Positions 1 through 64,000 of a DNA stretch of 64,000 nt are shown here, one piece after another. Numbering within the stretch: position 1 is the first letter of the stretch; the number at the start of each line of letters is the position of its first letter. The position numbers and the translations under genes were made by a program. The stretch is from contig CALFZE010000104.1 of the NCBI GenBank assembly GCA_937952285.1, positions 1,932 to 65,931 on the forward strand. The letters are read 5' to 3'. The stretch is from an uncultured Bacteriovoracaceae bacterium. Lineage in GTDB: Bacteria; Bdellovibrionota; UBA2428. The notes beneath the pieces were generated by a model. The model searched no databases, was not told the DNA's origin, and saw only the letters and a list, made by a program, of their open reading frames with translations.

Positions 1-1
1 G

Positions 2-646
2 ACCGGTCTCGGTTTTCTTAACGCCTGCTCGAGCATCGACGTGAAGAGCGTCGAGAATCCCGAGATTCTCTACACCGAAGGCGTGAAGAACATCGAGAAG
101 GGGCGCTTTATCGAAGCCCTCGAGTACGTCGGAGAGATCCGTCGTCGCTTTCCCCAGTCGAAGTTCGCGCCGCTCGCCGAACTGCGCACGGCCGACATCT
201 ACTTCGAGCAGGAAAGCTTTACCGAAGCCGCGGCCGCCTACGGCGTTTTCGTCGAGCTCTACCCGACGCATGCCGAGGCTCCCTACGCGCAGTACCGCCG
301 CGCGCTTTCCTACCTGAACGACGCGCCCGACGTCGTCGCCCGCGATCAGACGCCGGCGGCCGAGGCCCTGCGCGCCGCGGAGATCGCCACGACCCGCTAC
401 GCCTCGTCGCCCTTCGCGGCGCAGGCCAAGGAACTCGTCGTGAAGGCACGGGTCAAGCTCGCCGAGAAGGAAGCCTACATCGCCCGCTTCTACGCGAAGA
501 AGGGTTTTGACCAAGCCTCCGTGGGCCGCTGGAAAGCCTTGGTCGGCGTCTACGCCGACCTGCGCTCCGTCGAGCAGATGAAGAACGTCTTCGAAGAAGC
601 CGACCGCGCGCTGGCCAAGGCTTCCGAAGCGTCCACGAAGAACTGA
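2..646 (+). CDS. bamD: Outer membrane assembly lipoprotein BamD (5'-truncated by the window edge)
   Basis: The frame is open from base 2 and includes a lipobox-like LNAC upstream of the track start. TPR-like motifs LYTEG, FPQSKFA, YPTH-APYAQY and LAEKEAYIARFY are typical of BamD/YfiO. Confidence 0.88.
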   Translation, partial: TGLGFLNACSSIDVKSVENPEILYTEGVKNIEKGRFIEALEYVGEIRRRFPQSKFAPLAELRTADIYFEQESFTEAAAAYGVFVELYPTHAEAPYAQYRRALSYLNDAPDVVARDQTPAAEALRAAEIATTRYASSPFAAQAKELVVKARVKLAEKEAYIARFYAKKGFDQASVGRWKALVGVYADLRSVEQMKNVFEEADRALAKASEASTKN

Positions 647-666
647 TGCGATCGGCGGGAGGGGCG

Positions 667-1377
667 ATGGAGAACCAGAGTTCGCGCGAGCTCCTGCAAG
701 CGGAGCTGACCAAGCGCCTCCGCGAGGCGCTCGTGCTCAAGGACTGGACTCGCCTGGAGCATTGGGCCCGCCAGTGGATCGTGCTTTTGCCCGGCACGCC
801 CGCGGGCTTCAAATGGCTCGCGCGCGCGACGCTCGCGCAGAATAAAGTCTCGAAGGCCGCCTACGCCTACGGACGCCTCTTGGATGTGGATCCCGCGAAC
901 GAAGAGGCCAAGCGTTTTTTCGCCGAACATCCCTCGTCGATTCCGGAAGCCAAGTCGCCAAAGACCGAAGCCGCGAAGGGCGACACCCCGAATCCGGGCC
1001 CGATCCTGAATCCCGAGCAGCGCGCCCGCATCGCCACGAGCGAGCTCGAGACCGCGAAAATCTACGAAGAGCTCGCGCTTTTCGGCGAAGCCGCCGCGCG
1101 TTTCCAGACCTCGAACCATTGGGCGCCTTCGCAGGCGGCCATCCTGGGGACCGCGCGCTGCTTTCATCGCGCGCACCGCGGGCTCGATGCCGTCCGCTTT
1201 TTGCGCGAACAGCTCTACCAGTACCCGGATTGGGCGGACGGGCGCGCGCTGTTGGGTCGAGTTCTCTTTGAGCTCGGGCACGCGGCCGACGCCCAGCGCG
1301 AGTGGCAGCTCGTGCTTAAGGTGAATCCCGATCACAAGGAAGCCCTCGGCTTCCTGCGCGAGATGATGCTCCGTTAG
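667..1377 (+). CDS. Tetratricopeptide-repeat protein
   Basis: TPR-like helices (AAYAYGRLLDVDPANEEA; YPDWADGRALLGRVLFELG; WQLVLKVNPDHKEA). ATG at 667 preferred over 646. Confidence 0.7.
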   Translation: MENQSSRELLQAELTKRLREALVLKDWTRLEHWARQWIVLLPGTPAGFKWLARATLAQNKVSKAAYAYGRLLDVDPANEEAKRFFAEHPSSIPEAKSPKTEAAKGDTPNPGPILNPEQRARIATSELETAKIYEELALFGEAAARFQTSNHWAPSQAAILGTARCFHRAHRGLDAVRFLREQLYQYPDWADGRALLGRVLFELGHAADAQREWQLVLKVNPDHKEALGFLREMMLR

Positions 1378-1395
1378 AGGTCAGAACCTAAGCGC

Positions 1396-1923
1396 CTATT
1401 TGAGCTCAAGCTTGAGTCCCGAGGACGGGACTTTCGCCGGCACGCTCGCCGAAGCGTCGCCGTCTTGATCGAGACGCGCGGTCACGTCGACGTCGCCCTC
1501 GAGTTTGGTGTCGGCCATCATCGCGTCGGATTGGCTAAGGCGGAACTTGTAGGGGAAGCTCGGGTTCGGATCGCGACGGACGGCGAGCGGCGGGCCTCCC
1601 TCCTTGGAGCGGATCGAAACGTAGAGCCACATGCCCGGGCGGTAAGAGACGCCCTTTGCGAGGGTGATCACGCCCTCGACGACACCGCCCTCATTCGCGG
1701 CCGCCGACGGAGCCGAGGCACCGACGTTCGGAGCCGACGGCTGCGCTTTCTGCCCTTCTTGGAAGGGATTATTGAGCGGATCGAAACCTCCGAGCATCGC
1801 CTGTGTCATCTCGGCCGACTGAGTGTCCGTCGTGCGGCCTTGGGGACCCGGGAACTTTTCGCGGCTCGGCTGATCCGAACAGGCCAAGGCAAAAATGGGA
1901 GACAACATCCAAACGCGCTTCAT
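1396..1923 (-). CDS. Lipoprotein with a CcmI/CycH C-terminal-like domain
   Basis: Lipobox FALAC. The C-terminal half (LYVSIR..GGPPLAVRR...FPYKFRLSQSDAMM....LEGDVDVTARLDQDGDA) resembles the periplasmic C-terminal domain of CcmI. Confidence 0.65.
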   Translation of the reverse strand: MKRVWMLSPIFALACSDQPSREKFPGPQGRTTDTQSAEMTQAMLGGFDPLNNPFQEGQKAQPSAPNVGASAPSAAANEGGVVEGVITLAKGVSYRPGMWLYVSIRSKEGGPPLAVRRDPNPSFPYKFRLSQSDAMMADTKLEGDVDVTARLDQDGDASASVPAKVPSSGLKLELK

Positions 1924-2011
1924 GCCTTGTTCTTAAACGGAATCGGGGCCGTATTCCAAGCGCCGTTCGTGGCGCCCGAAACACGACCCCGTCTTAAATA
2001 ACGCAAGGCCT

Positions 2012-4660
2012 TTAGGTCTGGGATTGCGCCCACTTCGCGATGCGCTCGGCCGCGCCCGAGGCCTCGGCGATCTGGCCCTGCGCGGTCTGCGCCTGGCCGC
2101 CGCCGCGCCCACCGAGAGCCGTGGCGAGATCCTTCAGGATACTGCCGGCGTGGGCCTGCGGAAGCTGTGCCGTGTCGGCCGTGACGAGAACCGCGTTGCC
2201 CGAAACGAGCACGTGCACCGCGCTCGGATCGGCCTTGCGAACGGCGTCACCTTGTTCCCGCAACAGCTTGGGATCGGCGCCGTCGAGCGCGTGGATCTTG
2301 AGCGGCCAGCCCTTGTAAGTCGCGCTCAAACTCGAAGCGGCTGCACCGCCTTGGACGAGCTTGCGGCGCAACGACTCGACTTCCTTCTCGAGCGCGCGCG
2401 CCTGCTCGCCGAGTTTCGCGACGCGTTCCTCGAGCTGCTCGGGCGGCGTCTTGAGAGCCTGCGCGATGCGACCGAGGGTATCGGCTTGGGCCTTGTAGTG
2501 GTCGAGGGCCCCCGTGCGAGTGACGGCCTCGATGCGACGGGTACCGGCCGCGACGGCCGATTCGCCCGTCACCTTGAAGTAACGGATATCGCCCGTGCGT
2601 TTGACGTGCGTGCCGCCGCAAAGTTCGGTCGAGAGGCCCGGCACGTCGATGACCCGCACCTTGTCGCCGTACTTCTCGCTGAAGAGCGCCATCGCGCCTT
2701 TCTTCATCGCGCCGTCGTAATCCATGACGTCCGCACCCAACGCGATGTCCTGGTCGATGGCCGCGTTCACCCAAGCCTCGATCTTCGCGATTTCCTCTTG
2801 GCTCACGGCCTTGGGGTGCGAGAAGTCGAAGCGCAGCTTTTCGGGCTCGACGAGCGACCCCGCCTGCTGAACGTGCGTCCCCAGGAACTTACGGAGCGCC
2901 GAGTGGAGCAAGTGCGTCGCCGTGTGGTTGGCGCGGGTGGCCGCGCGCTTCGTCGAATCGACTTTGGCCGTCACGGCTTCGCCCGCCGCGAGCGAGCGCG
3001 ATCCCGTGCGCACGAGGAGCGCGGCACCGCCGTCGTACGGTTTCTGCGTGCCGAGCACGTCGAAGCGCTCGCCCTTGGAACTCACGAGCCAGCCTTCGTC
3101 GCCGACTTGACCGCCGCCTTCGGGATAGAAGGGGTTGGGATCCACGGAGACCCACGCGAACTCACCCGCGGGCGCAACCGCCTTCAGCGTGGCGGCCGAC
3201 TCCTCGACGTCGTAACCGACGAAACGCGGCAGGATTCCTTGCGACTTCCATTCCTTCACGACCGCCGGCATGGCCGCGTCGCCCGACCCCTTCCAGGACT
3301 TGCGCGAACGTTCCTGCTGCTCGGACATGAGCTTGTTGAAGCCCGCTTCGTCCACGGCAAAGCCTTCCTCGCGCGCGATGAGCGCGGTCAGATCGAGCGG
3401 AAAGCCGAAGGTGTCGTAGAGACGGAAGCAGATATCCGCCGCGAGCGTCTTCTGCCCCGAAGCCTTCGCCTTGCCGAAAGCCTCGTCCAAGAGCTTGAGG
3501 CCGCGATCGAGCGTCTCGAAGAAGCGCGCTTCCTCCTGCGTGAGGATCTCGGTGATGACGGATCCGCGAGCTTTGAGTTCGGGATAGGTCGGACCCATTG
3601 CCTCGACGAGGTGCGGGAAGAGCTCGGCGAGGAACGGCTTCTCGAGACCGAGGCGCTTGCCGAAGCGCACGGCCCGACGAAGGATGCGGCGGAGCACGTA
3701 GCCACGGCCCTCGTTCGAGGGCAATACGCCGTCGGCGATGAGGAAAGAGGTCGCACGCAGGTGGTCGACGATCACGCGCAAGGCCGCCACGTCCCAAGGA
3801 AGTTTTTTGCCCGCGCCGATGGCTTCGGGATCGAGGTAAGCCACCTTGCGACCCGCGCGCGTCTCGACGAGCTCGGCCGTCGCCTTGACGAGACCCGACA
3901 TGAGATCGATTTCGTAGTTCGAGATCCAACGCTTCTCGTTCTGCGGATTACGGCCTTCGAGACCCTGCAGGATCGAAGCGATGCGCTCGAGACCCATGCC
4001 GGTATCGACGGAAGGCTTGGGCAGCGGGGTCATCTTGCCGTCGGCCGAACGCTCGTACTGCATGAAAACGTTGTTCCAGTACTCCAGCCAGCGTTCGCCA
4101 TCGACCTCGGTGCCCTGGTCGTAGAAAATTTCGGTGCAAGGCCCGCAAGGTCCCGTGTCGCCGGCCGCCCAAAAATTGTCTTCGTCGAAGCGCACGATAC
4201 GGCCGTTTGCTTCGCTGAAGCCCGTCACCTTTTCCCAGATCTTCGCCGACTCGTCGTCGCTGATGTGAACCGAGACGCGGAGCTTTTCCTTCGGCAGCCC
4301 CAGGACTTCCGTCGAGAACTCCCAAGCGAAGCGGATGGCGTCTTCCTTGAAGTAGTCGCCGAAGCTGAAGTTTCCGAGCATCTCGAAAAAAGTGTGGTGA
4401 CGCGAGGTGAAGCCCACGTTCTCGAGGTCGTTGTGCTTGCCGCCGGCGCGAACGCATTTCTGGCTCGTCGTCGCGCGGGTGTAAGCGCGTTTGTCGACGC
4501 CCAGGAAGCAATCCTTGAACTGGACCATGCCGGCCGCCGTGAAGAGCAGGGTCGGGTCGTTCGGCACGAGCGAGGAACTCGCAACGCGCGCGTGGCCCTT
4601 GGACTCGAAAAACTTCAGGAAGGCCTCGCGAATTTCGGCGACGGTCGAGATCTTTTTCAT
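2012..4660 (-). CDS. alaS: Alanine--tRNA ligase
   Basis: LLFTAAGMVQFK, HHTFFEMLGNFSFGDYFK, DTGMGLER, editing motifs NHTATHLLH and ELCGGTH, and C-terminal GGRGGG. Confidence 0.99.
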   Translation of the reverse strand: MKKISTVAEIREAFLKFFESKGHARVASSSLVPNDPTLLFTAAGMVQFKDCFLGVDKRAYTRATTSQKCVRAGGKHNDLENVGFTSRHHTFFEMLGNFSFGDYFKEDAIRFAWEFSTEVLGLPKEKLRVSVHISDDESAKIWEKVTGFSEANGRIVRFDEDNFWAAGDTGPCGPCTEIFYDQGTEVDGERWLEYWNNVFMQYERSADGKMTPLPKPSVDTGMGLERIASILQGLEGRNPQNEKRWISNYEIDLMSGLVKATAELVETRAGRKVAYLDPEAIGAGKKLPWDVAALRVIVDHLRATSFLIADGVLPSNEGRGYVLRRILRRAVRFGKRLGLEKPFLAELFPHLVEAMGPTYPELKARGSVITEILTQEEARFFETLDRGLKLLDEAFGKAKASGQKTLAADICFRLYDTFGFPLDLTALIAREEGFAVDEAGFNKLMSEQQERSRKSWKGSGDAAMPAVVKEWKSQGILPRFVGYDVEESAATLKAVAPAGEFAWVSVDPNPFYPEGGGQVGDEGWLVSSKGERFDVLGTQKPYDGGAALLVRTGSRSLAAGEAVTAKVDSTKRAATRANHTATHLLHSALRKFLGTHVQQAGSLVEPEKLRFDFSHPKAVSQEEIAKIEAWVNAAIDQDIALGADVMDYDGAMKKGAMALFSEKYGDKVRVIDVPGLSTELCGGTHVKRTGDIRYFKVTGESAVAAGTRRIEAVTRTGALDHYKAQADTLGRIAQALKTPPEQLEERVAKLGEQARALEKEVESLRRKLVQGGAAASSLSATYKGWPLKIHALDGADPKLLREQGDAVRKADPSAVHVLVSGNAVLVTADTAQLPQAHAGSILKDLATALGGRGGGQAQTAQGQIAEASGAAERIAKWAQSQT

Positions 4661-4740
4661 AGGGCCGAGAGACTAGCAGGGACCGCCCCCAAAAGCACCG
4701 GACAGATAGCGAGACCGCAGATGAGGTTTTGCACGGAGTT

Positions 4741-5505
4741 CTAGGGATCGCAGTGGCAACGCCCACCGCTGCAGAGCAGCTCGGCGGGACGACCCCGGTC
4801 TTGGGCCGCGAAAGCGGCCGAGACGAAAATCCCGTTCCGGCGTTGGAAGGCCATAGGCCGCGTCGTTTCGGTCGTCGACCGGACGGGGTCCGGACGTAAG
4901 GCTCCGTCTTCAAGGAAGATTCGACCGTACACGGTAAAGCGACCCGTTTCCTCGGTTTCCACGATCGACGTTCCTCGGAACTCGGCCCACTCGCCGCCGA
5001 AGGCTCCTTGGGCTTCTCCCAAAGTAAGATAACTCAGGGGCGCCGCTCCCCCCTCGGCTTCGGCGGGCGCGGCGTCTCCCCCGAAGGTCGCCTCGGAGAG
5101 AATATCGGGAGGATCTTCGCGACGCGCCATGCTGCCCAGCCGCACCTGAATCTCGCCGTCGCTGACCCGGGTCTGCTCGAGAACCCAAAACTTCGTGGCC
5201 CCCCGCAAGGTCCAGCGGAGCTGACGGACCTCGAGCGACGCGACGGGAAGGCGCGCGACGATGCGATCGACGTCGGTCACGCCGCAGTTCGCGAGCACGC
5301 CCTCTTCGAGGTCGGGGACTTCGGGCGCCGAAGCCGGATGTCGCTCGCCTAGACGAACCGTGACCTTCGATTCGATGCGTTCCGGGCTCTCCTCGCGAAG
5401 TTCCGCGACCGCGTCGCGGGTCGGCTCGCGCGCGACGGGCGTCGACCGAAGCGCCCAAAGCACGAACGAACAGACCAAAAGAAGCAAAGAGGCGCGAATC
5501 CTCAC
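4741..5505 (-). CDS. Hypothetical membrane-anchored or secreted protein
   Basis: N-terminal hydrophobic segment. Co-oriented between xerD and alaS. Ends in C..GGRCHCDP. No family recognised. Confidence 0.55.
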   Translation of the reverse strand: MRIRASLLLLVCSFVLWALRSTPVAREPTRDAVAELREESPERIESKVTVRLGERHPASAPEVPDLEEGVLANCGVTDVDRIVARLPVASLEVRQLRWTLRGATKFWVLEQTRVSDGEIQVRLGSMARREDPPDILSEATFGGDAAPAEAEGGAAPLSYLTLGEAQGAFGGEWAEFRGTSIVETEETGRFTVYGRIFLEDGALRPDPVRSTTETTRPMAFQRRNGIFVSAAFAAQDRGRPAELLCSGGRCHCDP

Positions 5506-5568
5506 GCCCGACTTATCGGAGTTTCGGAGCCCCGCACCGACGCAAAACGCGTGAAGATTACGTGAAGT

Positions 5569-6483
5569 TCAGCGAGCGTAGGAAGGATGATGGCGACGAA
5601 AGAGTTCCTGAAGATCCTCGTCCCGCAATTTCAGGTAACGTTCCGTGGCCCCTAACGAAGCATGCCCGAGGAGCATCTGCACGGCGCGAACGTCGGCGCC
5701 GCCCTTGAGCAAATGGGTCGCAAAGCTATGTCGGAGAACGTGCGGGTGCACCCCGTCTACCCCGCACTCTAGCGCGCGGGCCCGCAGTAGCTTCCAAACG
5801 CCCATGCGGGTCAGCGGCCGACGACGACGGCTAAGGAAAACCGTCTCGGCGATGCGCTTGGGCAGTCCTTCCGACCAGTGCGCCCACGCGGTGTCACGGT
5901 AACGAAAGAGCCACTCGCCGGCGCGGTCCGTGAAGGGAACCCACCGCTCTTTCTTGCCCTTGCCCATGACTTTCAAAAGACCGCGCCGCTCATCGACGTG
6001 CGCCCACGTCAGCGTGATCGCCTCCGAGACCCGAAGCCCCGAAGCGTAGAGCAGCTCCAGGAGCGCCCGGTCCCGCAGGCGGTTAAGATCGCCGCTCGGA
6101 TCGAAGTCCAAGAGGGACTCCATTTCCTGGAGATCCAACGCCCTCGGCAAGAGGGTCGCCGAAGCGGCCGCCGGCAGGCGGCGGAGCACGCTTTCCCATT
6201 CGGGATCGGAAAGGGAGCGATACTTGGCGAAGGCCCGCAGGGCGGCCGTTCGGCGGGCGCGCGTGCTTTCCTTGTGGCCGGCGCCTTCGAAGGATTCGAG
6301 GATGGAAACGAGTTCGGAATCCGGGGGAGGCGCGGCCGCCAAATCCATTCCCGCCCCGCGCCATTGCTCAAGGTCGCCGCGGTAAGCGTCGAGCGTGTTC
6401 GTCGCGAGCCGACGCTCGGCCTGCAGATACCAAAGGAAGTCTTCGACCGCGTCTTGGCGCGAAGACTTCTTATTCTCGGCCAA
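5569..6483 (-). CDS. xerD: XerD/XerC-type tyrosine recombinase
   Basis: N-terminal LATNTLDAYRGDL. Catalytic motifs SGLRVSE, GKGKKER, HPHVLRHSFATHLL..GAD and LLGHASL..TERY. Confidence 0.88.
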   Translation of the reverse strand: MAENKKSSRQDAVEDFLWYLQAERRLATNTLDAYRGDLEQWRGAGMDLAAAPPPDSELVSILESFEGAGHKESTRARRTAALRAFAKYRSLSDPEWESVLRRLPAAASATLLPRALDLQEMESLLDFDPSGDLNRLRDRALLELLYASGLRVSEAITLTWAHVDERRGLLKVMGKGKKERWVPFTDRAGEWLFRYRDTAWAHWSEGLPKRIAETVFLSRRRRPLTRMGVWKLLRARALECGVDGVHPHVLRHSFATHLLKGGADVRAVQMLLGHASLGATERYLKLRDEDLQELFRRHHPSYAR

Positions 6484-7411
6484 GCAGGACCTCGACGTTT
6501 TCGATCAACGTGCGTCCTCCGTCGGCCCGAATTTGGACGAGTTTCGAACCCGCATCGAGAGGAGCGAAACGCAAAAGCCCGAGCCCCTTGTTACCCTCGA
6601 CCGTCGTGAGCTTGCCGACCGGCTTATCGGGCTCGTTTTCCGCGTGAACGTAGCCGACTTCGAGCGAAGCCGAAGCCGTGAAACGGCAGAGTCCGCGCGT
6701 CATCTTGCCGCGATAGGTCGCGCGCGCGACGACTTCCTGACCGATGTAGCAGCCTTTATGGAAACTGATCGCGTCTTGCACGGGAAACTCGAGCACGAGA
6801 CTGTCCGTCCCGAGGTCCGGGCCCCACTCCGCGACGCCTCGCGCGATCCGCAACGAGGCCCAAGCCGCGTCGTCGAGCCCTTCGTGGCGAGGAATCTGGG
6901 AGGCGTCGCGCACCCACCATTCTTCGTCGTGGTCGCCGAAATCCGTGCGGCGCACGCGAAGTCCCCAAGCTTCCTCGGCCACGACGGCCAAGCGGTCTTT
7001 GGCGTCGGGCACGTTCGGCGCCAAGGTCGGAATCGACGCGAAGGGCGAATCCGGAACACGGTAGATCGTCGCGTAAGGAGCTTCGCCCAAGACTTCGAGC
7101 TGCACGTCGTCGGCGATGATGTAAGCATCCAACGCCGTCGCCGCTCCATCGGCTTGCGCGGCGGGAAGCGAAAGAAGGATTTCCTCTTTTGAAAGACAAA
7201 GAAAGACAATTTCAGATTTCGCTTTGCCTTTGGCATCGAGCAGATAAGCCCGACCGCCGGCCGGACGACCGGCCTCGGAAGCGGCGGCCGAAGCCTTGGC
7301 GACGTCGGCCGTGAGCATCCCCTGGAGATATCGGGTCGCATCGGGACCCTTCAGGCGCAAGAAACGACGCTCGATCGGACGCACGGCGCTAAGGGGAGAA
7401 TTCGTATCCAT
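6470..7411 (-). CDS. ygfZ: YgfZ/GcvT-family folate-binding protein
   Basis: Signature KGCYIGQEVVAR and N-terminal GPDATRYLQG.LT.DV. Confidence 0.93.
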   Translation of the reverse strand: MDTNSPLSAVRPIERRFLRLKGPDATRYLQGMLTADVAKASAAASEAGRPAGGRAYLLDAKGKAKSEIVFLCLSKEEILLSLPAAQADGAATALDAYIIADDVQLEVLGEAPYATIYRVPDSPFASIPTLAPNVPDAKDRLAVVAEEAWGLRVRRTDFGDHDEEWWVRDASQIPRHEGLDDAAWASLRIARGVAEWGPDLGTDSLVLEFPVQDAISFHKGCYIGQEVVARATYRGKMTRGLCRFTASASLEVGYVHAENEPDKPVGKLTTVEGNKGLGLLRFAPLDAGSKLVQIRADGGRTLIENVEVLLGRE

Positions 7412-7466
7412 CGATTGGTGATCCTAGCGCTCCGGGTTTATTGTGTCAGGCGGGGAGGATCCATTA

Positions 7467-8816
7467 GTGAAATCCATCACGCTTAAACCGGCCCTTTTGG
7501 GCCTTATCATCAGTTCGTCCGTCGCGTCCGTCGCGGCGCCGGTGTTCCCGTCGCCGGGTAACTCGCGCACTTCGTCGCACGTCACGCACGTCATCGAAGT
7601 CAAGGCGAAGACCGCCGCCGAGCGCTCGCGCATCGTCGACCTCGGTTTCGCGATCGACGAGCTTCGCTCCGACGCCGTTTACATCTTCGGCAAGGCGCGC
7701 GACGCCGACACGCTCCGCCGTGCGGGATTCCGCGCGACGGCGACGCCCGCGAAGTCCGAATGGTTCACTATTCCGCAAGCCGTCGAAGCTATGGCCGCGC
7801 GCTTCACGAGCCTGACGGAAGTCGAAACGCAGTTGCAGGACCTCGCGACGCGCTTCCCGAACATCGTCGAAGTGCAGACGCTCGGACGCACGAACGAGAA
7901 CCGCGTCACCAAGATGGTGCGGATCTCGGGCAAGTCGCCCGCGCAAGCCGAAGCCGCCAAGCTTCCGGTGATCTTCTACATGGGTTGCCACCACGCCCGC
8001 GAACACCTCTCGGTCGAAGTCCCGCTCCGCTTCGCGAAGCACCTCGTCGAGAACTACGGTCGCGACGCGGACGTGACCCGTCTCGTCGACTCGCGCGAGA
8101 TCTACATCGCGCCGATCATCAACCCGGACGGACACGCCTACGACTACACGAACGGCATCCGCGGCCGCATGTGGCGCAAGAACCGTCGTCGCAACAACGA
8201 CGGTACCTACGGCGTCGACCTCAACCGTAACTACGGCTACCAATGGAACACGGGCGGCTCGTCTTCGACGCCGAGCTCGGACGTCTACATGGGAACGGCT
8301 CCCTTTTCGGAACCCGAGTCTCAGAACGTGCGCGACTTCGTGAACAGCCAGCCGCGCATGACCACGCTGCTCAGCCTGCACACTTTCTCCGAGCTCATTC
8401 TCTATCCCTGGGGATGGTCGAACGACTCCATCGGTCAGAATGGCCGCGGCAACCCCGCCGACCTTCCCGTTTTCGAGAAGATGGCGCGCGATATGGCCCA
8501 GTGGAACAAGTACAAGCCGCAGCAGTCGTCGGACCTCTACATCGCTTCGGGCGATACGACGGACTGGGCTTACGGCGAGCACGGCATCTTCGCCTTCACG
8601 TTCGAGCTCAGCCCGACCTCGATGTGGGACGGCGGTTTCTATCCGTCGCCCGCGCGCATCGAGCCGGTCTTCGAAGCAAACCTGAAACCGCTCATGTACC
8701 TGCTCGAGTTCTCCGACAACCCGCGCCGCGTCCTGACGCAGCGGGCGCCGAGCTTCCTGACGAGCCCCGCCAAGCGTGGCGTCGCCGCGGCAAGCTTCTC
8801 CGACGTTCAATTCTGA
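7467..8816 (+). CDS. Secreted M14 zinc carboxypeptidase (carboxypeptidase T-like)
   Basis: GGAGGA precedes GTG at 7467. Signal peptide. Motifs HHAREH, NPDG, WRKNRR, GVDLNRNY, SLHTFSELILYPWG and FTFEL. Confidence 0.93.
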   Translation: MKSITLKPALLGLIISSSVASVAAPVFPSPGNSRTSSHVTHVIEVKAKTAAERSRIVDLGFAIDELRSDAVYIFGKARDADTLRRAGFRATATPAKSEWFTIPQAVEAMAARFTSLTEVETQLQDLATRFPNIVEVQTLGRTNENRVTKMVRISGKSPAQAEAAKLPVIFYMGCHHAREHLSVEVPLRFAKHLVENYGRDADVTRLVDSREIYIAPIINPDGHAYDYTNGIRGRMWRKNRRRNNDGTYGVDLNRNYGYQWNTGGSSSTPSSDVYMGTAPFSEPESQNVRDFVNSQPRMTTLLSLHTFSELILYPWGWSNDSIGQNGRGNPADLPVFEKMARDMAQWNKYKPQQSSDLYIASGDTTDWAYGEHGIFAFTFELSPTSMWDGGFYPSPARIEPVFEANLKPLMYLLEFSDNPRRVLTQRAPSFLTSPAKRGVAAASFSDVQF

Positions 8817-8842
8817 TCCCGCCAAGGCACGTGCCGAACGCG

Positions 8843-8878
8843 AAGCCCGGCTCTCCTTCGGGAGGGTCGGGCTTTTTC
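8843..8878 (+). terminator. Rho-independent terminator
   Basis: AAGCCCGGCTCTCC-TTCG-GGAGGGTCGGGCTT hairpin with a UUCG loop followed by a T-run, between the convergent peptidase and dtd genes. Confidence 0.85.
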
Positions 8879-8888
8879 TATTCCGAGA

Positions 8889-9410
8889 TCAGCGATCCAA
8901 AGGAATCGTGACGGGACCCCAGTTCGTGAAGCTCAGGTCCATATCGGCGCCAAAAACACCGAAGATCTGCGCGTAGCCGCGCTTCTCCGCCCGCAAACGC
9001 TCCGTCAGCGCACCGAACCGCGCACGCGCCAGATCGGGCGCCATCGCGTCGGTGAAGGAGGGGCGAAAACCCGACTCGAGCGAGGCCGCGAGCGTGAATT
9101 GGGGAACCCAAAGAATTCCTCCGCCGGCCGCGCCGGCCACCGGCGCGTAGTCGGCGAGCGCCCTGTTCATGCGACCGCCCGCATCCGGAAAAACCCGCAG
9201 CCCTTGAACTCGCGTCACGAGCCATTCCTCGGCGCGGGCGAGTTCCCCGGGATCGCGGGTTTCGTCGGCCCGCGTCCATCCGATCAGAACGACGAAACCC
9301 GGTCCCTCGAAACGATCCGTCCGCGTCTGCGCGTCCCCCTCGACGCGCGAAACGATGGAAGCCCCGTCGCGAACGCGCTGAACCACGATTTTCACGGGGA
9401 CTCCATCCAA
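8889..9410 (-). CDS. dtd: D-aminoacyl-tRNA deacylase
   Basis: KIVVQRV, PQFTL, GFRPSF and the Gly-cisPro motif NWGPVT. Confidence 0.93.
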   Translation of the reverse strand: MDGVPVKIVVQRVRDGASIVSRVEGDAQTRTDRFEGPGFVVLIGWTRADETRDPGELARAEEWLVTRVQGLRVFPDAGGRMNRALADYAPVAGAAGGGILWVPQFTLAASLESGFRPSFTDAMAPDLARARFGALTERLRAEKRGYAQIFGVFGADMDLSFTNWGPVTIPLDR

Positions 9411-11170
9411 TGAAAGAGGACGAAGGGGCGCAGGCCGCTCTGCTTCTTAACGAAACGAGCGAGCTCCTCGGCCGCCTCCTGCTCGATCTGACGGCGGCCG
9501 GCCGGACGCGCTCCCGACTTCGTCAGCAAGCGGTAGCGCGAATGAACCCACCCCTCGATCTCGGCCAGAAGCTCTTCCCGATCGAAAGCGAGCTCGCCCT
9601 CCTCGGGCCACATGCCCTCGGCCGAAACGCGGCACCGACCGCCGAGATCCAAGGAAACGACGAGACAGCCGCCCGACGCGGCCCGCTTACGGACCCGCAA
9701 GAAAGGATCCTTCGAGGAACACGCAAAATCCTCGAAGCGCAGCGATCGACCAGGCGCCTCGTACGAGCGATCCCGGCGCGAAAGCCGCCAGTTTCCGGCT
9801 TCCCAAGCGAAACTCAGTTGCGTGCCGTTCTCGGCCAGGTGAACGTCGGCTTCTTCGAGCCCCCAAGCGGCGCCCTCCCGAAGCGCCAAGTCCGCGCAAG
9901 CCCGCAACTGACGAAACTCGCCGTGAACGGGAATAACCTGCCGCGGCCTTAAAGTGCGCAGCAACTCCCGGATCTCCTCGGAGCGCGCATGACCGCTGGC
10001 ATGAATCGGTCCTCCGGCGCGAAGCTTCGCCTCGTCTCCCCAAAGCACCTCCGCCCCCCGCTTCATCAGCCCGTTCACGAGACGCCCCATGGGTCGCTCG
10101 TTCCCCGGAATCAACTTGCTCGAGAAGATGACCCGGTCTCCCGGCTCGAGCACGAAGTCGGAGTGTTCGCCCGCGGCCAAGCGACGGAGGGCGCTTCGCG
10201 TTTCACCCTGCGAACCCGAACAGATCACGAGCTGTCTCGAAGGTTCGAGCCGAGCCAACTCGCGCGCTTCGACGACGCGCGCCCCCCGAACGTCGGCCGT
10301 CTCGTCGAAGAGCCCCAGCTCGCCCGCGAGACGGAAAACGTTCTGCAGGCTTCGGCCCGCGAAACTGACGTGGCGACCAGCCCGCGCCGCGATGTTGAGG
10401 AGCGCGGCGATGCGGTAAACGTTCGACGCGAAGAGGGTCACGAAAACCCGGCCCTCGGCTTCGGAAACCAGGCGCTCGAGACCCGGAATCACGTCGAGTT
10501 CGGAAACCGAATGCCCCGGCCGTTCCGAGTTCGTCGAGTCCACGAAAAGAAAATCCGGATCGTCTCCGAAAACCCGGTAGGCGCTCGTTTCGATCGTGCC
10601 GTCTTCGAAGCGCCCCGCGTCGAGCTTGAAGTCCGCCGTGTGAATCACCCGCAGCGGCGCGGCCGGCGATCGCCATTCAAAAGCCAACGAACAACTGTCC
10701 GGCGTGCTGTGCCGGGTCTCGACGAAAGTGACGTCGACATCCGCGGAAAGCGCGAGACGGGATCCTTTCTCGAAGGTCTCGATGAGGTCGGCGTACCGTC
10801 GAGCGCTCGGATAGCGTCGATCCTCCTTAAAACGCTCCCGCATGAGCGCGGCCGCAAAACGCGGCGCCAACAACTTGGGCGGCGGAAGCCCGAGCCGTTC
10901 GGAAGCCGCGACGATCGAGGTCGCGGCGCCGATGTGGTCTTCGTGCCCATGGGTAAAGATCCAAAAACGCGGCCGGTAAGTCTCGAGTATCTCCGTGTAA
11001 TCGACGCTGAGGGATTCGATCCCGAAGTCGTTCGGATCCGCGAACAAGACGCCGGCGTCGACGGGAACCGCGGTTTCGCCGAAGCGAAAAAGCATGCAAT
11101 TCATGCCGACTTCGCCGAGTCCCCCGTAGGGCTGCCAGCGAAACAAGCGTTGGGAGGATTCCGACGACAC
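9392..11170 (-). CDS. rnj: Ribonuclease J (MBL/beta-CASP)
   Basis: GGLGEVGMNC, THGHEDHIG, HTADFKLD, DSTNS, GSQGE, IHASGHA and PVHGE. Confidence 0.93.
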   Translation of the reverse strand: MSSESSQRLFRWQPYGGLGEVGMNCMLFRFGETAVPVDAGVLFADPNDFGIESLSVDYTEILETYRPRFWIFTHGHEDHIGAATSIVAASERLGLPPPKLLAPRFAAALMRERFKEDRRYPSARRYADLIETFEKGSRLALSADVDVTFVETRHSTPDSCSLAFEWRSPAAPLRVIHTADFKLDAGRFEDGTIETSAYRVFGDDPDFLFVDSTNSERPGHSVSELDVIPGLERLVSEAEGRVFVTLFASNVYRIAALLNIAARAGRHVSFAGRSLQNVFRLAGELGLFDETADVRGARVVEARELARLEPSRQLVICSGSQGETRSALRRLAAGEHSDFVLEPGDRVIFSSKLIPGNERPMGRLVNGLMKRGAEVLWGDEAKLRAGGPIHASGHARSEEIRELLRTLRPRQVIPVHGEFRQLRACADLALREGAAWGLEEADVHLAENGTQLSFAWEAGNWRLSRRDRSYEAPGRSLRFEDFACSSKDPFLRVRKRAASGGCLVVSLDLGGRCRVSAEGMWPEEGELAFDREELLAEIEGWVHSRYRLLTKSGARPAGRRQIEQEAAEELARFVKKQSGLRPFVLFHWMESP

Positions 11171-11199
11171 GCCGAGATCCTACCAACGCAGGCCAACGC

Positions 11200-12687
11200 T
11201 TACCAGGTTCCGCGCGCGAAGATGCCAAGCTCCAAGACTTCGGCGTTCGCGTCGCGGACCCAAACGCCCGGCGCGAGGGACGACACGTCCGACCAGGAGT
11301 TGCGATAGAGACCCACGAGCCCGACGCGCAGCCAGGCCAGCGCTTTCCAAGCGGGCTCGCTGCGGAAGTTCAAGCCGATATCGCGCGGAGGCGAAACGTC
11401 GCCGAACTCCGTCACGTAGAGCTCGAGGTCCCACGGCCACTCGAAAGATGCGGCTTTCCAATTCCAACGCGTTCCCAGCGCCATCCGCTGGGCCGTCGCG
11501 GAATAAGACTCTTCGTCGGGTCTCGACTCGAAGTAAAGTTCGGACGAATACCTCGACGCGAACCACAGGGCCTCGGTCTCCCAAGCCGCGCCCGCGATCG
11601 AAGAAACGTCGGCGGCGAGCCGAAAGCGCGGAAGCAACTGAGTCTCGAGTCCGTCTCCGGCGGATTCCTCGAGGCCAAACTCCGCCCGAACCCGATCCGT
11701 GGGACGGAAGAGCAGATCCATCGAGAACGCCCGGTGATTCCCCAAAAGCGAAGTCGGCGCCGGTTGCCAAAAACGCGTTCCGACGCGCACGCGCGAACCC
11801 ATCAACAGGGAAGCCGCGTGGCGAGTTCCATCGTAGGCCCCCTCACTCGTCTTTCGAAGCGTCAGTCGATAGTCGAGCGCTTCGGAAGGATCCGGAGCGC
11901 CGCTTGCGCGCCGACTCCAGCCGAAGAATCCGCCGTAGCGTTGGTCCGAACGAAGGGCGGCGCGCGCAAGATCGTAAGAACCGCGATTCTCGTTCGCGAA
12001 GGCTCCGAGCTCGATCCATTGACGCTCGCCGATCCGAAAAGAAGGAGCGACTTCGATCCGGTAACGGGGGCGCCCCACGGACTCGTGACGGTAAGCGCCC
12101 ATGAGGTCGGCGCGCAGGGCCCAACCCCCAAAATGGCGCGAGGTCAGGGCTTGGGCCGAGGCTTCGTAGACGGGAACGTTCTTCCTTCGGCCGTCCCTCG
12201 ACCAAGTTCGGTAAAGCGCGGCGGCCTTCGCATCGGTCTTAAGCCGCCAAGGGGTGTTCGAATCCGCATCTTCGCCGCACGCCTCGACGACTTTCTCGAG
12301 CGTCTCGAAGGCTTCCCGGGCCAACGCGGCCCGCTCGGCCTCGAAGCGGCAAAGGTATCCGGATTCCGACCCTTCCGGCAGACAGAGCGTCTCGAACTTC
12401 TCGCGCTGGGCGCGCAGCTTCGCGAGCGTCGAGTCGATCGTCGACTTTTCGGCCTCGGAGCAACCCTTCCGCGCCCGCTCGGCAAAGCGCGACCAGTTTT
12501 CTTCGATCTCGACCCAATCCGCGTACGTGCTCCACCGTTCGGCGCGACGGTAGGCCTCCCAGCTCCCCTTGACCCCCGAAGCTCGAAGATCGGGCAGGTC
12601 CTGCCAGGATTTTTCGAGGTGGCGGTAGCCGTCCGTCGCGTGGGCGGCGAACGAGAAGGCGCTCAATCCGAAGAGAAAGGACTTCAT
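11200..12687 (-). CDS. Hypothetical outer-membrane protein (helical N-domain plus putative beta-barrel)
   Basis: Signal peptide, alternating aromatic and hydrophobic strands in the C-terminal half, and a terminal ..GIFARGTW resembling an OMP beta-signal. Confidence 0.55.
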   Translation of the reverse strand: MKSFLFGLSAFSFAAHATDGYRHLEKSWQDLPDLRASGVKGSWEAYRRAERWSTYADWVEIEENWSRFAERARKGCSEAEKSTIDSTLAKLRAQREKFETLCLPEGSESGYLCRFEAERAALAREAFETLEKVVEACGEDADSNTPWRLKTDAKAAALYRTWSRDGRRKNVPVYEASAQALTSRHFGGWALRADLMGAYRHESVGRPRYRIEVAPSFRIGERQWIELGAFANENRGSYDLARAALRSDQRYGGFFGWSRRASGAPDPSEALDYRLTLRKTSEGAYDGTRHAASLLMGSRVRVGTRFWQPAPTSLLGNHRAFSMDLLFRPTDRVRAEFGLEESAGDGLETQLLPRFRLAADVSSIAGAAWETEALWFASRYSSELYFESRPDEESYSATAQRMALGTRWNWKAASFEWPWDLELYVTEFGDVSPPRDIGLNFRSEPAWKALAWLRVGLVGLYRNSWSDVSSLAPGVWVRDANAEVLELGIFARGTW

Positions 12688-14183
12688 CTTGCTTGCGTCT
12701 CCTTCCGCGAAGCCTCGCGGATCTCACGCAGGCTGGCGCGCAGCGGATCGAGTCCGGTGATTCCTATCCGATCTAAGCGCTCGGCGATCGCGCGCACGTG
12801 TTCGGCGAGCTCCGGCCCCGATCTGAGTCTCGCGAGGAATCCGACTTTCTCGACCCACTTCTCCAGGTAACGACGCTCTTCCTTCGGGGAAACTCCGCGC
12901 CGTAGCGCTTCGCGCAAGATGTCCGCGCTGAGACCCAAGGATCGCACCTTGGCGGAGTCCGACACCGAGTTCGAATAGACGACCTCAAAAACCCGGATGC
13001 CTTCGTCCACGCGGCCCGCCGAGGCCAAAGCCAATCCGTAACGCTCGGCGACGCCGTCCCGGTCGAGGAACGACGGAGACTCGTCGAGGATCATGCGGAG
13101 ATATTCGATTTCCCAAGACCGGAATCGCCGCTTGTCGGTCGGCCCGTCGGCGCGTTCCGCGGCCCGATCGGAAAGATCCGCGAGCGCGAGCCGAAGCTCC
13201 GCTCGAATCGTGGCGTCCCGGCCGGCGCGGCCCAAGGCCTCCTGGAAGAACGCGAAGGCAAGCTCGTCGCGTCCGGCGTCGGCCTGCAATCGAGCGATAT
13301 CGGCGAGCGAGGACCCGTCCGCGGGCTCTCCCTTTTCGCGCGCAAAACGGAGGCCGAGGGCCAGAAGCTCGGCCGACGACGCCGGACGCTTGGCGCGAAC
13401 CCACTCGTCGACGAGACGGGGCGTCAGCTCGACGAGATTCTCGCGCAAGGCTTCGTCTCGCCACGTCCCGACGAGCTTCAGGAAAGCGGCGTCTTCGCCC
13501 CACCCGTGGACGACGTAATCGACCAAAGTCGCGTCCAGATCGGCACGCTCGATACGTAAGCGGGTTTCCCCCTTGTTCAGCTCCGCGCGGGCCTTGAACC
13601 AAGCGGTGACGCGAGCCCCGGGGCCGAGCCCCAGTCCCCGGCGAAACTCGATCAAAGCGGCATAGCGCGGATCCGCCTGAACTCCTTCGCCCCGATCCGT
13701 TCGAAGGTAACTCCAAAGCCCGGCGGACGGCGAGCGTTCGAACTCCGGCCGCCAAAGCGACTTCAGCCTTTGCCCGAAGGCGGCGAGCTTCGCTTCGAGC
13801 GTCTCGGGCCGATCAAAGAACGACGGGAAGCTTCGATCAAACTCCGTGCGCAGATTCTCGTCGACCAAGGAAGCCTCCTCGATCGCGCGCAGGTCCGACG
13901 GCGGCAAAGGCGGATCACCCGCCTCCCGCAAGTACCATTCCGCGCGCTGGCGAGGGGTCAGCGTCTTCGCCAGCCGGGGAGCTTCGGACCCGTCCGAGAC
14001 GCGAGAGCGGTTCATCGGCCAGGCGCCGATGCGAGTCATCCGCTCGCCTTCGACGCGAAAAGCCAGGGAAGACTCGCGGTAGCGCCGGAAAGCCTGTTCG
14101 ACGGATTCTTCCGAAGCGTAGACGCCCAAAGGATAGAGCGAGCAAAGAAGCCAACGCTTCATCTCAACGCTCCCCTTTCGCAC
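12684..14183 (-). CDS. Hypothetical exported helical/TPR-like protein
   Basis: Signal-like N-terminus, TPR-like segments (AFAFFQEAL; YGLALASAGRVDEGIRVF), and a 4-nt overlap with the next gene. Confidence 0.55.
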   Translation of the reverse strand: MRKGSVEMKRWLLCSLYPLGVYASEESVEQAFRRYRESSLAFRVEGERMTRIGAWPMNRSRVSDGSEAPRLAKTLTPRQRAEWYLREAGDPPLPPSDLRAIEEASLVDENLRTEFDRSFPSFFDRPETLEAKLAAFGQRLKSLWRPEFERSPSAGLWSYLRTDRGEGVQADPRYAALIEFRRGLGLGPGARVTAWFKARAELNKGETRLRIERADLDATLVDYVVHGWGEDAAFLKLVGTWRDEALRENLVELTPRLVDEWVRAKRPASSAELLALGLRFAREKGEPADGSSLADIARLQADAGRDELAFAFFQEALGRAGRDATIRAELRLALADLSDRAAERADGPTDKRRFRSWEIEYLRMILDESPSFLDRDGVAERYGLALASAGRVDEGIRVFEVVYSNSVSDSAKVRSLGLSADILREALRRGVSPKEERRYLEKWVEKVGFLARLRSGPELAEHVRAIAERLDRIGITGLDPLRASLREIREASRKETQAR

Positions 14184-14490
14184 GATTTCTCAGATCCCTT
14201 TCGGTCAGTTCGATCTCGACGAGAAAACGCGGGTCGCTCGCGAGCGACTCCTCCCAGACGACGCGGGCCAAACGCCGCCATCGATCGGATCCAAGCCCGT
14301 CGCCCTTGTCGGCGCGCACGAGCGCCTGGAGAAGATAAAGACGCAGAAGTTCCGAGGGGCCCGCGCCGGGGCTCGTCGCGAGCGAGATCGTCGCGTCGAG
14401 CTCGCGAAGCTCCGCCCGCGGCGATTCCGCGGCCCGCGCGCAAGTCGCGAAGACCAAGAACGTAGCGAGGCCGATCCCACGTGTCGTCAT
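14164..14490 (-). CDS. Small exported hypothetical protein
   Basis: Signal peptide (ATCARA). Overlaps its neighbours in an operon-like arrangement. Confidence 0.5.
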   Translation of the reverse strand: MTTRGIGLATFLVFATCARAAESPRAELRELDATISLATSPGAGPSELLRLYLLQALVRADKGDGLGSDRWRRLARVVWEESLASDPRFLVEIELTERDLRNRAKGER

Positions 14491-15029
14491 GGAGTCAGCT
14501 CTTCCATCTCGAGGCGACGATCGGAAGCCTCCCGTCCGCTTTTGAGCGCGATCGCCAGGATTCGGCGGTCCGTGCCGGCGTCGAGGAAGATCGGCCGCAC
14601 CGTCGAGGCGCTCCGACGCTCCGACCCCTCACGCCAGAACAGACTCACCCGCAGTTGGCGGCCGCCCCGCGGCGCCGAGCGGAGCACAATGCTTTGCCAC
14701 AAAACGCGCTCCATGACCGCCGGTGAGAGGATCTCAAAGCGTTGGGGAGGAAGTTCGTCGAGCCTCAGCTCCATCGCCCGCAACTCGGGACGCAGACCCG
14801 CGACCGAGATGCGGAGATCCAGGTTCAACGGAGGCGCCGACGGATCCGCGAAGTCCACGTCGTGCCCCTGGTCCCCGTAGCGTTTTTCGAGCATGTCGCG
14901 CCGATGGCGCCGTTCGCGCGCGCCTTCCGCGAGCCACGATTCCTTGATGGTCCAAAGGGAAGGAAAATCCTCGGCCGCGCGCGCGACGCCGCCTAGGGCG
15001 AACACGAGCGCGACGAAGCGGGTCTTCAC
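14487..15029 (-). CDS. Exported hypothetical protein
   Basis: Signal peptide (GVARA). 4-nt overlaps with both neighbours. Confidence 0.55.
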   Translation of the reverse strand: MKTRFVALVFALGGVARAAEDFPSLWTIKESWLAEGARERRHRRDMLEKRYGDQGHDVDFADPSAPPLNLDLRISVAGLRPELRAMELRLDELPPQRFEILSPAVMERVLWQSIVLRSAPRGGRQLRVSLFWREGSERRSASTVRPIFLDAGTDRRILAIALKSGREASDRRLEMEELTP

Positions 15030-16630
15030 GAGACGGGACCCTCGGGGTTCTCGGGATTGCCGAGCGGCGATTCGGGCCGCGGCGATTCCTTGGGCTCGAT
15101 CACGTCCGGGAGCGGCGTGGGCTTCTCCGTCAGCGGAGTCTTACGGTTGAAGTCGGCGAGCGCTTGGCCGAAGTAGTTCTGCCAGGGACGCAAGGAACCC
15201 GGGTTCTTGGACTTGTCGTTCATGAGAACGGAGAACGCCAGAAGCTCGCCGCCCCGGCTCTGCACGACCCCGACGATCGCCGAAACGCCGTCGATCGTGC
15301 CCGTCTTGCCGCGAAGCCGACCGTAGGCGCTCGTGCCCTTCATGCGGGATTTGAGGGTGCCATCCTTGCCCGCGATGGGGAGAGAACTCAAAAGCTCAGG
15401 CAGAACGTCGAAGTCCAAGTAAGCCGCGTTCATCAACGCCGTGTACTGGGACGCGCTCGTGCGGTTTTCGCGCGTGAGGCCCGATCCCGAAACGAGCGTG
15501 AATCCCGATCCGTTCATGCCGATCTTCGTGGCCTCTTCCTTGAGAACCTCGAGGCCTTTCGGCATCGTTCCCGGCGCGCCCTTGATGTCGCGGCCGAGTG
15601 CCTTCACGAGGGTGTCCGCGATGAAGTTCGAGGAGTACTTGTTCATGAGCGTCACGATCTCGCGCAACGGCAGACTCTCCAACTCGGCCAGCTTCTGGGC
15701 CGTTTTCGGGACTTCTTTCTTCTCGGCCTTCGTTCCGGCGATGCGGATTCCGCGGTTCTCGAGCATCCAGCGGAAGGCCTGCCCGGCGTAGAGCGCCGGT
15801 TCGACGATGTTGAAGTGCGACTTCTGCTCGCCGAGACCGACCGGAATGCCGCCCTTCACGAGGATCGTGTCGCGTCCGTTGCCAGGCACGCGACTGGCGA
15901 CGAGCGCGTAGGGACCGCCGCGGGCCGTCGTCTTCGCGCGGTTGTCGACTTGAATGTAGCCGGTATCGGGCTCGGGGTAGATGCGCGGTTTTTCACCGTT
16001 CGCGCTTCCCGGCCGAAAGTACACCGTCGTCGTATTGTAGTTGAAGCTCAGTCCGCCGACGGGCGCGTTGTACGCGCGGTCCGTGTTCGTCCGCAGGCGG
16101 TTCTCGTCCACCTTGACCTGGTCGAAAGTCCAGTCGTCGACAAAAAGATCGCCGGTCACGCTCTTGAAGCCCGCGCGAGCCAGGTCGTTCACGAGCAGGA
16201 AGAGACGTTCCGTCACGAGCGAAGGGTCGCCGCCCCCTTTTAGATAGAGGTTGCCTTTGAGCACGCCGTTCTGCACGACGCCGTCGGTGTAGACTTCCGT
16301 ACGGAAGGTGTAGTCCGGCCCCAGACGCTTCAACGCGACGTAGGCCGTCAGAAGCTTGATGGTCGAGGCCGACGACAACGGCGCGTCCGCGTTGAGCTGG
16401 TAGAGCGGCTCCTGGCGCGAGAGCGAATAGACTTCGACCCCGAGGTGCGTGCGGTCCAGCTTTTCGTCCTTGAAGATGAAGGCCAAACGCTTCACGAGCG
16501 CTTCCTTGAAGATATCCTTAGCGCCGATCGAGGCTCCCGTGCCCGTTTGCGCGAACGCCGAGGCCGCGAGAAGCGAAGACGAAAGGCAAAACGAACGAAT
16601 CGCGGCTGGGCGCGCAATGCAGGCTCTCAT
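15026..16630 (-). CDS. dacB: D-Ala-D-Ala carboxypeptidase/endopeptidase (PBP4, peptidase S13)
   Basis: SxxK (SASTIK), GNLYLKGGGDPSL, SxN (SSN), DGSG-like SGSGLTR and KTG (GKTGTIDGVSA). Confidence 0.95.
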   Translation of the reverse strand: MRACIARPAAIRSFCLSSSLLAASAFAQTGTGASIGAKDIFKEALVKRLAFIFKDEKLDRTHLGVEVYSLSRQEPLYQLNADAPLSSASTIKLLTAYVALKRLGPDYTFRTEVYTDGVVQNGVLKGNLYLKGGGDPSLVTERLFLLVNDLARAGFKSVTGDLFVDDWTFDQVKVDENRLRTNTDRAYNAPVGGLSFNYNTTTVYFRPGSANGEKPRIYPEPDTGYIQVDNRAKTTARGGPYALVASRVPGNGRDTILVKGGIPVGLGEQKSHFNIVEPALYAGQAFRWMLENRGIRIAGTKAEKKEVPKTAQKLAELESLPLREIVTLMNKYSSNFIADTLVKALGRDIKGAPGTMPKGLEVLKEEATKIGMNGSGFTLVSGSGLTRENRTSASQYTALMNAAYLDFDVLPELLSSLPIAGKDGTLKSRMKGTSAYGRLRGKTGTIDGVSAIVGVVQSRGGELLAFSVLMNDKSKNPGSLRPWQNYFGQALADFNRKTPLTEKPTPLPDVIEPKESPRPESPLGNPENPEGPVS

Positions 16631-16667
16631 ACGCTCATTTAATCACAGTTTTTGCTAAGCTAGACCC

Positions 16668-18211
16668 ATGCTCGGCATCGACCCATCGCGGCGCGGTTTT
16701 CCGCTTCTCACGGGCCTCGCCTTGGCCCTCGCGGGATGCCGCCCCGGCCCCAAGGTCCCGTCCGACACGCTCGTCGTCGCCATCGAGTCCGAAGTTCGAA
16801 ATCTCGACCTGCGTCAATCCGCCGATCAGAACGCGGTGCACCTGACCACGCTGCTCACCCAACGTCTCGTGGGCTTCGGCGACGACTTTCGTCCCGAAGC
16901 CGAGATCGCGCTCGATTGGACGGAAAGCGATGCCCGGCTTTTTCGCTTTCGCCTGCCGAGCGACGTCACCTTCCACGACGGCACGCCGCTGAATTGCGAG
17001 CACGTCCTCTTCAACTTCGAAGACGCCGCTTTCTCGCCGAAGTCCCGCGTCCGTTCGAATTTCGCCGACGTCAAAAGCATGCGCTGCGAAAACCCCACGA
17101 GCTTCGTGATCGAACTCAAGGAGCCGCGCCCGTCTTTCGTCGCCCAGGCGGTCACGAGCCTCAACATTTTTCCCAAGCATCTCGTGAACGAGCCCGGATT
17201 CGGCTCCCACCCCGTGGGCAGCGGGCCCTATCGCTTCGTCGAGCGGCGGGGTCGGGACATCCTCTTCGAACGCTTCGAGGGCCTCCGGCGGCGGCGCGCG
17301 GGGCGCGACCTGCCCGCTCCCCGTTTCAAGCGTATCGTCGTTCGCACGATCGAAGACCCCGTGACCCGCTACCTTTCGCTCGTGGGCGGCGACGTCGAAA
17401 TCGTTTTCAACGGCCTCTCCCCCAAGAAGGTCCAGGAAGCCGAGAAAGACCCTCGCCTGCAGGTCCTGCGCGGGCCGGGCTCGAGCTACACCTACATCGG
17501 CATCAATCATCGCCACGCGAAGCTCAAGGACCTTCGCGTCCGGCAAGCCCTCGCCTACGCGCTCGATCGCGAATCGCTGATCCGTCACAAGCTCCTGGGA
17601 TCGGCGCGCCTGGCCTCGACGCTGATCTCGCCGCTGAGCTACTTTTCGAACGGCGATCTGAAGGCCTGGCCCTTCGATCCCGCCAAGGCCCGTGCGCTCC
17701 TCGAGAAGGCGGACGCCATGGGGCTCGAGCTCGAGTTCAAGACCTCGGCGGATCGCGACGTCGTTTCGATGGCGCTCGCCCTCAAAGACCAGCTCGAGAA
17801 AGCGGGTTTTCGCATCCGGCTTCGTTCGATGGAGTTTCCCAGTTTCTTCGCCGACGTCCAGGCCGGGCGTTTCGATCTCTTCACGCTGCGGTGGACCTCC
17901 GTCGTCGACCCGGAGCTCCTCCACAAGATTTTTCACTCCTCGCAGCTTCCCCCGGGAAGGAACCGCGGCGCTTACGCCAACGCCGAAGTGGACGCGGGGC
18001 TCGAGCGGGCCACGCGCGAGCTCGACCCCCTTCGTCGGCGCCAAGAACTTTTCAAGGTACAGGCTCTCTTGGCCGACGACCTGCCTTACGTTTCGCTGTG
18101 GTATCCTGACAACGTGATCGTCGCGTCGAAATCCCTGCGTCAGCTTCGCCTGCACCCGAGCGGAAGCTGGCAGCCGCTCTTCGAAGCCCACAAGGACGAA
18201 GAGAGTCCCCG

Positions 18212-18215
<4 letters not shown>
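16668..18215 (+). CDS. Family-5 (peptide/nickel) ABC transporter substrate-binding lipoprotein
   Basis: SRRGF twin-Arg-like motif, lipobox LAGC, FHDGTPL, PVGSGPY, DLRVRQALAYALDR. Confidence 0.92.
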
Positions 18216-19131
<916 letters not shown>

Positions 19132-19132
<1 letters not shown>

Positions 19133-19875
19133 TGGGCCAAGCCGCCGGCCTCTTGGCCCCCGGAATCCAGCTCGCCCCCGGAGAACTCGCGGCCGAAGCG
19201 TTGCCCGACCGTCTCGTGCAGCATCTTCGCGCCCTGAGACCGCGACGGGGCGAGCGTTACGTCTTCTTGGACGGGCGCGGAACGCGCTGGGCCGCCACCG
19301 TACGCGATGACCGCCCGCTTCGCTTCGAAGTCGGCGAGGCCGAAGTCGTACCCGCCCTCGAACCGAAGCTCGTGCTTTGCCTGGCGCCACCGAAGGGCGA
19401 CGATCTTTGGCAGTCCGTCACCCAAGCCACCGAGGTGGGTGCGGCCCGCATCGCCTTCGTCCGTTCGGAGCACGCGCAGATCGCCAAGGGGCAAAACGTC
19501 CCCATCGATCGCGCCCGGCGCGTCAGCGACGCTTCTTGCGAGCAATGCGTGCGCGCCTGGCAAGTCGATATCGAAGACGAATGGCGATCGACCGCGGAGC
19601 TGCTGGCGCGTCCGGGCGTCCACGTCGTGGCCGACGAAGGCTTGGCCGGGGCGAATCCGATCGGGTTCGTCGAAGGCGTGCCGCCTTCGCTTCGCGGCGT
19701 CCCCGTTCACCTTTACGTTGGCCCCGAAGGGGGCTGGTCCGACGCCGAGCGGGAAGCCTTTCGCGGCAAAGCCTTTCCGCTTTCGCTCGGATCGCTCGTC
19801 ATGCGCGTGCCGACGGCCGTCGTAGCCGGACTTCATTTTTTAAGGCTTGTCTCCGAGCACGGCTCGGCCCGATAA
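19132..19875 (+). CDS. rsmE: 16S rRNA m3U1498 methyltransferase
   Basis: TAATG overlap with the cyclase gene. Motifs HLRALR, ATEVG, VGPEGGWS.E and LG.LVMRVPTA. Confidence 0.9.
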
Positions 19876-19882
19876 GAACGTC

Positions 19883-20380
19883 ATGACTCCCTCTTCACGC
19901 CTTTACCCGCTTTCCTGGTCCGAGGCGGCGGCCCTCGCCGACGCCGTTCGTCGTCGCGGCGGCAAGGTCGTCACGACGAACGGTTGCTTCGATCTGCTTC
20001 ACGCCGGGCACGTCCAGTATCTCGAGGACGCGCGCAAACTCGGCGACGCGCTTATCGTCGGCCTGAACTCGGACGCCTCGGTCAAAAGGCTCAAAGGCGC
20101 CGAGCGGCCGCTCAATTCCTCGGACGCGCGGGCTTGCGTGCTCGGCGCGCTGCGCGCCGTCGACGCAGTCGTCGTCTACGAGGAGGACACGCCCACCGAG
20201 TTTTTGAAGACTGTCCGCCCCGATATTCACGTGAAGGGCGGCGATTGGGACCCGGAAAAAATGCCCGAAACGCCCCTTATCCGCTCCTGGGGCGGTCGCG
20301 TGGAAGTGCTGCGCTTCGTCGACGGATTCTCGACGACGGGCCTCATCGAGCGCGCCCGCGACAAAGACCCGAGGCGCTGA
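19883..20380 (+). CDS. rfaE2: RfaE2/HldE domain II-like cytidylyltransferase-family protein (ADP-heptose synthase)
   Basis: VTTNGCFDLLHAGHVQYL, GLNSDASVKRLKG.ERP, VKGGDW and GFSTT. Confidence 0.9.
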   Translation: MTPSSRLYPLSWSEAAALADAVRRRGGKVVTTNGCFDLLHAGHVQYLEDARKLGDALIVGLNSDASVKRLKGAERPLNSSDARACVLGALRAVDAVVVYEEDTPTEFLKTVRPDIHVKGGDWDPEKMPETPLIRSWGGRVEVLRFVDGFSTTGLIERARDKDPRR

Positions 20381-20392
20381 TAGACGAGAGTC

Positions 20393-21016
20393 ATGCCGAC
20401 GCTCGTCTTATCCCGTCACGGACAATCCGAGTTCAATCTTTCGAACCGCTTCACCGGTTGGCTCGACGTCGAGCTCACCCGTCAAGGCGAAGAAGAAGCC
20501 AAGCGCGCCGGCCAAAAGATCCGCGGGCTCAAGTTCAAGCCCGCCGTCGCCTTCACGAGCGCGCTCCGTCGCGCGCAGAAGACCCTCGATTTCATTCTGG
20601 GCGAGCTGAATTTGCGCGACGCTTTGCCCATCCAGAAAGACCAAGCCCTCAACGAGCGTCACTACGGTGATCTCCAGGGCAAAAACAAGGCCGAGACGGC
20701 CGCCGAGTTCGGCGAAGAACAAGTCAAGATCTGGCGCCGCAGCTACGACATCCCACCCCCGAACGGCGAGAGCCTCAAGGATACGGCGGCGCGCACGCTT
20801 CCGTACTTCGAAGGCAAGATCGTGCCCGAGCTCAAGGCCGGCCGCGACGTTCTCGTCGTCGCGCACGGGAACAGCCTTCGCTCGATCGTCATGTCGATCG
20901 AAAAGATGACTCCCGACGAAATCCTGCGCACGGAAATGGGCACGGGCGAACCGTGGGTCTACCGCGTCGAGGAGCTCCCGAGCGGAGAGCTCCGCTACAC
21001 GCGCCTCGAACCCTGA
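20393..21016 (+). CDS. gpmA: 2,3-bisphosphoglycerate-dependent phosphoglycerate mutase
   Basis: RHGQSEFNLSNRFTGW, LNERHYGDLQG, WRRSYD.PPPNGESLKDT and AHGNSLR. Confidence 0.97.
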   Translation: MPTLVLSRHGQSEFNLSNRFTGWLDVELTRQGEEEAKRAGQKIRGLKFKPAVAFTSALRRAQKTLDFILGELNLRDALPIQKDQALNERHYGDLQGKNKAETAAEFGEEQVKIWRRSYDIPPPNGESLKDTAARTLPYFEGKIVPELKAGRDVLVVAHGNSLRSIVMSIEKMTPDEILRTEMGTGEPWVYRVEELPSGELRYTRLEP

Positions 21017-21040
21017 GCCTGTCCCGGAACTCTTTACAAT

Positions 21041-21070
21041 CTTGAACGGCGAAGTTTGCCGCCGTTCAAG
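21041..21070. terminator. Hairpin between convergent gpmA and pif1
   Basis: Perfect 11-bp stem CTTGAACGGCG/CGCCGTTCAAG with an 8-nt loop. No strong U-tract. Confidence 0.5.
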
Positions 21071-22355
21071 TCTCGGCCGTGTCCGCGATCAGGCTTCGAT
21101 GGAAGGCCGCGACCTGCGGATCGGCAAAAATCGATTTTGCGTCCCAGCCGTCGACCGTAAGGTGCTCCGAACTGCGCACGCGGCTAAGCGCGACGTAGGC
21201 TTGGCCCGGCTCCCAAAGCTGCTTGAGTGAAACGATCGCGCGATCGATGGTCGCGCCCTGCGCTTTGTGGATCGTCACGGCGTAGGCCAAGTTCAGCGGC
21301 AAGTTGCGGGCCGCCGCGCGCTCGTTACCCTCGGCATCGAGGATAGAGAACCGCGTCGCTTCGATCTGCGCTTGCTGCCCGTTCATGAGCTCGACGTCCA
21401 CGCTCGTCGCGTTCATCTCGCGCACGAAACCGAGGCTGCCGTTCACCCAACGCCCACGCGGGTCATTCTGGCGGATCATGACGAGGGCCCCGAGCTTGAG
21501 TTCCAGGACTTCGGGCACCGGGGCCTGGGCGACCAGAGTCGCGCGCAGGCGTTCGTCGCCGGAGTAGCTCGTTTCGTAAGTTCGCGGGGTACCCGTCAGC
21601 TTATCGAGGCGGCGGCGGTTGATGGCATCGACGTCGGCCTTCTTGGCGTAAAGGGCCGTCGCCTCGGAGATCTCGTCGCCGGGATTCTTGGAGCGCCACT
21701 CGAGCAGATTACAGACGCGTTCGCTCGCGTGACCGACGCGCACGTCGGCCAGGAACTCGCAGTAGTCCACGTCGCCCTTGGCGCGCATCATTTCGGTCAG
21801 GTGCACCGAGCGGAACTCCGTCGCGGCCCAAGCTTTCGAGAGGAAGGCCCAGTCGCGTTGGCGCGAATCGCGCGAGACCGGCGGCAGCTGCGCGAAGTCC
21901 CCCACGGCCACGACCTTTAATCCGCCCCAGGGGCGAGGATCGTCCCGCACGAGCGAGGCGATGCGCTCGGCCACCGCGAAGGCGAGGCCCGGAATCATGG
22001 AAACCTCGTCGAGCACGAAGCCTTGCGCCTTCTTGAGACGCCGCACGACCCGACGGTCTTTGAGCGCGCGATCCACCGCCGCGTGCGGGCCGCCTTCGAG
22101 GATGCCCAGGCCAAAGAAGCTATGGAAGGTACGCCCGCCCACGAGCACCGCGGCCGCGCCCGTGCTCGCGAGCACGGGAAACTTGAGCGCGTCGAGCCGC
22201 CGCAAGTAAGCCCGCAAAAGATGACTCTTGCCCGTGCCCGCGCCACCGGTGATGAAGACGTTACCGTCTTCGGCGAGGTAACGGAGCGCGAGCGATTGCC
22301 CCTCGTTCAGATCACGATTGAGGGTCGCAAGCAGTTCCGGAAGGAGTGAGGTCAT
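21066..22355 (-). CDS. Pif1-family SF1B DNA helicase
   Basis: FITGGAGTGKS, TLHSF-like TFHSFFG, DEVSM, PWGG..VVAVGDFAQLPPV, LAYAVTIHKAQG and GQAYVALSR. Confidence 0.93.
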   Translation of the reverse strand: MTSLLPELLATLNRDLNEGQSLALRYLAEDGNVFITGGAGTGKSHLLRAYLRRLDALKFPVLASTGAAAVLVGGRTFHSFFGLGILEGGPHAAVDRALKDRRVVRRLKKAQGFVLDEVSMIPGLAFAVAERIASLVRDDPRPWGGLKVVAVGDFAQLPPVSRDSRQRDWAFLSKAWAATEFRSVHLTEMMRAKGDVDYCEFLADVRVGHASERVCNLLEWRSKNPGDEISEATALYAKKADVDAINRRRLDKLTGTPRTYETSYSGDERLRATLVAQAPVPEVLELKLGALVMIRQNDPRGRWVNGSLGFVREMNATSVDVELMNGQQAQIEATRFSILDAEGNERAAARNLPLNLAYAVTIHKAQGATIDRAIVSLKQLWEPGQAYVALSRVRSSEHLTVDGWDAKSIFADPQVAAFHRSLIADTAET

Positions 22356-22603
22356 CCGCGGCGCTTCGCGATCCAGCCGCGGACTTCTTCGACGCCGCGT
22401 AGGAGCGTGCCGTCTTTCAGCTTCAACGCGGGGGGCGTGTCGCCACCGCTTAGAAGGCGAAGCTCGGCAAGCGCCGTTTCGCTCACGTCGATGTTTCGGA
22501 AATCGACTTCGTCCCGGATGCCGGCGTCCACGATGAGCTTGCGAACTTCGGCCGAAGCCACGTCCGCGAGGCGATGAAAGAGTTCATGACGAGCGTCCGA
22601 CAT
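22352..22603 (-). CDS. Small glutaredoxin-like-fold protein lacking CxxC
   Basis: 84 codons from ATG 22603. ELFHR...FRNID....TPPAL....LLRG pattern resembles Grx-fold proteins. 4-nt overlap with pif1. Confidence 0.55.
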   Translation of the reverse strand: MSDARHELFHRLADVASAEVRKLIVDAGIRDEVDFRNIDVSETALAELRLLSGGDTPPALKLKDGTLLRGVEEVRGWIAKRRG

Positions 22604-22681
22604 AGGCCTCCAACCTGCCACTCCCCGCCGGGCGAGCCAAGGCCCCCACGGATCGAGGCGCGCTTCCTGCATCTTGGTTAG

Positions 22682-22849
22682 TTATAACGAGATCAGATTA
22701 CGCTTGGGCGCGTTGGCGCTTTCGCCTGGAAAACGCCGTCTTCGCCTCATTTGACTCAAGAGTTTCACGACTTTCGCCGTTAAGAGCCCTAGTTCCGCTA
22801 GGGCTCTTAGGACTTGCAAGATCTGCAGCGCTAACTGCGGGTCTAGCAT
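22682..22849 (-). CDS. 55-aa Leu-rich peptide with basic patch, copy A (putative type I toxin-like)
   Basis: AGGAGG lies 5 nt before the ATG. Translation: MLDPQLALQILQVLRALAELGLLTAKVVKLLSQMRRRRRFPGESANAPKRNLISL. Paralogous to 62137-62277, with synonymous codon changes. Confidence 0.7.
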   Translation of the reverse strand: MLDPQLALQILQVLRALAELGLLTAKVVKLLSQMRRRRRFPGESANAPKRNLISL

Positions 22850-22874
22850 CAGGACCTCCTCCCGGAGGACCTTC

Positions 22875-22924
22875 CTTGGGCCGACCTCAATCCGTGAGGG
22901 TTAAGGTCGGCCCAAGCAGTTTTT
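22875..22924 (+). terminator. Terminator-like hairpin on the strand antisense to peptide A, just upstream of wzm
   Basis: 13-bp perfect stem CTTGGGCCGACCT/AGGTCGGCCCAAG followed by CAGTTTTT. Confidence 0.55.
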
Positions 22925-22968
22925 AGGGCGCTTTGACCCCCGCCCTTCCAGGGATTATTTCCTACCGC

Positions 22969-23826
22969 GTGAATCCGGAATCCACGGCCGCCGCCGAACC
23001 CGTCGTCCATATTCGCGCCGATCGCGGGAACTGGGACTTCCACAATCTCGTCCGTGCCCCCATCCAGGAACTCGTTCAGTTCAAAGAGCTTATCCGGAAT
23101 ACCGTCGTTCGCGACATCAAGGTCCGTTACAAGCGCTCCGTCCTTGGGATCGCCTGGACGATCATCGCGCCGCTCATGCAAATGATCGTCATGTGGACGG
23201 TCTTCACGAAGGCCTTCCAGGTCTCGATGCCGAACTACGCCCTCTATCTCTTCAGCGGCATCATCACCTGGAACCTCTTCTCGCAGTCTTCCGTGGCGGG
23301 CGGCGCCTCGATCCTGGGCGCGGCCGGGCTCATCACCAAGATCAAGCTCCCCCGCGTGCTCTTCCCGCTCACCGCGGTCATCAATAACCTGGTGAACTTC
23401 AGTTTCGCCTTCGCCGCCCTGCTTCTGCTGATGGTCGTCACGCGCGCGCCCTTCCATTGGACGATGCTGAGCGTCCCCTTCATGCTGCTGCCGCTCATTC
23501 TCTTCTGTATGGGCTGGGCGATGCTCGTTTCGGCGCTTTCCGTGTTTTTCCGCGACCTGCAGTACATCCTTGAGATCGCGCTCGGCGCGCTCTTCTACGC
23601 GACGCCCATCTTCTGGGATCCCACGGCCCTGCCCGCGAAATGGCATTGGGTCGCGTCGGTCAACCCGCTCGCCAAGTACGTCTTCATGATGAAGGCCAGC
23701 ATCTACCACGGGGTCCTGCCGAACTTTTCGACCTATGCCATCGCGACCTTCACCGGCCTGGCGATGTTTGTGATCGGCTGGATCGTTTTCCAACGCCTTC
23801 AACGCAAATTCATCTACTGGATCTAG
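22969..23826 (+). CDS. wzm: Polysaccharide ABC transporter permease
   Basis: RDIKVRYKRSVLGIAW, FFRDL..I, FYATPIFW and NPL. Six hydrophobic segments. The start (GTG 22969 or TTG 22933) is uncertain. Confidence 0.95.
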   Translation: MNPESTAAAEPVVHIRADRGNWDFHNLVRAPIQELVQFKELIRNTVVRDIKVRYKRSVLGIAWTIIAPLMQMIVMWTVFTKAFQVSMPNYALYLFSGIITWNLFSQSSVAGGASILGAAGLITKIKLPRVLFPLTAVINNLVNFSFAFAALLLLMVVTRAPFHWTMLSVPFMLLPLILFCMGWAMLVSALSVFFRDLQYILEIALGALFYATPIFWDPTALPAKWHWVASVNPLAKYVFMMKASIYHGVLPNFSTYAIATFTGLAMFVIGWIVFQRLQRKFIYWI

Positions 23827-23829
23827 ACG

Positions 23830-24585
23830 ATGGCGACTTCTTCTTTGCTCACCACCCCGGCCGTCGAGCTCAAAGGCGTCGGCGTTCGCTACCAACTCAA
23901 TCTCGAGAAGGTCTTTTCTCTTAAGGAACTCCTCGTCTCGAAAGCGACCAGACTAGGTCGTCAACTCCGGGGTAGAGAGCAACAAAAAACCCGGCGAACG
24001 GCTGACGATTTTTGGGCCATCCGAGATATCTCCTTCTCCGTTCCCCGCGGCGTATGTATCGGCCTTACCGGACGTAATGGTTCGGGCAAATCGACTACAC
24101 TGAAAGTCATTTCCGGCGTACTGCACCCCACCGAAGGTGAACTTTGGGTACGAGGGCGCGTCTCGGCACTTATTGAACTAGGCGCGGGTTTCAACCCTGA
24201 TCTCACAGGCCGCGAAAATATCTACTTCGGCGCTTCCGTTTCGGGCCTATCTCGCGCCGAAACGGCCAAGCGCATCGATCGCATCGTGGATTTCGCCGAA
24301 CTCCGCGACTTCATCGACATGCCAGTTCGTAACTACAGCTCGGGCATGTACGCACGACTTGGTTTCGCGCTCGCGACGGACGTCGATCCAGATCTGCTTA
24401 TCGTCGACGAGGTTCTCTCCGTCGGCGACGCCCCCTTCCAGCAAAAATGTAAAGATCGCATGGAAAGTTTCAAAAAACGCAACAAGACGATCCTATTCGT
24501 AAGCCACGATCCACAAGCCATCCAAGATTTCTGCGATACTACGATTGAACTCAAGGACGGGCGCATCAACTCTCCAAACCCGTGA
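23830..24585 (+). CDS. wzt: Polysaccharide ABC transporter ATPase (no C-terminal CBM)
   Basis: GRNGSGKST, GFNPDLTGRENI, YSSGM.ARLGF, DEVLSVGD..FQQK and FVSHD. Confidence 0.96.
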   Translation: MATSSLLTTPAVELKGVGVRYQLNLEKVFSLKELLVSKATRLGRQLRGREQQKTRRTADDFWAIRDISFSVPRGVCIGLTGRNGSGKSTTLKVISGVLHPTEGELWVRGRVSALIELGAGFNPDLTGRENIYFGASVSGLSRAETAKRIDRIVDFAELRDFIDMPVRNYSSGMYARLGFALATDVDPDLLIVDEVLSVGDAPFQQKCKDRMESFKKRNKTILFVSHDPQAIQDFCDTTIELKDGRINSPNP

Positions 24586-24597
24586 TAAGAATCAAGA

Positions 24598-26007
24598 GTG
24601 AGTCGCACCTCCCTCATTTTCATCTGGCTTGCTTTCGCTGCGTGGCTGACCATTCTCGTCGCAAAGTCGATCCCGTTACCCGTCGCCCCCGGCACCGATT
24701 TCTGGTCCCTCTCTGCCTCGGAGATTCTCGCACAAGCCGGATACTCAGATTACGGTAGCTACATTAAATACGCTCGTATTCTCGCGAGCGGAGCACTGAA
24801 CAGCCCCCACGAAGATGCGTGGGTCACGAACATCTGGCCTCCGGCCTTTCCCTTGGTGATCGCCTTTCTCTTAAAGACAGCCGGTGAAGCAAGCTACGGA
24901 TTCAAACTGGGTATCTTGACCGTACTCGCCTGGGCCACCGTCCTGACCCATTTCCTCAAGAACGTCCCCTTCCTCAGATCCACTTGGGCACGTTTTCTCG
25001 TTCTTGCGTCTGTTTGCGCCTTACCCGAGTTTCGTCAATGGAGTTTCGGCACAGGTATTCTGATGACGGAATCTCTTTCGATGGCTCTCTTCGTTTTGGC
25101 GGGCGCTTTTTTCTACAAGGGAATCTCGGGTGACGGCCGCAAAGCCTATCTCATCGGAACCTTGTTTCTCGGCCTCTCCGCTAACTTCAAAGCCCTCTTG
25201 GATGGTGTCTTCGGCCTTCTTTTCCTGGCCTTGCTTGGGGGACTTGCCTTCGTTGCCCTCCTTGAGCACCGAATCATTCCACTTTGGATCGAGGAAGCCG
25301 AACGACCACGTTTTCGCGCACGTTTGCCTGACCGCATTCCTGCCATGAAAACCGTTTTTCTTTGTTTCCTTGTCCTTGGGGCCACCACGGCGCCTTGGAA
25401 GATGCGCAATTTTTTACACAATGGACCCTACGCGATGTCACCGCTTGGCCTTGATCTCAACTGGGAATACCAGTGGTCGCCAACCGATAAACTTGCAGGA
25501 TTCGTGCACGCGGGTAACACGGCCTGCGCCGTAAACCCGGCCCCTTGCCCGATCATCTACGAAAACCGCCACGCCTGGGGTCCGAAAGTACTCCGCTCGC
25601 TCGTCCTCGGTAGCCTCATGGCGAACCCCAGTGCATGGATTCGCTATCGTCTCGAACGAGTGAATTGGCTTTGGGTTGGAGTCCCTTGGCCCAAGAACTT
25701 TGAAGAGGCAAAAAGAACTTTCTTTCTATACGTTGAAGGATTTGCGTATATCGCCGCCGCCGCTTTCGGGCTCTGGCTCCTTTTGAAACATTGGCGAGCT
25801 CGAAGAGCACGATGCTTGAGCACAGAAGATCTCGAACGGCTCGGTCTTCTTTTCGCTCTTTTTTTCGGGATCCACGCGGCAAGCTTTCTAATCTTCCACT
25901 TCGAATCCCGCTATTCACTCTTTTGGCGAACTTCTTGCTTCCTGTTTTTGGCGTTCGTAGCCGCACGTAGAGCAACCCAAGAAAACGAACGATCCGTCGC
26001 AACCTGA
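24598..26007 (+). CDS. Multi-TM membrane protein, GT-C/ArnT-PMT-like
   Basis: Many TM segments, an acidic motif in the first outer loop (SDYGSY), WPPAFP, MTESLS and a C-terminal RY motif. Confidence 0.65.
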   Translation: MSRTSLIFIWLAFAAWLTILVAKSIPLPVAPGTDFWSLSASEILAQAGYSDYGSYIKYARILASGALNSPHEDAWVTNIWPPAFPLVIAFLLKTAGEASYGFKLGILTVLAWATVLTHFLKNVPFLRSTWARFLVLASVCALPEFRQWSFGTGILMTESLSMALFVLAGAFFYKGISGDGRKAYLIGTLFLGLSANFKALLDGVFGLLFLALLGGLAFVALLEHRIIPLWIEEAERPRFRARLPDRIPAMKTVFLCFLVLGATTAPWKMRNFLHNGPYAMSPLGLDLNWEYQWSPTDKLAGFVHAGNTACAVNPAPCPIIYENRHAWGPKVLRSLVLGSLMANPSAWIRYRLERVNWLWVGVPWPKNFEEAKRTFFLYVEGFAYIAAAAFGLWLLLKHWRARRARCLSTEDLERLGLLFALFFGIHAASFLIFHFESRYSLFWRTSCFLFLAFVAARRATQENERSVAT

Positions 26008-26010
26008 TGG

Positions 26011-26550
26011 TCAGCCTTTCAAGAGGTATGCCTTAAAAGCAGATGTTTTACGTTGATACGCCTCGCGCTCAGCAAAGTAAAACTGAAGATCCAAATCTTC
26101 TTGTCCTTCGGCTAGGACAAATCCAATGGACCGGTTGAACCGAATAGCTCGTGTATTCTCCTTGAGAATATGCGCCCGTAAACGCTTAAGACCGAGAACA
26201 TCAAAACCAAAATCGTACATCGCAAATGTCGCCGCCATACCAACCGGGGTATTCCACAGATCTGAACGGGCCACGTAAATACCGCCTTCTCCTTCACCCT
26301 TCTCAAAGTCACAGTCCTTAATATTTACGACGCCGACCGATTCCCCACGCCATTGGATGACGTAATAGTACTGCGTACGAAAATCGAGGGAATGAAACCA
26401 AGCGGTCTGCATCTCGGCGGAGATATGCCCCCGAAAATTCATGTAGCGGGAAACTTCAGGACTATTGCGCCATGCACGCACGGACTCAAGGTCATCGGCC
26501 CCCATGCGAGTCAAAACGACGCCATATGCTTCGATCGAAGAATGTTCCAT
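26011..26550 (-). CDS. GNAT N-acyltransferase (PseH-like)
   Basis: VRAWRNSPEVSRYM, GEGGIY, FGFDVLGLKRLRAHILKENTRAIRFN..GF. TGATG coupling to the luxC-like gene. Confidence 0.85.
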   Translation of the reverse strand: MEHSSIEAYGVVLTRMGADDLESVRAWRNSPEVSRYMNFRGHISAEMQTAWFHSLDFRTQYYYVIQWRGESVGVVNIKDCDFEKGEGEGGIYVARSDLWNTPVGMAATFAMYDFGFDVLGLKRLRAHILKENTRAIRFNRSIGFVLAEGQEDLDLQFYFAEREAYQRKTSAFKAYLLKG

Positions 26551-27728
26551 CAACCTGATCCAAAAGAGGTGCGAGTGAAAAGTTGACTCCACCATTCTTC
26601 CCCGTCCCAAACCGGACCGAAATCGTGCATCTGGGCCAGGGGAACAAACCGACTAGCTTGCGAGCGCGCGAGAGCCGCCGTGTAATGCGTATCAAAGGGG
26701 TCGCGGAGGGCATAACCGATAGTTTGCAAATTCGGAGCCGCCGTCGAAATAGCATCCTCGAGATTACCCCACTGCAGTTCAATCCCGAGATTCGACCAAG
26801 CGAAGGAAATTTTCGCCGGAGCGAGTACAAGAAGAGCCGCGTTGTTTCCCACGATCCGGCTTTCGAAGCCATTCGCACGAGCCCACTGGAGCCCGAGAAA
26901 ATTCTGACTAGCCTGGTGCTGATCGACCGTGGTCAAAGCGGCCGACTCCCAAGCCATTTCCATCTTACGCGCGAGATCAACAGCATCTTCCCGCTTTCCG
27001 CCGACTAACATGATCCGTTGGGGCGAAGTGCAACCAGCCTGGCCGTAAATGGAGAAAATCTTGACAAGCGACTCCACGGTATCCGGCCGAGATGCTTCCG
27101 ACGGCTCGATCCAGGCCTCGGATACCCGATGGGTAAAATAAAAGCCTCGGCTCGATGTCGGATGGGACAACGCCTCGATCCCCTTGGCAGCCTCATCACC
27201 TCCGAAAAGGATACGCACGTCGGACGACGACGCCATTTCTGCGTTTCGAGGATCGATCCGATCGAATACGGCAACCGAGACGCGCCCACGAAGCCATTCC
27301 GCAAGCGGGCCCGGGGAACTACGACTCGCCAAGTATTCCACAAAGGCTCCACAAAGGTCGCGACCACGGGAACCAATTTTGACCGAGAGATGAGCTCCCG
27401 TAAGCGAAATAAGTACCACAGCGAGCGGACCTAATAGGCTGACGTTATTCGGCAGCCATAGCCCCACCCGCTCCCGCGGACGGAGGAGTCCGATCGGAAT
27501 CCCCTCCCCACTTTCGGGACCGAAACTCCGATGAAAGACCTCGCTTAGATGCCCTGCTTCCAGAAAACGGATGAGATAGGCCCACTCCGTCCGGGTAAAA
27601 TCGGGGTGGCGTTCACGAATCATTTTACGGCGAACAGTTTCGTAATTCTCGAGAAGTGCATCGAGAGAAAAAGACAGCGCGATGGCGACACGACCGCCAT
27701 CGCGTCCGTAAAATCGGAGCTCAGACAT
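26550..27728 (-). CDS. LuxC-like acyl-CoA/acyl-protein reductase
   Basis: WLPNNV, ILFGGDEA, and a catalytic-Cys region YGQAGCTSPQ typical of the LuxC (ALDH-fold) family. Confidence 0.75.
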   Translation of the reverse strand: MSELRFYGRDGGRVAIALSFSLDALLENYETVRRKMIRERHPDFTRTEWAYLIRFLEAGHLSEVFHRSFGPESGEGIPIGLLRPRERVGLWLPNNVSLLGPLAVVLISLTGAHLSVKIGSRGRDLCGAFVEYLASRSSPGPLAEWLRGRVSVAVFDRIDPRNAEMASSSDVRILFGGDEAAKGIEALSHPTSSRGFYFTHRVSEAWIEPSEASRPDTVESLVKIFSIYGQAGCTSPQRIMLVGGKREDAVDLARKMEMAWESAALTTVDQHQASQNFLGLQWARANGFESRIVGNNAALLVLAPAKISFAWSNLGIELQWGNLEDAISTAAPNLQTIGYALRDPFDTHYTAALARSQASRFVPLAQMHDFGPVWDGEEWWSQLFTRTSFGSG

Positions 27729-28767
27729 TCGCGCAACCTCTCAACTCGGCCTTCGGCATGCGCCCTATGAGTTCGAAGCGACGACCGCGACGACCGCAAG
27801 GACACGGGCCCGGGATCAGTCGACCGATATCTTCGGTCAGGATGTTGTGGTACGGCGCGCCTCTCGAAATCGTGTTTATCAGCTGAAGCTGGCCGTCCCC
27901 TTCCGGAAGAGCCGCCAATGTCCACGGATCGCGCACCAGGACGTCTCCCCAAGCCGGTACGTGCCGGGCGCCAAATTCACACATGGGATAAACCATTCCG
28001 ACCTGTTCGACGAGACCATAGTAGTCCACGACTTTCGAACCGGGCGCAGCGCGAGTCAGAAGGACTCTCTCAAAATCGGCGCGATCAACTCGCGCATTCT
28101 CGAGTTTCTTCCAGCCTCCGCTATGCACAAAGGTGATCGTTCGCGTTCTTAAATCCGATTCGATATCGGCTGGCATCGTCCGATTCGCCCAAGCCATCCA
28201 AAGTGCCCAAGAGATACCATAAACGAGAAGGGGGCCCGGTTGCTTGAGAGCGCAACGAATCTGCTCTTCGTTCAGGCTCGCGGCGTCCGACGCATCCTTG
28301 AGGACAAAAAAAATCTCCGTCGCGAAAGGCTTCAGCGACATAGCCGCCAAAACGCGAGCCGAAAGCCCTTCGCGGCTCCGTAGGGAAGCGACGCCGTCTA
28401 GTACGAGGAGAGGCCGGGTTTCGCGGCCCACAAAGTCCTCCAGAATCCGAAGCGAACTCAACGACTGCAGCCGCGAGCTTTCTTCGTCGAGGGTGATCTC
28501 GCTCGCGACTCCCGAAGTCGAAGACGAACGAACGATACGACCGTGCACGATACCTTCGCCCTTCGTGATCAAACGCAGACGCTTAAAAAGACCCACGTGA
28601 AGGAAAGGCGCCTCTTCTACACTCGAAATTCTTGGAACTTTGCCGAGGATGGATGCGTAGGCAGGACAGCCACGGAAGTGCAGTTCATTCAATTCCGTGA
28701 GCCGATCCAAGAAGGCGCGCTCGTCGCGTTCCCCGTAAACTACCGTATCCGAAACCCAGGAAGACAT
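27721..28767 (-). CDS. LuxE-like acyl-protein synthetase
   Basis: SSSTSG loop, HSGGWKK, DYYGLVEQ, ILTEDIG, CPCGRRG and C-terminal ELRGC. Confidence 0.88.
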   Translation of the reverse strand: MSSWVSDTVVYGERDERAFLDRLTELNELHFRGCPAYASILGKVPRISSVEEAPFLHVGLFKRLRLITKGEGIVHGRIVRSSSTSGVASEITLDEESSRLQSLSSLRILEDFVGRETRPLLVLDGVASLRSREGLSARVLAAMSLKPFATEIFFVLKDASDAASLNEEQIRCALKQPGPLLVYGISWALWMAWANRTMPADIESDLRTRTITFVHSGGWKKLENARVDRADFERVLLTRAAPGSKVVDYYGLVEQVGMVYPMCEFGARHVPAWGDVLVRDPWTLAALPEGDGQLQLINTISRGAPYHNILTEDIGRLIPGPCPCGRRGRRFELIGRMPKAELRGCANV

Positions 28768-29711
28768 CAGGTCTCGCCTTCCTCGGGCAAGAACGTCCGA
28801 AAGAAGTCCAGTGAATCCGCCCGTACGAGGGCACAGTTAATTCGCGCCAGGGGCTGACGAAGAATAAGGGACCAGCTGGACTCAATCGTCGGCATCCAAC
28901 GGCGATAGTCGGCTTCGTCGAAAAAACGCCTCAGCATGGCCCGGCAGTCGCCGAGCGGAATCCCATGCTTCCGGAAAAGGTCGTCTACTTTAGATCCGCG
29001 GGATCGATTGTAATCAAAAACAGGCAAAAGGAGTGTCGAGCAGAGCCGTGCGTGGCCCACGGATTCCTTCGCATCACGCTTCAGAGTGGGTTCAATCTGG
29101 TGGGCGATCGCATGTATAAGTCCGACGCCCGAGCGAGATTGCAAAGAGCAAGCCTTTGCGGAAGCCTCGAACCAGGCAAAATCGCCGGTTCCCGGTTCAA
29201 GAGGGAGAAGAACGTCTCGAATAAAAGAGGCCATTTCTTCTCTCAACGCATCATTTGAGAGCGGAGACAGGAACCCTTCGAGAGCGTGAGACCATGCGTC
29301 ACCAGCGCCCCACAACGCCGCCTCCGGCGGAATCAGCTCGGTCAACTCACGCGAGTAGGCCCGAGCATCGGGCAGAAAATCCGGCCCCATCTTGATGACT
29401 TTTACGTCGCCCTCGTTGAGAACCGCAATCGGAGAATTCTCGGCCCCGCTTCCCCAAAGGGAAGGCACGACGACCATCCAAGTATCCGGGCTAAGCTCTC
29501 GGCGCCAGACTTTAGCTCGATCAATCAAAGACCCGCCTCCGACCACAACTAGGCGAGCTAAACCCGAACGAGGAGTCTCGATCGAAGCGACAACTTCGAA
29601 AGGCAGACGAGCCGAAACGAACGCGACTAGCGACCTGGACGTCCAACAAACCGTGCCTTCCTTTGGAAGATCCGTGAGGGTGGCCCAGTCGACAATCGGC
29701 GACTCATTCAT
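28767..29711 (-). CDS. Iron-containing alcohol dehydrogenase family protein
   Basis: VGGGSLIDRAK, PSLWGSGAE, and metal ligands in DAWSHALE, GLIHAIAH and GHARLC. Confidence 0.85.
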   Translation of the reverse strand: MNESPIVDWATLTDLPKEGTVCWTSRSLVAFVSARLPFEVVASIETPRSGLARLVVVGGGSLIDRAKVWRRELSPDTWMVVVPSLWGSGAENSPIAVLNEGDVKVIKMGPDFLPDARAYSRELTELIPPEAALWGAGDAWSHALEGFLSPLSNDALREEMASFIRDVLLPLEPGTGDFAWFEASAKACSLQSRSGVGLIHAIAHQIEPTLKRDAKESVGHARLCSTLLLPVFDYNRSRGSKVDDLFRKHGIPLGDCRAMLRRFFDEADYRRWMPTIESSWSLILRQPLARINCALVRADSLDFFRTFLPEEGET

Positions 29712-29952
29712 CGAAACGAATCCCCTTCTCGGTCAGGATCTCGATGATGTCCGACACCGAGGCAATACCGACAGCCTGCTCGGGCGCGAAATGGTATCCG
29801 AATGTTTCCTGAATACCGACGGCCATCGAAACCACCCCCAACGAGTCCCAAGTGGCGATGTCGGTCTTCTTGAGATCGAAATGAAACTCGTCTTCATTGA
29901 GCATGAAAACTTCCAACAAGAGAGATTTCAGTTTCTTGCGATTCTCGTTCAT
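29704..29952 (-). CDS. Acyl carrier protein
   Basis: 82 aa, acidic, with the WDSL phosphopantetheine-attachment motif. Confidence 0.9.
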   Translation of the reverse strand: MNENRKKLKSLLLEVFMLNEDEFHFDLKKTDIATWDSLGVVSMAVGIQETFGYHFAPEQAVGIASVSDIIEILTEKGIRFDE

Positions 29953-29967
29953 ATCGACCTCAGACCG

Positions 29968-31173
29968 TCAGCGATACTGTTTCCAAACGACCGTTTTGCC
30001 TTCCAGTGACGCAAGCGACTTGGCATCGGGCTTTCCATTCGCCAGGAAGGGGATATCATCGACCGATTCTATGCGAACGGGCCAATGAGGACGACGGAAT
30101 TTTTCACGGAAGACGCCGAAAATCCCCCTTAATTCCATTTCGCTGGGCCTCGGAGCCACGACCAAGACGTGTCCCCATTGCCCGTCTTTTTCTTCTTCGA
30201 GGTAAAAAGCGAAAGATCGCTTCCATACTTGCCGCAAGGCATCACCTATGACCTGAAGCGATATCTTCTCGCCAAAGCGCTTGAATACTTCGTTGCCACG
30301 TCCGACGATCCGCCAGAGGTTTTCTCCCGCGCTCTCCCCGACATCGCCGGTCGGGATCCATTCACCGACTCCGAAAGAACGAAGACCCTGCGCATCGGCC
30401 ACGGCCAGAGCTCCGTAGGGGCTGCGAAAGTGAAGGGCTCCGCCTTCCGCCACGTGCATTTCGACGCCCGGCAATGGCCTTCCTAGGATCGCCGCATCTT
30501 CCACCGTTTCGATCTTCCGGATCGTGAGTCGCGGCAAGGCCTCGGTACAGCCGAAGTTGTTATATATATCGGCACGAGGAAAAAGATCGCGGAGATAATC
30601 AAGGTCGCCAGCCGGGAAAACGCCGCCCGCGAAATTCACTCGAATCACTTCCGGGAAACGGCGGCCCGGAGAAAAATAACGCCGCATAAGAGAAACCTGC
30701 GAGCCCACGAGACAAACCATGCTCGCGGGAGATCGATCGAGCGTCTCGGCCCAACCTTCGGGATCAGCAAGCCCCGCGGTCGGGATCAACGGACGGCCAA
30801 AGACATTCGACCAGATCCATTGGTTCACCAGACAATAGGAGTAAGTAAAGGGCAGAGACGACACGGTCGTCTGAACGACTTCGAGCGACTGATGTTCGTG
30901 GATGACATGCGCCAAGGCTTCCGCGCGGGACTTAAGCCCCACGACGAGTTTCGGCGCTCCCGTACTTCCCGACGTCAAAAGGGCAAAACATCCTTCAGGG
31001 AATGCGGCGTCCACTTGTCCCAGGGTACGATCAAACCATGCGCTATCTACCGACGCAGGTTCCTGAACGAGAATCAAGCTCTCCTTCTCCCGCCAAGCCG
31101 CGCGAAGTCCCTCGAGACCTGCCCGCGTGCTTTCGAGATTTTGATGCAAGGCGGGAAACTTCAAGATCTGCAT
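29968..31173 (-). CDS. AMP-dependent acyl-CoA/acyl-ACP ligase
   Basis: LLTSGSTGAPK, NNFGCTEA, IPTGDVG, GRGNEVFKRFGEKIS and NGKPD. Confidence 0.88.
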   Translation of the reverse strand: MQILKFPALHQNLESTRAGLEGLRAAWREKESLILVQEPASVDSAWFDRTLGQVDAAFPEGCFALLTSGSTGAPKLVVGLKSRAEALAHVIHEHQSLEVVQTTVSSLPFTYSYCLVNQWIWSNVFGRPLIPTAGLADPEGWAETLDRSPASMVCLVGSQVSLMRRYFSPGRRFPEVIRVNFAGGVFPAGDLDYLRDLFPRADIYNNFGCTEALPRLTIRKIETVEDAAILGRPLPGVEMHVAEGGALHFRSPYGALAVADAQGLRSFGVGEWIPTGDVGESAGENLWRIVGRGNEVFKRFGEKISLQVIGDALRQVWKRSFAFYLEEEKDGQWGHVLVVAPRPSEMELRGIFGVFREKFRRPHWPVRIESVDDIPFLANGKPDAKSLASLEGKTVVWKQYR

Positions 31174-31181
31174 TTCGCCCC

Positions 31182-32132
31182 TTAGATCACTTCAGCGATC
31201 GAGGTTTGGGGGCGTTGGGTCGCCATCGCTAACAAGCGACGTAAGTATTCACCGATAACGCCTATGCAGAGCAAAATCAGGCCCGTCGAAAGAAAAATAC
31301 TCGCGATCACCGAAGTAAAACCAAGGGGTGCCCCAAAGAAGAGCTTCTTCGCAACGAAGAACGAACCCGCAAGAAAACTGAAGCCCGACATGAGAAGCCC
31401 CAAAAAAACGACCGCTCGCAGGGGAAGCGTCGTATAGTCGAAGACTAGACGACTCGCCATTCGCACGAGGCCCCAAATTCGATAACCAGATTCCCCAGAT
31501 ACACGTTCCCGATGCTCCACGACTACCGAAGTGACCGACCGTGTGTGCCACGAAACGAGGCCATCGAGATAAAGAGAACTCTGACTGAACTTAGTGAGCT
31601 TTTCGTAGAGCGACCGCCGAAGGAGACGAAAAGAAGATGCCTTCACTTTGCTCTCGAACGCGTAACTAAGAATACGTTGGACCCCGCGACTTCCGAGATT
31701 TCGGAGCGAACCATGTTTCTTCTCAGCGTAAACGCCATATACGAGATCGAAATTCCCTTCCTTCTGACGTTCCCGAAGCTTGAGGATTTCCGAAGGGGGC
31801 GTCTGTAGGTCATCGTCGATCGTGACCGCGAACTCTCCGCGCGCGAAGCGAAAGCCGCAAAGAGTAGCGTTGTGCTGACCGAAGTTCCGCGCCAAACGAA
31901 CGCCGCGAACCCTCCCACCCGAGGCATCGCACAACGAAACGATCGTTTTCCAGGTGCCGTCCATACTCCCGTCGTCCACGAAGATAACTTCGTAGGTGAG
32001 GCCTGCCGACCGGAAAACACGGTCCAGATGCTCCAAGAGATCGGCGAGCGTCCGCTCGGAATAATAGCAAGGGACGACCACGCTGTAGGCGATCCCAGAT
32101 TCGACGGTAGAGGGTAAAGTCTCAAGACTCAC
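31182..32132 (-). CDS. GT2 polyprenyl-phosphate glycosyltransferase (GtrB/ArnC-like)
   Basis: SVVVPCY, VDDGSMD, RNFGQHNA...G, TIDDDLQTPP, two C-terminal TM helices and IGVIGEY. Confidence 0.9.
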   Translation of the reverse strand: MSLETLPSTVESGIAYSVVVPCYYSERTLADLLEHLDRVFRSAGLTYEVIFVDDGSMDGTWKTIVSLCDASGGRVRGVRLARNFGQHNATLCGFRFARGEFAVTIDDDLQTPPSEILKLRERQKEGNFDLVYGVYAEKKHGSLRNLGSRGVQRILSYAFESKVKASSFRLLRRSLYEKLTKFSQSSLYLDGLVSWHTRSVTSVVVEHRERVSGESGYRIWGLVRMASRLVFDYTTLPLRAVVFLGLLMSGFSFLAGSFFVAKKLFFGAPLGFTSVIASIFLSTGLILLCIGVIGEYLRRLLAMATQRPQTSIAEVI

Positions 32133-32286
32133 GGCTATTGGGAAGTCCTATTAGATACGAGGGGTTTGGGCAAATCCTACCCCGGCGACAGACCTCGAAC
32201 GAGAGGGACAGACGACCCAAATCTCCCCTGGACGAGGCTTGAGAAGTTCCGAGTCATTGTTATGGTGTCCTACGGATGGAATCCGC

Positions 32287-33423
32287 ATGACGGCTAAAAT
32301 CAGCTTCAATCGCCCTACCTTAGCCGGCCGTGAGATGGAGTATCTCGAGCGGGCGGTTCGCAACGGACACATCTCCGGGGACGGGGAGTTCACCCACCGC
32401 TGCCAAAGTCTCCTCGAGCGGGAACTCGGCGCCCGGAAAGCCCTTCTCACGACGTCCTGTACGGACGCCCTCGAAATGGCTGCGATTCTTCTGGACGTCC
32501 AGCCCGGAGACGAAGTCATCGTTCCTTCCTTCACTTTTGTTTCGACGGTCAACGCCTTCGTCCTAAGGGGCGCCAAGCCTATTTTCGTGGACGTTCGTCC
32601 GGATACCCTGAACCTCGACGAACGGCTGATCGAAAAGCATCTATCGCCTCGAACAAAAGCCATCGTCCCCGTTCACTACGCCGGCGTTGGCTGCGAAATG
32701 GACGCCATCCTCGAGATCTCCGCGAAGTTGAAAGTGCCGGTGGTCGAAGACAACGCCCATGGGCTCTTCGGATCTTACCGCGGCCGCCCGCTAGGCTCGT
32801 TCGGATCCCTCGCTACGCAAAGTTTCCACGAAACCAAGAATTTCTCCTGCGGAGAGGGTGGGGTCCTTCTTATAAACGACGAAGCTTTCGTGGAAAGGGC
32901 TGAAATCATCCGCGAAAAGGGAACGAATCGGTCCCGCTTCTTCCGCGGCCAAGTCGACAAATACGGATGGGTCGATCTTGGATCCAGCTTCTTGCCCTCG
33001 GACTTGCTGGCGGCCTATCTTCTCGCCCAACTCGAAGCGAAAGACACGATCCAGAGCAAACGGGAACGTATTTGGAACCGCTATTCCGAAGGCCTGCACG
33101 ATTGGGCGGAACGATCGAACGTTTCTTTGCCCCACATCCCGAAGCACTGTGGGCAAGCCTTCCATATGTTCTACATGTTGCTCCCGAATCTTGAAATACG
33201 CCAACGCCTTATCGCGCATCTCAAAGCACAAAACATCTTGGCGGTTTTCCACTACCTCCCCCTGCACGCATCCGAATTCGGACGCAAGCTAGGAGGCCAT
33301 CCGGGTCAATGCCCCGTAACGGAAGACGTCAGCGACCGCCTACTACGCCTGCCATTTTACAACGACCTTTCGCCCGAAGACCAAGCACGGGTCATCGAAG
33401 TCGTAACGAGCTTCGAAGTTTAG
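32287..33423 (+). CDS. wecE: dTDP-4-amino-4,6-dideoxygalactose transaminase (WecE/RffA-like, DegT family)
   Basis: LLTTSCTDALEMAA, PVHYAGV, EDNAHG, SFHETKN..CGEGG, REKGTNR..FFRGQVDKYGW and FHYLPLH. Confidence 0.9.
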   Translation: MTAKISFNRPTLAGREMEYLERAVRNGHISGDGEFTHRCQSLLERELGARKALLTTSCTDALEMAAILLDVQPGDEVIVPSFTFVSTVNAFVLRGAKPIFVDVRPDTLNLDERLIEKHLSPRTKAIVPVHYAGVGCEMDAILEISAKLKVPVVEDNAHGLFGSYRGRPLGSFGSLATQSFHETKNFSCGEGGVLLINDEAFVERAEIIREKGTNRSRFFRGQVDKYGWVDLGSSFLPSDLLAAYLLAQLEAKDTIQSKRERIWNRYSEGLHDWAERSNVSLPHIPKHCGQAFHMFYMLLPNLEIRQRLIAHLKAQNILAVFHYLPLHASEFGRKLGGHPGQCPVTEDVSDRLLRLPFYNDLSPEDQARVIEVVTSFEV

Positions 33424-34915
33424 ACTTCAAGCGTCGGAGAAAACTTTTAAAACGTGCCGCGAGAGACCCTTCTTCCGTCGCGGCGCCATCTGAAATGATG
33501 ACGGAACGCGCCATGAGATTCACTTCGCCGACGGAGACGTCAAGCGCGCGGCCTTTTATCTTCAAGGACCGGATTCCAATATCGCGCTCGATCACGAACC
33601 ATGGGTCGTCCGTAGCAAACAGAAAATTCGGGCCGTTCGAAACGGCAGCATTGTTAGGACATTTTGCGATGTCGATAACGTGAGCTACTCCCGCCTCATC
33701 TTCCCAGACCAAACTTTCGAGAATGATTTTGTGAAATTCTCTTCCTTCCCAAGGATCCAGACGCAAACAGCCTTCGACGGGCAATCCTCGTAGATCGACG
33801 CTGGCCGAAAAACGGCCGAACGTGTCGACCGAGTAGGAGAAAGATTGCCGCTTGGCTTCGGAGGTTTCGGTGCCGTAATAAACAGCCCCCTTCACGATCC
33901 TCGAAAAATCATGATTGATCGCCGAAATCGAGATCTGATGATCGGCATCCATCTTGAAACAAAGCGCGGCGGACAATCCGTAGGCGTCCTTGAGCCGGTG
34001 ACGTCGCTCGTGGTTGGCTTTATCCAGCAACATGTGCAAGCGCAAAGAAGCCGCGACGGCCGACGAGGAAAGCCCTCTTTGGAAGAGCAGCCGAACCTCT
34101 TCGGCTTCGCGATCGAAGAGGGGATCACTGGGGCGCTTCACAAGTTGGCGGTCAAAAGCCTTCGCGAAAAGTTCGTCCGAGAGACCTTCGAAAGCCCGGG
34201 ATAAAACGTAAAACATCTCGTTCGCCGTGCGAAGGTCCGTCGTGAAGGCCGGGTGACTAAGATTCGTGCCGCCTTCGCGGAGGCGGTACCGCGAAAGCGG
34301 CTTTTCCAGCACCACGAAACGATTGCGGGCGGCGAGACGCATCCACAATTCGTAGTCCTGCAGCTGCAAGAGCGACGGCCGGAAGAGTTCCTCGGGCAGC
34401 GCCGAACGGCGACAGAAGAACGTCGACGCGTTCAAGAGATTCCCCTGCGAGAAGAGACGCTCCACGAGTTCCGCCTGGCTAAGATCGAGCACCGGAAAGC
34501 ACCCGTCCGCCCAGGAAGTCTCGAGGATCGGACGACCCGCGTGATCGATGAACTCGACGGCGCCAAAGACGTAGTCGACCCCCGGCTGGGAACAAGCCGC
34601 GAGTGAGCGTTCGATACGATCGGGCAAAGCCACATCGTCACCCGAAAGGATGGCCAGGAACTCCCCCTTGGCCTCCCGCATCCCCCGGTTCAAGCAGCCG
34701 CTGGGACCTTGGTTTTCTTGGCGAATGAGCCGTATCCGCTTGTCGCCCATGGCGGCCACGACGTCGGCCCCGCCGTCCGTCGATCCGTCGTCCACGACGA
34801 TGATCTCGAGGTGGCGATAAGTTTGGGCGAGCAGACTCTCGATTGCGGGACCGATGAGGTCCCGAAAATTAAAGAGGGAAACGACGACGCTGACCAAAGG
34901 TTCGGGGGTGCTCAT
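33392..34915 (-). CDS. GT2 glycosyltransferase with a C-terminal beta-rich domain
   Basis: LVSVVV, VVDDGSTD, NQGPSGCLNRG and LQLQDYELW. The C-terminal domain contains LRLDP and F.TDDPWF. Confidence 0.88.
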   Translation of the reverse strand: MSTPEPLVSVVVSLFNFRDLIGPAIESLLAQTYRHLEIIVVDDGSTDGGADVVAAMGDKRIRLIRQENQGPSGCLNRGMREAKGEFLAILSGDDVALPDRIERSLAACSQPGVDYVFGAVEFIDHAGRPILETSWADGCFPVLDLSQAELVERLFSQGNLLNASTFFCRRSALPEELFRPSLLQLQDYELWMRLAARNRFVVLEKPLSRYRLREGGTNLSHPAFTTDLRTANEMFYVLSRAFEGLSDELFAKAFDRQLVKRPSDPLFDREAEEVRLLFQRGLSSSAVAASLRLHMLLDKANHERRHRLKDAYGLSAALCFKMDADHQISISAINHDFSRIVKGAVYYGTETSEAKRQSFSYSVDTFGRFSASVDLRGLPVEGCLRLDPWEGREFHKIILESLVWEDEAGVAHVIDIAKCPNNAAVSNGPNFLFATDDPWFVIERDIGIRSLKIKGRALDVSVGEVNLMARSVIISDGAATEEGSLAARFKSFLRRLKSKLRSSLRLR

Positions 34916-34998
34916 CCTCGGCGTCGAGGCTAACGGGCCCCCCTCGCCGCGACAAGTCTGGCGATTCGTTTTATAGTTTTCGTTCGGAGCATAGAAGC

Positions 34999-35472
34999 AT
35001 GAATAAGCCCTCTTATTTCGTCCATCCCCAAGCTCTCGTCGACGAAGGCGCGCAGATCGGCGAAGGTTCTCGCATCTGGGCCTTCGCCCACGTCCTCGGC
35101 AAGGCGCGCCTCGGGCGCAACTGCAACATCTGCGACCACACCTTCGTCGAGAACAACGTCGTGATCGGGGACAACGTCACGCTCAAGTGTGGCGTCTACC
35201 TTTGGGACGGACTCATCGTCGAGGACGACGTCTTCATCGGACCCAACGCGACCTTCACGAACGATAAGCATCCGCGCAGCGGCAACCGCGATTTCAAACT
35301 CCTGCAGACTCGCATCGGACGAGGCGCGAGCCTCGGAGCGAACTGCACGATCCTGCCGGGCATCCAGATCGGCGCGGGCGCCGTCGTGGGAGCCGGAGCT
35401 GTCGTGACCAAAGACGTCCCCGCGGGCGCCACGGTCGTCGGCAACCCGGCGCGAATTCTCCGCGCCAAGTAG
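34999..35472 (+). CDS. Hexapeptide-repeat sugar N-acetyltransferase (FdtC/WxcM-like)
   Basis: IGEGSRIWAFAHV, CNICDHTFVEN, VFIGPNATFTNDKHPRS and VVGNPAR. Confidence 0.92.
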   Translation: MNKPSYFVHPQALVDEGAQIGEGSRIWAFAHVLGKARLGRNCNICDHTFVENNVVIGDNVTLKCGVYLWDGLIVEDDVFIGPNATFTNDKHPRSGNRDFKLLQTRIGRGASLGANCTILPGIQIGAGAVVGAGAVVTKDVPAGATVVGNPARILRAK

Positions 35473-35475
35473 CCT

Positions 35476-36741
35476 TTAAAGATTGGGGCCCCACTGGACC
35501 GGGGCACAGCCTTCCGCGCTAAAGCCCCGCGATAAGACGCGGGCACGCGGAGCGGGGCGACGAATCGCCGTACTTCCGAGCATCGCTTCTACGCGATTAC
35601 CGAAGGTATGGCGCGCTTTGACCACGGCCAAAGCACGCGTCGCCAGACGCGTAGCCTTTTCCCGATCACGCACGACCTCGACGACACGCTCGCGCGCTTC
35701 CTCAGGAGAGTCGTAGCCCAGGAACTCGCCCTCTTCCTCGAAGAGTTCGTCGAGCTCTTGGTGGCGATCCGTGACGAGCGGCGTTCCCGACGCCATGATG
35801 TCGAAAATCCGGATCGGAAATCCGCTCTTGGCCTGGTGGTGCGCGATGCTGATGCAAGCGCGCGACCCCTGGTAAAGTTTAGCGAGTTCCTCGCTCTTAC
35901 CGATGGGCGCGAGACGAAAGCGCGACATCAAGCGGGGACTAAAGACCGGGGCCAGATTCATCCAACTCCAACGGGTCCCGTGGATACGAAGGTCGAGATC
36001 CGACAGCGCGGACAAAACCTCGAGACGCTTGCGCGTCGAAAGAAAGTCATCGATCGCGTTCAAAATTTCACGGGGGTCAAGCACGGGCCCAAAGCGGCTT
36101 CCGACATCGGCCACGACATCCCGCATGTCATCTTGTTCGTAGGCTTCCACGATATTCAGGAAAGCGACGAGATCTTGATCGTTCTTCGCGACCTGGCGGA
36201 GCAAACTCTGAAAGCCCGACGGTTCCCACAGCGTCCCCACGAAGGAAACGTCGCAAACCTTAAGGGGAGCCGGCGTGGGACATTCGAACAAAGCGGGATC
36301 ACAACAAAAGGGAAGGTAATGAAGTTGGCCGGCGCCCAAATCAGGGTGGAGCGCGCAAACCTGCTCGATCATGAAGCGCGTCGCGCAGAAGATCCGGTCC
36401 GTCGACTTGAACTGACGGAGCGAAGCCGGAAAGCGGCCCGGATTGTCGATGTACCAATAATGGACTTGGACGTTCGTCGAGAACTCGCTTCGCACGGCCC
36501 CTACGAGTCCGGCCCCATTGAGCGAAACGACGGCTTCCGGCGCGAAATCCCGGATCGCGGCCAACACGCGGCCTTTATCCTGGGGCGATCGGAACTCGCC
36601 CTCCCAGTTCATGAAGTCCGTCGTCTGGACGAAGAGAAATTCTTCGCTTCGACGCGCCAGTTCCGAAAGAAGTTCCTGTCGGAAAGGATCCAACCGCGAG
36701 TTGGATTCCATGTAGTTATCCGAAAGGAACAACAGCCTCAT
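35476..36741 (-). CDS. GT-B glycosyltransferase (CgeB/Glyco_trans_1_2-like)
   Basis: YLPFCCDP, DVSFVGT, and C-terminal RIFDIMASG..LVTD....LF and HTF.NR. Confidence 0.8.
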   Translation of the reverse strand: MRLLFLSDNYMESNSRLDPFRQELLSELARRSEEFLFVQTTDFMNWEGEFRSPQDKGRVLAAIRDFAPEAVVSLNGAGLVGAVRSEFSTNVQVHYWYIDNPGRFPASLRQFKSTDRIFCATRFMIEQVCALHPDLGAGQLHYLPFCCDPALFECPTPAPLKVCDVSFVGTLWEPSGFQSLLRQVAKNDQDLVAFLNIVEAYEQDDMRDVVADVGSRFGPVLDPREILNAIDDFLSTRKRLEVLSALSDLDLRIHGTRWSWMNLAPVFSPRLMSRFRLAPIGKSEELAKLYQGSRACISIAHHQAKSGFPIRIFDIMASGTPLVTDRHQELDELFEEEGEFLGYDSPEEARERVVEVVRDREKATRLATRALAVVKARHTFGNRVEAMLGSTAIRRPAPRARVLSRGFSAEGCAPVQWGPNL

Positions 36742-37859
36742 CGCGCCAAAGACCCTACGGTCTCCTGAAGGGCTGCGGCAACGACGCGCGCGTCCGCTTC
36801 CGAAAGGTGCGGTCCGATCGGCAGACTCAAAAGCGTCGCGGCCGACTCTTCCGTCACCGGAAAGCTTCCTTGACGATAGCCAAGATCTTCGTAGGCTTTC
36901 GCAAGGTGGCAGGGGATCGGATAGTGGATTAGCGTCTGGATGCCACGCTTGGCCAGCTCAGCTTGGACTTCGTCTCGACGCGGAACCTGGACGGTAAAGA
37001 GGTGCCAAGAGCTCTGAACGCCCGGGCGCAGCTTCACGCAGCGGATAACGGGGTTTCCGGCGAAAGCCTTCGAATAGAGATCCGCCAAGCGCTGACGGCG
37101 CAGGTTCCACTCATCCAAGTGCTTGAGCTTGACCCTCAGGAAAGCCGCTTGGAACTCATCGAGCCTCGAATTGAAGCCCTTCAAATCGTGGTGGTACTTT
37201 TTCGAGGATCCGTAGTTACGCAGCTTCTGGATGCGTTCGAAAACCTCGCGGTCATTCGTGCAAATCGCTCCGCCATCCCCGAAAGCGCCCAGGTTCTTGC
37301 CCGGATAGAAGCTGAAGGCGGCGCAATCGCCGAAGGCGCCCGCGCGTTTCCCGTCCACGGCCGAGCCGTGCGCTTGGGCGGCGTCTTCGATGACCTTGAT
37401 TCCGTGCTTACGAGCGACCTGAACGAGGGCCGGCAAGTCTCCCATGTGACCGTACAAGTGAACCGGGATGACGGCCCGGGTCTTGGGCGTGATTGCCGCC
37501 TCAAAACCGGCCGCCGACATCTGAAGATCCTGGGGATCCACGTCGACCGCGACCGGGATCGCGCCCACGTCCGAAACGGCCAACCAGGTGGCGATAAAGG
37601 TATTGGCCGGCACGATGACCTCGTCGCCTCTGCCCACGCCGAGCGCCAAGAGCGCCATTTTCAGGGCATCCAGGCCATTCGCCACGCCGAGACAGTGAGT
37701 CGTCCCGCAATACTGCGCGAACTCCGCCTCGAAGGCTTCGAGCTCGCGACCCATGATGTACCAACCGCCCCCCAGGACTCGGAGAGAAGCTTCGTCGCAC
37801 TCTCCTTTCAGTTCCGTGTAGGTACTGAGCAAATCGAGGAAAGGCACTTTCGTAAGCAC
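36738..37859 (-). CDS. fdtB: DegT-family aminotransferase (FdtB/QdtB-like)
   Basis: GVANGLDAL, PVHLYG, EDAAQAHG, FSFYPGKNLGAFGDGG and NSRLDE. Adjacent to fdtA. Confidence 0.88.
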   Translation of the reverse strand: MLTKVPFLDLLSTYTELKGECDEASLRVLGGGWYIMGRELEAFEAEFAQYCGTTHCLGVANGLDALKMALLALGVGRGDEVIVPANTFIATWLAVSDVGAIPVAVDVDPQDLQMSAAGFEAAITPKTRAVIPVHLYGHMGDLPALVQVARKHGIKVIEDAAQAHGSAVDGKRAGAFGDCAAFSFYPGKNLGAFGDGGAICTNDREVFERIQKLRNYGSSKKYHHDLKGFNSRLDEFQAAFLRVKLKHLDEWNLRRQRLADLYSKAFAGNPVIRCVKLRPGVQSSWHLFTVQVPRRDEVQAELAKRGIQTLIHYPIPCHLAKAYEDLGYRQGSFPVTEESAATLLSLPIGPHLSEADARVVAAALQETVGSLAR

Positions 37860-37867
37860 AGGTTCTC

Positions 37868-38284
37868 CTATTTTTTCGAAGCCACGACGCCGCGGAAATC
37901 ATCGTAGTTCCGATAATAGTCGCTTTCGTCGTAGTGCTCCGATGCGAGGACCAGACAGACCGAGCCCGAGGAAAAATTCACGAGCTCCCGCCAAACCATC
38001 GTCGACACGAGGAGACCTTCGTAGCTCTTATTAAGCGTCACCGTTTTACGTTGAAAACCGTCGTCCAACACGACGTCGAAGCTGCCATTGGCGGCGATGA
38101 TGAGCTGTTGAAGTTTTCTATGGGCGTGGCCACCACGGGCTTCCCCGCCCGGGACGTCGTAGAGGTAATAAACCCGGCGGATATCGAAGGGGATCGGGGA
38201 TTGACCGCTTTCGATGAAAGTCAGATTCCCGCGCGGGTCCGAAATCTTCGGCAGGCGAACGACTTCACAAGCCTCAATTCCCAT
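37868..38284 (-). CDS. fdtA: dTDP-4-keto-6-deoxyglucose 3,4-ketoisomerase (FdtA/QdtA cupin)
   Basis: DPRGNLTFIE, PFDIRRVYYLYDVP, RGGHAH and LVLASEHYDESDYYRNY. Confidence 0.93.
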   Translation of the reverse strand: MGIEACEVVRLPKISDPRGNLTFIESGQSPIPFDIRRVYYLYDVPGGEARGGHAHRKLQQLIIAANGSFDVVLDDGFQRKTVTLNKSYEGLLVSTMVWRELVNFSSGSVCLVLASEHYDESDYYRNYDDFRGVVASKK

Positions 38285-38366
38285 AGGGCTTCTCTACTCA
38301 AGCCCCCCTCGTTTATCAAACCCCCGTCTATTGTCACTGCGAACGCCGCCGTCTAAATCCTCTTCG

Positions 38367-40277
38367 GTGAAGCTCCAAAGATTCCGGGAATCCAAAGTCC
38401 GCGTCCAAGCCCGTTTTCGGATCCTGAAGGCCTTCATCCACGTGAACCTCGCCTACCTCAAACGGATCATCCTGCGGCTCTTCCGAGGCATCCGCGAACG
38501 GCAGTTCATGAGCTACATGAAGATCTTCATCATGTGCTTTCAAAAGCACGCCGCCAAGTTCATCGAAAACTTCACCGACATGACCGAAGGCATGGGCGAC
38601 CTGCAGCACCCACGCCTGCGTAAGCTGCGCGCCATTTCCCTCGGCCTGCACGCCAACATGGCCCGGGACGACCGCTTCGGCTTTTCGATTCTGGTGCCCG
38701 TCTACAAGCCCCGCCCGGACTTCTTCCGCAAAGCCCTCGAGTCCATGCTCGACCAGACCTCGCCCCGCTTCGAGATCCTCGTGGGCTTCGACGGGCCGCA
38801 ACCCGAAGCCGTGGTCGAAGTCGTGGCCGAGCTCCGACGCGCCCGGCCGCAGGAAGCCGAACGCATCCGCGTCATAGAATGTGACCGTTCCCAAGGGGGC
38901 GGGATTTCGCGCACGACGAACCGCCTGGCCGCCGAGGCCCGCCACGAATTCTTGCTCCTCATGGATCACGACGATTGGATCCGGCCGGACCTTCTCTTTC
39001 GCTACGAGCAAACGCTCCGAAGCGCCGCGAGCCCCGAAACCACCGTCCTCTACTGCGACGAATTCAAGATCAACGAACGCGACCAAACGATCATCACGAG
39101 CTCGCTACGCAAGCCCGACGCACCGGTTTTCCCCTACATCTTCATCAACTGGATCTGCCACGCCCTCCTCGTCCACCGATCGCTGTGGCAGAAGACCGCG
39201 GGTCTGCGTCCGGATTTCGATGGCGCGCAGGACTACGACCTTTGCCTCCGGCTTGATCTCGCCGGCGCCCGCTTCGTGAACGTGCCCGTTTTGCTCTACG
39301 CCTGGCGTGCCCACTCCGGCAGCACGGCCGGATCGATCAACCAGAAAGACTACGCCTCGGAGCGCGGACTCAACGCCCTTACGGACTACGTGCGGGCCAA
39401 GGGACTAGACTGGGACACGGCGCCCGGAAAGTTCCCCACTTCCTACCGCGGCATCCCGCGCCGCAAGGATCGACCCAAAGTGCTGGCCGTCGTTCCCTTC
39501 CGAAACCAGGGGGACATGACGGTCGCCGCGGTTCGCAAGGCCCTCGCTTCGACCGACGTCGAAGTCCAGGTCTGCTGCATCGACAACGGCAGCACGGACA
39601 AGGGCATCGCGCCCCGGCTGGAAGCCCTCGGCGCCGAAGTTCTGCATTCCGACGAGCCCTTCAACTTTTCGCGACTCAACAACATCGCGATCGAGCGTTC
39701 CCGCTACCGCGAGGCACCGTACGTGCTCTTCCTCAACAACGACGTCGAGCTCGAGCCCAATGCCCTTCACGAAATGACCCGTTGGATCGACCAACCCGGC
39801 ATCGGGATGGTCGGCTGCCAACTTTTCTATCCCAAGGACTACGATAAAGAACCCATCCTTCAGCACGGCGGCGTCGAGCTCGACCCGAACGGCCGACACT
39901 TCACGATGCAGTGGGCCCACGTCGACAAGATGTCCTTCGAGGTCTTCTCGGGCTTTTCGCGGGTCCCCCAAGTCGTCGACGCCGTCACGGCGGCCTGCGC
40001 CCTCGTCCGCCGCTCGGATTTCCTCGCGGTTGGCGGCTTCGACGAGATTTACTACCCCATCGCCTTCAGCGACACGGACCTCGCCGTGAAGCTACGGCGA
40101 AAGGGCTTGCTTTGTTTCCAGACGCCCTACGCTCGCGGCATCCACCACGAAAGCATTTCGCGCGACTACGGCAACATCGAGGATTTCGAGGCGAGCCGCT
40201 GGCTTTATCAGCGACTCCGCACCTCGATCGCCGACGATCCGCTCCACGCCATCCGCGGCGTGCCGAAGGTTGAGTGA
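38367..40277 (+). CDS. Two-domain GT2 glycosyltransferase (O-antigen RfbC/WbbL-type)
   Basis: FSILVPVY, MDHDD, YCDE, FDGAQDYDL and LYAWR. Second domain: IDNGS, PFNFSRLNN, LFLNND and AVTAAC. Start uncertain (frame open from 38214). Confidence 0.9.
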   Translation: MKLQRFRESKVRVQARFRILKAFIHVNLAYLKRIILRLFRGIRERQFMSYMKIFIMCFQKHAAKFIENFTDMTEGMGDLQHPRLRKLRAISLGLHANMARDDRFGFSILVPVYKPRPDFFRKALESMLDQTSPRFEILVGFDGPQPEAVVEVVAELRRARPQEAERIRVIECDRSQGGGISRTTNRLAAEARHEFLLLMDHDDWIRPDLLFRYEQTLRSAASPETTVLYCDEFKINERDQTIITSSLRKPDAPVFPYIFINWICHALLVHRSLWQKTAGLRPDFDGAQDYDLCLRLDLAGARFVNVPVLLYAWRAHSGSTAGSINQKDYASERGLNALTDYVRAKGLDWDTAPGKFPTSYRGIPRRKDRPKVLAVVPFRNQGDMTVAAVRKALASTDVEVQVCCIDNGSTDKGIAPRLEALGAEVLHSDEPFNFSRLNNIAIERSRYREAPYVLFLNNDVELEPNALHEMTRWIDQPGIGMVGCQLFYPKDYDKEPILQHGGVELDPNGRHFTMQWAHVDKMSFEVFSGFSRVPQVVDAVTAACALVRRSDFLAVGGFDEIYYPIAFSDTDLAVKLRRKGLLCFQTPYARGIHHESISRDYGNIEDFEASRWLYQRLRTSIADDPLHAIRGVPKVE

Positions 40278-40950
40278 GCAAGCCATGCTGCGCACCGTCG
40301 TCCAGAAAACTCGCGATTTCCTGAAACGCATTTCCCGCCATTCGCGTTCCCAGGCCTATTGGAAGAAGGCGACAACGACTTTTCTCGCGCCGCCCGAATA
40401 CTATGATCGTCAGGAAGCCATTATGCGGGAAAGCCTTTTCCCGCGTTTGCCCGACGGGGGCGCCGTACTGGACATCGGCTGCGGTAATGGGCGTTTTACC
40501 TTGCTCTTCGCCGAACGCGCGCGCAGCGTCCTGGGCATCGATATTTCGCCTTCGCTCGTCGCCGAAGCGACGAAGATCGCCGCCGAGCGCAACCGCGCGA
40601 ACGTCGAGTACAAGACCATCGATCTCCTGAAAGAAGAGATCCATGGCGTTTTCGACGTCGTCTCTTGCCTCGGCGTGACGTCTTGCATCGCGAACGAAGA
40701 CCTCTTTCGCAAGACCGTCCGCCGTTTGCAGACCCTCGCTCGACCCGATGGCTACGTTGTCACGAAGGAATCCCTGAGCCTGGCCAATGACGACGTTCAC
40801 GAATCCAACGGCTACGTTGCGACCTATCGCAATATCGACCGCTACCTGAAAGAATTCGAAGGCGTGGGACTGCGCCTCGATCACGAGATCGAGCTCGCCA
40901 ACTTCAGCGGCAAAACAAACCGTTTCTTCGTCTTCCGAAAATCGCCCTAA
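40270..40950 (+). CDS. Class I SAM-dependent methyltransferase
   Basis: VLDIGCGNGRF, GIDISP and FDVV motifs. The start may be ATG 40285. Confidence 0.85.
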   Translation: MSEQAMLRTVVQKTRDFLKRISRHSRSQAYWKKATTTFLAPPEYYDRQEAIMRESLFPRLPDGGAVLDIGCGNGRFTLLFAERARSVLGIDISPSLVAEATKIAAERNRANVEYKTIDLLKEEIHGVFDVVSCLGVTSCIANEDLFRKTVRRLQTLARPDGYVVTKESLSLANDDVHESNGYVATYRNIDRYLKEFEGVGLRLDHEIELANFSGKTNRFFVFRKSP

Positions 40951-42293
40951 CGGCTCGCCGGAAGGTCCGCGCCCAAGTCCCGCAGGATTCCTTCCGCCAC
41001 GCGACGGCCGCAGTTGCCATCGAAACGGTAAAGAAACTCTTCGACCGCCCCGTCGTTGCCGACGCGAGTCTTCGGAAGCGAAGCGTCCGCGAAGGCCCGC
41101 AAGAAGGCTTCCATCCCGCTGGGTTCGCGCGCGATTTCGTAGAGTTTCACGACGTCGCCTTCTTCGTTGAGGCGCGGACCACGCGGATTTTCGAGATATA
41201 AAACCGGCCGGCCCATCGGCAGAAACTCGAAGAGCAGCGACGAACAGTCGCTCATGAGGGCATCGATTCGCGTCAACAAATCGAAATACTCGGGCTCCGT
41301 GTGGAGCGTGAAGTGAGAAAACTCGCGGTCGGCGGCTTCGAGTCTTTCCCATTGTTCCGCCCGTCCCAGCTCGGCGAGCCGGCCCTTGAGGTACGGATGG
41401 GGCCTCACCACGAAATCCACTTCGCGATGCGTCCGCGTGAAAGAGAGGAAGGTCTCCAGGAAAACCGAAAACGTGCTCCACCCCGTCCCGTCAGCCAGTT
41501 CGTCGAAGTGCGGGGTCCAGAGAATGCGGCGGCGATCACCCGCCGGGCGAGTCGCCGCAGCTTGCGCCCGCCAAAGAAGATCGGACTTAGGATGCCCCGT
41601 GACGCGAACGTTCTCGCCCCGGCTTCTCGAGCTGTAGCGACGGTACATTCCCGCGAAGCGCTCCGACCGAGCGAAAACCCTCCACGCGTTGTTATGCAGA
41701 AAGGCGTCGAACTGGTTGCGATGCCAAGCGCCGATCTCGAAGCCATAGGGCACATAGGCCAGCCGCGCGATCCGCATGAGCGAAGCGGAACGAAGCGAGG
41801 GCGGCAGGATCTCATCGAACGGCGTCGGCAGAAAAACGACGTCCGGCTCGAAGGAGCTCACGTCGAAGTCTTCCGCTTCGATGCGAACGCCCCGAGCTGT
41901 CCATTCGGACTCAAAGCCTTCCGCCAAGGCACAGGCCTTCACGAAGAGAACTCGCGTCTTTGCCTCCAACAACGCTTCGACGACCGTTCGAACGCTCAAA
42001 AAGTGAAGCTCCGAACGCAAGATAACCACGATGTTGGCGGGCAGCCCGGCTTTGCGAAAAAGACAAAGTGCCTGGATCCTTCGCTCCCTCGCGAGAAAGT
42101 CCAGGATCGGTCCCGTGAAACCGCTTTTGGTAGGAGGCCTCGACGTCCACGCACGGGTTTGTGTTTGGTAAACACCCCAAGGATCCTTGCCCCAGCGAAT
42201 GGCCGCGCGAAGCCGCGCTTGCCCCCAAACGTAGCGAAGCGCGACCTCAACGAGTTCCGCGACGTCGTGCCAGAACCCGCGCACCTCAGCCAC
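40947..42293 (-). CDS. CDP-glycerol glycerophosphotransferase (TagF-like) family protein
   Basis: VTGHPKSD, ILWTPHF, VRPHP and DALMSDCSSLLFEF...RPV. Start set at GTG 42293 (GTG 42284 is an alternative). Confidence 0.82.
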   Translation of the reverse strand: MAEVRGFWHDVAELVEVALRYVWGQARLRAAIRWGKDPWGVYQTQTRAWTSRPPTKSGFTGPILDFLARERRIQALCLFRKAGLPANIVVILRSELHFLSVRTVVEALLEAKTRVLFVKACALAEGFESEWTARGVRIEAEDFDVSSFEPDVVFLPTPFDEILPPSLRSASLMRIARLAYVPYGFEIGAWHRNQFDAFLHNNAWRVFARSERFAGMYRRYSSRSRGENVRVTGHPKSDLLWRAQAAATRPAGDRRRILWTPHFDELADGTGWSTFSVFLETFLSFTRTHREVDFVVRPHPYLKGRLAELGRAEQWERLEAADREFSHFTLHTEPEYFDLLTRIDALMSDCSSLLFEFLPMGRPVLYLENPRGPRLNEEGDVVKLYEIAREPSGMEAFLRAFADASLPKTRVGNDGAVEEFLYRFDGNCGRRVAEGILRDLGADLPASR

Positions 42294-42942
42294 CGCCCGC
42301 CGGTTTGAAATGCTGCAAAGCCAGATTGAGATCTTCCGGGGTGTCGATCTCGAAGCAATGCACGCGGGCCGCCTTGAGCGGCAAGTAGCGCTCAAGATTC
42401 TTGAATACGTAGCCGACCTCGGGACGGATCTCGATGCCGGCGATCACGGCGATGCCGGTCCATTCGTAAGCGGTCTTGGGTGAGCGTCGAAAATCGCGGA
42501 TGACTCCCGTGGCCGGGTCGAAATCCACGTATACGGCGTCTTCCGTCTTGCTCTCGGTAATTCCGATCAAGGTTTCGCGCGGGTTCGCCTTCGCCATGAA
42601 ACGCTTGAACTCATCTTCTTCGATGAGGATATCGCCGTCGAGCGTCAAGTATCCTTCGGAAAACCCGCGGGCGCCCAGGTTGAGACTGTGGCTGTTCGAA
42701 GTCGTGCGGTAATCCGGATTCCGAACGAAGACGACGTCTTTGCGGATGCGCTTCACGCACTTCATAACTTCTTCTTCCATGAAGCCCACGACGATGTGGA
42801 TGTTCTCGAAGTCCCGGAGCAGATCGAGCTGGTACTCGATCAGTCGGCGACCACCGATCTCGACGAGACACTTGGGCATGTTCAGCTCGAGGCGGCTTCC
42901 CAGGCCCGCCGCGCAGATCACAACGTTTTTAACAGTCGACAT
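42286..42942 (-). CDS. NTP transferase (LicC-like cytidylyltransferase)
   Basis: ICAAGLGSRL..PKCLVEIGGRRLI, NPDY.TTSN.HSL, LDGD and EIDTPEDL. Confidence 0.88.
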   Translation of the reverse strand: MSTVKNVVICAAGLGSRLELNMPKCLVEIGGRRLIEYQLDLLRDFENIHIVVGFMEEEVMKCVKRIRKDVVFVRNPDYRTTSNSHSLNLGARGFSEGYLTLDGDILIEEDEFKRFMAKANPRETLIGITESKTEDAVYVDFDPATGVIRDFRRSPKTAYEWTGIAVIAGIEIRPEVGYVFKNLERYLPLKAARVHCFEIDTPEDLNLALQHFKPAGGG

Positions 42943-43520
42943 AGCGAGGCCTCATGGAAAACGACGTAGTCCGAAAGTTGGACGAGGGTCTGAATCGGCT
43001 CGTGGGTGGCTCCGAAGGCGACGCGTAGGTGCGCGTGCTCGAACATCGGCACGTCGCCCATTCCGTCGCCGATCGCTACGAGGCGATCATATTCGGAGCG
43101 GATCGATTGGATGGCCTGACCCTTATCAAGGACCGTCGTGACGGACTTGAGCCGATCGTTCTCGACCTCGGCTTCGGAGGTGAACACGCGGCAATCGAGT
43201 TTGCGCAGGAGCGGATCCACCCAAGCGCCTATGTTGCCCGTGATAACGAAGCAATCTTTGCGGTGCTCTTGGATAAAGGCGACGACATCATCGTAGAGAC
43301 GAACTTGCTCGTGGATGATCTCCTGGACACGAGAGACCGGTATCTCCGCAAGCAAACGACAACGGAGCAGGAAGGATTTCCGAAAGGGGATCAGTCCTTT
43401 GATCGTGGCCTCCGTGAGCGCGCCAATTTCCTCGAAAAGTCCGATTTCACGCGCCAGCACCGGAAGGATCTCGTCCCGCGTGATCGTGCCGTCCAGGTCA
43501 AAGCAATAGGCCGTTTTCAC
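42918..43520 (-). CDS. HAD-IB (phosphoserine phosphatase-like) hydrolase
   Basis: FDLDGTIT, ITG, K and GDGMGD motifs I-IV. Confidence 0.9.
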   Translation of the reverse strand: MKTAYCFDLDGTITRDEILPVLAREIGLFEEIGALTEATIKGLIPFRKSFLLRCRLLAEIPVSRVQEIIHEQVRLYDDVVAFIQEHRKDCFVITGNIGAWVDPLLRKLDCRVFTSEAEVENDRLKSVTTVLDKGQAIQSIRSEYDRLVAIGDGMGDVPMFEHAHLRVAFGATHEPIQTLVQLSDYVVFHEASLCRLLKTL

Positions 43521-44267
43521 CTATTCTCTCTCCAAGACGAAGAAGAACTGCGTCGTTTCCTTGCGATTCGCGAGTTCGGGCGGGAACAGTCGATCTTTCT
43601 TCGTCCAACGGAAGCCGTCCGCGACGAAGACCTTTTCGAAAGCCTCAACGAGTTCCGTTTCCGATCGGTAAATGGCACTGTAATTCTGCTTCATCTCCTC
43701 GGACCAGATGGAGTCCAAGGTCAGGCGTCCCTCGAGCCCGATGGGCTCGCGGAAAATGATGCGGGACTTGGGCGCGCAGCAAGCCTTCACATTCTCGAGA
43801 ACCTCAAGGAGGTCCCGGTCGTTGATATAAATCAGCACGCCCGCCACGATCACGAGATCGAAGCCGCCACCACCGGGGATATTCTCCGGTCGGCAGTCCT
43901 GCGCCCGCAAAACCTGGAAGCCGAAATTCGTTTCCCCCTGGAGCCGATTCCGGGCGATCTCGATCAATTTCGTACTGAGATCCACCCCGTGGTAGCGCGC
44001 CGCCTGTCCCTTGAAAGCATCCGCCCAGCGACCGATGCCGCAACCGACATCCAAAACTCGGGGTGTCGCTTCGAGTATGAGGTAAGGGGCCAGGACCTGT
44101 TTTTCGTGGGCATCTCGACGCTCGGTAAGCTCGGGGTTCGAGTCTTGATAAAGAACCGAAACGAGCGGGTGCCGTTCGTCAAACTTCTCACCCCGCTCCT
44201 CGAAAAAACGAGCAACTTCGCTATCGTCAATTTTGACCGGACGACCCAGGACTCGTTTAGGATCCAT
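43521..44267 (-). CDS. Class I SAM-dependent methyltransferase
   Basis: GAAGGA precedes ATG 44267. Motifs VLDVGCGIGRWA, GVDLS, FDLV and FREP. Confidence 0.88.
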   Translation of the reverse strand: MDPKRVLGRPVKIDDSEVARFFEERGEKFDERHPLVSVLYQDSNPELTERRDAHEKQVLAPYLILEATPRVLDVGCGIGRWADAFKGQAARYHGVDLSTKLIEIARNRLQGETNFGFQVLRAQDCRPENIPGGGGFDLVIVAGVLIYINDRDLLEVLENVKACCAPKSRIIFREPIGLEGRLTLDSIWSEEMKQNYSAIYRSETELVEAFEKVFVADGFRWTKKDRLFPPELANRKETTQFFFVLERE

Positions 44268-44418
44268 GCTTCCTTCATAGCCCAAGCCGCTTCGTCTCCA
44301 AAACGTCGCGAAGCCGCCAGCGCCACGCGGAATCGAATCATGACTCATTGCATTAACCAAGGCCTCGAAAGAAGCGTCATTAGATTTCTCGCAGCGCAAA
44401 GTGTAAGTTCCCGTAGCT

Positions 44419-45366
44419 ATGAAGAACGTCCTTATCGTCGGCGGTGCCGGCTACGTCGGTGGAGCTATCACGGATCTCGTTCAAGCGGATCCCCGTTTCA
44501 AAGTCCGCGTTTACGACAGCATCGTTTACGAAGACTCCTTCCGTAAGCCCGTCGATTTCGTTTACGGTGACGTTCGCGATACCGCGAAGCTCTTGCCCCA
44601 ACTCAAGTGGGCCGATTGCGTCGTCTGGCTCGCCGCCCTCGTCGGCGACGGCGCTTGCGCCGTGGATCCCGAACTCACGAAGGCCATCAACCAAGACTCC
44701 GTGAAGTGGCTCTCCGAGAACTTCAAGGGCCGCATCATCTTCATGTCGACCTGCTCGGTCTACGGCGCCCAAGACGCCGAGCTCGACGAATCGTCGCCGG
44801 CCACGCCGCTTTCGATCTACGCCTCGACGAAGCTCTCCGCCGAGACCTACTTGAAGGACTCGAACGCGATCATCTTCCGCCTCGGCACGCTCTTCGGCGT
44901 GGGCGACCTCTTTTCGCGCATCCGTCTCGACCTCGTCGTGAACATCCTCACCGTGCGCGCGGCCACCACCAAGAAGATCAGCGTCTTCGGCGGCAACCAG
45001 TTCCGCCCGCTCCTGCACGTGAAAGACGTCGCGCGCGCCGTCGTCATGAACCTGGAGACCTCGCACCGCGGGATCTACAACCTGCACCGCCAGAACGTGC
45101 GCATCGTCGACCTCGCGTACCAGATCCGCAACCACTTCCCGGATTGCGAGATGGAAACGACGGACCTCCCCTTCCAAGATACGCGGAACTACCGCGTCTC
45201 CTCGAAGAAAGCCTTCGAGACCTTCGGTTTCCAAGCCATCCACTCGATCGACGACGGCATCGAGGAAGTCAAAAACCTCCTCGAAACCGGTCGCATTAAA
45301 GATCTCAACCACGACCGTTACTCGAACCAGCGCTTTATCGAGAAGCTGCTGAGGCCCGCGAAGTGA
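44419..45366 (+). CDS. NAD-dependent epimerase/dehydratase (extended SDR)
   Basis: GGAGYVG, STCSVYG, YASTK (YxxxK) and FRPLLHV.D. Confidence 0.92.
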   Translation: MKNVLIVGGAGYVGGAITDLVQADPRFKVRVYDSIVYEDSFRKPVDFVYGDVRDTAKLLPQLKWADCVVWLAALVGDGACAVDPELTKAINQDSVKWLSENFKGRIIFMSTCSVYGAQDAELDESSPATPLSIYASTKLSAETYLKDSNAIIFRLGTLFGVGDLFSRIRLDLVVNILTVRAATTKKISVFGGNQFRPLLHVKDVARAVVMNLETSHRGIYNLHRQNVRIVDLAYQIRNHFPDCEMETTDLPFQDTRNYRVSSKKAFETFGFQAIHSIDDGIEEVKNLLETGRIKDLNHDRYSNQRFIEKLLRPAK

Positions 45367-45812
45367 GCCTGCCCACGCAAGCCACGCTTCTGAAGGGCGG
45401 CGTCGCCGCCGACGACCGCGGCTCGCTGCGCTTCGTGAACGACTTCGGCTTTGCCGGGGTCAAGCGTTTCTACGTCATCGAAAACCACCGCGTCGGCTAC
45501 GTCCGCGCCTGGCACGGCCACAAGAAAGAAGGCAAATACTTCTTCGCGGCCAAGGGCAGCTTCGTCATCGCCGGCGTGAAAGTCGACGACTGGGAAAAGC
45601 CCTCCAAAGACCTGCCCGTTGAGCGATTCGTCCTCTCGGACGAAAGCCCCTCGATCCTCTACTTGCCCCCCGGATACTCGAACGGTCTCATGGCGCTGAC
45701 CGAAGGCGCGAGACTCATGGTCTTCTCGACTTCTTCCCTCGACGAGAGCAAGGGCGACGACTACCGCCTGCCCGCCCGTTACTGGGATTGCTGGTCCGTC
45801 GAAGAACGCTAG
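45363..45812 (+). CDS. Sugar 3,5-epimerase-like cupin (RmlC/WxcM-like)
   Basis: DDRG, RAWHGHKKE and LYLPPGYSNG. Confidence 0.85.
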   Translation: MSLPTQATLLKGGVAADDRGSLRFVNDFGFAGVKRFYVIENHRVGYVRAWHGHKKEGKYFFAAKGSFVIAGVKVDDWEKPSKDLPVERFVLSDESPSILYLPPGYSNGLMALTEGARLMVFSTSSLDESKGDDYRLPARYWDCWSVEER

Positions 45813-45827
45813 CGAAAGGAATTAGAA

Positions 45828-46643
45828 ATGGCGAAGTATGTAGTTTTCGGAGCCCGCGGCATGGCCGGCGTGGCCGCGCATCATTATTTCAAGAGCCGCG
45901 GACATAACGTCACGGCGGTTTCCCGCGCCGAGTTCGACATCGCCCGCGATCCGGCCGACAAGATCGGTACGCTCGTGCGCGGGGCCGACGCCATCGTGAA
46001 CTGCGCGGGCGTCATCAAGCCGATGATCGCCAAGCAATCCGTCGAGGACGTGCTCAAGGTCAACGCGATCTTCCCGCGCAACCTCGCGAAGGTCGCGCGC
46101 CAAGAGAAGATCCCTTGCTTCCACCTGACGACGGACTGCGTTTGGACGGGCCGCACGGGCGCATACGACGAAGACTCGACCTTCGACGCCGAAGATCTCT
46201 ACGGCATCTCGAAGAACGCGGGCGACACGCCCGAGTGCATGACCCTGCGCACCTCGATCATCGGCGAAGAACGCGGCCAAGCCCGTTCGCTCATCGCCTG
46301 GGCCCAAAGCCAAAAGGGCAAAGAAGTGAACGGCTTCGTGAACCACCGCTGGAACGGGGTCACGACGCTCATGTTCGCCAAGGCCGTCGAGTCGATCCTT
46401 ACGGAAGGCCTCTACCAACCCGGCATCTTCCATTTGCACTCGCCGGACACCGTGACGAAGGCCGAGATGCTGCGCATCTTCAGCCGCGTCTACGACCTGG
46501 GTCTTAAGGTTAACGAGACGAACGGGGCCGAGTTCTGCGATCGCAGCATGACGTCCAAGTTCCCGCTCGCTTCGAAGCTCGTGAAGCTCACGGTCGAAGA
46601 GCAAGTCCGCGAACTGCGCGACTTCTTCAAGACGATTCCCTGA
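45828..46643 (+). CDS. RmlD-like 4-keto-sugar reductase (QnlA/WbvR-like)
   Basis: GARGMAG, NCAG, HLTTDCV, YGISK and LRTSIIG. Confidence 0.85.
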   Translation: MAKYVVFGARGMAGVAAHHYFKSRGHNVTAVSRAEFDIARDPADKIGTLVRGADAIVNCAGVIKPMIAKQSVEDVLKVNAIFPRNLAKVARQEKIPCFHLTTDCVWTGRTGAYDEDSTFDAEDLYGISKNAGDTPECMTLRTSIIGEERGQARSLIAWAQSQKGKEVNGFVNHRWNGVTTLMFAKAVESILTEGLYQPGIFHLHSPDTVTKAEMLRIFSRVYDLGLKVNETNGAEFCDRSMTSKFPLASKLVKLTVEEQVRELRDFFKTIP

Positions 46644-46666
46644 TCCTGAACTCTAAGGAGCCTGAC

Positions 46667-47860
46667 GTGACCGCCAAGAAGAAAATTGCCTTTGTGTTGG
46701 GCATCCGCCCCGATGTCATCCGCGCCGCCCTCATCCTGAAGCACCTCAAAAGCTACCCCGAGCTCGAGACCGTCTTCATCTGGTCGGGGCAGCACTACTC
46801 GGATAACCTGAAGGGCGTCTTCTTCCGCGAGCTCGGCGTCGAAGCCGAATCGATCAACCTCGAGTGCGCCGGCGAGACCGACGCCGACATCGTGGCGTCG
46901 ATGATCTCCAAGCTCTACGGCGCGCTCAAGCAGATCCAGCCTGAAGCCTGCGTCTTCTTGGGCGACACGAACACGACCACGGGCGCCGTGGCCTGCACCC
47001 AGCTCAACATCCCGATCGTGCACATCGAAGGCTGCATGCGCTCCTACGACTGGCGCATGCCCGAAGAGAAGTACCGCACGCTCATCGATCACCTGTCGGA
47101 TATCATCTACGCTTACTTCGACGAATATAAGACCCAAGGCATTCGCGAAGGCATTTCGCCCGACAAGATCGTCGTCGTGGGCAACCCGATCGTCGACATC
47201 TTGAATCACTTCTACTTCAGCCGTCTCGAGCACTTCGAGAAGCTCGCGAGCCCCGAATTCTTTTCGAGCCGTGGGCTCGAAAAGGGCCGTTACTACGTCA
47301 TGACGAGCCACCGCCGCGAGAACGTCGAGAACCTCGACTCGCTCCGCGCGATCCTGACGCTCGCGGGTGCGGGCCAGTACCCCGTGTTCTTTCCGGCCAG
47401 CTACCGTACGCAGAAAGTCATCGCGCAGAACAACATCGAGGTCCCGAAGAACGTCCGCGTCGTCGACCCCATCGGCTACGAAGAGATTCTCGCGCTGCTC
47501 GTGCACTCGCGTGGATGCCTCACGGACTCGGGCACGGTCGTCGAGGAAACCTGCGTCTTGGGCGTCCCCTCGGTGCAGATGCGCCGCTCGACCGAGCGCC
47601 CGCAAGTTTACGACGTCGGCTCGAGCGTGAAGTTCGATCCCTCGGAGCCGGGCAAGTACCCGGCCGCGACCGTCTTCAAGAAGCTCGATGGCCTCTTCGG
47701 CAAGAAGTGGACGCACACGCTCGGCGACGGCCAAACCTCGCAGCGCATCGCCGAAGACCTGCGCCGACGCGCGGCCGAAGGGCGTTTCCGCCAACACCGG
47801 CCGCAGGACTACCACTTCCCGATCGAGCGCTCGTACCGCGATGACGGTTTGCCGTCCTAA
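46667..47860 (+). CDS. UDP-N-acetylhexosamine 2-epimerase family (FnlC/QnlB-like)
   Basis: GIRPD, GQHYS, LGDTN, HIEG..RSYD..MPEE..R, HRRENV and TDSG..EE. Confidence 0.9.
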   Translation: MTAKKKIAFVLGIRPDVIRAALILKHLKSYPELETVFIWSGQHYSDNLKGVFFRELGVEAESINLECAGETDADIVASMISKLYGALKQIQPEACVFLGDTNTTTGAVACTQLNIPIVHIEGCMRSYDWRMPEEKYRTLIDHLSDIIYAYFDEYKTQGIREGISPDKIVVVGNPIVDILNHFYFSRLEHFEKLASPEFFSSRGLEKGRYYVMTSHRRENVENLDSLRAILTLAGAGQYPVFFPASYRTQKVIAQNNIEVPKNVRVVDPIGYEEILALLVHSRGCLTDSGTVVEETCVLGVPSVQMRRSTERPQVYDVGSSVKFDPSEPGKYPAATVFKKLDGLFGKKWTHTLGDGQTSQRIAEDLRRRAAEGRFRQHRPQDYHFPIERSYRDDGLPS

Positions 47861-47865
47861 ACGAG

Positions 47866-49062
47866 CTAACGACCGCGGGGCGCTTTCACGAGCGCCTCTA
47901 GCTTGTCCATTTGCGCGTTGATCGAGAAGAACTTCTCGATGAAGGCGCGTCCCTTGCGCCCCAGATCGCCCAGGCGTGCGTCGTCGTTCGCGAGCGCGAC
48001 CATGTCACGGCAGAACTGCTTGTCGTCGGCGATGTCGGAGTAAACGACGCCGCTTTCCTCGTTCGGGAAGAGACGCACGACGTCCGGAAGGGGCGAAGCC
48101 AAAAGCGGCTTCGAGCACGCGAGGTACTGCAGGATCTTGATCGGGATGATGTCGCGCGTGATGTCGTTCAGTTCGAAGGGCAAGAGCGTCAGGTCCGAAC
48201 CCGCGATGTAGCGGGGGACGTCGTCGTAGGGTTTCGATCCGAGCGACGCGAAGGAATCCTGGATCCCCTTTTCCGTCCCCCAACGCTCGAGATCCGCGTT
48301 CAGATCGCCGGGCCCCACGACGAGAAGCTTGAGGCGGGGATTTTTGGCCACGATCGCCGGCCATTCGGCCACAATTTGGCGAAGTCCCGAAAAGGTGTAG
48401 GTCGTCCCCAAGAAGAGCAAAATCTTGGCATCGGCGGGCCACTTGGTCTGCGCCAGGATCCAATCCCGCTGCGCCGGGTTCTCGCGGAAGTACTCCGTGT
48501 CGACGCCGTGCTGGACGACGACGGCCTTGCGGGCCGCTTCCTCGCCCGCCATGTCGCGGATGTATCCGCGCATCTTCTCGTTCGTGAGACAGACCACGTC
48601 GCAGTTCCGGTAGATGTACTTTTCGCCCCAGTAGAGCGGCCAGCGAATCCAGGGGTCCTGACGGAGCTTGTGGTAGACGTCGAGGATCCGGTACACGACC
48701 GGCACCCCGTACTTTTTGGCCAAACGCACGGCCTCGGTCCCGTTGATCGCGACGGAATAGAGGAAAATCACGTCGACGGCCTTGGCCCGCAGCAGCTCCT
48801 CGAGGCGGCGGCTGAAGTTCGCCCGTGCCGTCAGGTAGTTCACGAGAGGCATCTTTACGAAGGGCAGGCTTTCGAGCTCGACCGTGCCGATCCCCGTGCG
48901 GGAGATCTTCTCGCAGTAACCCTTGCCGTCCGAGCTGTCGTCGAAGTCGATGACCCGGACTTCGTGTCCCCGGGCGGCGAAGCGTTCGGCGAAATCCTGG
49001 TACTCGTAGACGACCTTGTGTTTGTAGCTAACTTCGTGCAAAACCAAGATTTTAAGGCCCAT
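47866..49062 (-). CDS. GT4 glycosyltransferase
   Basis: ATG 49062 (MGLKILVLHE). Motifs HGVDT, LFLG, VGPG and PIKILQYLAC.KP. Confidence 0.9.
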   Translation of the reverse strand: MGLKILVLHEVSYKHKVVYEYQDFAERFAARGHEVRVIDFDDSSDGKGYCEKISRTGIGTVELESLPFVKMPLVNYLTARANFSRRLEELLRAKAVDVIFLYSVAINGTEAVRLAKKYGVPVVYRILDVYHKLRQDPWIRWPLYWGEKYIYRNCDVVCLTNEKMRGYIRDMAGEEAARKAVVVQHGVDTEYFRENPAQRDWILAQTKWPADAKILLFLGTTYTFSGLRQIVAEWPAIVAKNPRLKLLVVGPGDLNADLERWGTEKGIQDSFASLGSKPYDDVPRYIAGSDLTLLPFELNDITRDIIPIKILQYLACSKPLLASPLPDVVRLFPNEESGVVYSDIADDKQFCRDMVALANDDARLGDLGRKGRAFIEKFFSINAQMDKLEALVKAPRGR

Positions 49063-49077
49063 GGGAGCGAAGCTATT

Positions 49078-49842
49078 ATGAAGTCGGCGCCGGATCCAAG
49101 CCCTCCCGCTTCGGATCTCAGAAATCTTTGCGTCATCGTGCCTTGTTTCAACGAACAAGAGAGCCTTCCTCGCCTGATTCCCGAACTTTTCGAGGTGGGA
49201 ATCAACCCCGTGGACATCGTCGTGGTTGACGACGGCTCCCGTGACCGCACGGCCGAGGTCGCCCGCGCCCAGGGCGTCACCGTGCTCAAACTTCCCATCA
49301 ACCTTGGCATCGGCGGCGCCGTCCAGACGGGCTACAAGTGGGCCAAGGAGCGAGGCTACGCCTACGCTCTTCAGCTCGACGGCGACGGCCAACACGACCC
49401 CAAATCGATCCGGCCGCTCCTCGAGCAAGCCATGCGCGACGGGAACGACATCACGATCGGATCGCGTTTCGTCCCAGGCCAACGCGAAGGGTTTCAGAGC
49501 ACGCGCCTCCGCCGCCTCGGGATCGGATGGCTTTCGATGGTGCTTCGTGTCGCTTCGGGCCAAAGGGTTTACGACATTACCTCGGGCATGCGACTCGTCG
49601 GGGTACGCTGGATCTCGCGCTTTGCCTCGCACTACCCAAGCGATTTTCCGGAACCCGAGAGTCTAGGCTACGCCATCGCGGCCGGCGCGCGCGTCGCCGA
49701 ACATCCCGTTCTGATGCGCATGCGCGCCACGGGCACTTCGTCGATCGCGGGTTGGAAGCCCGTCTACTACATGATCAAAGTCACGATCGGTATTCTCCTC
49801 GGCAGTTGGCAGGGACGCCGCGCGAAAGGATCGACATGCTAA
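49078..49842 (+). CDS. GT2 polyprenol-phosphate sugar synthase (DPM1/PpgS-like)
   Basis: VIVPCFNE, VVDDGSRD, NLGIGGAVQTG, QLDGDGQH, IGSRF and DITSGMR. Confidence 0.92.
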   Translation: MKSAPDPSPPASDLRNLCVIVPCFNEQESLPRLIPELFEVGINPVDIVVVDDGSRDRTAEVARAQGVTVLKLPINLGIGGAVQTGYKWAKERGYAYALQLDGDGQHDPKSIRPLLEQAMRDGNDITIGSRFVPGQREGFQSTRLRRLGIGWLSMVLRVASGQRVYDITSGMRLVGVRWISRFASHYPSDFPEPESLGYAIAAGARVAEHPVLMRMRATGTSSIAGWKPVYYMIKVTIGILLGSWQGRRAKGSTC

Positions 49843-50153
49843 GAATCCTCTTCGGAGCCCTCATGGCCGTTCTCTTCGTTTTCAGTCTCCGCAGCGTCTT
49901 GCGGGGCACGCTCGAACTGCGCGACGCCTTCATTTGGATTCTCTTATCGGTCGGCGGTCTTGCCCTGGCGCTCTTTCCGGGCCTCATGCATCTGGCCCAA
50001 CTCTTGGGGTTCCGGGTCGAATCGAACGCCTTGCTGTCGCTGGGCATCGTGGCGTTGCTCTATCTGAATTTCCTCCAAGCGAATCTCATTGCCCGACTCC
50101 GTCGTGACCAAAGAAGTTTGGCGCAATCGATCGCGATCGGTTCGAAAAAGTGA
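49836..50153 (+). CDS. DUF2304-like small membrane protein
   Basis: 105 aa with three TM segments, overlapping the GT2 stop. The pattern LRDAFIW...FP...LGF..SNALL...L.Q.IA matches the family. Confidence 0.75.
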   Translation: MLRILFGALMAVLFVFSLRSVLRGTLELRDAFIWILLSVGGLALALFPGLMHLAQLLGFRVESNALLSLGIVALLYLNFLQANLIARLRRDQRSLAQSIAIGSKK

Positions 50154-52036
50154 AGCGCCTCTTCGGCGCTTTCATCGTCCTCTTTCTGGCGTTGAGTTTT
50201 TCGCGTCTGCACGGCTTCTCCATTTCGGCTTGGGATCCCTACCTCGCCGGCGACCAAGAAGCCGACTTGCTTGGGGACGCACGAAGCATTCGCTCGGACG
50301 ACTGGGTCGCCCTCGTTCCGGCCCTCGTCGCCCAGTCCACCGGACAGAACGCGCTCCAGCCACGGAGCGATAAGTTAGGCTACGAGGCCGTGAACGCCAT
50401 GGCGATGACCCCGCTGCCGGCCCTCAGCTGGCAGCTCGCGTTCCGCCCCTATCACTGGGGATATCTTTTCGGTTCCGAGATCGGAATCGCTTGGCACTGG
50501 TGGTTCCGGATCTTTCTTCTGCTCGGATCGGGATTCTTCCTCTTGAGTCGCTGGCTTCCGGGGCAAAAATCCTTGGGAGTCTTGGGCGCGCTTTGGATCG
50601 CTTACTCGCCCTTCTTTCCTTTTTGGGGTTACTGCATGGAACCCGTCTTCGGATGGGCGCTCCTCGCGATCGGGCTGACGGAGGCCTTTTTCTCGGAGAC
50701 CCAGCCCGGTCGACGTCGCCTTTGGGGACTCGGCCTCTTTTACTCCTTCGCGGCCCTCGCCTTTGGCGGCTTTTACCCCGCCTTTCAGGTGCCGGCGATT
50801 CACCTCGTGCTCGCGCTCATGCTGGGGATCTACATCAACCGTCTTCGAGCGGCGAGCCCGCCCCCGTCCACGACGCATCGAACTCTAGGTGCCCTTGTCG
50901 CGATCGGAATGCTGAGCGTCGTGCCCTTCGCGCTGCATTTGTGGTTTCAGCGCGACACCCTGAAGCTCGTCGCCGAGACGGCGTATCCCGGGCAAAGGCT
51001 CTCGCTCGGTGGCCAGTTTTCCTTTGAGACCCTCTGGTCGAACAACTTCACGTTGTTCTCGCGCGAAATCGACTGGAGCCACTTCGGCAACATCTGCGAA
51101 GCCGCCGGATTCCTGATCCTCTTGCCGGCGACTTTGATCCTGATCTTTCGTCGCAAACTTTATCGCGATGCGCGCATCGCCGCGCTGCTCGCCCTCTTGG
51201 CCTTCTATCACCTGAGAAACTTTCTGGGCTTTCCGGCCTTGCTCAACGTCGCGAGCGGCCTTTCTTTCGTACCCGAAAACCGGACGGTTGCCCTCTACGG
51301 TCTGGGCGATGTCTTGCTCACGCTTCTTTCGCTCGCCCTCGTTTGGCGCCAAGAAATTTCTTCCGATCGACGAACTTGGTTAGTTTGGGTCGGCGCTTTC
51401 GCGTTCTGGGGAGCGCTCGGAGCCCTCCTCTTGAAGGGAGCTCCGGAGTTCTTCAATGCGAAGCGCGTCGTGACCTGCACGCTCGGTTTGGGAACGATCA
51501 CGGCTTTGCTTTGGACCCAGCGCGTTCGGGCCTTTTTGATCATCGTCGCACTCCTGACGGTGGTGAAGGGCATCGGATTCAATCCCCTCGTTTACCGCGG
51601 CCTCGACAAAATTCGCGCCGCGCCACTTTCGCAGGCCGTGCTCACAACGCCCGGATGCGCCCTTTGGGCGAGTTTCGGTAATCTCGTGCAGCCGAACTAC
51701 CTCCGCCTGCTTGGCATCCGTAACGCGGGGGGCGCGCACTTCTATCCTCAGTTTTCGTTCTGGACGCATTTCGACCCGGCCGGAAACTCGCGCTCCGTCT
51801 ACAATCGATACGCGTACACCGTTTTTGAATCCGCATCCGTCGACGCGGCCCCCTCGCTCACGAATCCCCAGCCCGACATCGCCGTCTTGAGGACCCACCC
51901 GGATCGACCCGAATGGCTTTCAACGGGCGTGGATTGTCTGTTGATGCCCAAAGGCGATACCCAAAGCGGCTTCAAGCATTGGCAAACGACTTGGTCAGAC
52001 GATTCCTGGGCGATTCTTAAGAAGATCGACCGATAG
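50150..52036 (+). CDS. Large multi-TM membrane protein, GT-C/YfhO-like
   Basis: RSDDW acidic motif in the first outer loop, more than 10 TM segments, AETAYPG.R, N.CE, and a C-terminal periplasmic domain. Confidence 0.7.
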   Translation: MKRLFGAFIVLFLALSFSRLHGFSISAWDPYLAGDQEADLLGDARSIRSDDWVALVPALVAQSTGQNALQPRSDKLGYEAVNAMAMTPLPALSWQLAFRPYHWGYLFGSEIGIAWHWWFRIFLLLGSGFFLLSRWLPGQKSLGVLGALWIAYSPFFPFWGYCMEPVFGWALLAIGLTEAFFSETQPGRRRLWGLGLFYSFAALAFGGFYPAFQVPAIHLVLALMLGIYINRLRAASPPPSTTHRTLGALVAIGMLSVVPFALHLWFQRDTLKLVAETAYPGQRLSLGGQFSFETLWSNNFTLFSREIDWSHFGNICEAAGFLILLPATLILIFRRKLYRDARIAALLALLAFYHLRNFLGFPALLNVASGLSFVPENRTVALYGLGDVLLTLLSLALVWRQEISSDRRTWLVWVGAFAFWGALGALLLKGAPEFFNAKRVVTCTLGLGTITALLWTQRVRAFLIIVALLTVVKGIGFNPLVYRGLDKIRAAPLSQAVLTTPGCALWASFGNLVQPNYLRLLGIRNAGGAHFYPQFSFWTHFDPAGNSRSVYNRYAYTVFESASVDAAPSLTNPQPDIAVLRTHPDRPEWLSTGVDCLLMPKGDTQSGFKHWQTTWSDDSWAILKKIDR

Positions 52037-53225
52037 AAGCCACGATGTGATCGGCGATCGCGAGGCTTGCCGTCGCGGCGGGGCTCGGAGCGTTCAACAC
52101 GTGCCGTTGTCTCGGGGCGTCCGCGAACTCGAAGTCATCCACGAGCGAGCCGTCGGGTCGCACGGCCTGGGCGCGGATTCCCGAGCCTGCGTAAACGAGC
52201 TCGTCGCCGTCGAGATCCGGCATGAGTTTACGGAGCGCGCGCACGAAGGCCGGCTTCGAGAGCGAACGTTGAAGCTCGCCCAGCCCCGGCCGCCAGTGCT
52301 TCAGAAAGATCCGCCAAGCGCCCCGAAACGAGAAAATCCCCAAAACATCGGACAAATTGAAATCGAACTTTCTGTAGCCTTCCCGTGCGAGCGCGAGCAC
52401 GGCGTTCGGCCCGCACTCGACTTCGCCGTCGGTCATGCGAGTGAAGTGTACGCCCAAGAACGGAAACTGGGGATCCGGAACCGGATAAACGAGATGCCTC
52501 ACTCGGGCCCGCGCGGCCGGCGTGAACTTATAGTACTCGCCCCGGAAGGGAACGATGCGGACGTCCGTGGCGGCGCCCGAAGCGCGCGCGAGCCGATCCG
52601 ATTGCAGACCGCCGCAAAAAATCGCGAAACCCGCACGCGCACGCGTGCCGTCTCCGATCGAAAGCTCGACGAATTCGTTTTCCGTGCGCGCGGAGCGAAC
52701 CTCCGTACGAAAGCGCAGCGTGACGCCGCGCCTTTCGAGTTCCTTGACCATCTCCCGGCACATCGCCTTGTAATCGATGATGCCTTCTTCGGGCACGACC
52801 ACGGCGGCTAGTCCGCGGATGTTCGGTTCGCGCGCGCGGATTCCCGCGTCACCTTCGATCCATTCCAGACCGGCGAGACCATTCTTCTGGCCACGCTCAA
52901 AGAGCGTGCGGAGACGCTCGACTTCCGCCGGGTCGGTCGCCACGACGAGCTTTCCGCAGATCTCGTGGGGCACTCCGTGCTTGCGCGCGAACTCGATGAG
53001 TTGTCGCCGACCGTCCACGCAGAGTCGCGCCTTAAGCGAGCCCGGTTTGTAATAGAGTCCGGAATGGATGACGCCCGAGTTATGCCCCGTTTGGTGGCGC
53101 GCGGGCTCCGTTTCCTTCTCGAAAAGCGCGATCTTCGCGTCGGGATACTTGTCGCTCAGCTTGAGGGCCGTCGCGAGGCCGACGATGCCACCACCCGTCA
53201 CCGCGTAATCGTATTTTTCCTTCAT
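52017..53225 (-). CDS. lhgO: L-2-hydroxyglutarate oxidase family FAD oxidoreductase
   Basis: GGGIVGLA, HQTGHNSGVIHSGLYYKPGSLKA, PFRGEY, PFLGVHFT, GIRAQA and NAPSPAATASLAI. Confidence 0.93.
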   Translation of the reverse strand: MKEKYDYAVTGGGIVGLATALKLSDKYPDAKIALFEKETEPARHQTGHNSGVIHSGLYYKPGSLKARLCVDGRRQLIEFARKHGVPHEICGKLVVATDPAEVERLRTLFERGQKNGLAGLEWIEGDAGIRAREPNIRGLAAVVVPEEGIIDYKAMCREMVKELERRGVTLRFRTEVRSARTENEFVELSIGDGTRARAGFAIFCGGLQSDRLARASGAATDVRIVPFRGEYYKFTPAARARVRHLVYPVPDPQFPFLGVHFTRMTDGEVECGPNAVLALAREGYRKFDFNLSDVLGIFSFRGAWRIFLKHWRPGLGELQRSLSKPAFVRALRKLMPDLDGDELVYAGSGIRAQAVRPDGSLVDDFEFADAPRQRHVLNAPSPAATASLAIADHIVASIGRSS

Positions 53226-53387
53226 GATCTTCGAAGCCTAGACCGCTTTGGCCCTTTCGCGCACCCGCCCGCCCAGAAATTCGTCACTCTAAAGGCGGCC
53301 CCGACCCGTTCCGTTGGCCACGTGCGGTTGGCCCGGAACTTGAAGTCACTCTGGCAATTCCCGAAATAATCTGGGGACGAAGGAGTC

Positions 53388-53801
53388 ATGATGAAACGTT
53401 TTGCTTTGGGTCTTTTGGCCATCGCCCAGTCCACCGTGTTCGCCGCGACGATCGATTCGCTCGGTGGCGAGTTCCAATGCACCGTGCGAGAGAAAGACGA
53501 GTCGGTCGGCACGATCGTCGTCGAGCGTTCGCCCGTCTTCTTGAAGGCCTATATCAACATCGAGAAGGTCCACCAAAGCTACGAGATCGTAAACAAGGTC
53601 TCCCTCGGTTCGGCGAAGATCGGCGAAGAGAAAGCCGTGCTCATCAAAGCAAAAGGCGTCACGGATCTCTACCTCTCGCATTTCAAGCCCTTGCCTTCCC
53701 AATCCAACATCCTCATGGGCACTTTGACGGCCAAGAAAACCGGCCAGACGGAGTGGAGCCGCTTCGAAGTCGCGTGCATCTCGCTCGAAGCGCTGAAATA
53801 G
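53388..53801 (+). CDS. Small secreted hypothetical protein
   Basis: AAGGAG RBS, signal peptide (VFA/A), beta-rich body and two Cys. Confidence 0.7.
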   Translation: MMKRFALGLLAIAQSTVFAATIDSLGGEFQCTVREKDESVGTIVVERSPVFLKAYINIEKVHQSYEIVNKVSLGSAKIGEEKAVLIKAKGVTDLYLSHFKPLPSQSNILMGTLTAKKTGQTEWSRFEVACISLEALK

Positions 53802-53814
53802 CGCGTATCGCATT

Positions 53815-53839
53815 AAAGTCACACCGCGCCTGTGACTTT
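53815..53839. terminator. Hairpin downstream of 53388-53801
   Basis: AAAGTCACA-CCGCGCC-TGTGACTTT, a 9-bp stem whose 3' arm ends in TTT. Confidence 0.5.
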
Positions 53840-53855
53840 CCGTAGACACTAGAGA

Positions 53856-53890
53856 ATCCTTCCCCGCGGACGTAGTCTGGGGGAAGGATG
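53856..53890 (+). promoter_or_regulatory. RBS/start-codon-sequestering hairpin
   Basis: ATCCTTCCCC pairs with GGGGAAGGAT, which includes the SD and the AT of ATG 53888. Inner stem CGGAC/GTCTG. Confidence 0.5.
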
Positions 53891-54994
53891 GACTTCATCG
53901 ATCTCAAGAGCCAACAAGCCCGCATCAAACCCCAGCTCGACGCCCGTATGGCGAAGGTGCTCTCGCACGGCGCCTACATCATGGGCCCCGAGATCGAGGA
54001 GCTCGAAGCGCGGCTCGCCGCCTACGCCAACGTCAAATATTGCATCAGCTGCTCGTCGGGAACCGACGCCTTGCTCATCGCGCTCATGGCGATCGGCGTG
54101 AAGCCCGGCGACGAGATCCTCACGACCCCCTTCACGTTCATGGCCACGGGCGAAATGATCGCGCTCGCGGGAGCCAAGCCGACCTTCGTCGACATCGACG
54201 CGCGTACCTACAATATGGACCCCGCGCAACTGGAAGCGCGCATCACTCCCCGGACGAGAGCCATCGTGCCCGTGAGCCTCTACGGGCAATGCGCCGATAT
54301 GGACGCGATCAACGCGATCGGCCGCCGTCACGGCATTCCCGTCATCGAGGACGCGGCGCAGAGTTTTGGCGCGACCTACAAAGGCCGTCGTTCTTGCGGG
54401 CTTTCGGACTTGGCCTGCACGAGTTTCTTTCCGTCCAAGCCGCTCGGGGCCTACGGCGACGGCGGCGCGTGCTTCACGAACGACGAAACGCTGGCCAAGC
54501 TCATGCGCGAAGTCCGTAACCACGGGCAGGAACGCCGTTACTACCACGTGCGACTGGGGCTCAACGGACGTCTCGATACCCTGCAAGCCGCCATCTTGCT
54601 CGCCAAGATGGACATCCTCGACGACGAGATCGCGGCCCGCGAGCGGCTCGGCGCGCGTTACTCCAAGCTCTTCCGCGAGAAGTCGGGAGAGAAGATCCGC
54701 ACTCCCCACATCGAAGCCCACAATACGAGTCCCTATGCGCAGTACACCGTCGAAGTCGCTGAGCGCGAGGCCGTGCAAGCCAAGCTCCAACGGGCCGGGG
54801 TTCCGACCGCGGTCCATTACCCGGTTCCGCTCACTCTTCAGCCCGTCTTCCGTGAGCTTGGCCACGGACCGGGGTCTTTCCCCGTGGCCGAGAGCGCGGC
54901 GCAACGCGTTCTCAGTCTTCCGATGCACCCCTATCTGAGCGAGAAGGACCAGGAGCTCGTCGTGGATTCCGTCGTGAAGGCCGTCCAGGGTTAA
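53888..54994 (+). CDS. DegT-family aminotransferase (WbpE-like)
   Basis: MDFIDLKSQQ, HGAYIMGPE, SSGTDAL, EDAAQSFGA, SFFPSKPLGAYGDGG and GLNGRLDTLQAA. Confidence 0.92.
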   Translation: MDFIDLKSQQARIKPQLDARMAKVLSHGAYIMGPEIEELEARLAAYANVKYCISCSSGTDALLIALMAIGVKPGDEILTTPFTFMATGEMIALAGAKPTFVDIDARTYNMDPAQLEARITPRTRAIVPVSLYGQCADMDAINAIGRRHGIPVIEDAAQSFGATYKGRRSCGLSDLACTSFFPSKPLGAYGDGGACFTNDETLAKLMREVRNHGQERRYYHVRLGLNGRLDTLQAAILLAKMDILDDEIAARERLGARYSKLFREKSGEKIRTPHIEAHNTSPYAQYTVEVAEREAVQAKLQRAGVPTAVHYPVPLTLQPVFRELGHGPGSFPVAESAAQRVLSLPMHPYLSEKDQELVVDSVVKAVQG

Positions 54995-55034
54995 GCTTCC
55001 TCAGTCCCCTTGTTAAGATCTAAGTATTTGAAAT

Positions 55035-55056
55035 AATTTACTTTTACAAGTAAATT
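55035..55056. promoter_or_regulatory. Palindromic operator-like site in AT-rich promoter DNA
   Basis: AATTTACTT-ttac-AAGTAAATT, a perfect 9-bp inverted repeat about 50 nt upstream of ATG 55107. Confidence 0.5.
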
Positions 55057-55106
55057 TGCGCATTGCGTTAAAAACACGTTAGAATCCCATTCAGGGGGAT
55101 CTTCAA

Positions 55107-55799
55107 ATGCGCCAGTCGACTCAATGGTTCTTGGGTTTCACGGTTCTCGTCGGACTTTCGGGCTGCCAGTTCGCCGGAGCCTGCCTGGACGACGCGGCCG
55201 CCTGCCAGTCTCAAGCAGTCGACAACAACGGCCTCGGCGGCGACACCTCGCTTGACCAGTTCGACTCCCAGGGGTCCTGTTCCCAGTCCGTAGCCATGGG
55301 ACTTTGGTCCGAAGGCTCCGACCGATTCAAGATGGAAGGCTCCTGCAACGTCGCGGGCAGTCTGAACGGCTGCCAGGTCCAAGGCGACTTCCGCGCCGGA
55401 TCGACCGCATCGAGCTCGGGCGAGACGATCGCGCTGAACCTTTCGAGCGTGACGAACTGCCAACAGAACTCCATCAGCTCCCCGACCCAGAACATCTCGA
55501 GCTCGCCCTACTCGAGCACGGGTACGAACCAAACGACGAGCCTGCAACCCGGCAACTTCAACTGCCAGGTCGCGCGCATCTCGCTTTCGTCGGTCATCCC
55601 GCAGATCCAGATGCGCTGCGTGGACACGGCCAATTCGATGAACCGCTTCACGAAGACCTTCCAGGGCGAAGACATCTCGACGCAGACGGGTCGCTTCGGT
55701 TCGACCTCGCAGGGCCTCAACGACATGAGCGCAACGGGCGAGAGCGGCTTTGGCGCTTCGAACGCGAACGACGCCTCGTCGTCGCCCTCGTTCGAATGA
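55107..55799 (+). CDS. Cys- and Ser/Gln/Asn-rich lipoprotein of unknown function
   Basis: Lipobox LSGC, eight further Cys, and strongly GC3-biased codons supporting real coding. Confidence 0.75.
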   Translation: MRQSTQWFLGFTVLVGLSGCQFAGACLDDAAACQSQAVDNNGLGGDTSLDQFDSQGSCSQSVAMGLWSEGSDRFKMEGSCNVAGSLNGCQVQGDFRAGSTASSSGETIALNLSSVTNCQQNSISSPTQNISSSPYSSTGTNQTTSLQPGNFNCQVARISLSSVIPQIQMRCVDTANSMNRFTKTFQGEDISTQTGRFGSTSQGLNDMSATGESGFGASNANDASSSPSFE

Positions 55800-55803
55800 T
55801 CAG

Positions 55804-56781
55804 CTAGGCGAGCTTGAGCAGTTCGTGCAGACGGACGAGTCCCACGATTTGTCCGTCGGCCCGCGTGACCGGCAAGACGTTCAAAGGCCGCGGCCGATTC
55901 TCCATGAGCGAGAGCGCCTCGACCGCGCCGACGTCGGGTCGGATCGAGACCGGCGAAAGGTTCGCGAGCTCGCGCACCGTCTTGGTGAAGATCCCTTCGC
56001 GATGCTTGTTCATCGCGCGACGAATATCCCCATCGGTCAAGATGCCCTCGAGGCGTCCCTCCGCCGTGCGGAATAAAACGATCCCGAAACCCCCGAGCGC
56101 CGCGACGACGTCCTGGATCGTCGCCTCGTCGATATCGAGCGCGGGGCATTCCGCCAGCGGAACCATGAGGTCCTCGACCTTGAGCAAGAGCCGTTTCCCG
56201 AGACGCCCGCCCGGATGGTAGAGCGCGAAGTCCTCGGGACGGAATCCGCGCGCCTTCATGAGCGCGACGGCGAGCGCGTCGCCCACCGCGAGAAAAAGCG
56301 TACTCGAAGTCGTCGGCGCGAGGTCGAGCGGGCAAGCCTCGCGATCGACGGACACGACGAGCGAAAGGTCCGCGTTCTTGGCGAGCGTCGAATCGGGATT
56401 GGACGTGAGCGCGACGACCGAAGCCCCGATTTTTCGGAGCGGCGGCAAAAGCGCCAAGATCTCTTCGCTCTCGCCGGACTTGCCGAAGGCCAAGACGACG
56501 TCGCCGGCTTTCACCATGCCCAAATCGCCGTGGATTCCCTCGCTCGGATGCAGGAACACGGCCAGCGTTCCCGTGCTCGAAAGGGTGGCCGAGACTTTGC
56601 GCGCGATGTGGCCGGATTTTCCGATGCCGGTGCAGACGACCTTGCCCGGTGAGGCCAGGATCTTTTCGACCGCCCGCACAAAAAGCTCGTCCGCCCGACC
56701 GGCCAAAGCCGTCAAAGCCTCGGCTTCGGTCCTCAGGACTTCGCGGATCGTTTGGAGGATACTTTCGCTTCGCGCGACCAT
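55804..56781 (-). CDS. kdsD: Arabinose-5-phosphate isomerase (KdsD/KpsF; SIS plus CBS)
   Basis: GIGKSGHIARK, HPSEGIHGDLG, EACPLDLAPTTS, HPGG.LG and CBS-like GILTDGDIRR. AGAGG precedes ATG 56781. Confidence 0.96.
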   Translation of the reverse strand: MVARSESILQTIREVLRTEAEALTALAGRADELFVRAVEKILASPGKVVCTGIGKSGHIARKVSATLSSTGTLAVFLHPSEGIHGDLGMVKAGDVVLAFGKSGESEEILALLPPLRKIGASVVALTSNPDSTLAKNADLSLVVSVDREACPLDLAPTTSSTLFLAVGDALAVALMKARGFRPEDFALYHPGGRLGKRLLLKVEDLMVPLAECPALDIDEATIQDVVAALGGFGIVLFRTAEGRLEGILTDGDIRRAMNKHREGIFTKTVRELANLSPVSIRPDVGAVEALSLMENRPRPLNVLPVTRADGQIVGLVRLHELLKLA

Positions 56782-56955
56782 AACCTCTTTCTCATCCAAG
56801 TCCGCGGGCCCGGCAAGAAGCGCCTTCACGGAAACTTCATTTATGGCGTCTGTCCCAAGGGGATCGGGGCCTTAGGAATCTTGACGCCTATCGACCCCCG
56901 CGGGTCGGCAAGGTCTTTGCTAAAATAGACGATAAGTCCGGAGGAGGAGGAGAAC

Positions 56956-57612
56956 TTGCGCAATCGGGGTCTCAGTCTGGCGACCGATCTGAAGTCCTTC
57001 TTCGAGGACGAGATCCGCTTGACCTTGTCGCGACAAGGCGTCGGCATCTCGCCCCCCACCGTCGAGTACCTCGCTTCGGTCCTCGCGAAATTCGGCGATA
57101 CCAAAAATCTGCTGAAGCCGGAAGACTTCGACGAGAACGGCCAGGCCTCCCGCCAAGGGCTGCCGACCCTCGCCCTCCTTTGGCTCGAAGGTCTCGCGAA
57201 TCCCGCGCCCTTCGAGCGTCTCGTCCAAATGCAGCACCTCGGCGACGTATCCCTCTTCATGACGGGATTCTTCGCCGAGAATCTCGAGCGTCGCGCGCTC
57301 GACATGGATTATTCCATCGCGATGGGAGCGCGCGCCTACGAGACCGCGGGCAAGATCCGCGAGTCGCTGGCCGCCGAACGCACGCTCAACGTGTACTTCG
57401 AACTCGCCTCGGAGTTCCGCCGCCTCGTCGAAGTCTTCGCCGAGGTCTCCGATCGCGCAAAACTCCACGATGCCAAGGCCTTGCTTCGTCTCTACGAGCG
57501 CTGGCTCGAGACGAAGCGTCCTCGCTTGCACCGCATGCTGGCCGAAGAAGGCATCATCGCGGCCGAACGCGCGTTCGAGAACGGCCCTAGCGACCCGCGC
57601 CGAAAGGCGTAA
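56956..57612 (+). CDS. Conserved hypothetical protein (first of a gene pair)
   Basis: GGAGGAGGAG RBS. Motifs YLASVL..F and GDVSLF.TGFF......DMDYSIAMGARAY. Confidence 0.75.
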   Translation: MRNRGLSLATDLKSFFEDEIRLTLSRQGVGISPPTVEYLASVLAKFGDTKNLLKPEDFDENGQASRQGLPTLALLWLEGLANPAPFERLVQMQHLGDVSLFMTGFFAENLERRALDMDYSIAMGARAYETAGKIRESLAAERTLNVYFELASEFRRLVEVFAEVSDRAKLHDAKALLRLYERWLETKRPRLHRMLAEEGIIAAERAFENGPSDPRRKA

Positions 57613-57617
57613 CGGCG

Positions 57618-58211
57618 ATGCGTTTTCTTCGCGACATCCAGATTCATCTCGAGGAATGGTACGGCGCCTCGACGGGGCTCGACGTCGGTGACTTCGTCGT
57701 GGCGGCGCCCAACTTCGGGCGGCTCGGCGAACTTCTCGTCCAGGACGAAGCGGGCGACCTCGAGATCGCCCTGCTCCTCGACCGCGACATCCTGGCCGCC
57801 TGGGATCCGCACGGAGAGAAGTCCACGGCGCCCGAACCGACGCGCGCGCTCACCGTGCCTTTCGAGGAAGTCAGCCACTTCGTGTACCTCGGCTTCAACC
57901 ATCGCCGGGGCCGTAACGTCACCGCGCTCGAGATGGAAATCCAGTCCGAGATCGACCGCGTGCTGCTTGCCTACCACGGCCCCTTCGGACTGCGCGACGA
58001 ACAGAGCGCGGCCATCCTGAACGAACTGAACGAGCGTCGCTACGAAAGCGCCCGCCACGAAGAGAGCCGCGTGGCGGCCGCGGCGTTTCTGCGACGGCTC
58101 TCGGGCGGCGATCCCCGCGCCTGGAACGAACGCGAGCGGGAAAGCCTGCGGGCTTTCTTCCACTCGGATCTCTCCGAAAAGCTGCGCTTCGCCCGGGGAG
58201 GTCGGCCATGA
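57618..58211 (+). CDS. Conserved hypothetical protein (second of the pair; EExxH...E motif)
   Basis: ELLVQDE...LEIALLLD, EEVSHFVYL and ALEMEIQSEID. Confidence 0.72.
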   Translation: MRFLRDIQIHLEEWYGASTGLDVGDFVVAAPNFGRLGELLVQDEAGDLEIALLLDRDILAAWDPHGEKSTAPEPTRALTVPFEEVSHFVYLGFNHRRGRNVTALEMEIQSEIDRVLLAYHGPFGLRDEQSAAILNELNERRYESARHEESRVAAAAFLRRLSGGDPRAWNERERESLRAFFHSDLSEKLRFARGGRP

Positions 58212-58528
58212 ACGAAAAATTCCGCGAGGCTCGCCGCTTTCTGCTGGAACGCCCGGCCGTGCTGATCGACCCATCCACCCGATTCAAGGTGGGCTCGCTC
58301 GTGCTCGATCTTTCGCTGACGGGCGCGAGCCTCGAGCTTCCTCCCGGCATCAAGCTTCCTAAGATCGTCGACCTTCGCTGGGAACCCCTGACGGGCGCGC
58401 CGCCGCTCGTCTTGAAGTGCGAGCTCGTTTGGCAAAAGGCGGCACGCGCGGGCGTGCGCTTCCAAAACATGCCGCCCAAGACACGAACCTTGCTCGATCG
58501 CTTCCTCAATATCCGCTTCGCGGATTAA
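58208..58528 (+). CDS. PilZ-domain protein
   Basis: RxxxR (REARR) and DLSLTGA (D/NxSxxG), VWQK and GVRF. Confidence 0.85.
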   Translation: MNEKFREARRFLLERPAVLIDPSTRFKVGSLVLDLSLTGASLELPPGIKLPKIVDLRWEPLTGAPPLVLKCELVWQKAARAGVRFQNMPPKTRTLLDRFLNIRFAD

Positions 58529-58548
58529 AGGGCGCCTAGCCTGACGCC

Positions 58549-59346
58549 TCAGTTCCAGGTAACGGGGTACTTGCCGGAGCCCGAGCGCTCGTCGTTGTTG
58601 ACGACCACGCTTAAGCGGCGCTTGAGTTCGTCGCGGTCCATCGGGCGACGACGTCCGAAGGGACCCCCGCCGAAACCGCCCAGATCCTTGCCGAAGAACT
58701 TGAGCAGGAGGTAACCCGTCACGAGCCCACCGAGATGCACGAGGTGAGCCACGCCGCCGCCCGTCTTAGGGTCGCCGTAGAAGACCGCCGAAAGGAACGT
58801 CATCGCGGCCATGAGCGCGGTGAAGTGCTTGGCCTTCATCGGAGCGATGAAGAATACGAGGATCACGGCTTCGCCGAAAAGCATTCCGAAACCGACCATC
58901 AAGCCGTAGAGCGATCCCGAGGCGCCGATCACGGGGATCCCACCGAGTTCCGCCGCGCCACCGTAGCCGAAGAGCGAAAGCGCGAGCCAAACGATCGAGT
59001 GAAGGATGGCGCCGCCCACGGCGCAAAGCCCGTAGAACCAGAGGAAGCGTTTCGTACCCCAACGTCGCTCAAGCTCCGATCCCATCGTGTAGAGGACGAG
59101 CGCGTTGAGCATGAGATGCCCCATCCCCCCGTGGAGGAAGGGGTAAGTCAGGATCTGCCAAAGACGTCCGGAGAAGAAGGCCTCGGGACTGAACCCCAGC
59201 CAGTAGGTGGCCGACACGCCCAAAAAGTTTTCGAGACTGAGCTGAAGCACGAAGCCCACCGCGATCGCGATGAGCAAACCCTTCACGGCGGGCGTCAAGC
59301 GCGGCTGAAACGCCGCCCCGAAGCCACCTTGACCGTAGGCGTTCAT
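58549..59346 (-). CDS. Rhomboid family intramembrane serine protease
   Basis: WQILTYPFLHGG..HL..N, IGASG (catalytic Ser) and AHL.HLGG...G. Confidence 0.95.
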   Translation of the reverse strand: MNAYGQGGFGAAFQPRLTPAVKGLLIAIAVGFVLQLSLENFLGVSATYWLGFSPEAFFSGRLWQILTYPFLHGGMGHLMLNALVLYTMGSELERRWGTKRFLWFYGLCAVGGAILHSIVWLALSLFGYGGAAELGGIPVIGASGSLYGLMVGFGMLFGEAVILVFFIAPMKAKHFTALMAAMTFLSAVFYGDPKTGGGVAHLVHLGGLVTGYLLLKFFGKDLGGFGGGPFGRRRPMDRDELKRRLSVVVNNDERSGSGKYPVTWN

Positions 59347-59669
59347 AAGAGGGTCGCTCCCTTCTCGTCCTTATTTTGTTCGAGCGCGTCCAAACTTTCG
59401 TCGGACAAATCGTAATAAAGGAAAGAGCGAATCGAGTCGGGCAGGAGGTCCGCTTCCCACTCCACGAAACCCGCGGCCGCTCCGAGGGGCACCTCTTCGG
59501 CGGCGGCGAGTCGCTCCTGTTCGAGTTGGTTTTCGAGGGACTGAAGCCCTTCGAGGAGCTGCCGAACCGGAATCGAGGAACGGGCCGAACCCGCGAACGC
59601 GGAGGCCGAGGCCAAGACGGCAAAAAGCCCGAAGCAGATTTTATGCATCCACTTCAGGCTTTTCGACAT
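59343..59669 (-). CDS. Small exported hypothetical protein
   Basis: Signal peptide (SAFA), acidic helical body and 4-nt overlap with the rhomboid gene. Confidence 0.55.
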   Translation of the reverse strand: MSKSLKWMHKICFGLFAVLASASAFAGSARSSIPVRQLLEGLQSLENQLEQERLAAAEEVPLGAAAGFVEWEADLLPDSIRSFLYYDLSDESLDALEQNKDEKGATLL

Positions 59670-59700
59670 AGGGCTTGGATCTTACACGAAAAATCGTGCT

Positions 59701-60510
59701 TTAGAACACTCGGGCCAATTCGATGTAGTACGCGCCGCCCTTCTTCGACATGAGCGTGAAGCCCTTGCCGAAGGCCGAGGGACCGTGGCTGAAGCCCACT
59801 TCGATGCTCGTGTCCCAGATCGCCGGGCTCGAGTAAGCCACGCCGTAGGAGTGGTAGAAGCGGTGCTTGAACGAACCTTCCGTAGCGCCCTGGGCCGCCA
59901 GAACGAGCGCGCCGTCAACGGTCCAGTTGAGGTTCGCCGAGAAGGATTCCGAGATTTGGTAGCTCGGGAGGAACTCGAGCACGTGCGAGTAGATCGCGTT
60001 ACCCGTGCGCTTGTCGCCCGCTTCGCCCGTCGAGAGGACTTGGTAGCGATTGCGCAGAAGGCCGGCCGAAAGGGTCAAACGGCCCAAGATGTTCAGCTTG
60101 CTGTCCAAGAACGAACGCGAGATGTCCGGACGGACCGAAAGCGTACCGAACGAGCCGGCTTCTTGCAGAGCCATCGTCGTCGGCAACGCGTAGCGGTACA
60201 TCATGCCGACCTTCCAAGCGCCGACGCGAGCGAGCGAATTGTCACGCAGGTAGATACGAGCGTAGGTGTGCGAAGCCGAAACCGCGCTCTTGCCACCCGT
60301 CGTCAAGTTGAAGTCCGTGCGGAGCTCGGGGATGAGGGAGTAACGATCGTTGATCTTAACGGTGTTCGCCAAGTAAACGAGACCCGAGAAGTCGCCGACG
60401 ACGGATTCAAAGGTGTTCCCCATCAAGAGAACGACCGTGGTAGGGCCGGCGAAAACGGGCGCCTGGGAAAGGCCCAAAGCCAAAGCAATAATCTTCGAAA
60501 TCTGTTTCAT
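59701..60510 (-). CDS. Putative outer-membrane beta-barrel protein
   Basis: GAGGAG RBS, signal peptide, amphipathic strands and terminal YYIELARVF. Confidence 0.65.
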   Translation of the reverse strand: MKQISKIIALALGLSQAPVFAGPTTVVLLMGNTFESVVGDFSGLVYLANTVKINDRYSLIPELRTDFNLTTGGKSAVSASHTYARIYLRDNSLARVGAWKVGMMYRYALPTTMALQEAGSFGTLSVRPDISRSFLDSKLNILGRLTLSAGLLRNRYQVLSTGEAGDKRTGNAIYSHVLEFLPSYQISESFSANLNWTVDGALVLAAQGATEGSFKHRFYHSYGVAYSSPAIWDTSIEVGFSHGPSAFGKGFTLMSKKGGAYYIELARVF

Positions 60511-60654
60511 AATCTCCTCGAAAAATTCCCCTAAAATTGCGGTCGGGCGCCAACCTCAAACGGTTTACGCCCTCAGTCAAGGTGCAAGGTACAAGGAAAG
60601 GCTCTTAAAGACAGCGAAAGCCGCATATTGAGCCCATCAAAAGCTCGATATGAC

Positions 60655-60701
60655 AAAAAACGCCTACGCCCTTCCGTTTGAGCGGAGGGGCGAGGCTTTT
60701 T
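60655..60701 (-). terminator. Rho-independent (probably bidirectional) terminator of eno
   Basis: AAAAAA-CGCCTACGCCCTTCCG-TTTGAG-CGGAGGGGCGAGGC-TTTTT, immediately after the eno stop. Confidence 0.8.
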
Positions 60702-60706
60702 CTGGC

Positions 60707-61990
<1,284 letters not shown>

Positions 61991-62065
61991 AAGTGCCCAC
62001 AGGGATAGCACGACGGCCGGAGCAGGCAACGCCCCCACTGGGACAGGCTCAACGACTTGGCGCGG

Positions 62066-62110
62066 AAAATGCTTGGGCCGATCCTGTCCCACGGACGGGA
62101 TCGGCCCAAG
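62066..62110 (-). terminator. Terminator-like hairpin on the strand antisense to peptide B, upstream of eno
   Basis: Stem CTTGGGCCGATCC/GGATCGGCCCAAG (62072-62110), followed on the minus strand by CATTTT. Confidence 0.5.
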
Positions 62111-62136
62111 GAAGGACCCCTTGAAAGGAGGTCCTT

Positions 62137-62277
62137 ATGCAAGACTGGCAGTTAGCCCTGCTTATCCTGCAAGTACTGAGAGAACTAGCAGTGTTGCTAG
62201 TTCTCCTTTCGGCGAAAGCCGAAAGGCTCTTGAGTCGTAAAAACCGAAGAAAGCGTCGATCCTCGCGGTCAAGCTAA
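62137..62277 (+). CDS. 46-aa hydrophobic peptide with basic tail, copy B (putative type I toxin-like)
   Basis: AAGGAGG lies 5 nt before the ATG. Translation: MQDWQLALLILQVLRELAVLLVLLSAKAERLLSRKNRRKRRSSRSS. Confidence 0.7.
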   Translation: MQDWQLALLILQVLRELAVLLVLLSAKAERLLSRKNRRKRRSSRSS

Positions 62278-62341
62278 ACCGACGTTCGGCGTGATCCGAA
62301 CCTAGCGGGCAAGGAAAGCCCCATTCCGTCCGGGGGACGCC

Positions 62342-63736
62342 TTACTTGTTGTAATAGGGATCTTCGACGCTCTGACCGTCCGACTTCAACCGAAGTCCCG
62401 GAGCGAGAATCGCGTTGGGATCGTTCGCGTTAGCCCAAGGCGGCAACGGAAGTTTGTTGTCCTCCGTAAAGGCGCGATGATTGTAGTTGAAGTTTTTCGG
62501 TCGTTCCCAAACTCGGAGGTCTCCGTTTGCGTCCCGCATGACCTCCCAGCGGCGGCCGGAAACGGGATTCACCCACACCGCGGATGAGAATTGTTCCTCA
62601 CCACGGAAATCGAGCCCAAAACCCGAAAGCTCCGGGCTCGAGTTAGGGTTCGACGCTCGAAAGCGTGCGACCTCCTGTCCGAACTCCGAGTCCGCCGGAA
62701 GCCGTTTGGCGAAGCCTTCCCGTAGCAATTTTTCCGTCTCGCTTCGCTGGGCGTTCGACAAAAGTTCGAGATTCCCGAAGCCGTTCTTAGCCTTGTACCA
62801 CGGCAAGCTTTCGGCAATGTACTCCGCCTTCTGCTCTATCTGCTCTTCGGTCCACTCCGGAAAGCGTTTCCGAATCTCGCGGAGGTAGTGCTCTTTGACG
62901 AGCGGGCGCTCGGGATCAACGTCGAGAGTCGCATCCGTGATGATGAGGTCCTTGGGATCGACAGGCGACTCGAGCGGCCTGCCCTCTTTCACTTCGTGTT
63001 TAAGAACGACGCTCGGGACATTGTCGCAGGCGAGTCCGAACTCGCGTCTATCGGGGATGGGTAAATCGACTCGGTCGAGGGTCGAGGCACCTTCGGGTAT
63101 CACAATCGCAAAACTCGCCGTACCGATCTTGAGATAGAAAGTGAGCACACGTGGCTGTCCAGGTACCGAGGCTTTCGCAACGACCAAGTTCACTACCTCT
63201 GCGGTGCCTACATGGTCGCCAGTCAGTGCCTCGGGCACCTTTTGGGCAGCCACATTTCTTCGCAAGGCATAAACCTTATCGAGAAGCGCGAAAAACTTCG
63301 CAGCCGGCTCGGGCCGATTGCGATCAAATGTTTCGAGCTCGGCCTCCAAGGCCTTGAGCTTGTCTTTATCCTGCTTGTACTTGGAGGCACGTTCGGACAA
63401 AAAGCCCCTCAATCGAGCGTTCAGAGGGGCGAGATTTTTGGGATCGAAGTTTCCGACCTGTCCGAGCGTGGCCCCCAAGGCGTTCACAAAGTTTGTCGGC
63501 TTCAAAGTGTCACGACGAGTGAACTCGCCGTCGATGTTCCCTGCGAACCAATGCCGGGCACAAAGAATGTCGCAAAGTCCGCGAGAAGGGTGATCCAGAG
63601 AGAGAGCCTCTTTTGTGTCCGCTCCACAAAGCTGCGGGGACTGGCCCGACTTGACGAGTTCCTCGATGACTTTCTTCTCATGCGCGGATCCGTGGGACAC
63701 GGCAAAGAGCACGAAAAGTCCGATGAGAGCTTTCAT
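62342..63736 (-). CDS. Secreted hypothetical protein
   Basis: 464-aa ORF with a signal peptide (SHGSA). No family recognised. Confidence 0.7.
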   Translation of the reverse strand: MKALIGLFVLFAVSHGSAHEKKVIEELVKSGQSPQLCGADTKEALSLDHPSRGLCDILCARHWFAGNIDGEFTRRDTLKPTNFVNALGATLGQVGNFDPKNLAPLNARLRGFLSERASKYKQDKDKLKALEAELETFDRNRPEPAAKFFALLDKVYALRRNVAAQKVPEALTGDHVGTAEVVNLVVAKASVPGQPRVLTFYLKIGTASFAIVIPEGASTLDRVDLPIPDRREFGLACDNVPSVVLKHEVKEGRPLESPVDPKDLIITDATLDVDPERPLVKEHYLREIRKRFPEWTEEQIEQKAEYIAESLPWYKAKNGFGNLELLSNAQRSETEKLLREGFAKRLPADSEFGQEVARFRASNPNSSPELSGFGLDFRGEEQFSSAVWVNPVSGRRWEVMRDANGDLRVWERPKNFNYNHRAFTEDNKLPLPPWANANDPNAILAPGLRLKSDGQSVEDPYYNK

Positions 63737-63743
63737 TGTCTAC

Positions 63744-64000
63744 CTATTCGTAGAATTTGGCGCGGGTGGGGTCGTACTTCTCTTCTTCCGGCTTCCACTT
63801 CGGATCGACGAAACGTTTGTACTTGCGGTTCAGGCGACTCAGCAGCAGCGAGCCTTCGCGGCCGCCGAGCTCCTCGCCGACGAGGTCGGCGATTTGATCC
63901 GCGGAAACGCCGCGACGTTCGCGGGCCATTTTGCCGCGCAGGTTTTCGAGGATCTTTTGCGTGAGGAGCGAAGTGAAGCGCTCGTCTTCGATCGTGAGAT
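63744..64000 (-). CDS. 3' end of a protein running off the window
   Basis: The frame is open to the window edge: ...LTIEDERFTSLLTQKILENLRGKMARERRG...KYDPTRAKFYE. Not identified. Confidence 0.6.
   Translation of the reverse strand, partial: LTIEDERFTSLLTQKILENLRGKMARERRGVSADQIADLVGEELGGREGSLLLSRLNRKYKRFVDPKWKPEEEKYDPTRAKFYE

Follow-up and report, generated by a model that had tools for sequence, protein, structure and literature searches.

The 64,000-nucleotide stretch of DNA analyzed here (the window) carries two copies, A and B, of what its sequence indicates to be a previously undescribed family, in which a small protein is encoded on a conserved structured mRNA. Three further copies, C1–C3, were found in a second organism, and the five copies, which represent three independent lineages, each occupy a different genomic context. 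The reading that we tentatively favor is that of a type I-toxin-like module. Judged by its flanking proteins, the window belongs to MAG GCA_002343545.1, from bioreactor sludge; ENA and JGI data sets contain assemblies of the same organism, and the loci recovered in order to extend its genome overlap the window. The window spans two contigs of the public MAG (DDRA01000066.1 and DDRA01000079.1) and so derives from a more contiguous assembly than the deposited one.

The whole of copy A lies on the minus strand at 22640–22933 and runs from the position equivalent to the promoter motif of the other copies to a 3' motif, as judged from the extent of its similarity to B and C1–C3 (alignment A3; 139.5 bits in cmsearch). 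On this strand, hairpin H1 (22874–22917) has a lower 11-bp stem that is also that of copy B and an upper stem and loop that are copy-specific. It is followed by hairpin H2 (22851–22872; AGGTCCTCC-GGGA-GGAGGTCCT), which buries the Shine-Dalgarno (SD) sequence GGAGG with a predicted stability of -14.5 kcal/mol and has four pairs changed on both sides. The open reading frame starts with ATG at 22849, ends at 22682, and encodes the 55-residue peptide MLDPQLALQILQVLRALAELGLLTAKVVKLLSQMRRRRRFPGESANAPKRNLISL. Hairpin H3 (22815–22848) holds the UG of the AUG paired in its base, and the 12-bp hairpin H4 (22781–22809), which lies within the reading frame, carries a compensatory change of CC:GG in copy A versus AA:UU in B and C. 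Hairpin H5 (22767–22780; ACGGC-GAAA-GUCGU) has a GNRA loop and codes for T-A-K. An invariant block, CTCTTGAGTC (22753–22762), has a predicted partner, UCGGCCCAAGG, 3' of H1, with which it would form a closing helix that is without covariation. The 3' motif CCTCGATCCGTGGGGG (22643–22658) is complementary to the H1 loop and 3' arm (CCCTCACGGATTGAGG), to a degree equaled by 2 of 500 shuffles. The 5' hairpin, the hairpin burying the SD, ATG 22849, and the 55-aa frame are all present as the first-pass annotation of this DNA had described them. It had placed the element at 22682–22924, and here its features stood while its limits did not: the unit is about 40 nt longer at the 3' end of copy A, where it takes in the motif at 22643–22658, and it also reaches further 5', to the putative promoter position.

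Copy B occupies 62058–62339 of the plus strand, 40 kb from copy A (150.7 bits in cmsearch). It begins with a sigma54-like -24/-12 motif, TGGCGCGGAAAATGC (62058–62072; 8/10 matches), with the ATG 79 nt downstream, and continues with the predicted fold of H1 (62071–62110) and the SD hairpin H2 (62112–62136; -14.3 kcal/mol). The frame of 46 residues (MQDWQLALLILQVLRELAVLLVLLSAKAERLLSRKNRRKRRSSRSS; 62137–62277) contains H3 (62138–62171), H4 (62180–62205), H5 (62206–62225; CUUUCGGC-GAAA-GCCGAAAG), and the invariant block CTCTTGAGTC (62227–62236). The 3' motif CATTCCGTCCGGGGGACG (62322–62339) is complementary to H1 (1 of 500 shuffles was as good), is terminator-like, and abuts the stop codon of a convergent gene. 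That gene (62342–63736, minus strand) encodes a 464-aa protein with a signal-peptide-like N-terminus, for which no homologue outside its own organism was found among 5.8 billion proteins. Copies A and B are 74% identical over 174 nt by blastn (E = 1e-23; B 62066–62277), match by tblastn at E = 7e-8, and fold into the same row of five hairpins, with z-scores of -6.7 and -8.0 relative to shuffled sequence. A cmsearch of the 64-kb window returned these two copies and no degenerate ones, and no tRNA or tmRNA was found in the window.

An index-free HMMER search of 1.84e9 representative sequences yielded one real relative, P0123 (E = 1.6e-5), which clusters with P0124 and P0125. The corresponding DNA (L011, L029, and L030) comes from one sample, where the three lie in separate genomic contexts, and a record of it exists in MAG GCA_041442895.1 as well; its GC content, about 49%, is lower than that of the window. 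There is, in other words, a second organism with at least three dispersed copies, C1–C3. The peptide searches proposed in the first-pass annotation were productive in both forms, with B recovered by tblastn and P0123 by HMMER, and its suggestion of several chromosomal copies was borne out by A and B in the window and C1–C3 in the second organism. Sequence is almost unchanged among C1–C3 between a shared CTGGCAYG-N4-TTGA/ATGT motif at one side and, about 100 nt beyond the stop codon, a T-tailed hairpin at the other, and the flanks are unrelated, which together define a unit of roughly 280–330 nt with sharp borders. The gene caller started C1–C3 at an upstream in-frame ATG; translation from the ATG that follows the SD, the homologue of the A and B start codons, would yield 46 residues with MQD at the N-terminus. 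The 55-aa frame of copy A was called by JGI only and overlooked in the NCBI annotation of the MAG.

Other searches gave no further copies. A word-indexed search of 5.8e9 proteins with the peptide profile found nothing. Two DNA-pattern scans of 185,579 species genomes gave 0 and 11 matches, the latter by chance inside ordinary genes, and a search of JGI metagenome contigs with one peptide and one DNA pattern gave six chance matches and no confirmed copy; all 17 DNA-pattern matches from genomes and metagenomes were rejected because they lie inside unrelated genes. Plasmid and phage collections contained no match, and viral contigs contained no peptide match. A segment of an AT-rich IMG/VR contig (L004, 228–267), in which GGCCCAAGGAAGGTCCTC...GGGAGGTCCTC resembles the junction and SD hairpin of copy A, was dismissed as a chance similarity, being without a reading frame or any other resemblance. 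A repetitive 615-aa protein (P0122) was likewise discarded as a relative, since it matched on its basic stretch only.

The same order of parts is common to all five copies: H1, the SD hairpin H2, the ATG, H3, H4, H5, the invariant block, a cluster of basic residues, the stop codon, and a 3' UTR. The upper part of H1, CCYGTCC-CAC-GGACGGG, is kept in B and C, and A has another, still pairing, sequence. In each of the five, the UG of the ATG pairs in the base of H3, H4 and H5 (ACGGC-GAAA-GYCGU) lie inside the reading frame, the invariant block appears as TCTTGAGTC ahead of the basic-residue cluster and the stop, and the 3' UTR ends in TCCG(T/G)GGGG(A)C followed by T-rich sequence. Conservation of the fold was assessed by running RNAalifold on the core alignment (A4), with pairing partners slid by 1–3 columns and 500 shuffles as controls. 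Across the five copies, the 49 consensus pairs are paired in 95.1% of cells, compared with 33–43% for the slid controls; 12 pairs are changed on both sides, compared with 0–4, and none of the 500 shuffles was as good. The covarying pairs fall in H2 (four), H4 (four), H5 (two), and H1 (two). H3 and the proposed closing helix (UCGRCCCAWGG with UCUUGAGUCG) are invariant, which speaks neither for nor against pairing; in the closing helix, designated helix 2, 6 of 8 pairs do not vary. On the sense strand, 15 cells are G-U and would become A-C mismatches in the antisense, where only 6 C-A cells would turn into G-U; this modestly favors the sense RNA as the folded molecule. The predicted stability of the SD hairpin is almost constant across the three lineages (-14.5, -14.3, and -15.1 kcal/mol) despite unlike sequences, and the SD is sequestered in both full-length and trimmed models (probability of being unpaired at most 0.25). 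These patterns of substitution indicate that the RNA structure is under selection. No Rfam family matched anywhere in the window at the gathering threshold, and permissive scans of A, B, and C3 gave best scores of at most 20 bits against thresholds of 37–150, none of them credible.

The reading frame carries a signal of its own. It is the sole sense frame that is open and has a start in all copies, the spacing SD-N5-ATG is kept throughout, and the three indels within it (3, 3, and 9 nt) are each a multiple of three. Frameshifts or stops in homologues, which the first-pass annotation had named as evidence against a peptide, did not appear in any of the five copies. Summed BLOSUM62 scores of the changed codons in this frame are +13 (A–B), +39 (A–C1), and +31 (B–C1), compared with -41 to +10 in the other two frames, which contain many stops. 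In a permutation test that placed the same substitutions at random with no stop allowed, the corresponding p values were 0.12–0.14, 0.0024, and 0.025. Arginine and leucine residues are kept through two-base codon swaps (AGG/CGA, CGT/AGA, and CTG/TTA), and one basic position is encoded by AAA, AGG, and CGA in the three lineages. The earlier count of 15 identities among the first 20 residues of A and B, with six synonymous codon changes (A7, L11, V13, L14, A18, and L20), is correct. As a sign of selection on the peptide, this comparison does not suffice by itself, given the permutation result for A–B and a distribution of differences over codon positions 1, 2, and 3 of 5/13/14; the coding signal became significant only once the third lineage was added. 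Several A–B changes are compensatory changes in stems, such as CC:GG to AA:TT in H4, and many invariant residues (ILQ, R-E-L, LLTAK, and LS) are encoded by stem nucleotides, so the coding and RNA signals are partly confounded. With that qualification, the substitution pattern indicates that the frame is also under selection, and we consider it very probable that the unit is a translated small-protein gene.

The peptide has 46–55 residues, one long N-terminal helix of hydrophobic or amphipathic character with invariant Q12 and R15, and an Arg/Lys-rich tail that carries most of a net charge of +7 to +9. Its Kyte-Doolittle 19-mer maximum is 1.5 in copy A (1.52, borderline hydrophobic), 2.5 in B, and 1.7 in C. 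AlphaFold, given a two-sequence alignment, predicts a single helix at residues 4–38, with pLDDT values of 83–89 over the first 30 residues, and a disordered tail. The peptide matched nothing in Pfam, NCBIfam (both even at E ≤ 10), PADLOC, or PHROGs; together with the Rfam scans, this agrees with the initial impression that the family was not a recognizable one.

A further feature common to the copies is complementarity between their two ends. In extended folds of A and C3, the H1 region is paired with the 3' motif. The segment GUCCCCACGGAC of the C copies is the exact reverse complement of GUCCGUGGGGAC, and in copy A CCCUCACGGAUUGAGG pairs with CCUCGAUCCGUGGGGG, two G-U pairs included. The core found by RNAduplex is 17–18 bp long in each copy, and in none of them did more than 2 of 500 shuffled 3' segments do as well. 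The cognate duplexes (A–A, -35.2 kcal/mol; B–B, -30.5 kcal/mol) are more stable than the mixed ones (A–B, -20.8 kcal/mol; B–A, -23.6 kcal/mol), which favors intramolecular pairing and disfavors a repeat shared for binding by a transposase. The 5'–3' pairing is part of the full-length minimum free energy structure of all C copies. For A and B, on the other hand, its formation requires that transcription leave out the 5' arm of the lower H1 stem, so that it depends on a predicted start inside that stem and hence on a sigma54-like motif that is unenriched in the window and absent from A. The pairing is lost from the models when 35 nt are cut from the 3' end. The SD hairpin never opens when 35 or 60 nt are removed in silico, and the activation switch of hok and AapA1 is for this reason not reproduced.

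The sigma54-like motif lies at -79 (B) and -78 (C1–C3) relative to the ATG, and copy A has none. The consensus used was TGGCAC-N5-TTGC, with GG at -24, GC at -12, and exact spacing. The motif of C1–C3 reads TGGCAYG-N4-TTGA/ATGT, with 9/10 matches in C3 and GA or GT instead of GC at -12. With up to two mismatches allowed, such motifs occur 44 times in the window against an expectation of 41; since they are not enriched, positional conservation is the sole argument for this one. We regard it as a candidate promoter, which would predict a transcription start at the upper H1 hairpin.

On the antisense strand, no sigma70-like or correctly spaced sigma54-like motif was found at a conserved position. 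Antisense sigma54-like sites in the 3' UTR were rejected as promoters, given that their spacing is off by two in the C copies and that a small hairpin fits the sequence better. One such match, TGGGGCTTTCCTTGC, is found on the antisense strand of the 3' UTR of copy B (62309–62323, minus strand), and the equivalent in A has three mismatches. The likelier reading of the site in B is a small hairpin in the 3' UTR whose loop is AAGGAA and which shows compensatory changes (GGGC...GCCC in B and GCACA...TGTGC in C3). When A and B are read on the opposite strand, the lower H1 stem and an A-run become a 19–20 bp hairpin followed by a T-run, TTTTT in the case of A, and this could hypothetically serve as the terminator of an antisense RNA; no start site for such an RNA is evident at A or B, and the C copies are without the lower H1 stem. 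The terminator-like structure (22874–22925 in the plus reading; 62066–62110 in the minus reading) immediately precedes the starts of divergent neighbors, an ABC-2 permease gene at 22933 and an enolase gene with its ATG at 61990, and it could either end an antisense RNA or insulate these neighbors. The distance to the start of the neighboring gene is 8 nt at A and about 75 nt at B, and the 8 nt at copy A exclude a divergent upstream sRNA of the kind seen in tisB/istR.

The surroundings of the copies provided several side observations. Three of the five copies adjoin cell-envelope polysaccharide genes (22933–24585 in the window, L011 722–2847, and L030 1030–1860), in what is a small sample; these neighbors are an ABC-2 permease with its ATPase, epimerase/dehydratase genes, and a DAHP_synth_1/KdsA-like gene. 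A tRNA-Leu gene (L029 3393–3476, minus strand) lies about 90 nt downstream of copy C2. Downstream of copy A is a small open reading frame (22352–22672, minus strand) for which there is no Pfam family on record. It encodes 84 residues from ATG 22603, which has a GGAGG of its own, and appears in the ORF finder in a 106-aa form, whose N-terminal extension covers the 3' motif of copy A and is probably not coding. The overlap of this frame with the start of a PIF1 helicase gene by ATGA (22352–22355) suggests a translationally coupled pair. Relatives of the helicase (59–69% identity) have different neighborhoods without the element; the nearest are labeled Bdellovibrionota or Bdellovibrionales, and it is from these names that the window is placed near Bdellovibrionota. 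An apparent 43-nt difference in L003 (near position 5340, in the gene downstream of copy A) is not genuine variation; it is an NN scaffold gap, an artifact of the JGI assembly.

Taken as a whole, these features would fit a scheme in which each copy is transcribed independently, as a unit of about 280 nt for a protein of 46–55 residues, and in which the mRNA is constructed so as to be stable while remaining untranslated. The SD would be locked in a hairpin of constant strength and the AUG held in the base of the next, with two more hairpins following within the reading frame, and complementarity between the 5' hairpin region and the 3'-terminal motif might allow the full-length RNA to be closed end to end. 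The product would be a small membrane-active peptide whose synthesis is normally blocked by the folding of its own mRNA. Because this design resembles that of type I toxin mRNAs, namely the tac/fbi pairing of hok and the long-distance interaction of AapA1, we read the unit as a type I-toxin-like module, an interpretation to which we would give somewhat less than an even chance. Within it, we infer the transcription start (by way of the sigma54-like motif), membrane targeting, toxicity, and any activation step. [quoted passage not shown] A bolder version, which we hold to be doubtful, would make this the first family of type I-like toxins from Bdellovibrionota-type bacteria, and one that works without a cis-antisense antitoxin, its mRNA being kept inert by its own fold, transcribed from a sigma54-type promoter with an enhancer-binding protein, and released by processing or unwinding. 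Were this true, the unit would represent a self-contained, signal-gated membrane peptide.

The main rival explanation is a real but non-toxic small protein, such as a condition-specific protein of the membrane or one that binds nucleic acids, with an SD hairpin that throttles translation, end pairing that stabilizes the mRNA, and possibly control by sigma54 and an enhancer-binding protein. We think this quite possible, if on the unlikely side. The coding and structural evidence fits it equally well, no antitoxin was found, and an SD hairpin that stays shut whatever the 3' end fits constitutive low translation or a trans-acting activator; the sigma54-like motif at -78/-79 in four of the five copies is also compatible with it, and the Arg-rich tail could bind RNA or DNA instead of anchoring a membrane helix. 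However, several dispersed near-identical copies per genome, sharp borders, SD and AUG hairpins, and 5'–3' closure are jointly typical of type I toxin loci and form a set that is unusual for ordinary small-protein genes, and no family match backs another function. That the unit is a structured sRNA, wholly or mainly non-coding, with a reading frame that is a by-product of its stem sequences, would account for the very strong structure (z of -6.7 and -8.0), for covariation that reaches inside the frame, for A–B changes that are as frequent at second as at third codon positions, and for the encoding of most invariant residues by stem nucleotides. We nevertheless judge it improbable: every indel is in frame and SD-N5-ATG is present in all copies, frames 1 and 2 score much worse than frame 0, different codons preserve the basic residues of unpaired regions, the C-terminal tail retains its character though its nucleotides cannot be aligned, and no Rfam family matches.

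Two further explanations concern the unit as a piece of DNA or as an appendage of another gene. A MITE-like mobile repeat, in which the 5' hairpin and 3' motif would be terminal inverted repeats for a transposase, would also be multicopy, dispersed in intergenic DNA, and sharply bordered, with inverted repeats, about 17 bp in length, close to its two ends, and the duplex energies do not discriminate between strands. But the repeats of A and B differ within one genome and each matches its own partner, which is the opposite of a shared transposase site. With no target-site duplication at the borders of C1–C3, similarity that runs about 35 nt past the left repeat, just two copies in 64 kb with none degenerate, and an ORF and SD kept across lineages, such an element is highly improbable. 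Scarcely credible, finally, is a cis-regulatory leader (an attenuator or leader peptide) for a downstream gene: a same-strand gene does follow copies A and C1, yet B, C2, and C3 are each followed by a convergent gene, so that three of the five contexts contradict it, and the unit has a terminator-like 3' end of its own and downstream genes that are unrelated.

Type I toxin systems escape routine annotation because their reading frames are short. If the unit is a toxin module, it would add a family from a poorly sampled lineage and an independent example both of 5'–3' mRNA closure and of an SD hairpin whose stability is kept constant. Should it prove non-toxic, it would remain a clean case of one sequence under selection at the levels of both protein and RNA structure. 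In any case, the co-varying long-range pairing is directly testable.

Several known types of element invite comparison. Miniature inverted-repeat elements of the Correia/ERIC type are short, multicopy, and intergenic, have inverted repeats near their ends, and are sometimes transcribed. The units described here differ in that their repeats co-vary in each copy, their SD and ORF are conserved, target duplications are lacking, and copy number is low. In the literature searched, type I toxin systems have been catalogued almost wholly from Proteobacteria and Firmicutes, with few from other phyla (PMC8594479, PMC12390103), and T1TAdb lists 24 families with defined positions of the antisense gene (PMC8594479); a search of the literature for type I toxins in Bdellovibrio found nothing. 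With tisB/istR-1, dinQ/agrB, zorO/orzO, and shoB/ohsC of E. coli, the family shares Leu/Ile/Val-rich amphipathic helices with a few conserved charged or polar residues and, as predicted for the present unit, inactive primary transcripts. Those of the E. coli group, however, are activated by 5' processing, their toxins are 26–30 aa long and without a long basic tail, and their antitoxin gene lies upstream and divergent (PMC8594479), for which copy A has no space.

The likeness to aapA1/IsoA1 of Helicobacter pylori is one of mRNA architecture. The 253-nt aapA1 mRNA pairs its 5' UTR with its 3' end, the SD becomes accessible once about 30 nt are lost at the 3' end, and the IsoA1 antitoxin is antisense to the aapA1 5' UTR and start (PMC5416894); the full-length form of the mRNA is untranslatable (PMC5416894; PMC6733600). 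A small ORF on an mRNA of about 250 nt with 5'–3' pairing, SD-sequestering hairpins, and multiple copies are common to both (aapA1: PMC5416894; PMC6733600). AapA1 itself is a peptide of 30 aa, unrelated in length and sequence, no Rfam match was obtained here, and neither an antisense promoter like the clear one of IsoA1 nor exposure of the SD by 3' loss was seen in the present unit. In hok, pairing between the 5' and 3' ends (tac/fbi) closes the full-length mRNA and an anti-SD sequence holds the SD, until slow trimming at the 3' terminus lets the 5' region refold and release the SD (PMC9841398). Here, by contrast, the SD hairpin is local and in silico 3' trimming leaves the SD paired, independently of the 3' end. 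Also unlike hok/sok, the unit shows neither a leader frame overlapping the ORF in the manner of mok nor an antisense promoter like that of Sok, matches no Rfam antitoxin, and has a peptide, from a different phylum, without Hok/Gef homology (no Pfam or NCBIfam match at E ≤ 10). The resemblance lies in a peptide of about 50 aa with an N-terminal hydrophobic helix, a self-contained structured mRNA with its SD sequestered, the frequent presence of several chromosomal copies, and, as a counterpart of tac/fbi, a co-varying 5'–3' duplex of 17–18 bp in all copies, start-dependent in A and B. A putative toxin-antitoxin pair at most, and a member of none of these families, the unit would thus work in part like hok and AapA1.

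Follow-up and report, generated by a model that had tools for sequence, protein, structure and literature searches.

Conserved hairpins and a constrained short peptide in a putative small mRNA repeated in uncultured bacteria: a tentative type I toxin-like family

Results

The two copies and their gene neighbourhoods

The window analysed here is a stretch of 64,000 nucleotides from an uncultured Bacteriovoracaceae bacterium (GCA_937952285.1, CALFZE010000104.1:1932-65931). It holds just two copies of a compact unit, A on the minus strand and B on the plus strand, according to searches with nhmmer, blastn and a covariance model. The features of both copies are given below, with positions counted from the first letter of the window and with the source of each assignment in brackets.

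Copy A
22916-22767, minus: copy A overall
22925..22930, minus: 5' strand of the candidate helix P0, CGCCCU, aligned with the TGGCAC of other copies (flank alignment uncertain)
22875..22916, minus: 5' hairpin H1, 16-18 bp (minimum-free-energy fold)
22896-22891, minus: invariant CACGGA at the tip of H1
22851..22872, minus: hairpin H2 (predicted folds; pairing and compensatory counts)
22860-22855, minus: Shine-Dalgarno (SD) sequence AGGAGG, the 3' arm of H2, 6 nt before the ATG
22682..22849, minus: open reading frame (ORF) of 55 codons, MLDPQLALQILQVLRALAELGLLTAKVVKLLSQMRRRRRFPGESANAPKRNLISL (ORF list; permutation test)
22815..22848, minus: start-codon hairpin H2b (RNAalifold consensus)
22781..22809, minus: in-ORF hairpin H3, a perfect 12-bp stem (minimum-free-energy fold)
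22767..22780, minus: in-ORF hairpin H4, ACGGC GAAA GUCGU (minimum-free-energy fold)
22753..22761, minus: UCUUGAGUC (alignment; codon table)
22642..22664, minus: candidate 3' strand of P0 (AGCGCG), then the 3' hairpin T, GCCUC GAUCCGU GGGGC (duplex scan)

Copy B
62072-62225, plus: copy B overall
62058..62073, plus: TGGCGCGGAAAATGCT, a sigma-54 -24/-12-like box with two mismatches to consensus
62058-62063, plus: candidate 5' strand of P0, an alternative reading of the start of TGGCGCGGAAAATGCT
62072..62110, plus: 5' hairpin H1 (minimum-free-energy fold; covariation counts)
62090-62095, plus: CACGGA in H1
62112..62136, plus: SD-sequestering hairpin H2 (minimum-free-energy fold)
62126-62131, plus: SD in H2
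62137..62277, plus: ORF of 46 codons, MQDWQLALLILQVLRELAVLLVLLSAKAERLLSRKNRRKRRSSRSS (permutation test; AlphaFold2)
62138..62171, plus: start-codon hairpin H2b (fold; RNAalifold)
62180..62205, plus: in-ORF hairpin H3, 11 bp (minimum-free-energy fold)
62206..62225, plus: in-ORF hairpin H4, 8 bp with a GAAA loop (minimum-free-energy fold)
62228..62236, plus: UCUUGAGUC (alignment)
62318..62339, plus: 3' hairpin T (terminator scan; duplex scan)

The gene downstream of copy A (22352-22672, minus strand) encodes a protein of 83 amino acids with no family match and is followed by a gene for a PIF1-type helicase (21066-22355). One assembly lengthens the 83-residue protein to 106 residues, in which form its gene would overlap hairpin T. 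Because T lacks a U-tract in copy A, transcription of the peptide gene may continue into the genes downstream. Copy A also adjoins a Wzm/Wzt-like ABC-2 export pair (permease at 22933-23826, GC3 0.85; ATPase at 23830-24585). This pair straddles the left edge of a run of genes (23830-33400) with a GC3 of 0.51-0.66, compared with about 0.8 elsewhere. The run includes glycosyltransferase genes and looks like a horizontally acquired surface-polysaccharide island. Hairpin T of copy B is found between B and a convergent gene for a protein of 464 amino acids (62342-63736); it is terminator-like on both strands and may be a bidirectional terminator.

Relatives in a second uncultured organism

Copies A and B share 74-78% DNA identity across about 190 nt. 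An exhaustive HMMER scan of 1.84 billion representative proteins returned two hits: P0003, which is a true relative, and a repeat-protein artefact. P0003 was also the sole result of a word-indexed protein search that used the peptide of copy B and a three-sequence profile as queries. The 90% cluster of P0003 has three members, which are copies C1, C2 and C3, encoded on three contigs of one other uncultured organism (JGI 3300047095, NCBI GCA_041442895.1, 49% GC). These paralogues are about 95% identical to one another, and their gene neighbourhoods are all different. There are thus two copies in the window and at least three in the other organism, each in its own genomic context, and the comparisons below are based on five sequences from three independent lineages (A, B and C) in two uncultured organisms. 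Strain variants of the window locus (L001, L022-L029) carry identical copies and hence add no information.

Scans of genome contigs with peptide patterns gave no match, and 15 matches in genome contigs to the invariant pattern from H4 to UCUUGAGUC were all due to chance. The pattern from H1 to the SD, specific for A and B, had two chance matches in metagenome contigs, inside a coding gene. No relative was found in viral contigs (three scans) or plasmids, the exact peptides are absent from the clustered protein collection, and neither the window nor the retrieved loci contained another copy according to the covariance model (R1). Rfam gave zero matches at the gathering threshold across the whole 64-kb window; the best sub-threshold scores were 14-20 bits against thresholds of 37-106, which is chance level at E <= 10. 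Searches with the peptides in Pfam (E <= 10), NCBIfam, PADLOC, PHROGs and PDB rendered no match.

Conserved hairpins and covariation

The original prediction described four hairpins, H1 to H4, conserved between the two copies. The minimum-free-energy folds of A and B contain exactly these four, with z-scores, relative to 200 dinucleotide-shuffled controls, of -6.4 (A) and -9.0 (B); the z-score of C1 is -5.8. RNAalifold, which had been suggested as a check on collected homologues, recovers H1, H2, H3 and H4 from the alignment of the five sequences and adds H2b and T. Across the eight local helices in this alignment 90.5% of the cells are paired. Compensatory changes are seen at 14 of 61 pairs, compared with 5.6 +/- 1.6 in shuffles (0 of 500 reach 14), a control that can be exceeded through relatedness alone, and with 0-4 in slid-partner controls. 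H1 (as a whole), H2 and H3 have four compensatory pairs each, and H4 has one.

The inner stem of H1 covaries across lineages, and the compensatory changes proposed for A and B are present as C-G/U-A swaps at two pairs. The outer nine pairs of H1 are the same in A and B and are not retained in the C copies. H2, proposed to be the SD-sequestering stem, is found in the folds of A and B and in the minimum-free-energy structure of every copy, with 94% of cells paired and 4 of 10 pairs compensatory, and the SD is predicted in silico to be paired with an anti-SD as in type I toxin mRNAs. H2b in copy A pairs UGCUAGA of the start-codon region with codons 10-12, AUCUUGCA; 91% of its cells are paired with zero covariation, so that its support is conservation alone. 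H3 is paired in 98% of cells, with compensatory changes at 4 of 9 pairs. Compensatory base changes in a stem inside an ORF force paired amino acid changes, and the CC-GG pairs of A are AA-UU in B, as first described, which forces Ala/Gly in A as opposed to Glu/Val in B and C. In H4 all cells (100%) are paired, with one compensatory pair and one G-U change, and the expected GAAA loop is present in A and B.

These alignments support selection on the RNA fold itself, and the case can be extended to a third, independent lineage, because C keeps H1-H4 with further compensatory changes. The substitutions of the recent C paralogues, an independent test, point the same way since they avoid the stems: among C1-C3, 6 of 134 paired columns are variable compared with 29 of 175 unpaired columns (p = 0.0009), and inside the ORF the corresponding counts are 1 of 56 and 10 of 81 (p = 0.027). 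Leu and Ser codons that are identical across lineages give further support. The covariation extends over three lineages, too few for an R-scape-type test, and is suggestive but not statistically decisive. The motif UCUUGAGUC is identical in five of five copies, including the synonymous positions of its Leu and Ser codons. It sits in a weak predicted hairpin and could be a binding or cleavage site, but no partner was found for it.

The claim that the structures work only on the peptide-sense strand has weak support. The core helices have 11 G-U cells and 4 A-C cells, in line with the sense strand, but the antisense strand folds equally well or better in four of the five copies. The sense orientation is indicated mainly by the arrangement of SD, AUG and ORF and by the GAAA loop.

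The reading frame and the peptide

The ORF of copy A is annotated as a gene on the ENA and JGI contigs; that of copy B is uncalled in every assembly retrieved. The peptides of C1-C3 are annotated from an upstream ATG, which gives nine extra residues (for example at 440-607 of locus L004). These residues are probably spurious, as the SD spacing and the homology to A and B indicate an internal ATG and a peptide of 46 residues. The SD is 6-7 nt upstream of the conserved AUG, all indels in the ORF are multiples of three, and the length of 46-55 codons is within the range of 20-60 residues of type I toxins. Alternative reading frames are open in some copies and were rejected because they have no start codon or SD, and there are no conserved antisense ORFs.

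Constraint on the peptide was assessed with a permutation test in which the same substitutions were placed at random and the BLOSUM similarity was scored. The real peptides are more similar than the random ones (P <= 0.001 for A-C1 and B-C1, 0.03-0.04 for A-B), and a stop codon arises in 57-76% of the random placements. Third codon positions show no excess of change, and codons that differ are mostly non-synonymous. This protein-level constraint and the evidence for the fold together indicate, at the level of sequence comparison, that selection is dual and that both RNA and protein are constrained.

AlphaFold2 predicts a single helix for the peptide of copy B (residues 2-45, mean pLDDT 84). 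The best 19-residue window of the Leu-rich core has a Kyte-Doolittle hydropathy of 1.3-2.5, which is borderline in A and C3, and the tail has a net charge of +7 to +10. A hydrophobic helix with a cationic tail, as modelled, is compatible with a membrane-active toxic peptide.

The codons CTA, TTA and AGA were described as rare in this genome and frequent in the two copies, and their rarity is confirmed by the 30 window genes, where they constitute 1.0%, 1.1% and 1.8% of their codon families. CTA accounts for 4 of 13 Leu codons in copy A. A CAI-like index is 0.30-0.33 for the ORFs compared with 0.53-0.81 for window genes (n=30), and the ORFs have about 51% GC while the genome has 61%. Immediately after copy C2 there is a convergent gene (3393-3476 of locus L020) for a tRNA-Leu whose UAG anticodon reads CUA. 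This Leu codon is the one that the window genome uses rarely and copies A and B use often, but this proximity is probably a coincidence.

Complementarity of the 5' end with the 3' end

Hairpin T, located 229-236 nt downstream of H1, carries UCCGU and is complementary to the loop and 3' arm of H1. When the 19-mer of H1 loop and 3' arm was compared with 4-7 kb of same-strand context, T was the top duplex partner in every copy. The duplex of H1 and T is calculated at -28 to -34.5 kcal/mol and the runner-up at -20 to -27 kcal/mol over all copies; the values are -33.8 and -20.8 kcal/mol in copy A (4.4 kb context) and -28.1 and -24.2 kcal/mol in copy B. The sequence of the H1 arm varies by lineage (GGAUUGAGG, GGACGGGAU, GGACGGGGU), yet T remains the best partner. 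A kissing loop between CACGGA and UCCGUG was considered and rejected because each motif overlaps its own stem, and an extended duplex or strand exchange is for that reason more realistic.

The fold-back is part of the minimum-energy structure of C1 and C3. When A and B are modelled with the outer 5' arm of H1 transcribed, the local hairpin prevails and no weight is left for the fold-back. With a modelled start about 12 nt past the sigma-54-like box the fold-back dominates in all copies, and P0 and one covarying pair of H1 are then outside the RNA. H2 is closed in every modelled conformation, and consequently no activation route is evident from the models.

P0 is a candidate helix of 6 bp in which the motif directly upstream of H1 would pair with the hexanucleotide adjoining T on its 5' side; RNAalifold pairs alignment columns 32-37 with 316-321. 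Its cells are 90% paired, and 4 of the 6 pairs have compensatory changes, compared with 0-1 in slid controls. Even the near-identical paralogues have a swap, U-A in C2 and C-G in C3. In copy B, where the P0 3' strand and the T stem overlap, the alignment is unreliable. Given this alignment, P0 is plausible as a closing helix but less than established.

The window also contains a gene of the RNase J family (9392-11170), which scores under the curated cut-offs of the RNase J family models. With a 5'-3' exonuclease in the organism, a 5'-terminal hairpin or a 5'-3' fold-back would be relevant to mRNA stability.

Promoter and antitoxin searches

No sigma-70-like promoter was found on either strand of A, B or C1, and relaxed scans gave only weak antisense promoter candidates whose position is not conserved. 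No other locus in the window is complementary to both copies, as might be expected of an antitoxin RNA. At the 5' edge of conservation four of the five copies (B and C1-C3) have the motif TGGCRYG-N4-WTG. Compared with the sigma-54 consensus TGGCAC-N5-TTGC, copy B has both GG and GC with two mismatches, C1-C3 have GG but GT or GA at -12, and A is without GG. There are seven sigma-54-like matches of this quality in the window compared with 6.8 expected, thus no enrichment, and no upstream activator site is shared among the copies. A sigma-54 promoter was rejected as the sole reading of the TGGCAC motif on these grounds and because the motif overlaps P0.

An A-run precedes H1 on the sense strand in both copies of the window (22920-22930 in A and 62063-62071 in B). 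Read on the antisense strand, H1 is therefore followed by a U-run, CAGUUUUUAG in A and CAUUUUCC in B, and by inspection looks like an intrinsic terminator, an arrangement that is absent from the C copies. Such a terminator could end an antisense RNA in A and B.

Discussion

Comparison with known systems

Type I toxin mRNAs are 150-400 nt long, encode peptides of 20-60 residues, have hairpins that pair SD with anti-SD, and have 5' and 3' stem-loops with a long-distance 5'-3' interaction (PMC8594479; PMC6733600). The primary transcripts of hok and aapA are inert. Ribosomes are kept from loading on the nascent RNA by local hairpins, and the full-length RNA stays locked by a 5'-3' interaction until it is opened by processing or some other trigger (PMC6733600). 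Counted from where conservation starts on the 5' side up to the 3' hairpin, the unit described here has about 290-300 nt, with inferred ends, and so lies within this length range.

The hok/sok system of the E. coli plasmid R1 and its chromosomal homologues share several traits with the unit. They have a hydrophobic peptide of about 50 amino acids, a highly folded mRNA, a 5' element complementary to a 3' element in the manner of the tac/fbi fold-back, a 5' hairpin able to form first during transcription, and several chromosomal copies. The full-length hok mRNA is inert, and a corresponding silence is inferred here. Hok has an N-terminal transmembrane segment and a periplasmic domain, whereas the peptides of the present family would combine a helix with a polybasic tail. 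Furthermore, neither a mok-like overlapping leader ORF nor a Sok-like antisense promoter was detected, there is no similarity in Pfam or Rfam that would assign the unit to Hok or to a curated RNA family, and the SD is held by an adjacent local hairpin in all modelled folds. The hok/sok features that the unit shares are described in PMC6733600 and PMC8594479.

The aapA/IsoA system of Helicobacter pylori is similar in its successive local SD-sequestering hairpins, one of which uses sequence from within the ORF, and in its multi-copy loci. Structure constrains codon choice in aapA as well (PMC6733600). The full-length aapA transcript of about 225 nt has a long-distance 5'-3' interaction, to which only complementarity corresponds here. 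In aapA a 3' anti-SD pairs with the SD itself and 3' trimming activates translation; here the 3' element is predicted to pair with the 5' hairpin and not with the SD, except in one alternative fold specific to A. No IsoA-like antisense RNA is evident, and there is no sequence similarity.

TisB/IstR-1, DinQ/AgrB and ZorO/OrzO have structured 5' UTRs that inactivate the primary transcript. Their Leu/Ile-rich amphipathic helical peptides with few charged residues resemble the peptides described here in composition only. In these families, whose genetic organisation is described in PMC8594479, an sRNA gene lies upstream in divergent orientation, and either 5' processing or a standby site is required. 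The upstream neighbours in the present case are a divergent enolase gene and an ABC-transporter gene, which leave no room for a conserved sRNA gene.

A proposed translationally locked mRNA

The unit is quite probably a structured mRNA under dual selection whose translation is gated. Because its anatomy matches the published descriptors of type I toxin mRNAs and the models for hok and aapA, we favour, while holding it slightly more doubtful than probable, the reading that it is a translationally locked, type I toxin-like mRNA of a new family and that the peptide is a putative toxin. The original prediction offered a dual-function sRNA or a tightly folded toxin mRNA; the published hallmarks agree with the second of these, but neither an antitoxin RNA nor an antisense promoter nor homology to a known toxin family was found.

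According to this type I toxin-like model each copy would be a stand-alone unit of about 290-300 nt. The peptide would consist of one long Leu-rich helix, amphipathic or of transmembrane type, and then a strongly basic tail. The mRNA appears to be built for translational silence, with H1 at the 5' end, H2 over the SD, H2b over the AUG, H3 and H4 within the ORF and T at the 3' end. T, and possibly also P0, complements the 5' end, which would allow the finished transcript to fold back on itself. The block of translation, the fold-back in vivo, a membrane-active or toxic effect of the peptide and the release of the lock are what we infer from this anatomy.

Alternative interpretations

The peptide might instead be a small protein, membrane-bound or nucleic-acid-binding, that is not toxic. 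The structure of the mRNA would then gate its translation outside any toxin-antitoxin logic; an SD hairpin of thermosensor type or a stress-induced, possibly sigma-54-dependent small protein would be examples. Sequestration of SD and AUG and the dual constraint would suit any translationally gated small ORF, the promoter scans of both strands gave no antitoxin signal, and the very cationic tail could bind nucleic acid. The motif at the 5' conservation edge in four of five copies would fit a sigma-54-dependent gene, but it is non-significant alone, incomplete in A (no GG) and in the C copies (no GC), accompanied by no shared activator site, and complementary to the 3' end with covariation. Near-identical copies in unrelated contexts would be odd for a housekeeping small protein, and the 5'-3' complementarity is likewise unusual. 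This interpretation is on the whole unlikely.

A dual-function RNA, in which a transcript of about 300 nt is mainly regulatory and also codes for a peptide, is decidedly less probable. It might act by base-pairing through UCUUGAGUC or CACGGA, or by titrating a GGA-binding protein (CsrA). Nucleotides conserved at synonymous sites and in loops (CACGGA, UCUUGAGUC, GGA-containing linkers) and substitutions that avoid stems are in keeping with such a role. SgrS/SgrT and RNAIII/hld are comparable as structured RNAs of a few hundred nucleotides with a small peptide, both under selection. Unlike in those RNAs, no base-pairing target, seed or partner was identified, nor does the window contain another sequence complementary to both copies. 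The structure is also organised round the SD and AUG of the unit's own ORF, both inside conserved hairpins, which argues that its point is control of translation. A CsrA sponge was rejected because GGA motifs are, by inspection, roughly as numerous as expected from composition, and because the weak RsmY-like match on copy B is non-significant (14.5 bits against a gathering threshold of 57).

Equally improbable is a variant of the toxin-like reading in which a previously unseen family relies for its control solely on the fold of its mRNA, lacks a cis-antisense antitoxin and is possibly expressed from a sigma-54-type promoter. In this variant the co-transcriptional SD and AUG hairpins and the hok-like fold-back would have evolved independently of known families, and the structure would be dominant enough to dictate the amino acid covariation (Ala/Gly versus Glu/Val) in the peptide.

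A repeated DNA element of MITE or REP type, with palindromes that act as DNA or as terminators and an incidental ORF, would agree with the multi-copy intergenic occurrence, the mutual inverted repeats of the 5' and 3' parts, an antisense strand that folds no worse than the sense strand and the terminator-like T of B on both strands, but it is disfavoured by the coding test and highly improbable: the ORF is under protein-level constraint and would be broken by most random placements, SD and AUG keep a conserved geometry, target-site duplications are absent from the borders of the C copies (by inspection), the inverted repeats lie short of the extreme ends of the unit where terminal inverted repeats would be, and G-U cells outnumber A-C cells in the core helices.

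Implications

Most descriptions of type I toxin families come from cultured Proteobacteria and Firmicutes, and such families are difficult to detect through homology. If the preferred reading of a translationally locked, type I toxin-like mRNA is true, the unit would represent a new type I-like family in uncultured sludge bacteria, recognised through its RNA architecture and not through its sequence. It is also a clean natural case in which RNA pairing and peptide sequence are selected together in one reading frame. Its value lies in the study of overlapping RNA and protein constraints in small genes, and as a test case for annotation pipelines, which left copy B uncalled in the assemblies retrieved. 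If the peptide is not toxic, the unit would still be a compact model of multi-hairpin translational gating.

Follow-up and report, generated by a model that had tools for sequence, protein, structure and literature searches.

A homologous system already described is the O1-antigen locus of Vibrio cholerae, where VC0248-VC0252 have been assigned to the biosynthesis of the tetronate that forms the sole N-acyl group of perosamine (PMC3441752). This locus (L010, L095) carries genes for an ACP, a ligase, an Fe-ADH, a fused LuxE-LuxC protein and an acyltransferase with a weak Hexapep match. LuxE and LuxC are also known as the fatty-acid reductase of bioluminescence, in which the acyl group passes from the LuxE acylation cysteine, Cys364, to the LuxC cysteine (PMC9157457). 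In the literature searched, we found neither enzyme assays of wbeKLMNO nor a biochemical study of a cassette in which luxE and luxC are split.

Layout and distribution of the cassette

The window analysed here is a stretch of 64,000 nucleotides from an uncultured Bacteriovoracaceae bacterium. It includes a six-gene cassette (26011-31173, minus strand), set in a surface-polysaccharide locus and encoding, according to Pfam and NCBIfam, an AMP-ligase, an ACP with the motif WDSL, a short Fe-ADH, LuxE, LuxC and a PseH-like GNAT:

29968..31173, minus strand: short ANL adenylating enzyme, putative acid-ACP ligase, WbeL homologue (401 aa; PF00501, E=2.9e-15)
29704..29952, minus strand: stand-alone ACP, WbeK homologue (82 aa; weak matches to PP-binding and ACP models of Pfam and NCBIfam)
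28767..29711, minus strand: short iron-type alcohol dehydrogenase, WbeM homologue (314 aa; PF00465, 28.5 bits, just under the cut-off of 31.3 bits)
27721..28767, minus strand: LuxE-type acyl-protein synthetase, homologue of the N-terminal half of WbeN (348 aa; PF04443, 125 bits)
26550..27728, minus strand: LuxC-type acyl-thioester reductase, homologue of the C-terminal half of WbeN (392 aa; PF05893, E=3.8e-16, 59 bits)
26011..26550, minus strand: GNAT N-acyltransferase, PseH/RimL-like (179 aa; PF13302, E=1e-17; best NCBIfam match TIGR03585 PseH, 74 bits, under the cut-off of 93 bits)

A preliminary description had named these six tightly coupled genes and reported that luxAB was absent. The open reading frames lie exactly where it placed them, both profile libraries agree with the names, and no luciferase-like ORF was seen in a non-exhaustive scan of about 50 ORFs of the window. 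From the ligase to the GNAT the junctions are a 15-nt gap followed by overlaps of 8, 1, 8 and 1 nt, the last being the nucleotide that the GNAT start codon shares with the LuxC stop.

In every one of the 36 related loci that had enough sequence for the test, the five core genes were collinear, and the same order is found in Massilia, Ramlibacter, Parahalioglobus and a Bryobacteraceae contig. Because of this recurrence the layout is not a chance arrangement; the cassette occurs widely among environmental bacteria, so that as a gene set it is not new.

Enzymes of the core

In the PDB comparison the best solved relatives of the ligase, FadD10 (4ir7) and VinN-type aminoacyl-ACP synthetases, load ACP, and since they load carrier proteins we propose the same function for the ligase, with ACP rather than CoA as the presumed acyl donor. 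Motifs A3 (TSGSTGxPK), A5, A7 (GD), A8 (GR..E..K) and A10 (GK) of the ligase are invariant, WbeL included. The five cassette ACPs and V. cholerae WbeK likewise share an unchanged phosphopantetheine-site motif, W35-D36-S37-L38.

The PDB matches of the Fe-ADH are to Fe-ADHs, maleylacetate reductase and lactaldehyde reductase; its GGG nucleotide motif and the metal ligands D138/H142/H200/H220 are invariant, again including WbeM, and we propose that it carries out the aldehyde-to-alcohol step. The LuxE protein matches LuxE 7xc6_E (E=2e-13) with the GGWK lysine aligned, and its C-terminal RGC345 falls on the KGC364 acylation site of that structure (PMC9157457). This C345 is invariant in 25 family members, and the proposed role of the protein is to activate the carboxyl destined for reduction. 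For LuxC no PDB match was obtained by phmmer; the motif YGQAGC233TSP is invariant in five cassette LuxC sequences, and by analogy to LuxC Cys296 its Cys233 is likely to be the catalytic residue of the proposed thioester-to-aldehyde step.

The gene following LuxC

The PDB relatives of the GNAT include MJ1062, SpeG, PseH (4xpk) and the sugar N-acyltransferase FdhC (5kta), and orthologues with 48-51% identity fill the same slot in Massilia and Ramlibacter. We propose that it transfers the acyl group onto the 4-amino group of a sugar. Its resemblance is to the acetyl-CoA users PseH and SpeG, and its use of a hydroxyacyl-ACP is a prediction. Regarding the gene start, a TTG at 26610 was rejected in favour of the ATG at 26550, which gives 179 aa, the length called in L001 and L002.

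The gene after LuxC is WecD-like in 33 of 47 loci and a GNAT in 4; in others it is a MaoC gene followed by a NeuD-type transferase, and transferases of NeuD/VioB type number five. Allowing for one intervening MaoC gene, the core is thus followed by an N-acyltransferase-type gene in at least 42 of the 47, often with stop/start overlap. The profile of the WecD-like family matches the E. coli TDP-fucosamine acetyltransferase 2fs5 (E=9e-4). No gene of these three types directly follows LuxC in L067, L083 and L084, and in L067 a GNAT-like ORF lies two genes further downstream. Since the window also contains a second DegT/NeuD-type acetyltransferase pair, plain N-acetylation of the second amino sugar does not require the cassette GNAT.

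Genomic neighbourhood

The genes on either side of the cassette are:

22933-23826, plus strand: Wzm of an ABC-2 polysaccharide exporter (exporter pair PF01061/PF00005)
23830-24585, plus strand: Wzt of the same exporter pair (PF01061/PF00005)
24598..26007, plus strand: polytopic membrane protein of GT-C fold (469 aa), last gene of the Wzm-Wzt operon and convergent with the cassette
31182..32132, minus strand: ArnC/GtrB-like GT2 polyprenyl-phosphate glycosyltransferase (316 aa; PF00535, E=8e-27), first gene of the cassette transcription unit
32287..33423, plus strand: WecE-type dTDP-4-amino-4,6-dideoxyhexose transaminase, divergent from the operon (NF008687, 574 bits; TIGR02379, 539 bits)

The preliminary description did not cover the upstream GT2, the divergent transaminase, the convergent GT-C-fold protein or the wide spread of the cassette.

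The transaminase passes both equivalog cut-offs (375 bits for NF008687 and 435 bits for TIGR02379). Orthologues with 51-68% identity to it adjoin the cassette in Bryobacteraceae, Massilia and Parahalioglobus; among the 32 loci that have 4 kb or more of context, 12 show this arrangement. The acceptor is probably the dTDP-4-amino-4,6-dideoxyhexose made by this adjacent enzyme, and not perosamine.

The GT2 gene ends 8 nt upstream of the ligase on the same strand, and its homologues adjoin the cassette in 14 of those 32 loci. Among NCBIfam models the GT2 matches ArnC PRK10714 best (E=2e-42; 145 bits against a cut-off of 529 bits) and PgfS next. On the other side, the stop of the GT-C-fold gene lies 3 nt from the GNAT stop. 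Its product has no Pfam match and 128 relatives in the representative library, with D51 of the first loop invariant. The AlphaFold model (pLDDT 94.5, pTM 0.93) gave top Foldseek PDB matches that are all GT-C enzymes, namely STT3, ArnT, DPY19, AglB, EmbB and ALG9 (TM 0.38-0.46; probability 1.0 for the best ones), and on the basis of this model we propose that the protein is a periplasmic transferase using a polyprenyl-P-sugar. The window Wzt is 37% identical to that of V. cholerae O1.

The position of the cassette between an ArnC-like GT2 and a GT-C-fold enzyme points to delivery of the sugar via a polyprenyl-phosphate carrier, which we regard as probable, and GT2, GtrA and GT-C (PMT_2 or YfhO) genes adjoin the cassette in other phyla. 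Counting against this route, the normal substrates of ArnC-type GT2 enzymes are UDP-sugars, whereas the sugars made by WecE carry dTDP. No flippase was seen among the genes of the window, and in a profile comparison its GT-C protein showed no relationship to the PMT_2-type GT-C found at related loci (hhalign 3%). In Massilia, moreover, the polysaccharide locus around the cassette contains Wzz but lacks an ArnC-like gene, and therefore the carrier-lipid route is not obligatory.

Proposed pathway and alternatives

Judging from the sequences, it is reasonably probable that the cassette is an acyl-donor factory coupled to a transferase, by which a short hydroxy-acid would replace the usual acetyl on an amino sugar. 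The acid used, each chemical step, ACP as the donor and the route through a carrier lipid are inferred as follows. The short ANL ligase would adenylate a small dicarboxylic or hydroxy-dicarboxylic acid (candidates are malate, succinate, malonate or the 2-hydroxy/2-oxoglutarate class) and load one carboxyl on the WDSL carrier protein. LuxE would adenylate the remaining free carboxyl and hold it as a thioester on the C-terminal Cys345, from which LuxC would take the acyl on Cys233 and, using NAD(P)H, reduce it to the aldehyde. Reduction of the aldehyde by the Fe-ADH would give an omega-hydroxyacyl-ACP, for example 2,4-dihydroxybutanoyl or 4-hydroxybutanoyl, and the GNAT would then transfer the acyl to the 4-amino group of dTDP-4-amino-4,6-dideoxy-galactose or -glucose (dTDP-Fuc4N/Qui4N) provided by the WecE-type transaminase. 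The ArnC-like GT2 would probably shift the acylated sugar onto undecaprenyl phosphate and, once this had been flipped, the GT-C-fold protein of the Wzm-Wzt operon would attach the sugar to the ABC-exported surface polymer. A route from dicarboxylate to omega-hydroxyacyl amide fits the cassette because two carboxyl activators, a thioester reductase, an alcohol dehydrogenase, a carrier and an N-acyltransferase are the enzymes it requires.

The GNAT could instead be a plain acetyl-CoA-dependent N-acetyltransferase for dTDP-Fuc4N/Qui4N, in the role of WecD, with the core making a separate product (an O-linked acyl, an aldehyde or alcohol substituent, or a precursor for elsewhere in the locus). WecE with a WecD-like protein is the classical acetylation pair, the nearest characterised relatives of the GNAT use acetyl-CoA, and the sixth gene is interchangeable across loci and of another type in the three exceptions given above. 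This uncoupling is nevertheless unlikely in view of the persistence of an N-acyltransferase-type gene after the core and of the same pairing in V. cholerae, with tetronate as the only N-acyl on perosamine (PMC3441752); besides, no O-acyltransferase, MBOAT or Acyl_transf_3 gene was found beside the window cassette. Reduction of a medium- or long-chain fatty acid by LuxE and LuxC, as in LuxCDE (PMC9157457), to an aldehyde or alcohol serving as a lipid substituent of the glycan ("liposugar") is quite unlikely. It would leave no role for the ACP, for a second adenylating enzyme or for the coupled N-acyltransferase, because a monocarboxylic acid once reduced to an alcohol cannot be amide-linked. 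Papers on Aeromonas and enterobacterial flagellin-glycosylation islands do read ACP, ligase, LuxE and LuxC (plus FabG) as liposugar fatty-acid synthesis, and the best PDB match of the ligase is the fatty-acyl-AMP ligase FadD10. However, no LuxD-type acyl-transferase or thioesterase was seen, and in V. cholerae O1, the one homologous locus whose product is known, this is a C4 dihydroxy-acid and not a lipid (PMC3441752). The cassette LuxC has 392 aa, compared with the 55 kDa of LuxC, implying about 480 aa, and may not keep the >40 Å hydrophobic cleft that holds the myristoyl chain (PMC9157457).

Loading of Asp, Glu or a beta-amino acid on the ACP, with reduction of the side-chain carboxyl to a homoseryl- or hydroxynorvalyl-type substituent, seems very improbable. 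The top NCBIfam match of the ligase is a generic amino-acid adenylation domain (E=1e-15, far under its cut-off), and in the PDB it has beta-aminoacyl-ACP synthetases and one NRPS A domain among its relatives, but all these matches are weak. Amino-acid-activating A domains have an alpha-amino-binding Asp in the A4 motif FDxS; at this position the ligase family reads LPLTYSY and WbeL MPLSHSF, which would rather resemble acyl-CoA-synthetase-type enzymes. The V. cholerae product, too, is a hydroxy-acid and not an amino acid.

Comparison with the Vibrio cholerae O1 genes

The relation to V. cholerae WbeK-O put forward in the preliminary description was borne out by alignment, as was the contrast it drew in gene fusion and transferase type; the findings are also compatible with its suggestion that a dicarboxylic or hydroxy acid is turned into a short hydroxy-acyl group and passed on to an amino sugar. 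All cassette proteins except the GNAT are homologous to WbeK, WbeL, WbeM or WbeN, and their order is nearly equal. LuxE is 31% identical to WbeN over 316 aa (E=2e-45) and LuxC 22.5% identical to its C-terminal domain over 315 aa (E=2e-12); the values are 27% for the Fe-ADH and WbeM (E=6e-15), 23% for the ligase and WbeL (E=1e-7) and 33% for the ACP and WbeK (E=8e-5). Identities of 22-33% indicate shared families and shared order, not a shared substrate. While WbeN is a LuxE-LuxC fusion of 825 aa, the cassette has separate genes for the two proteins, and a GNAT is found where V. cholerae has the hexapeptide transferase WbeO. On these comparisons the cassette is a distant, rearranged relative of the "tetronate" genes of the cholera O1 antigen.

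Gene content of the cassette

The open reading frame listing and the profile searches confirmed six genes on the minus strand, at the coordinates given in the preliminary description:

29968-31173, minus strand: AMP-binding ligase, 401 aa
29704-29952, minus strand: carrier protein (ACP), 82 aa
28767-29711, minus strand: Fe-ADH-like protein, 314 aa
27721-28767, minus strand: LuxE, 348 aa
26550-27728, minus strand: LuxC, 392 aa
26011-26550, minus strand: GNAT, 179 aa, best NCBIfam match PseH, below the cut-off

From the ligase downwards the junctions consist of a 15-nt gap followed by overlaps of 8, 1, 8 and 1 nt, and LuxE and LuxC are separate genes that share the second of the 8-nt overlaps. 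The GNAT gene starts at the ATG at 26550, overlapping the LuxC stop. This start was preferred to the TTG of a longer reading frame (26011-26610), which was dropped; a product of 179 aa is also called in Massilia and on the contig of a MAG that carries this cassette. The same cassette region, with a LuxE product that is 100% identical, is found on an 11.6-kb contig of MAG GCA_002343545.1. No transcript evidence was obtained, one sequencing run containing 9% of the sampled words.

The genes of the cassette appear to be intact. The ligase keeps all the ANL core motifs (A3 TSGSTGxPK, A5, A7, A8 and A10 GK) and its nearest solved relatives are loaders of carrier proteins, namely FadD10 and the VinN-type aminoacyl-ACP synthetases. 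The WDSL phosphopantetheine site is invariant in the ACP of the window, in four other cassette ACPs and in WbeK of Vibrio cholerae, and the Fe-ADH retains the GGG nucleotide motif and the Asp/His metal ligands that it has in common with WbeM. In LuxC, Cys233 within the motif YGQAGCTSP is invariant among the cassette LuxC sequences and is likely to be catalytic; a phmmer search with this protein against the PDB gave no match, as it is too diverged. The PDB relatives of the GNAT include PseH and FdhC, the latter being a 3-hydroxybutanoyl-CoA-dependent sugar N-acyltransferase.

Homology with the putative tetronate genes of Vibrio cholerae O1

The putative tetronate module takes its name from the 3-deoxy-L-glycero-tetronyl group, a 2,4-dihydroxybutanoyl group that corresponds to malate with the distal carboxyl reduced. 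In V. cholerae O1 the genes VC0248-VC0252 (wbeK-wbeO, rfbKLMNO) have been assigned, by homology only, to the biosynthesis of tetronate as the N-acyl group of perosamine, and both phage ICP1 infection and the normal production of O-antigen depend on this group (PMC3441752). The literature searched on the tetronate pathway, on wbeO and on LuxC/LuxE in polysaccharide loci gave only homology-based statements; neither assays of the cholera tetronate pathway nor a biochemical characterisation of such a cassette or of hydroxy-acyl formation were found in the papers searched.

The O1 locus was retrieved with a published O1 rfb primer (locus L010, which ends inside wbeN and is without wbeO), and the full locus (L095) was reached by a search with the partial WbeN and then through its contig. 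The genes are ordered GDP-mannose dehydratase, DegT, glycosyltransferase, Wzm, Wzt, WbeK, WbeL, WbeM, WbeN and WbeO. WbeL has 471 aa, WbeM 374 aa and WbeN, a fusion of LuxE and LuxC (L095:8001-10478), 825 aa; WbeO is a transferase with a weak Hexapep match. The 19-nt diagnostic primer, GTTTCACTGAACAGATGGG, sits inside wbeN in V. cholerae, and it also has exact matches in seven unrelated archaeal or bacterial MAGs (L004-L009 and L011), about the number expected by chance for 596 Gb.

Similarity of the cassette proteins to the Wbe proteins of V. cholerae O1
LuxE against the N-terminal half of WbeN: 31% over 316 aa, E=2e-45 (blastp)
Fe-ADH against WbeM: 27%, E=6e-15 (blastp)
LuxC against the C-terminal half of WbeN: 22.5% over 315 aa, E=2e-12 (blastp)
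Ligase against WbeL: 23%, E=1e-7 (blastp)
ACP against WbeK: 33%, E=8e-5

The homology to the Wbe proteins on which the preliminary description made its reading depend is thus present for the ligase, the ACP, the Fe-ADH, LuxE and LuxC, at 22-33% identity, and because these five proteins match their Wbe counterparts, a lack of homology can be set aside. The preliminary description had also correctly pointed out that LuxE and LuxC are split here and joined in V. cholerae, where WbeN is a single protein, and that a GNAT stands in the place of WbeO. This GNAT showed no similarity to WbeO.

Distribution of the split cassette and the gene after LuxC

The LuxE of the window has more than 1300 homologues, with 52-62% identity among the matches listed, and their sources include Massilia, Ramlibacter, Parahalioglobus, Terriglobales and Bryobacteraceae; most of them carry no functional name. 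Four genomic and 80 metagenomic loci were compared by tblastn, and the order ligase-ACP-ADH-LuxE-LuxC was collinear in all 36 loci with room for this core. The lengths typical of the family, in the same order, are about 395, 81, 305-314, 347 and 391 aa, to which the window conforms, and its core proteins are 36-73% identical to those of Massilia, Ramlibacter, Parahalioglobus and Bryobacteraceae. The gene that follows LuxC is more variable.

Gene following LuxC in 47 loci
Protein of 232-248 aa without a Pfam match: 33/47
PseH-like GNAT, the form of the window: 4/47
ArnC-like GT2: 1/47
None of the three types: 9/47

The protein of 232-248 aa (L014:12212-12910, L012:12209-12955 and 31 more among L016-L093) had no match in NCBIfam either. 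Only with a profile of this family against the PDB did a similarity emerge, to the TDP-fucosamine acetyltransferase WecD of E. coli (2fs5/2ft0) over almost its full length (E=9e-4), and on this similarity its members are probably WecD-like two-domain GNATs that use the acyl donor of the cassette. Six of the nine loci with none of the three types have a MaoC hot-dog protein directly after LuxC, which all but one of them follow with a transferase of the NeuD/VioB type. These MaoC-variant loci (L025, L027, L031, L033, L034 and L041) encode a hydratase/dehydratase of 136-138 aa and, apart from L041 where none was seen, a hexapeptide transferase of 222-224 aa, which hints at an additional hydration or dehydration of the carrier-bound acyl chain in these loci. 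The order of the core is fixed but the transferase gene that follows it varies, so the five genes behave like a unit that supplies an acyl donor and is paired with differing sugar N-acyltransferases.

The fused WbeN type forms a second large clade, with more than 1750 homologues (proteins P0122-P0241 among them). These are not specific to Vibrio, and many at about 50% identity occur in Bacteroidales and Flavobacteria; judging from these homologues, tetronate-like modules may be common in the glycans of Bacteroidota.

Genes flanking the cassette

Three neighbouring genes are of direct relevance to the cassette:

24598-26007, plus strand: membrane protein with a GT-C fold (GT-C protein below), 469 aa, convergent with the cassette
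31182-32132, minus strand: ArnC/GtrB-like GT2
32287-33423, divergent: WecE-type transaminase

The GT2 gene ends 8 nt before the ligase gene and has the same orientation. Its best NCBIfam match is ArnC (E=2e-42, 145 bits, below the 529-bit equivalog cut-off), and C-terminal hydrophobic segments were read by eye from the sequence. The transaminase exceeds the curated cut-offs of two models for dTDP-4-amino-4,6-dideoxygalactose/glucose transaminase, with 574 bits for NF008687 (cut-off 375) and 539 bits for TIGR02379 (cut-off 435), and orthologues with 51-68% identity lie beside the cassette in three other phyla-level lineages. Its score with NF008687, together with an identity of only 25% to WbeE, argues for an acceptor other than GDP-perosamine. 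An arginine-rich reading frame of 170 aa on the minus strand (32151-32663), without a Pfam or family match, is a shadow of this transaminase gene on the opposite strand and was not retained as a gene.

The GT-C protein is encoded by the third and last gene of the Wzm-Wzt operon. A word-indexed search with it matched only itself; an exhaustive HMMER search gave a small family of 128 representatives at 50% clustering, and Pfam had no match on 50 of its members. The AlphaFold model, which is confident (pLDDT 94.5), has as its best Foldseek PDB matches only GT-C enzymes (STT3, ArnT, DPY19, AglB, EmbB and ALG9), with probability 1.0 for the best and a TM of 0.38-0.46, which is a match at the level of the fold only. 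Members of the family share an invariant aspartate in their first loop. From the predicted structure the protein looks like a member of an unannotated GT-C family. A relationship with the PMT_2-type GT-C proteins of related loci was tried with hhalign, which gave a probability of 3%, so that a shared family is undemonstrated and the fold assignment alone stands.

Among the 32 related loci with context, an ArnC-like GT2 was present in 14, a WecE-like gene in 12 and a PMT_2-type GT-C in eight. Genes for YfhO and GtrA also adjoin the cassette in individual genomes, those for GtrA in the Ramlibacter and Parahalioglobus loci. On Bryobacteraceae-like contigs the GT2, the WecE gene, the core and the WecD-like gene form one block opposite a PMT_2 gene. 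No ArnC-like gene was present near the Massilia cassette.

The surrounding polysaccharide locus

The cassette is part of a polysaccharide locus of the ABC-transporter type that spans about 27 kb. The region forms an island of lower GC content, at about 55%, than its flanks, at 64%. Wzm and Wzt are accompanied in the locus by several GT2, GT1 and GT4 genes, a methyltransferase, SDR and RmlD-like enzymes and a UDP-GlcNAc 2-epimerase. Other genes of the locus and of the rest of the window are:

5569-6483, minus strand: XerC/D-type tyrosine recombinase
21066-22355, minus strand: PIF1-like helicase
34999-35472, plus strand: NeuD-type acetyltransferase
36738-37859, minus strand: second DegT-family aminotransferase
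40947-43520, minus strand: TagF-like CDP-glycerol glycerophosphotransferase domain protein, cytidylyltransferase and HAD phosphatase in a row
50150-52036, plus strand: protein of 628 aa with DUF7657 and DUF7654
53888-54994, plus strand: DegT-family aminotransferase

The window has three DegT-family aminotransferases and one of them, at 36738-37859, is near an acetyltransferase of the NeuD/PglB/VioB type, so two or more different amino sugars are probably present in the surface polymer, only one of which would be served by the cassette. The row of the TagF-like protein, the cytidylyltransferase and the phosphatase suggests that the same polymer bears glycerol phosphate or another polyol phosphate as a substituent, or has a teichoic-acid-like element. 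A KdsD/KpsF-like gene also occurs in the window, a hint that the organism is a diderm, and the DUF7657/DUF7654 protein is encoded at the edge of the locus. The helicase gene is 0.6 kb from the low-GC island, and the recombinase gene is about 16 kb upstream; no tRNA gene was found in the window.

Proposed function of the cassette

Of the enzymes encoded, the ligase and LuxE would each activate a carboxyl, LuxC would reduce a thioester and the Fe-ADH an aldehyde, with the ACP as the single carrier and the GNAT as the single N-acyltransferase. This inventory matches what is needed to convert a dicarboxylic acid into an amide-linked omega-hydroxy acid, and we propose this route. By analogy with V. 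cholerae, where the same enzyme set accompanies 2,4-dihydroxybutanoyl, the product would be a short omega-hydroxyacyl group, the candidates being 2,4-dihydroxybutanoyl, 4-hydroxybutanoyl, 3-hydroxypropanoyl or a C5 analogue. The most likely acceptor is the product of the WecE-type transaminase. The GT2 and the GT-C protein suggest delivery via undecaprenyl phosphate to an exported polymer, although delivery on a carrier lipid is not required, given that Massilia lacks an ArnC-like gene near its cassette. We tentatively suggest, as a reading that is less likely than not, that the window carries one version of a self-contained and horizontally mobile Arn-like decoration system, in which the carboxylate of a carrier-held acid is reduced to give a bespoke omega-hydroxyacyl group that N-acylates dTDP-Fuc4N/Qui4N, the sugar then being placed on surface polymers after their export, by way of undecaprenyl phosphate and the unannotated GT-C family.

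Other readings have to be weighed against this one. The cassette could make a "liposugar", as for the flagellin islands, but that reading gives no role to the ACP, to the second ligase or to the N-acyltransferase. The GNAT may also be a plain acetyltransferase, independent of the core. WecD and PseH do transfer acetyl from acetyl-CoA, whereas translation of the window's transferase is coupled to that of the proposed acyl-donor pathway on the ACP, and the near-universal pairing of a transferase with the core speaks against independence. A side chain derived from an amino acid would be a minor variant of the omega-hydroxyacyl route; at what we take to be the A4 position, where A domains that activate amino acids have an Asp, the ligase has none, which argues weakly against such a substrate.

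The gene set itself is not new, its type having been recognised in V. cholerae in the 1990s. On amino sugars, N-acyl groups act as dominant epitopes and as determinants of phage receptors. Similar lux-less LuxC/LuxE sets have also been noted in flagellin glycosylation islands (PMC7874193, PMC4875605). What differs here is the split and shortened architecture, the GNAT transferase (WecD-like in the relatives), the probable dTDP-4-amino-4,6-dideoxyhexose acceptor and the surroundings, which suggest an Arn-like use of a carrier lipid and include an unannotated GT-C family. If the decoration system exists as proposed, it would represent an undescribed class of glycan substituents in thousands of environmental bacteria, and the enzymology of cholera tetronate could be tested in a simpler system of split genes. 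The cassette is a compact, separate-gene form of the tetronate-type machinery that is widespread, has interchangeable transferases and has dTDP-Fuc4N/Qui4N as its probable acceptor. These properties make it a tractable system for carrier-protein-linked carboxylate reduction in glycan biosynthesis, for annotating many proteins now labelled hypothetical or "LuxE/PaaK family" and for predicting non-acetyl substituents from sequence. Useful leads for annotation also come from the WecD-like family and from the GT-C family that lacks an annotation.

Comparison with known systems

The window and V. cholerae O1 have in common a WDSL ACP, an ANL ligase, an Fe-ADH, LuxE and LuxC followed by an N-acyltransferase, and both modules adjoin Wzm/Wzt in an ABC-transporter-type polysaccharide locus where a DegT aminotransferase is present. 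However, the ACP and the ligase are swapped (ligase-ACP-ADH-LuxE-LuxC in the window, ACP-ligase-ADH-LuxE/LuxC in L095), and two enzymes of the window are N-terminally shortened, the ligase by about 70 residues (401 against 471 aa of WbeL) and the ADH to 314 from the 374 aa of WbeM. Moreover the transferase is a GNAT instead of the hexapeptide-type WbeO, the linked aminotransferase is of the WecE type (dTDP-Fuc4N/Qui4N) instead of a GDP-perosamine synthase, and the cassette has an ArnC-like GT2 on one side and a GT-C enzyme on the other.

The logic of the Arn (L-Ara4N) and Gtr/CsbB-YfhO systems matches that proposed for the window: a DegT aminotransferase, an N-acylated nucleotide amino sugar, an ArnC-like GT2, which in Arn puts the sugar on undecaprenyl phosphate, and an extracytoplasmic GT-C. 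The differences are that the aminotransferase of the window is WecE-type and not ArnB (227 bits against the 631 of the ArnB cut-off), that the formyl group of Arn is replaced by the proposed bespoke acyl group and that the GT-C belongs to an unannotated family. No deacylase (ArnD) was seen in the window, and no small flippase of the GtrA or ArnE/F type was recognised near the cassette. With the WecE/WecD pair of ECA the likeness lies in the WecE equivalog that adjoins the cassette and in the sixth gene, which is WecD-like in most related cassettes.

The LuxE of the window aligns with that of P. phosphoreum (7xc6_E; E=2e-13), including the GGWK lysine, and its RGC345 is aligned with KGC364, the acyl-accepting cysteine. 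In the lux enzyme this C-terminal cysteine carries the acyl group to LuxC (PMC9157457). Thus the acylation cysteine of LuxE in LuxCDE (7XC6) is kept and the LuxC of the window has a likely catalytic cysteine, although it is shorter and far diverged from that of lux. Unlike LuxCDE, the enzymes of the window sit with an ACP, a second ligase, an ADH and an N-acyltransferase. The description of the module as lux-less agrees with the scan: the roughly 50 ORFs scanned in the window included none that resembled a luciferase, and those scanned with Pfam included neither a luxD acyl-transferase nor a luxAB luciferase.

In Aeromonas (group II) and in Enterobacteriaceae, flagellin glycosylation islands contain sets of ACP, AMP-ligase, FabG, LuxE and LuxC genes (PMC7874193, PMC4875605). 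As described, these resemble the window in having lux-less LuxC/LuxE with an ACP and an AMP-dependent ligase in a locus for glycan biosynthesis. They have, however, a FabG-type SDR where our cassette has an Fe-ADH, and they are linked to pseudaminic-acid genes and flagellin, whereas the cassette of the window is linked to a WecE-type transaminase and an ABC-exported polymer.

Follow-up and report, generated by a model that had tools for sequence, protein, structure and literature searches.

A structured unit of about 290 nt encoding a cationic helical peptide in uncultured bacteria: candidate for a new type I toxin-like family

In the source assembly, a bioreactor-sludge metagenome, no gene was called within the 351-nt gap that separates eno (start at 61990, minus strand) from the next gene. 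A sequence-only reading of the window, as we call the whole 64-kb stretch of DNA analysed, had placed in this gap a near-perfect 18-bp 5′ hairpin, a buried SD sequence and, adjoining eno, a 46-aa ORF missed by annotation. The hairpin is present as described; the ORF, which had not been called, is found at the coordinates proposed for it; and all of the SD sequence upstream of its ATG is paired with an upstream anti-SD. The unit containing these features, designated copy B, extends from ca. 62058 to 62349 on the plus strand (ca. 290 nt), and is larger than the segment 62063-62277 first delimited. Its first hairpin, H1, is 82 nt away from the start of eno, and its terminator-like tail lies over the stop codon (62342-62344) of a convergent gene of 464 aa. 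The predicted fold of copy B, in which both the SD sequence (in H2) and the AUG (in H3) are sequestered by pairing, is far more stable than those of shuffled sequences (z = -6.8; none of 200 shuffles was equally stable). The features of this copy, and of a second one described below, are collected in Table 1.

Table 1. Position of the features of copies B and A in the window.
Feature	Copy	Position	Strand	Description
Conserved 5′ boundary block	B	62058..62072	+	TGGCGCGGAAAATGC; precedes H1; candidate promoter, sigma-54 -24/-12-like
H1	B	62072..62110	+	5′ hairpin of 18 bp (17 Watson-Crick and one G.U), loop CAC; 5 pairs with changes on both sides (helix 1)
X (top of H1)	B	~62083-62105	+	Complementary to the 3′ site Y
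H2	B	62112..62136	+	Anti-SD/SD hairpin AAGGACCCCUUGAAAGGAGGUCCUU; SD AGGAGG (62126-62131) in the 3′ arm, fully paired
ORF	B	62137..62277	+	ATG at 62137; 46 codons and stop; product MQDWQLALLILQVLRELAVLLVLLSAKAERLLSRKNRRKRRSSRSS
H3	B	62138..62171	+	UG of the start codon paired; UUAG within the loop
H4	B	62180..62205	+	11-bp hairpin within the ORF; changes on both sides at 4 pairs, 97.8% paired (helix 5)
H5	B	62206..62225	+	GAAA (GNRA) tetraloop; sequence near-invariant, third codon positions included
Y (3′ site)	B	62317..62342	+	Reverse-complementary to X; 19-pair 5′-3′ duplex, -32 kcal/mol
Terminator-like hairpin and T-rich tail	B	62327..62349	+	CGTCCGGGGGACG; tail overlaps the stop codon of the convergent gene
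H1	A	22874..22918	-	5′ hairpin
H2	A	22851..22872	-	Anti-SD/SD hairpin, SD GGAGG
ORF	A	22682..22849	-	55 codons and stop
Y (3′ site)	A	22639..22664	-	19-pair duplex with the top of its own H1, -35 kcal/mol

The second copy, copy A, had likewise been proposed from the letters of the DNA, together with a peptide motif common to A and B; it is real (minus strand, 22682-22918) and adjoins an ABC-2 transporter pair, and the motif is shared as it had been given. Both copies are 74% identical in DNA sequence over 174 nt, and their deduced peptides are 56% (tblastn) or 58% (MAFFT alignment) identical. They share a fold of five consecutive hairpins, which in copy A is also much more stable than expected from shuffled sequences (z = -6.1; 0/200 equally stable), and the lower stem of H1 is in both of them a perfect palindrome of the same sequence. 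A covariance model built from A and B and run with filters off revealed no third copy within the 64-kb window; a segment at 47919-48073, scoring 14.6 bits, was discarded, being inside a long coding sequence and showing no sequence resemblance to the unit.

Outside the window, a profile of the two peptides, searched exhaustively with HMMER against 1.84 billion cluster representatives, had a sole match, the 55-aa protein P0003 (E = 1.6e-5). This protein and its cluster mates P0004 and P0005 are encoded on three separate contigs from another metagenome (L031-L033), one of the three proteins being also recorded in the NCBI assembly GCA_041442895.1. The contigs have a G+C content of ca. 49%, as against 61% in the window. 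Their gene calls begin upstream, at another in-frame ATG; translation from the ATG homologous to that of the window copies gives a 46-aa product, and this second ATG is preceded by AAGGAG with the same 5-nt spacing. Additionally, the covariance model derived only from A and B scores the three copies at 66-72 bits (E ~1e-18 to 1e-20). The matches of both profile and model therefore define a family of five copies, from two organisms, that represent three independent lineages (copy A, copy B and the second organism). Within that organism, the three paralogs are all intact and ca. 93-95% identical to each other, with proteins that are 89-93% identical.

All five copies are situated in differing genomic contexts and their neighbouring genes are not conserved. 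In the second organism the neighbours are sugar epimerases (L031), a thiolase and a tRNA-Leu (L032) and a UbiE-type methyltransferase (L033), and no counterparts of these neighbouring proteins were found within the window. Word-indexed searches of 5.8 billion predicted proteins, using alignments of two and of five peptides, retrieved nothing past the P0003 cluster. At the DNA level, a pattern covering the junction of H1 and H2 (GGCCCAAGGAAGG-N6-20-GGAGGTCC) produced only chance matches or unrelated repeats in genome, metagenome and viral contigs, and two further scans of viral contigs with conserved blocks produced zero matches. The 464-aa gene convergent with copy B did not have any homolog among the 5.8 billion proteins other than a 99%-identical fragment of itself, so that the host lineage is very poorly sampled; a contig near-identical to the window around this gene (L034) ends short of the element.

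The unit did not correspond to any family in the databases searched. No match at gathering score was obtained with Rfam in the window, where the best sub-threshold scores were 14-20 bits against thresholds of 37-150; the peptide did not match any Pfam family, Hok/Gef included, even at E-values of up to 10; NCBIfam gave only a 6.7-bit non-hit; PHROGs and PADLOC gave no match, and nothing meaningful was matched in the PDB. Likewise, the peptides do not match the profiles of Hok/Gef, Ldr, TisB, Fst or other described toxin families. The earlier proposal that copy B is a second member of an undescribed family thus stands with respect to Rfam, Pfam, NCBIfam, PHROGs, PADLOC and PDB and, by sequence, the toxin-like peptide unit is a candidate new family that does not fall within any described one. 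Three other assignments were considered and rejected: a decoy RNA of the CsrA/Rsm type (RsmY scored 14.5 bits, far short of the 57 required, and the GGA motifs are within stems), a cis-regulatory leader of a downstream gene (the gene beyond copy B is convergent with it, and each copy has different genes downstream), and ends of the IS200/IS605 type (the two palindromes are inverted, not direct, and there is no transposase).

The extent of the unit was estimated from the second-organism paralogs, whose similarity starts ca. 15 nt upstream of H1, at the block CTGGCACGAATATTGA, and lasts to a hairpin with a T-rich tail ca. 130 nt beyond the stop codon; the features of copy B match these boundaries, and terminator-like 3′ hairpins were flagged in copy B, L031 and L033. 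From the 5′ block to the tail of the 3′ hairpin, the unit would thus span ca. 285-300 nt. The counterparts of the 5′ block in L031-L033 (TGGCACGAATATTGA and TGGCACGATTTATGT) are at an equal distance from H1, and no conservation was found upstream of it. A pattern derived from this block has a single match in the 64-kb window and, in L032 and L033, matches only at the elements; copy A lacks the block.

The 5′ block is a candidate promoter of the unit, with similarity to those of the sigma-54 type. The consensus for these promoters is TGGCACG-N4-TTGCW, with GG at -24 and GC at -12, and in copy B (TGGCGCG-GAAA-ATGCT) the spacing between GG and GC is correct with respect to this consensus. The block is TGGCA(T/C)G-AATA-TTGAG in L032 and L033, where the C of the -12 element is replaced, and TGGCACG-ATTT-ATGTA in L031, while copy A is missing the GG of the -24 element; no signature of a sigma-54 activator was found in the window. 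Searches for sigma-70-like promoters were negative on either strand of all five units, although the hosts may have other promoter types of their own. A start of the sigma-54 type would fall inside the lower stem of H1, and would thereby free X for the long-distance pairing described below, which would be an attractive arrangement.

The hairpins are well conserved among the copies. In a five-copy alignment fitted to the covariance model, in which the number of independent lineages is only three, 92.6% of the cells of the five hairpins contain standard pairs, compared to 35-48% after sliding the 3′ partners by one to three columns, and changes on both sides affect 13 pairs, versus 0-5 in the slid controls. 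None of 500 column shuffles equalled the observed pairing, the covariation score or the number of compensated pairs. The SD sequence is wholly paired within H2 in the five copies, this helix being 100% paired with two compensated pairs (helix 2). Furthermore, the pairs that are not Watson-Crick in the local helices of the two window copies comprise five G.U and no A.C, which points to a sense-strand RNA.

Apart from the local hairpins, the two ends of the unit are complementary to each other. The sequence of site Y is reverse-complementary to that of the H1 top (site X, comprising the end of the 5′ arm, the loop and the 3′ arm), giving a duplex of 17-19 base pairs, and its distance from the base of H1 is constant (260-267 nt). 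Cognate 5′/3′ duplexes, calculated with flanks of 48 nt and 38 nt, have energies of -35 to -47 kcal/mol, versus -18 to -28 kcal/mol with shuffled partners, of which only 0-4 out of 500 were as good as the cognate. This pairing is also specific for each of the copies in the window: the cognate X/Y energies are -32.0 (copy B) and -35.2 kcal/mol (copy A), against -24.3 and -20.8 for the cross-pairs between A and B. Sites X and Y co-vary among copies, to the point that the X loop of copy B is 1 nt shorter and its Y is likewise 1 nt shorter. As occurs with the local helices, the eight pairs of the X/Y duplexes that are not Watson-Crick consist, in the sense orientation, of G.U alone, with no A.C, and both sets of mismatches argue for pairing in a sense-strand RNA over mere inverted repeats in DNA.

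The 3′ arm of H1 thus has two mutually exclusive partners, either local or at the 3′ end. Predicted minimum-energy structures of the full-length RNA include the 5′-3′ pairing in two of the three second-organism copies; in window copies A and B, the intact 18-bp local H1 beats the fold-back when fully transcribed. For an RNA that begins 14 nt into H1, the minimum-energy structure contains the fold-back in all five copies. The fold-back leaves the SD sequence uncovered, its masking being due to the local H2.

The ORF is conserved as well. Its absence from homologous elements had been set beforehand as grounds for rejecting the initial proposal, and it is kept in the copies of the second organism, with 46 codons in all copies save copy A, which has 55. 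This is the sole reading frame that is open in the five copies. The ATG and the SD sequence are conserved, with an identical spacing of 5 nt, in 5/5 copies; indels within the ORF, 9 nt and 3 nt long, keep the frame in every case, versus indels of 1 nt in the 5′ UTR. A basic residue is maintained by means of different codons at position 30 (AGG/AAA/CGA) and at position 40 (CGT/CGT/AGA). The dN/dS ratio was 0.32-0.67 in all ten copy pairs and, in the comparison of A with B, it was lowest in the frame of the ORF among the six frames; these values are nonetheless hard to interpret, because synonymous sites are structurally constrained (H5 is invariant at third positions), and the helix-locked synonymous sites probably cause dN/dS to understate the constraint at the protein level. 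From these sequence comparisons, both the ORF and the helices are under selection.

AlphaFold modeled the peptide as a single uninterrupted helix (residues 2-45, mean pLDDT of 89). Its net charge is +7 to +10 and its hydrophobic moment 0.33-0.41, and the best 19-residue window has an apparent insertion energy, on a position-independent scale, ranging from +0.8 (copy B) to +6.6 kcal/mol, positive in every copy. The hydrophobic stretch holds conserved Gln, Arg and Glu residues, with Gln12, Arg15 and Lys27 being invariant in 5/5 copies and Glu16 present in four of them. The predicted helix, the charge, the insertion energy and the invariant polar residues therefore suggest an amphipathic cationic helix followed by an Arg/Lys tail, rather than a plain transmembrane segment. 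Of the initial description of a membrane-type peptide, the helix with a basic tail was borne out, whereas its transmembrane character is only marginal.

We compared the unit with type I toxin-antitoxin systems, of which T1TAdb gathers 24 families from 218 species (PMC8594479), using the architectural features compiled in PMC8594479 and PMC6733600. Type I toxin mRNAs have 150-400 nt and code for proteins of 20-60 aa, and the unit is within both ranges. [quoted passage not shown] Most type I toxin families consist of a hydrophobic membrane-spanning peptide, and their antitoxin is an antisense RNA, 60-200 nt long, pairing with the mRNA of the toxin (PMC8594479). In our searches the antisense strand had no -10 motif conserved in position, and no antitoxin family of Rfam was matched; as weak hints, the antisense reading of H1 in A and B is followed by U4-U5, and L031 and L032 have an antisense hairpin with a T-run at the 3′ end of the ORF. 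The idea that copy B is type I toxin-like, put forward in the sequence-only reading, is consequently upheld for the architecture of the mRNA (5′ stem-loop, SD/anti-SD pairing, 3′ terminator-like hairpin, long-distance pairing and presence in several copies), but not for the antisense RNA, which was located on none of the five units.

Several aspects of the unit are reminiscent of hok/Sok, from plasmid R1 and enterobacterial chromosomes, which likewise has a highly structured mRNA, a few hundred nt in length, coding for a small peptide, with a hairpin at the extreme 5′ end, and is multicopy in chromosomes. The folding of hok was originally deduced from coupled covariations (PMC6733600; PMC8594479); its 5′ and 3′ ends pair, as in the unit, and the full-length transcript is translationally inert (PMC6733600, PMC8594479). 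Nevertheless, hok has an overlapping leader ORF of the mok type, while the unit has only one conserved ORF; its SD sequence is covered by the fold-back, instead of by a local upstream anti-SD; and it is controlled by the antisense RNA Sok, no equivalent of which was found in the unit. The peptide of the unit is also far less hydrophobic than Hok and shows no sequence similarity to it.

The aapA/IsoA systems from Helicobacter and Campylobacter are similarly found as several chromosomal copies, with a peptide of ca. 30-50 aa (PMC6733600). As in the unit, local hairpins in aapA sequester the SD sequence during transcription, there is a stable 5′-3′ interaction in the full-length mRNA, and the hairpins are conserved through compensatory changes (PMC6733600). 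However, the final fold-back of aapA masks the SD sequence by means of a third anti-SD, whereas that of the unit involves the 5′ hairpin, and the IsoA antisense RNA, which is clearly promoted and overlaps the 5′ part, has no counterpart detected in the unit. The peptides of both systems are unrelated in sequence and so are their hosts, that of the unit being uncultured.

Regarding the peptide itself, TisB from E. coli (TisB/IstR-1) is also an amphipathic helix with a polar/charged stripe, not a plain hydrophobic transmembrane segment, with a hydrophobic moment (0.39) within the range of the unit peptides, and we take it to be their nearest physical analogue. The primary transcript of tisB is translationally inert, as is proposed for the unit. 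There is no sequence similarity between them, however, and the unit peptide differs in its long Arg/Lys tail and in its net charge, which is much higher; besides, the antitoxin of TisB is encoded divergently upstream, where nothing is conserved in the unit.

By analogy with these systems, our preferred interpretation, to which we assign a probability of roughly 0.5, is that the unit represents a new type I-toxin-like family. It would be a self-contained transcription unit of ca. 290 nt encoding a cationic amphipathic helix of 46-55 aa, whose mRNA would keep the peptide untranslated. As in hok and aapA, H1 and H2 would form first, during transcription, blocking the loading of ribosomes; the complete transcript would then be locked in the fold-back form, until trimming of its end by a nuclease, or some other trigger, frees a translatable isoform. 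The peptide may act on the inner membrane in a manner similar to TisB, by damage or depolarisation, and the cell would be slowed or killed. Neutralisation of the active mRNA would normally fall to an antisense RNA; as stated, none was found on the five units. The members of the family are multicopy and situated between unrelated housekeeping genes, as are chromosomal type I loci. It is also conceivable, though we consider it doubtful, that the unit is a type I-like killer or stress peptide devoid of any antisense antitoxin, with a sigma-54-type promoter, starting transcription inside the lower stem of H1, as the sole control of expression, and translation gated by the switch of X between its local and 3′ partners. 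If this were true, the unit would be a self-contained toxin module controlled by RNA refolding and spreading as an element of ca. 290 nt in poorly sampled lineages.

The unit could instead code for a small protein that is not a toxin, either membrane-peripheral or regulatory, like the small membrane proteins that act as regulators, or basic and nucleic-acid-binding, with the structured mRNA tuning its translation in response to, e.g., temperature or stress. We regard this as rather unlikely, albeit with a substantial share of the probability. The coding evidence fits such a protein equally, as do the marginal transmembrane propensity together with the very high charge and the empty search for an antitoxin; moreover, the three intact paralogs, with their high protein identity, are as expected of a useful gene just as well as of an addictive one. 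On the other hand, the scattered distribution in several copies without conserved neighbours, the double sequestration of SD and AUG and the fold-back typify, in combination, type I loci and not the regulatory small proteins known (PMC8594479).

That the unit is a structured non-coding small RNA, multicopy and possibly sigma-54-dependent, with an incidental ORF, seems to us very unlikely. The strong covariation across five helices would be expected of such an RNA, and it would be in agreement with the invariance of H5 and its flank even at third codon positions, with dN/dS values just moderately under 1, and with an ORF that most gene callers leave uncalled. Nonetheless, it would not account for an ATG with a strong SD sequence at a fixed spacing in the five copies, for indels that are in frame within the ORF and out of frame in the UTR, for basic residues kept through differing codons, or for a single frame open in all copies that maintains 46 codons in two distant organisms.

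Highly improbable, in our view, is a role of X and Y at the DNA level, as inverted repeats serving as sites for recombination or transposition in an invertible switch or in a miniature mobile element carrying a peptide gene. They do form imperfect inverted repeats of 17-19 bp, ca. 230 bp apart and co-varying among copies, in an element scattered over unrelated intergenic sites, with second-organism copies that are ca. 93-95% identical and a lower H1 stem that in A and B is a perfect palindrome. Yet the mismatches of the repeats are G.U in the sense orientation (8 vs 0), the internal part has the same orientation with respect to the outer blocks in 5/5 copies, and the conserved unit reaches ca. 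30 nt to the left of X; additionally, no flanking direct duplications are visible around the five copies and there is no recombinase or transposase among the called neighbours. Finally, a leaderless cationic antimicrobial peptide, bacteriocin-like and exported against competitors, is extremely improbable: a cationic amphipathic helix of 46-55 aa without signal peptide and the ABC-2 transporter pair adjoining copy A would suit it, but the other four copies do not have transporter or immunity neighbours, and neither a scattered distribution in several copies nor an mRNA fold blocking translation is a known feature of bacteriocin loci.

The type I families described to date are almost entirely from Firmicutes, Gammaproteobacteria and Epsilonproteobacteria, and are missed by gene callers and homology searches. 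As a type I-toxin-like family, the unit would add one from uncultured and very sparsely sampled bacteria, and its discovery depended entirely on the joint reading of RNA structure and a short ORF. Its design, combining local hairpins that mask the SD sequence with a 5′-3′ fold-back, was apparently reached again by evolution. The family is also a compact test case, offering five natural variants, clear compensatory changes and specificity of pairing between two copies in one genome, and may be used for studying the overlapping constraints of protein and RNA structure on an ORF of 140 nt, as well as whether modules of this kind are able to function without an antisense partner.

When read on the antisense strand, H1, the 5′ hairpin of each unit, is followed by a run of U residues, four in copy B (62055–62072) and five in its paralog, copy A (22914–22935). 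With this arrangement, H1 could double as a putative terminator that stops antisense transcripts or incoming transcription, as might occur upstream of eno. The neighbouring genes of the copies are collected in the table.

Genes neighbouring the copies of the element (window coordinates, except for contig L032 of the second organism)
Feature	Position	Strand	Relation to the element
106-aa ORF	22352–22672	(-)	downstream of copy A
PIF1-like helicase gene	21066–22355	(-)	downstream of copy A, same strand, beyond the small ORF
Phosphoglycerate-mutase-like gene (His_Phos_1)	20393–21016	(+)	about 1.7 kb from copy A
Enolase	60707–61990	(-)	adjoins copy B
Orphan gene (464-aa product)	62342–63736	(-)	near copy B, convergent
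Orphan gene	59701–60510	(-)	near copy B
Orphan gene	59343–59669	(-)	near copy B
tRNA-Leu gene	L032 3393–3476	(-)	convergent to a second-organism copy, directly after it

The N-terminal extension of the 106-aa ORF, which had no match in a Pfam search, overlaps Y, the 3′ site of copy A that is the reverse complement of the H1 top (22639–22664). The true start of this ORF is probably an internal ATG at 22603, directly preceded by GGAGG, with a predicted product of 83 aa. The presence of glycolytic genes near both copies is probably a coincidence.

The pattern scan for the junction of H1 with H2 also retrieved repeats of other kinds. A near-identical terminator hairpin, GGCCCAAGGAAGGTCCTCTGTTGGGAGGTCCTCTTTGTTTT, is repeated in a conserved locus, both in metagenomes of marine origin and in a genome bin of the Planctomycetota (contigs L003, L005–L011, L017, L018, L022 and L025), and is unrelated to the family of copies A and B. 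Four metagenome contigs share identical members of a second repeated family, containing …ATGGGCCCAAGGAAGGAACCATGTGATGGAGGTCCAAATCCCCCATGGGAA…, and two others carry diverged forms of it (L013, L014, L020 and L021; also L015 and L019).

None of the three orphan genes around copy B contained a Pfam domain. The 464-aa gene convergent to copy B has a 99 %-identical version in a JGI contig from a different sample (L034, 36–1387), called there as two overlapping ORFs of 299 and 157 aa; the split reflects a frameshift or else a mistake in the assembly. Among 5.8 billion proteins searched, the sole homolog of the 464-aa protein was a 99 %-identical fragment of itself, indicating that sampling of the host lineage has been very sparse.
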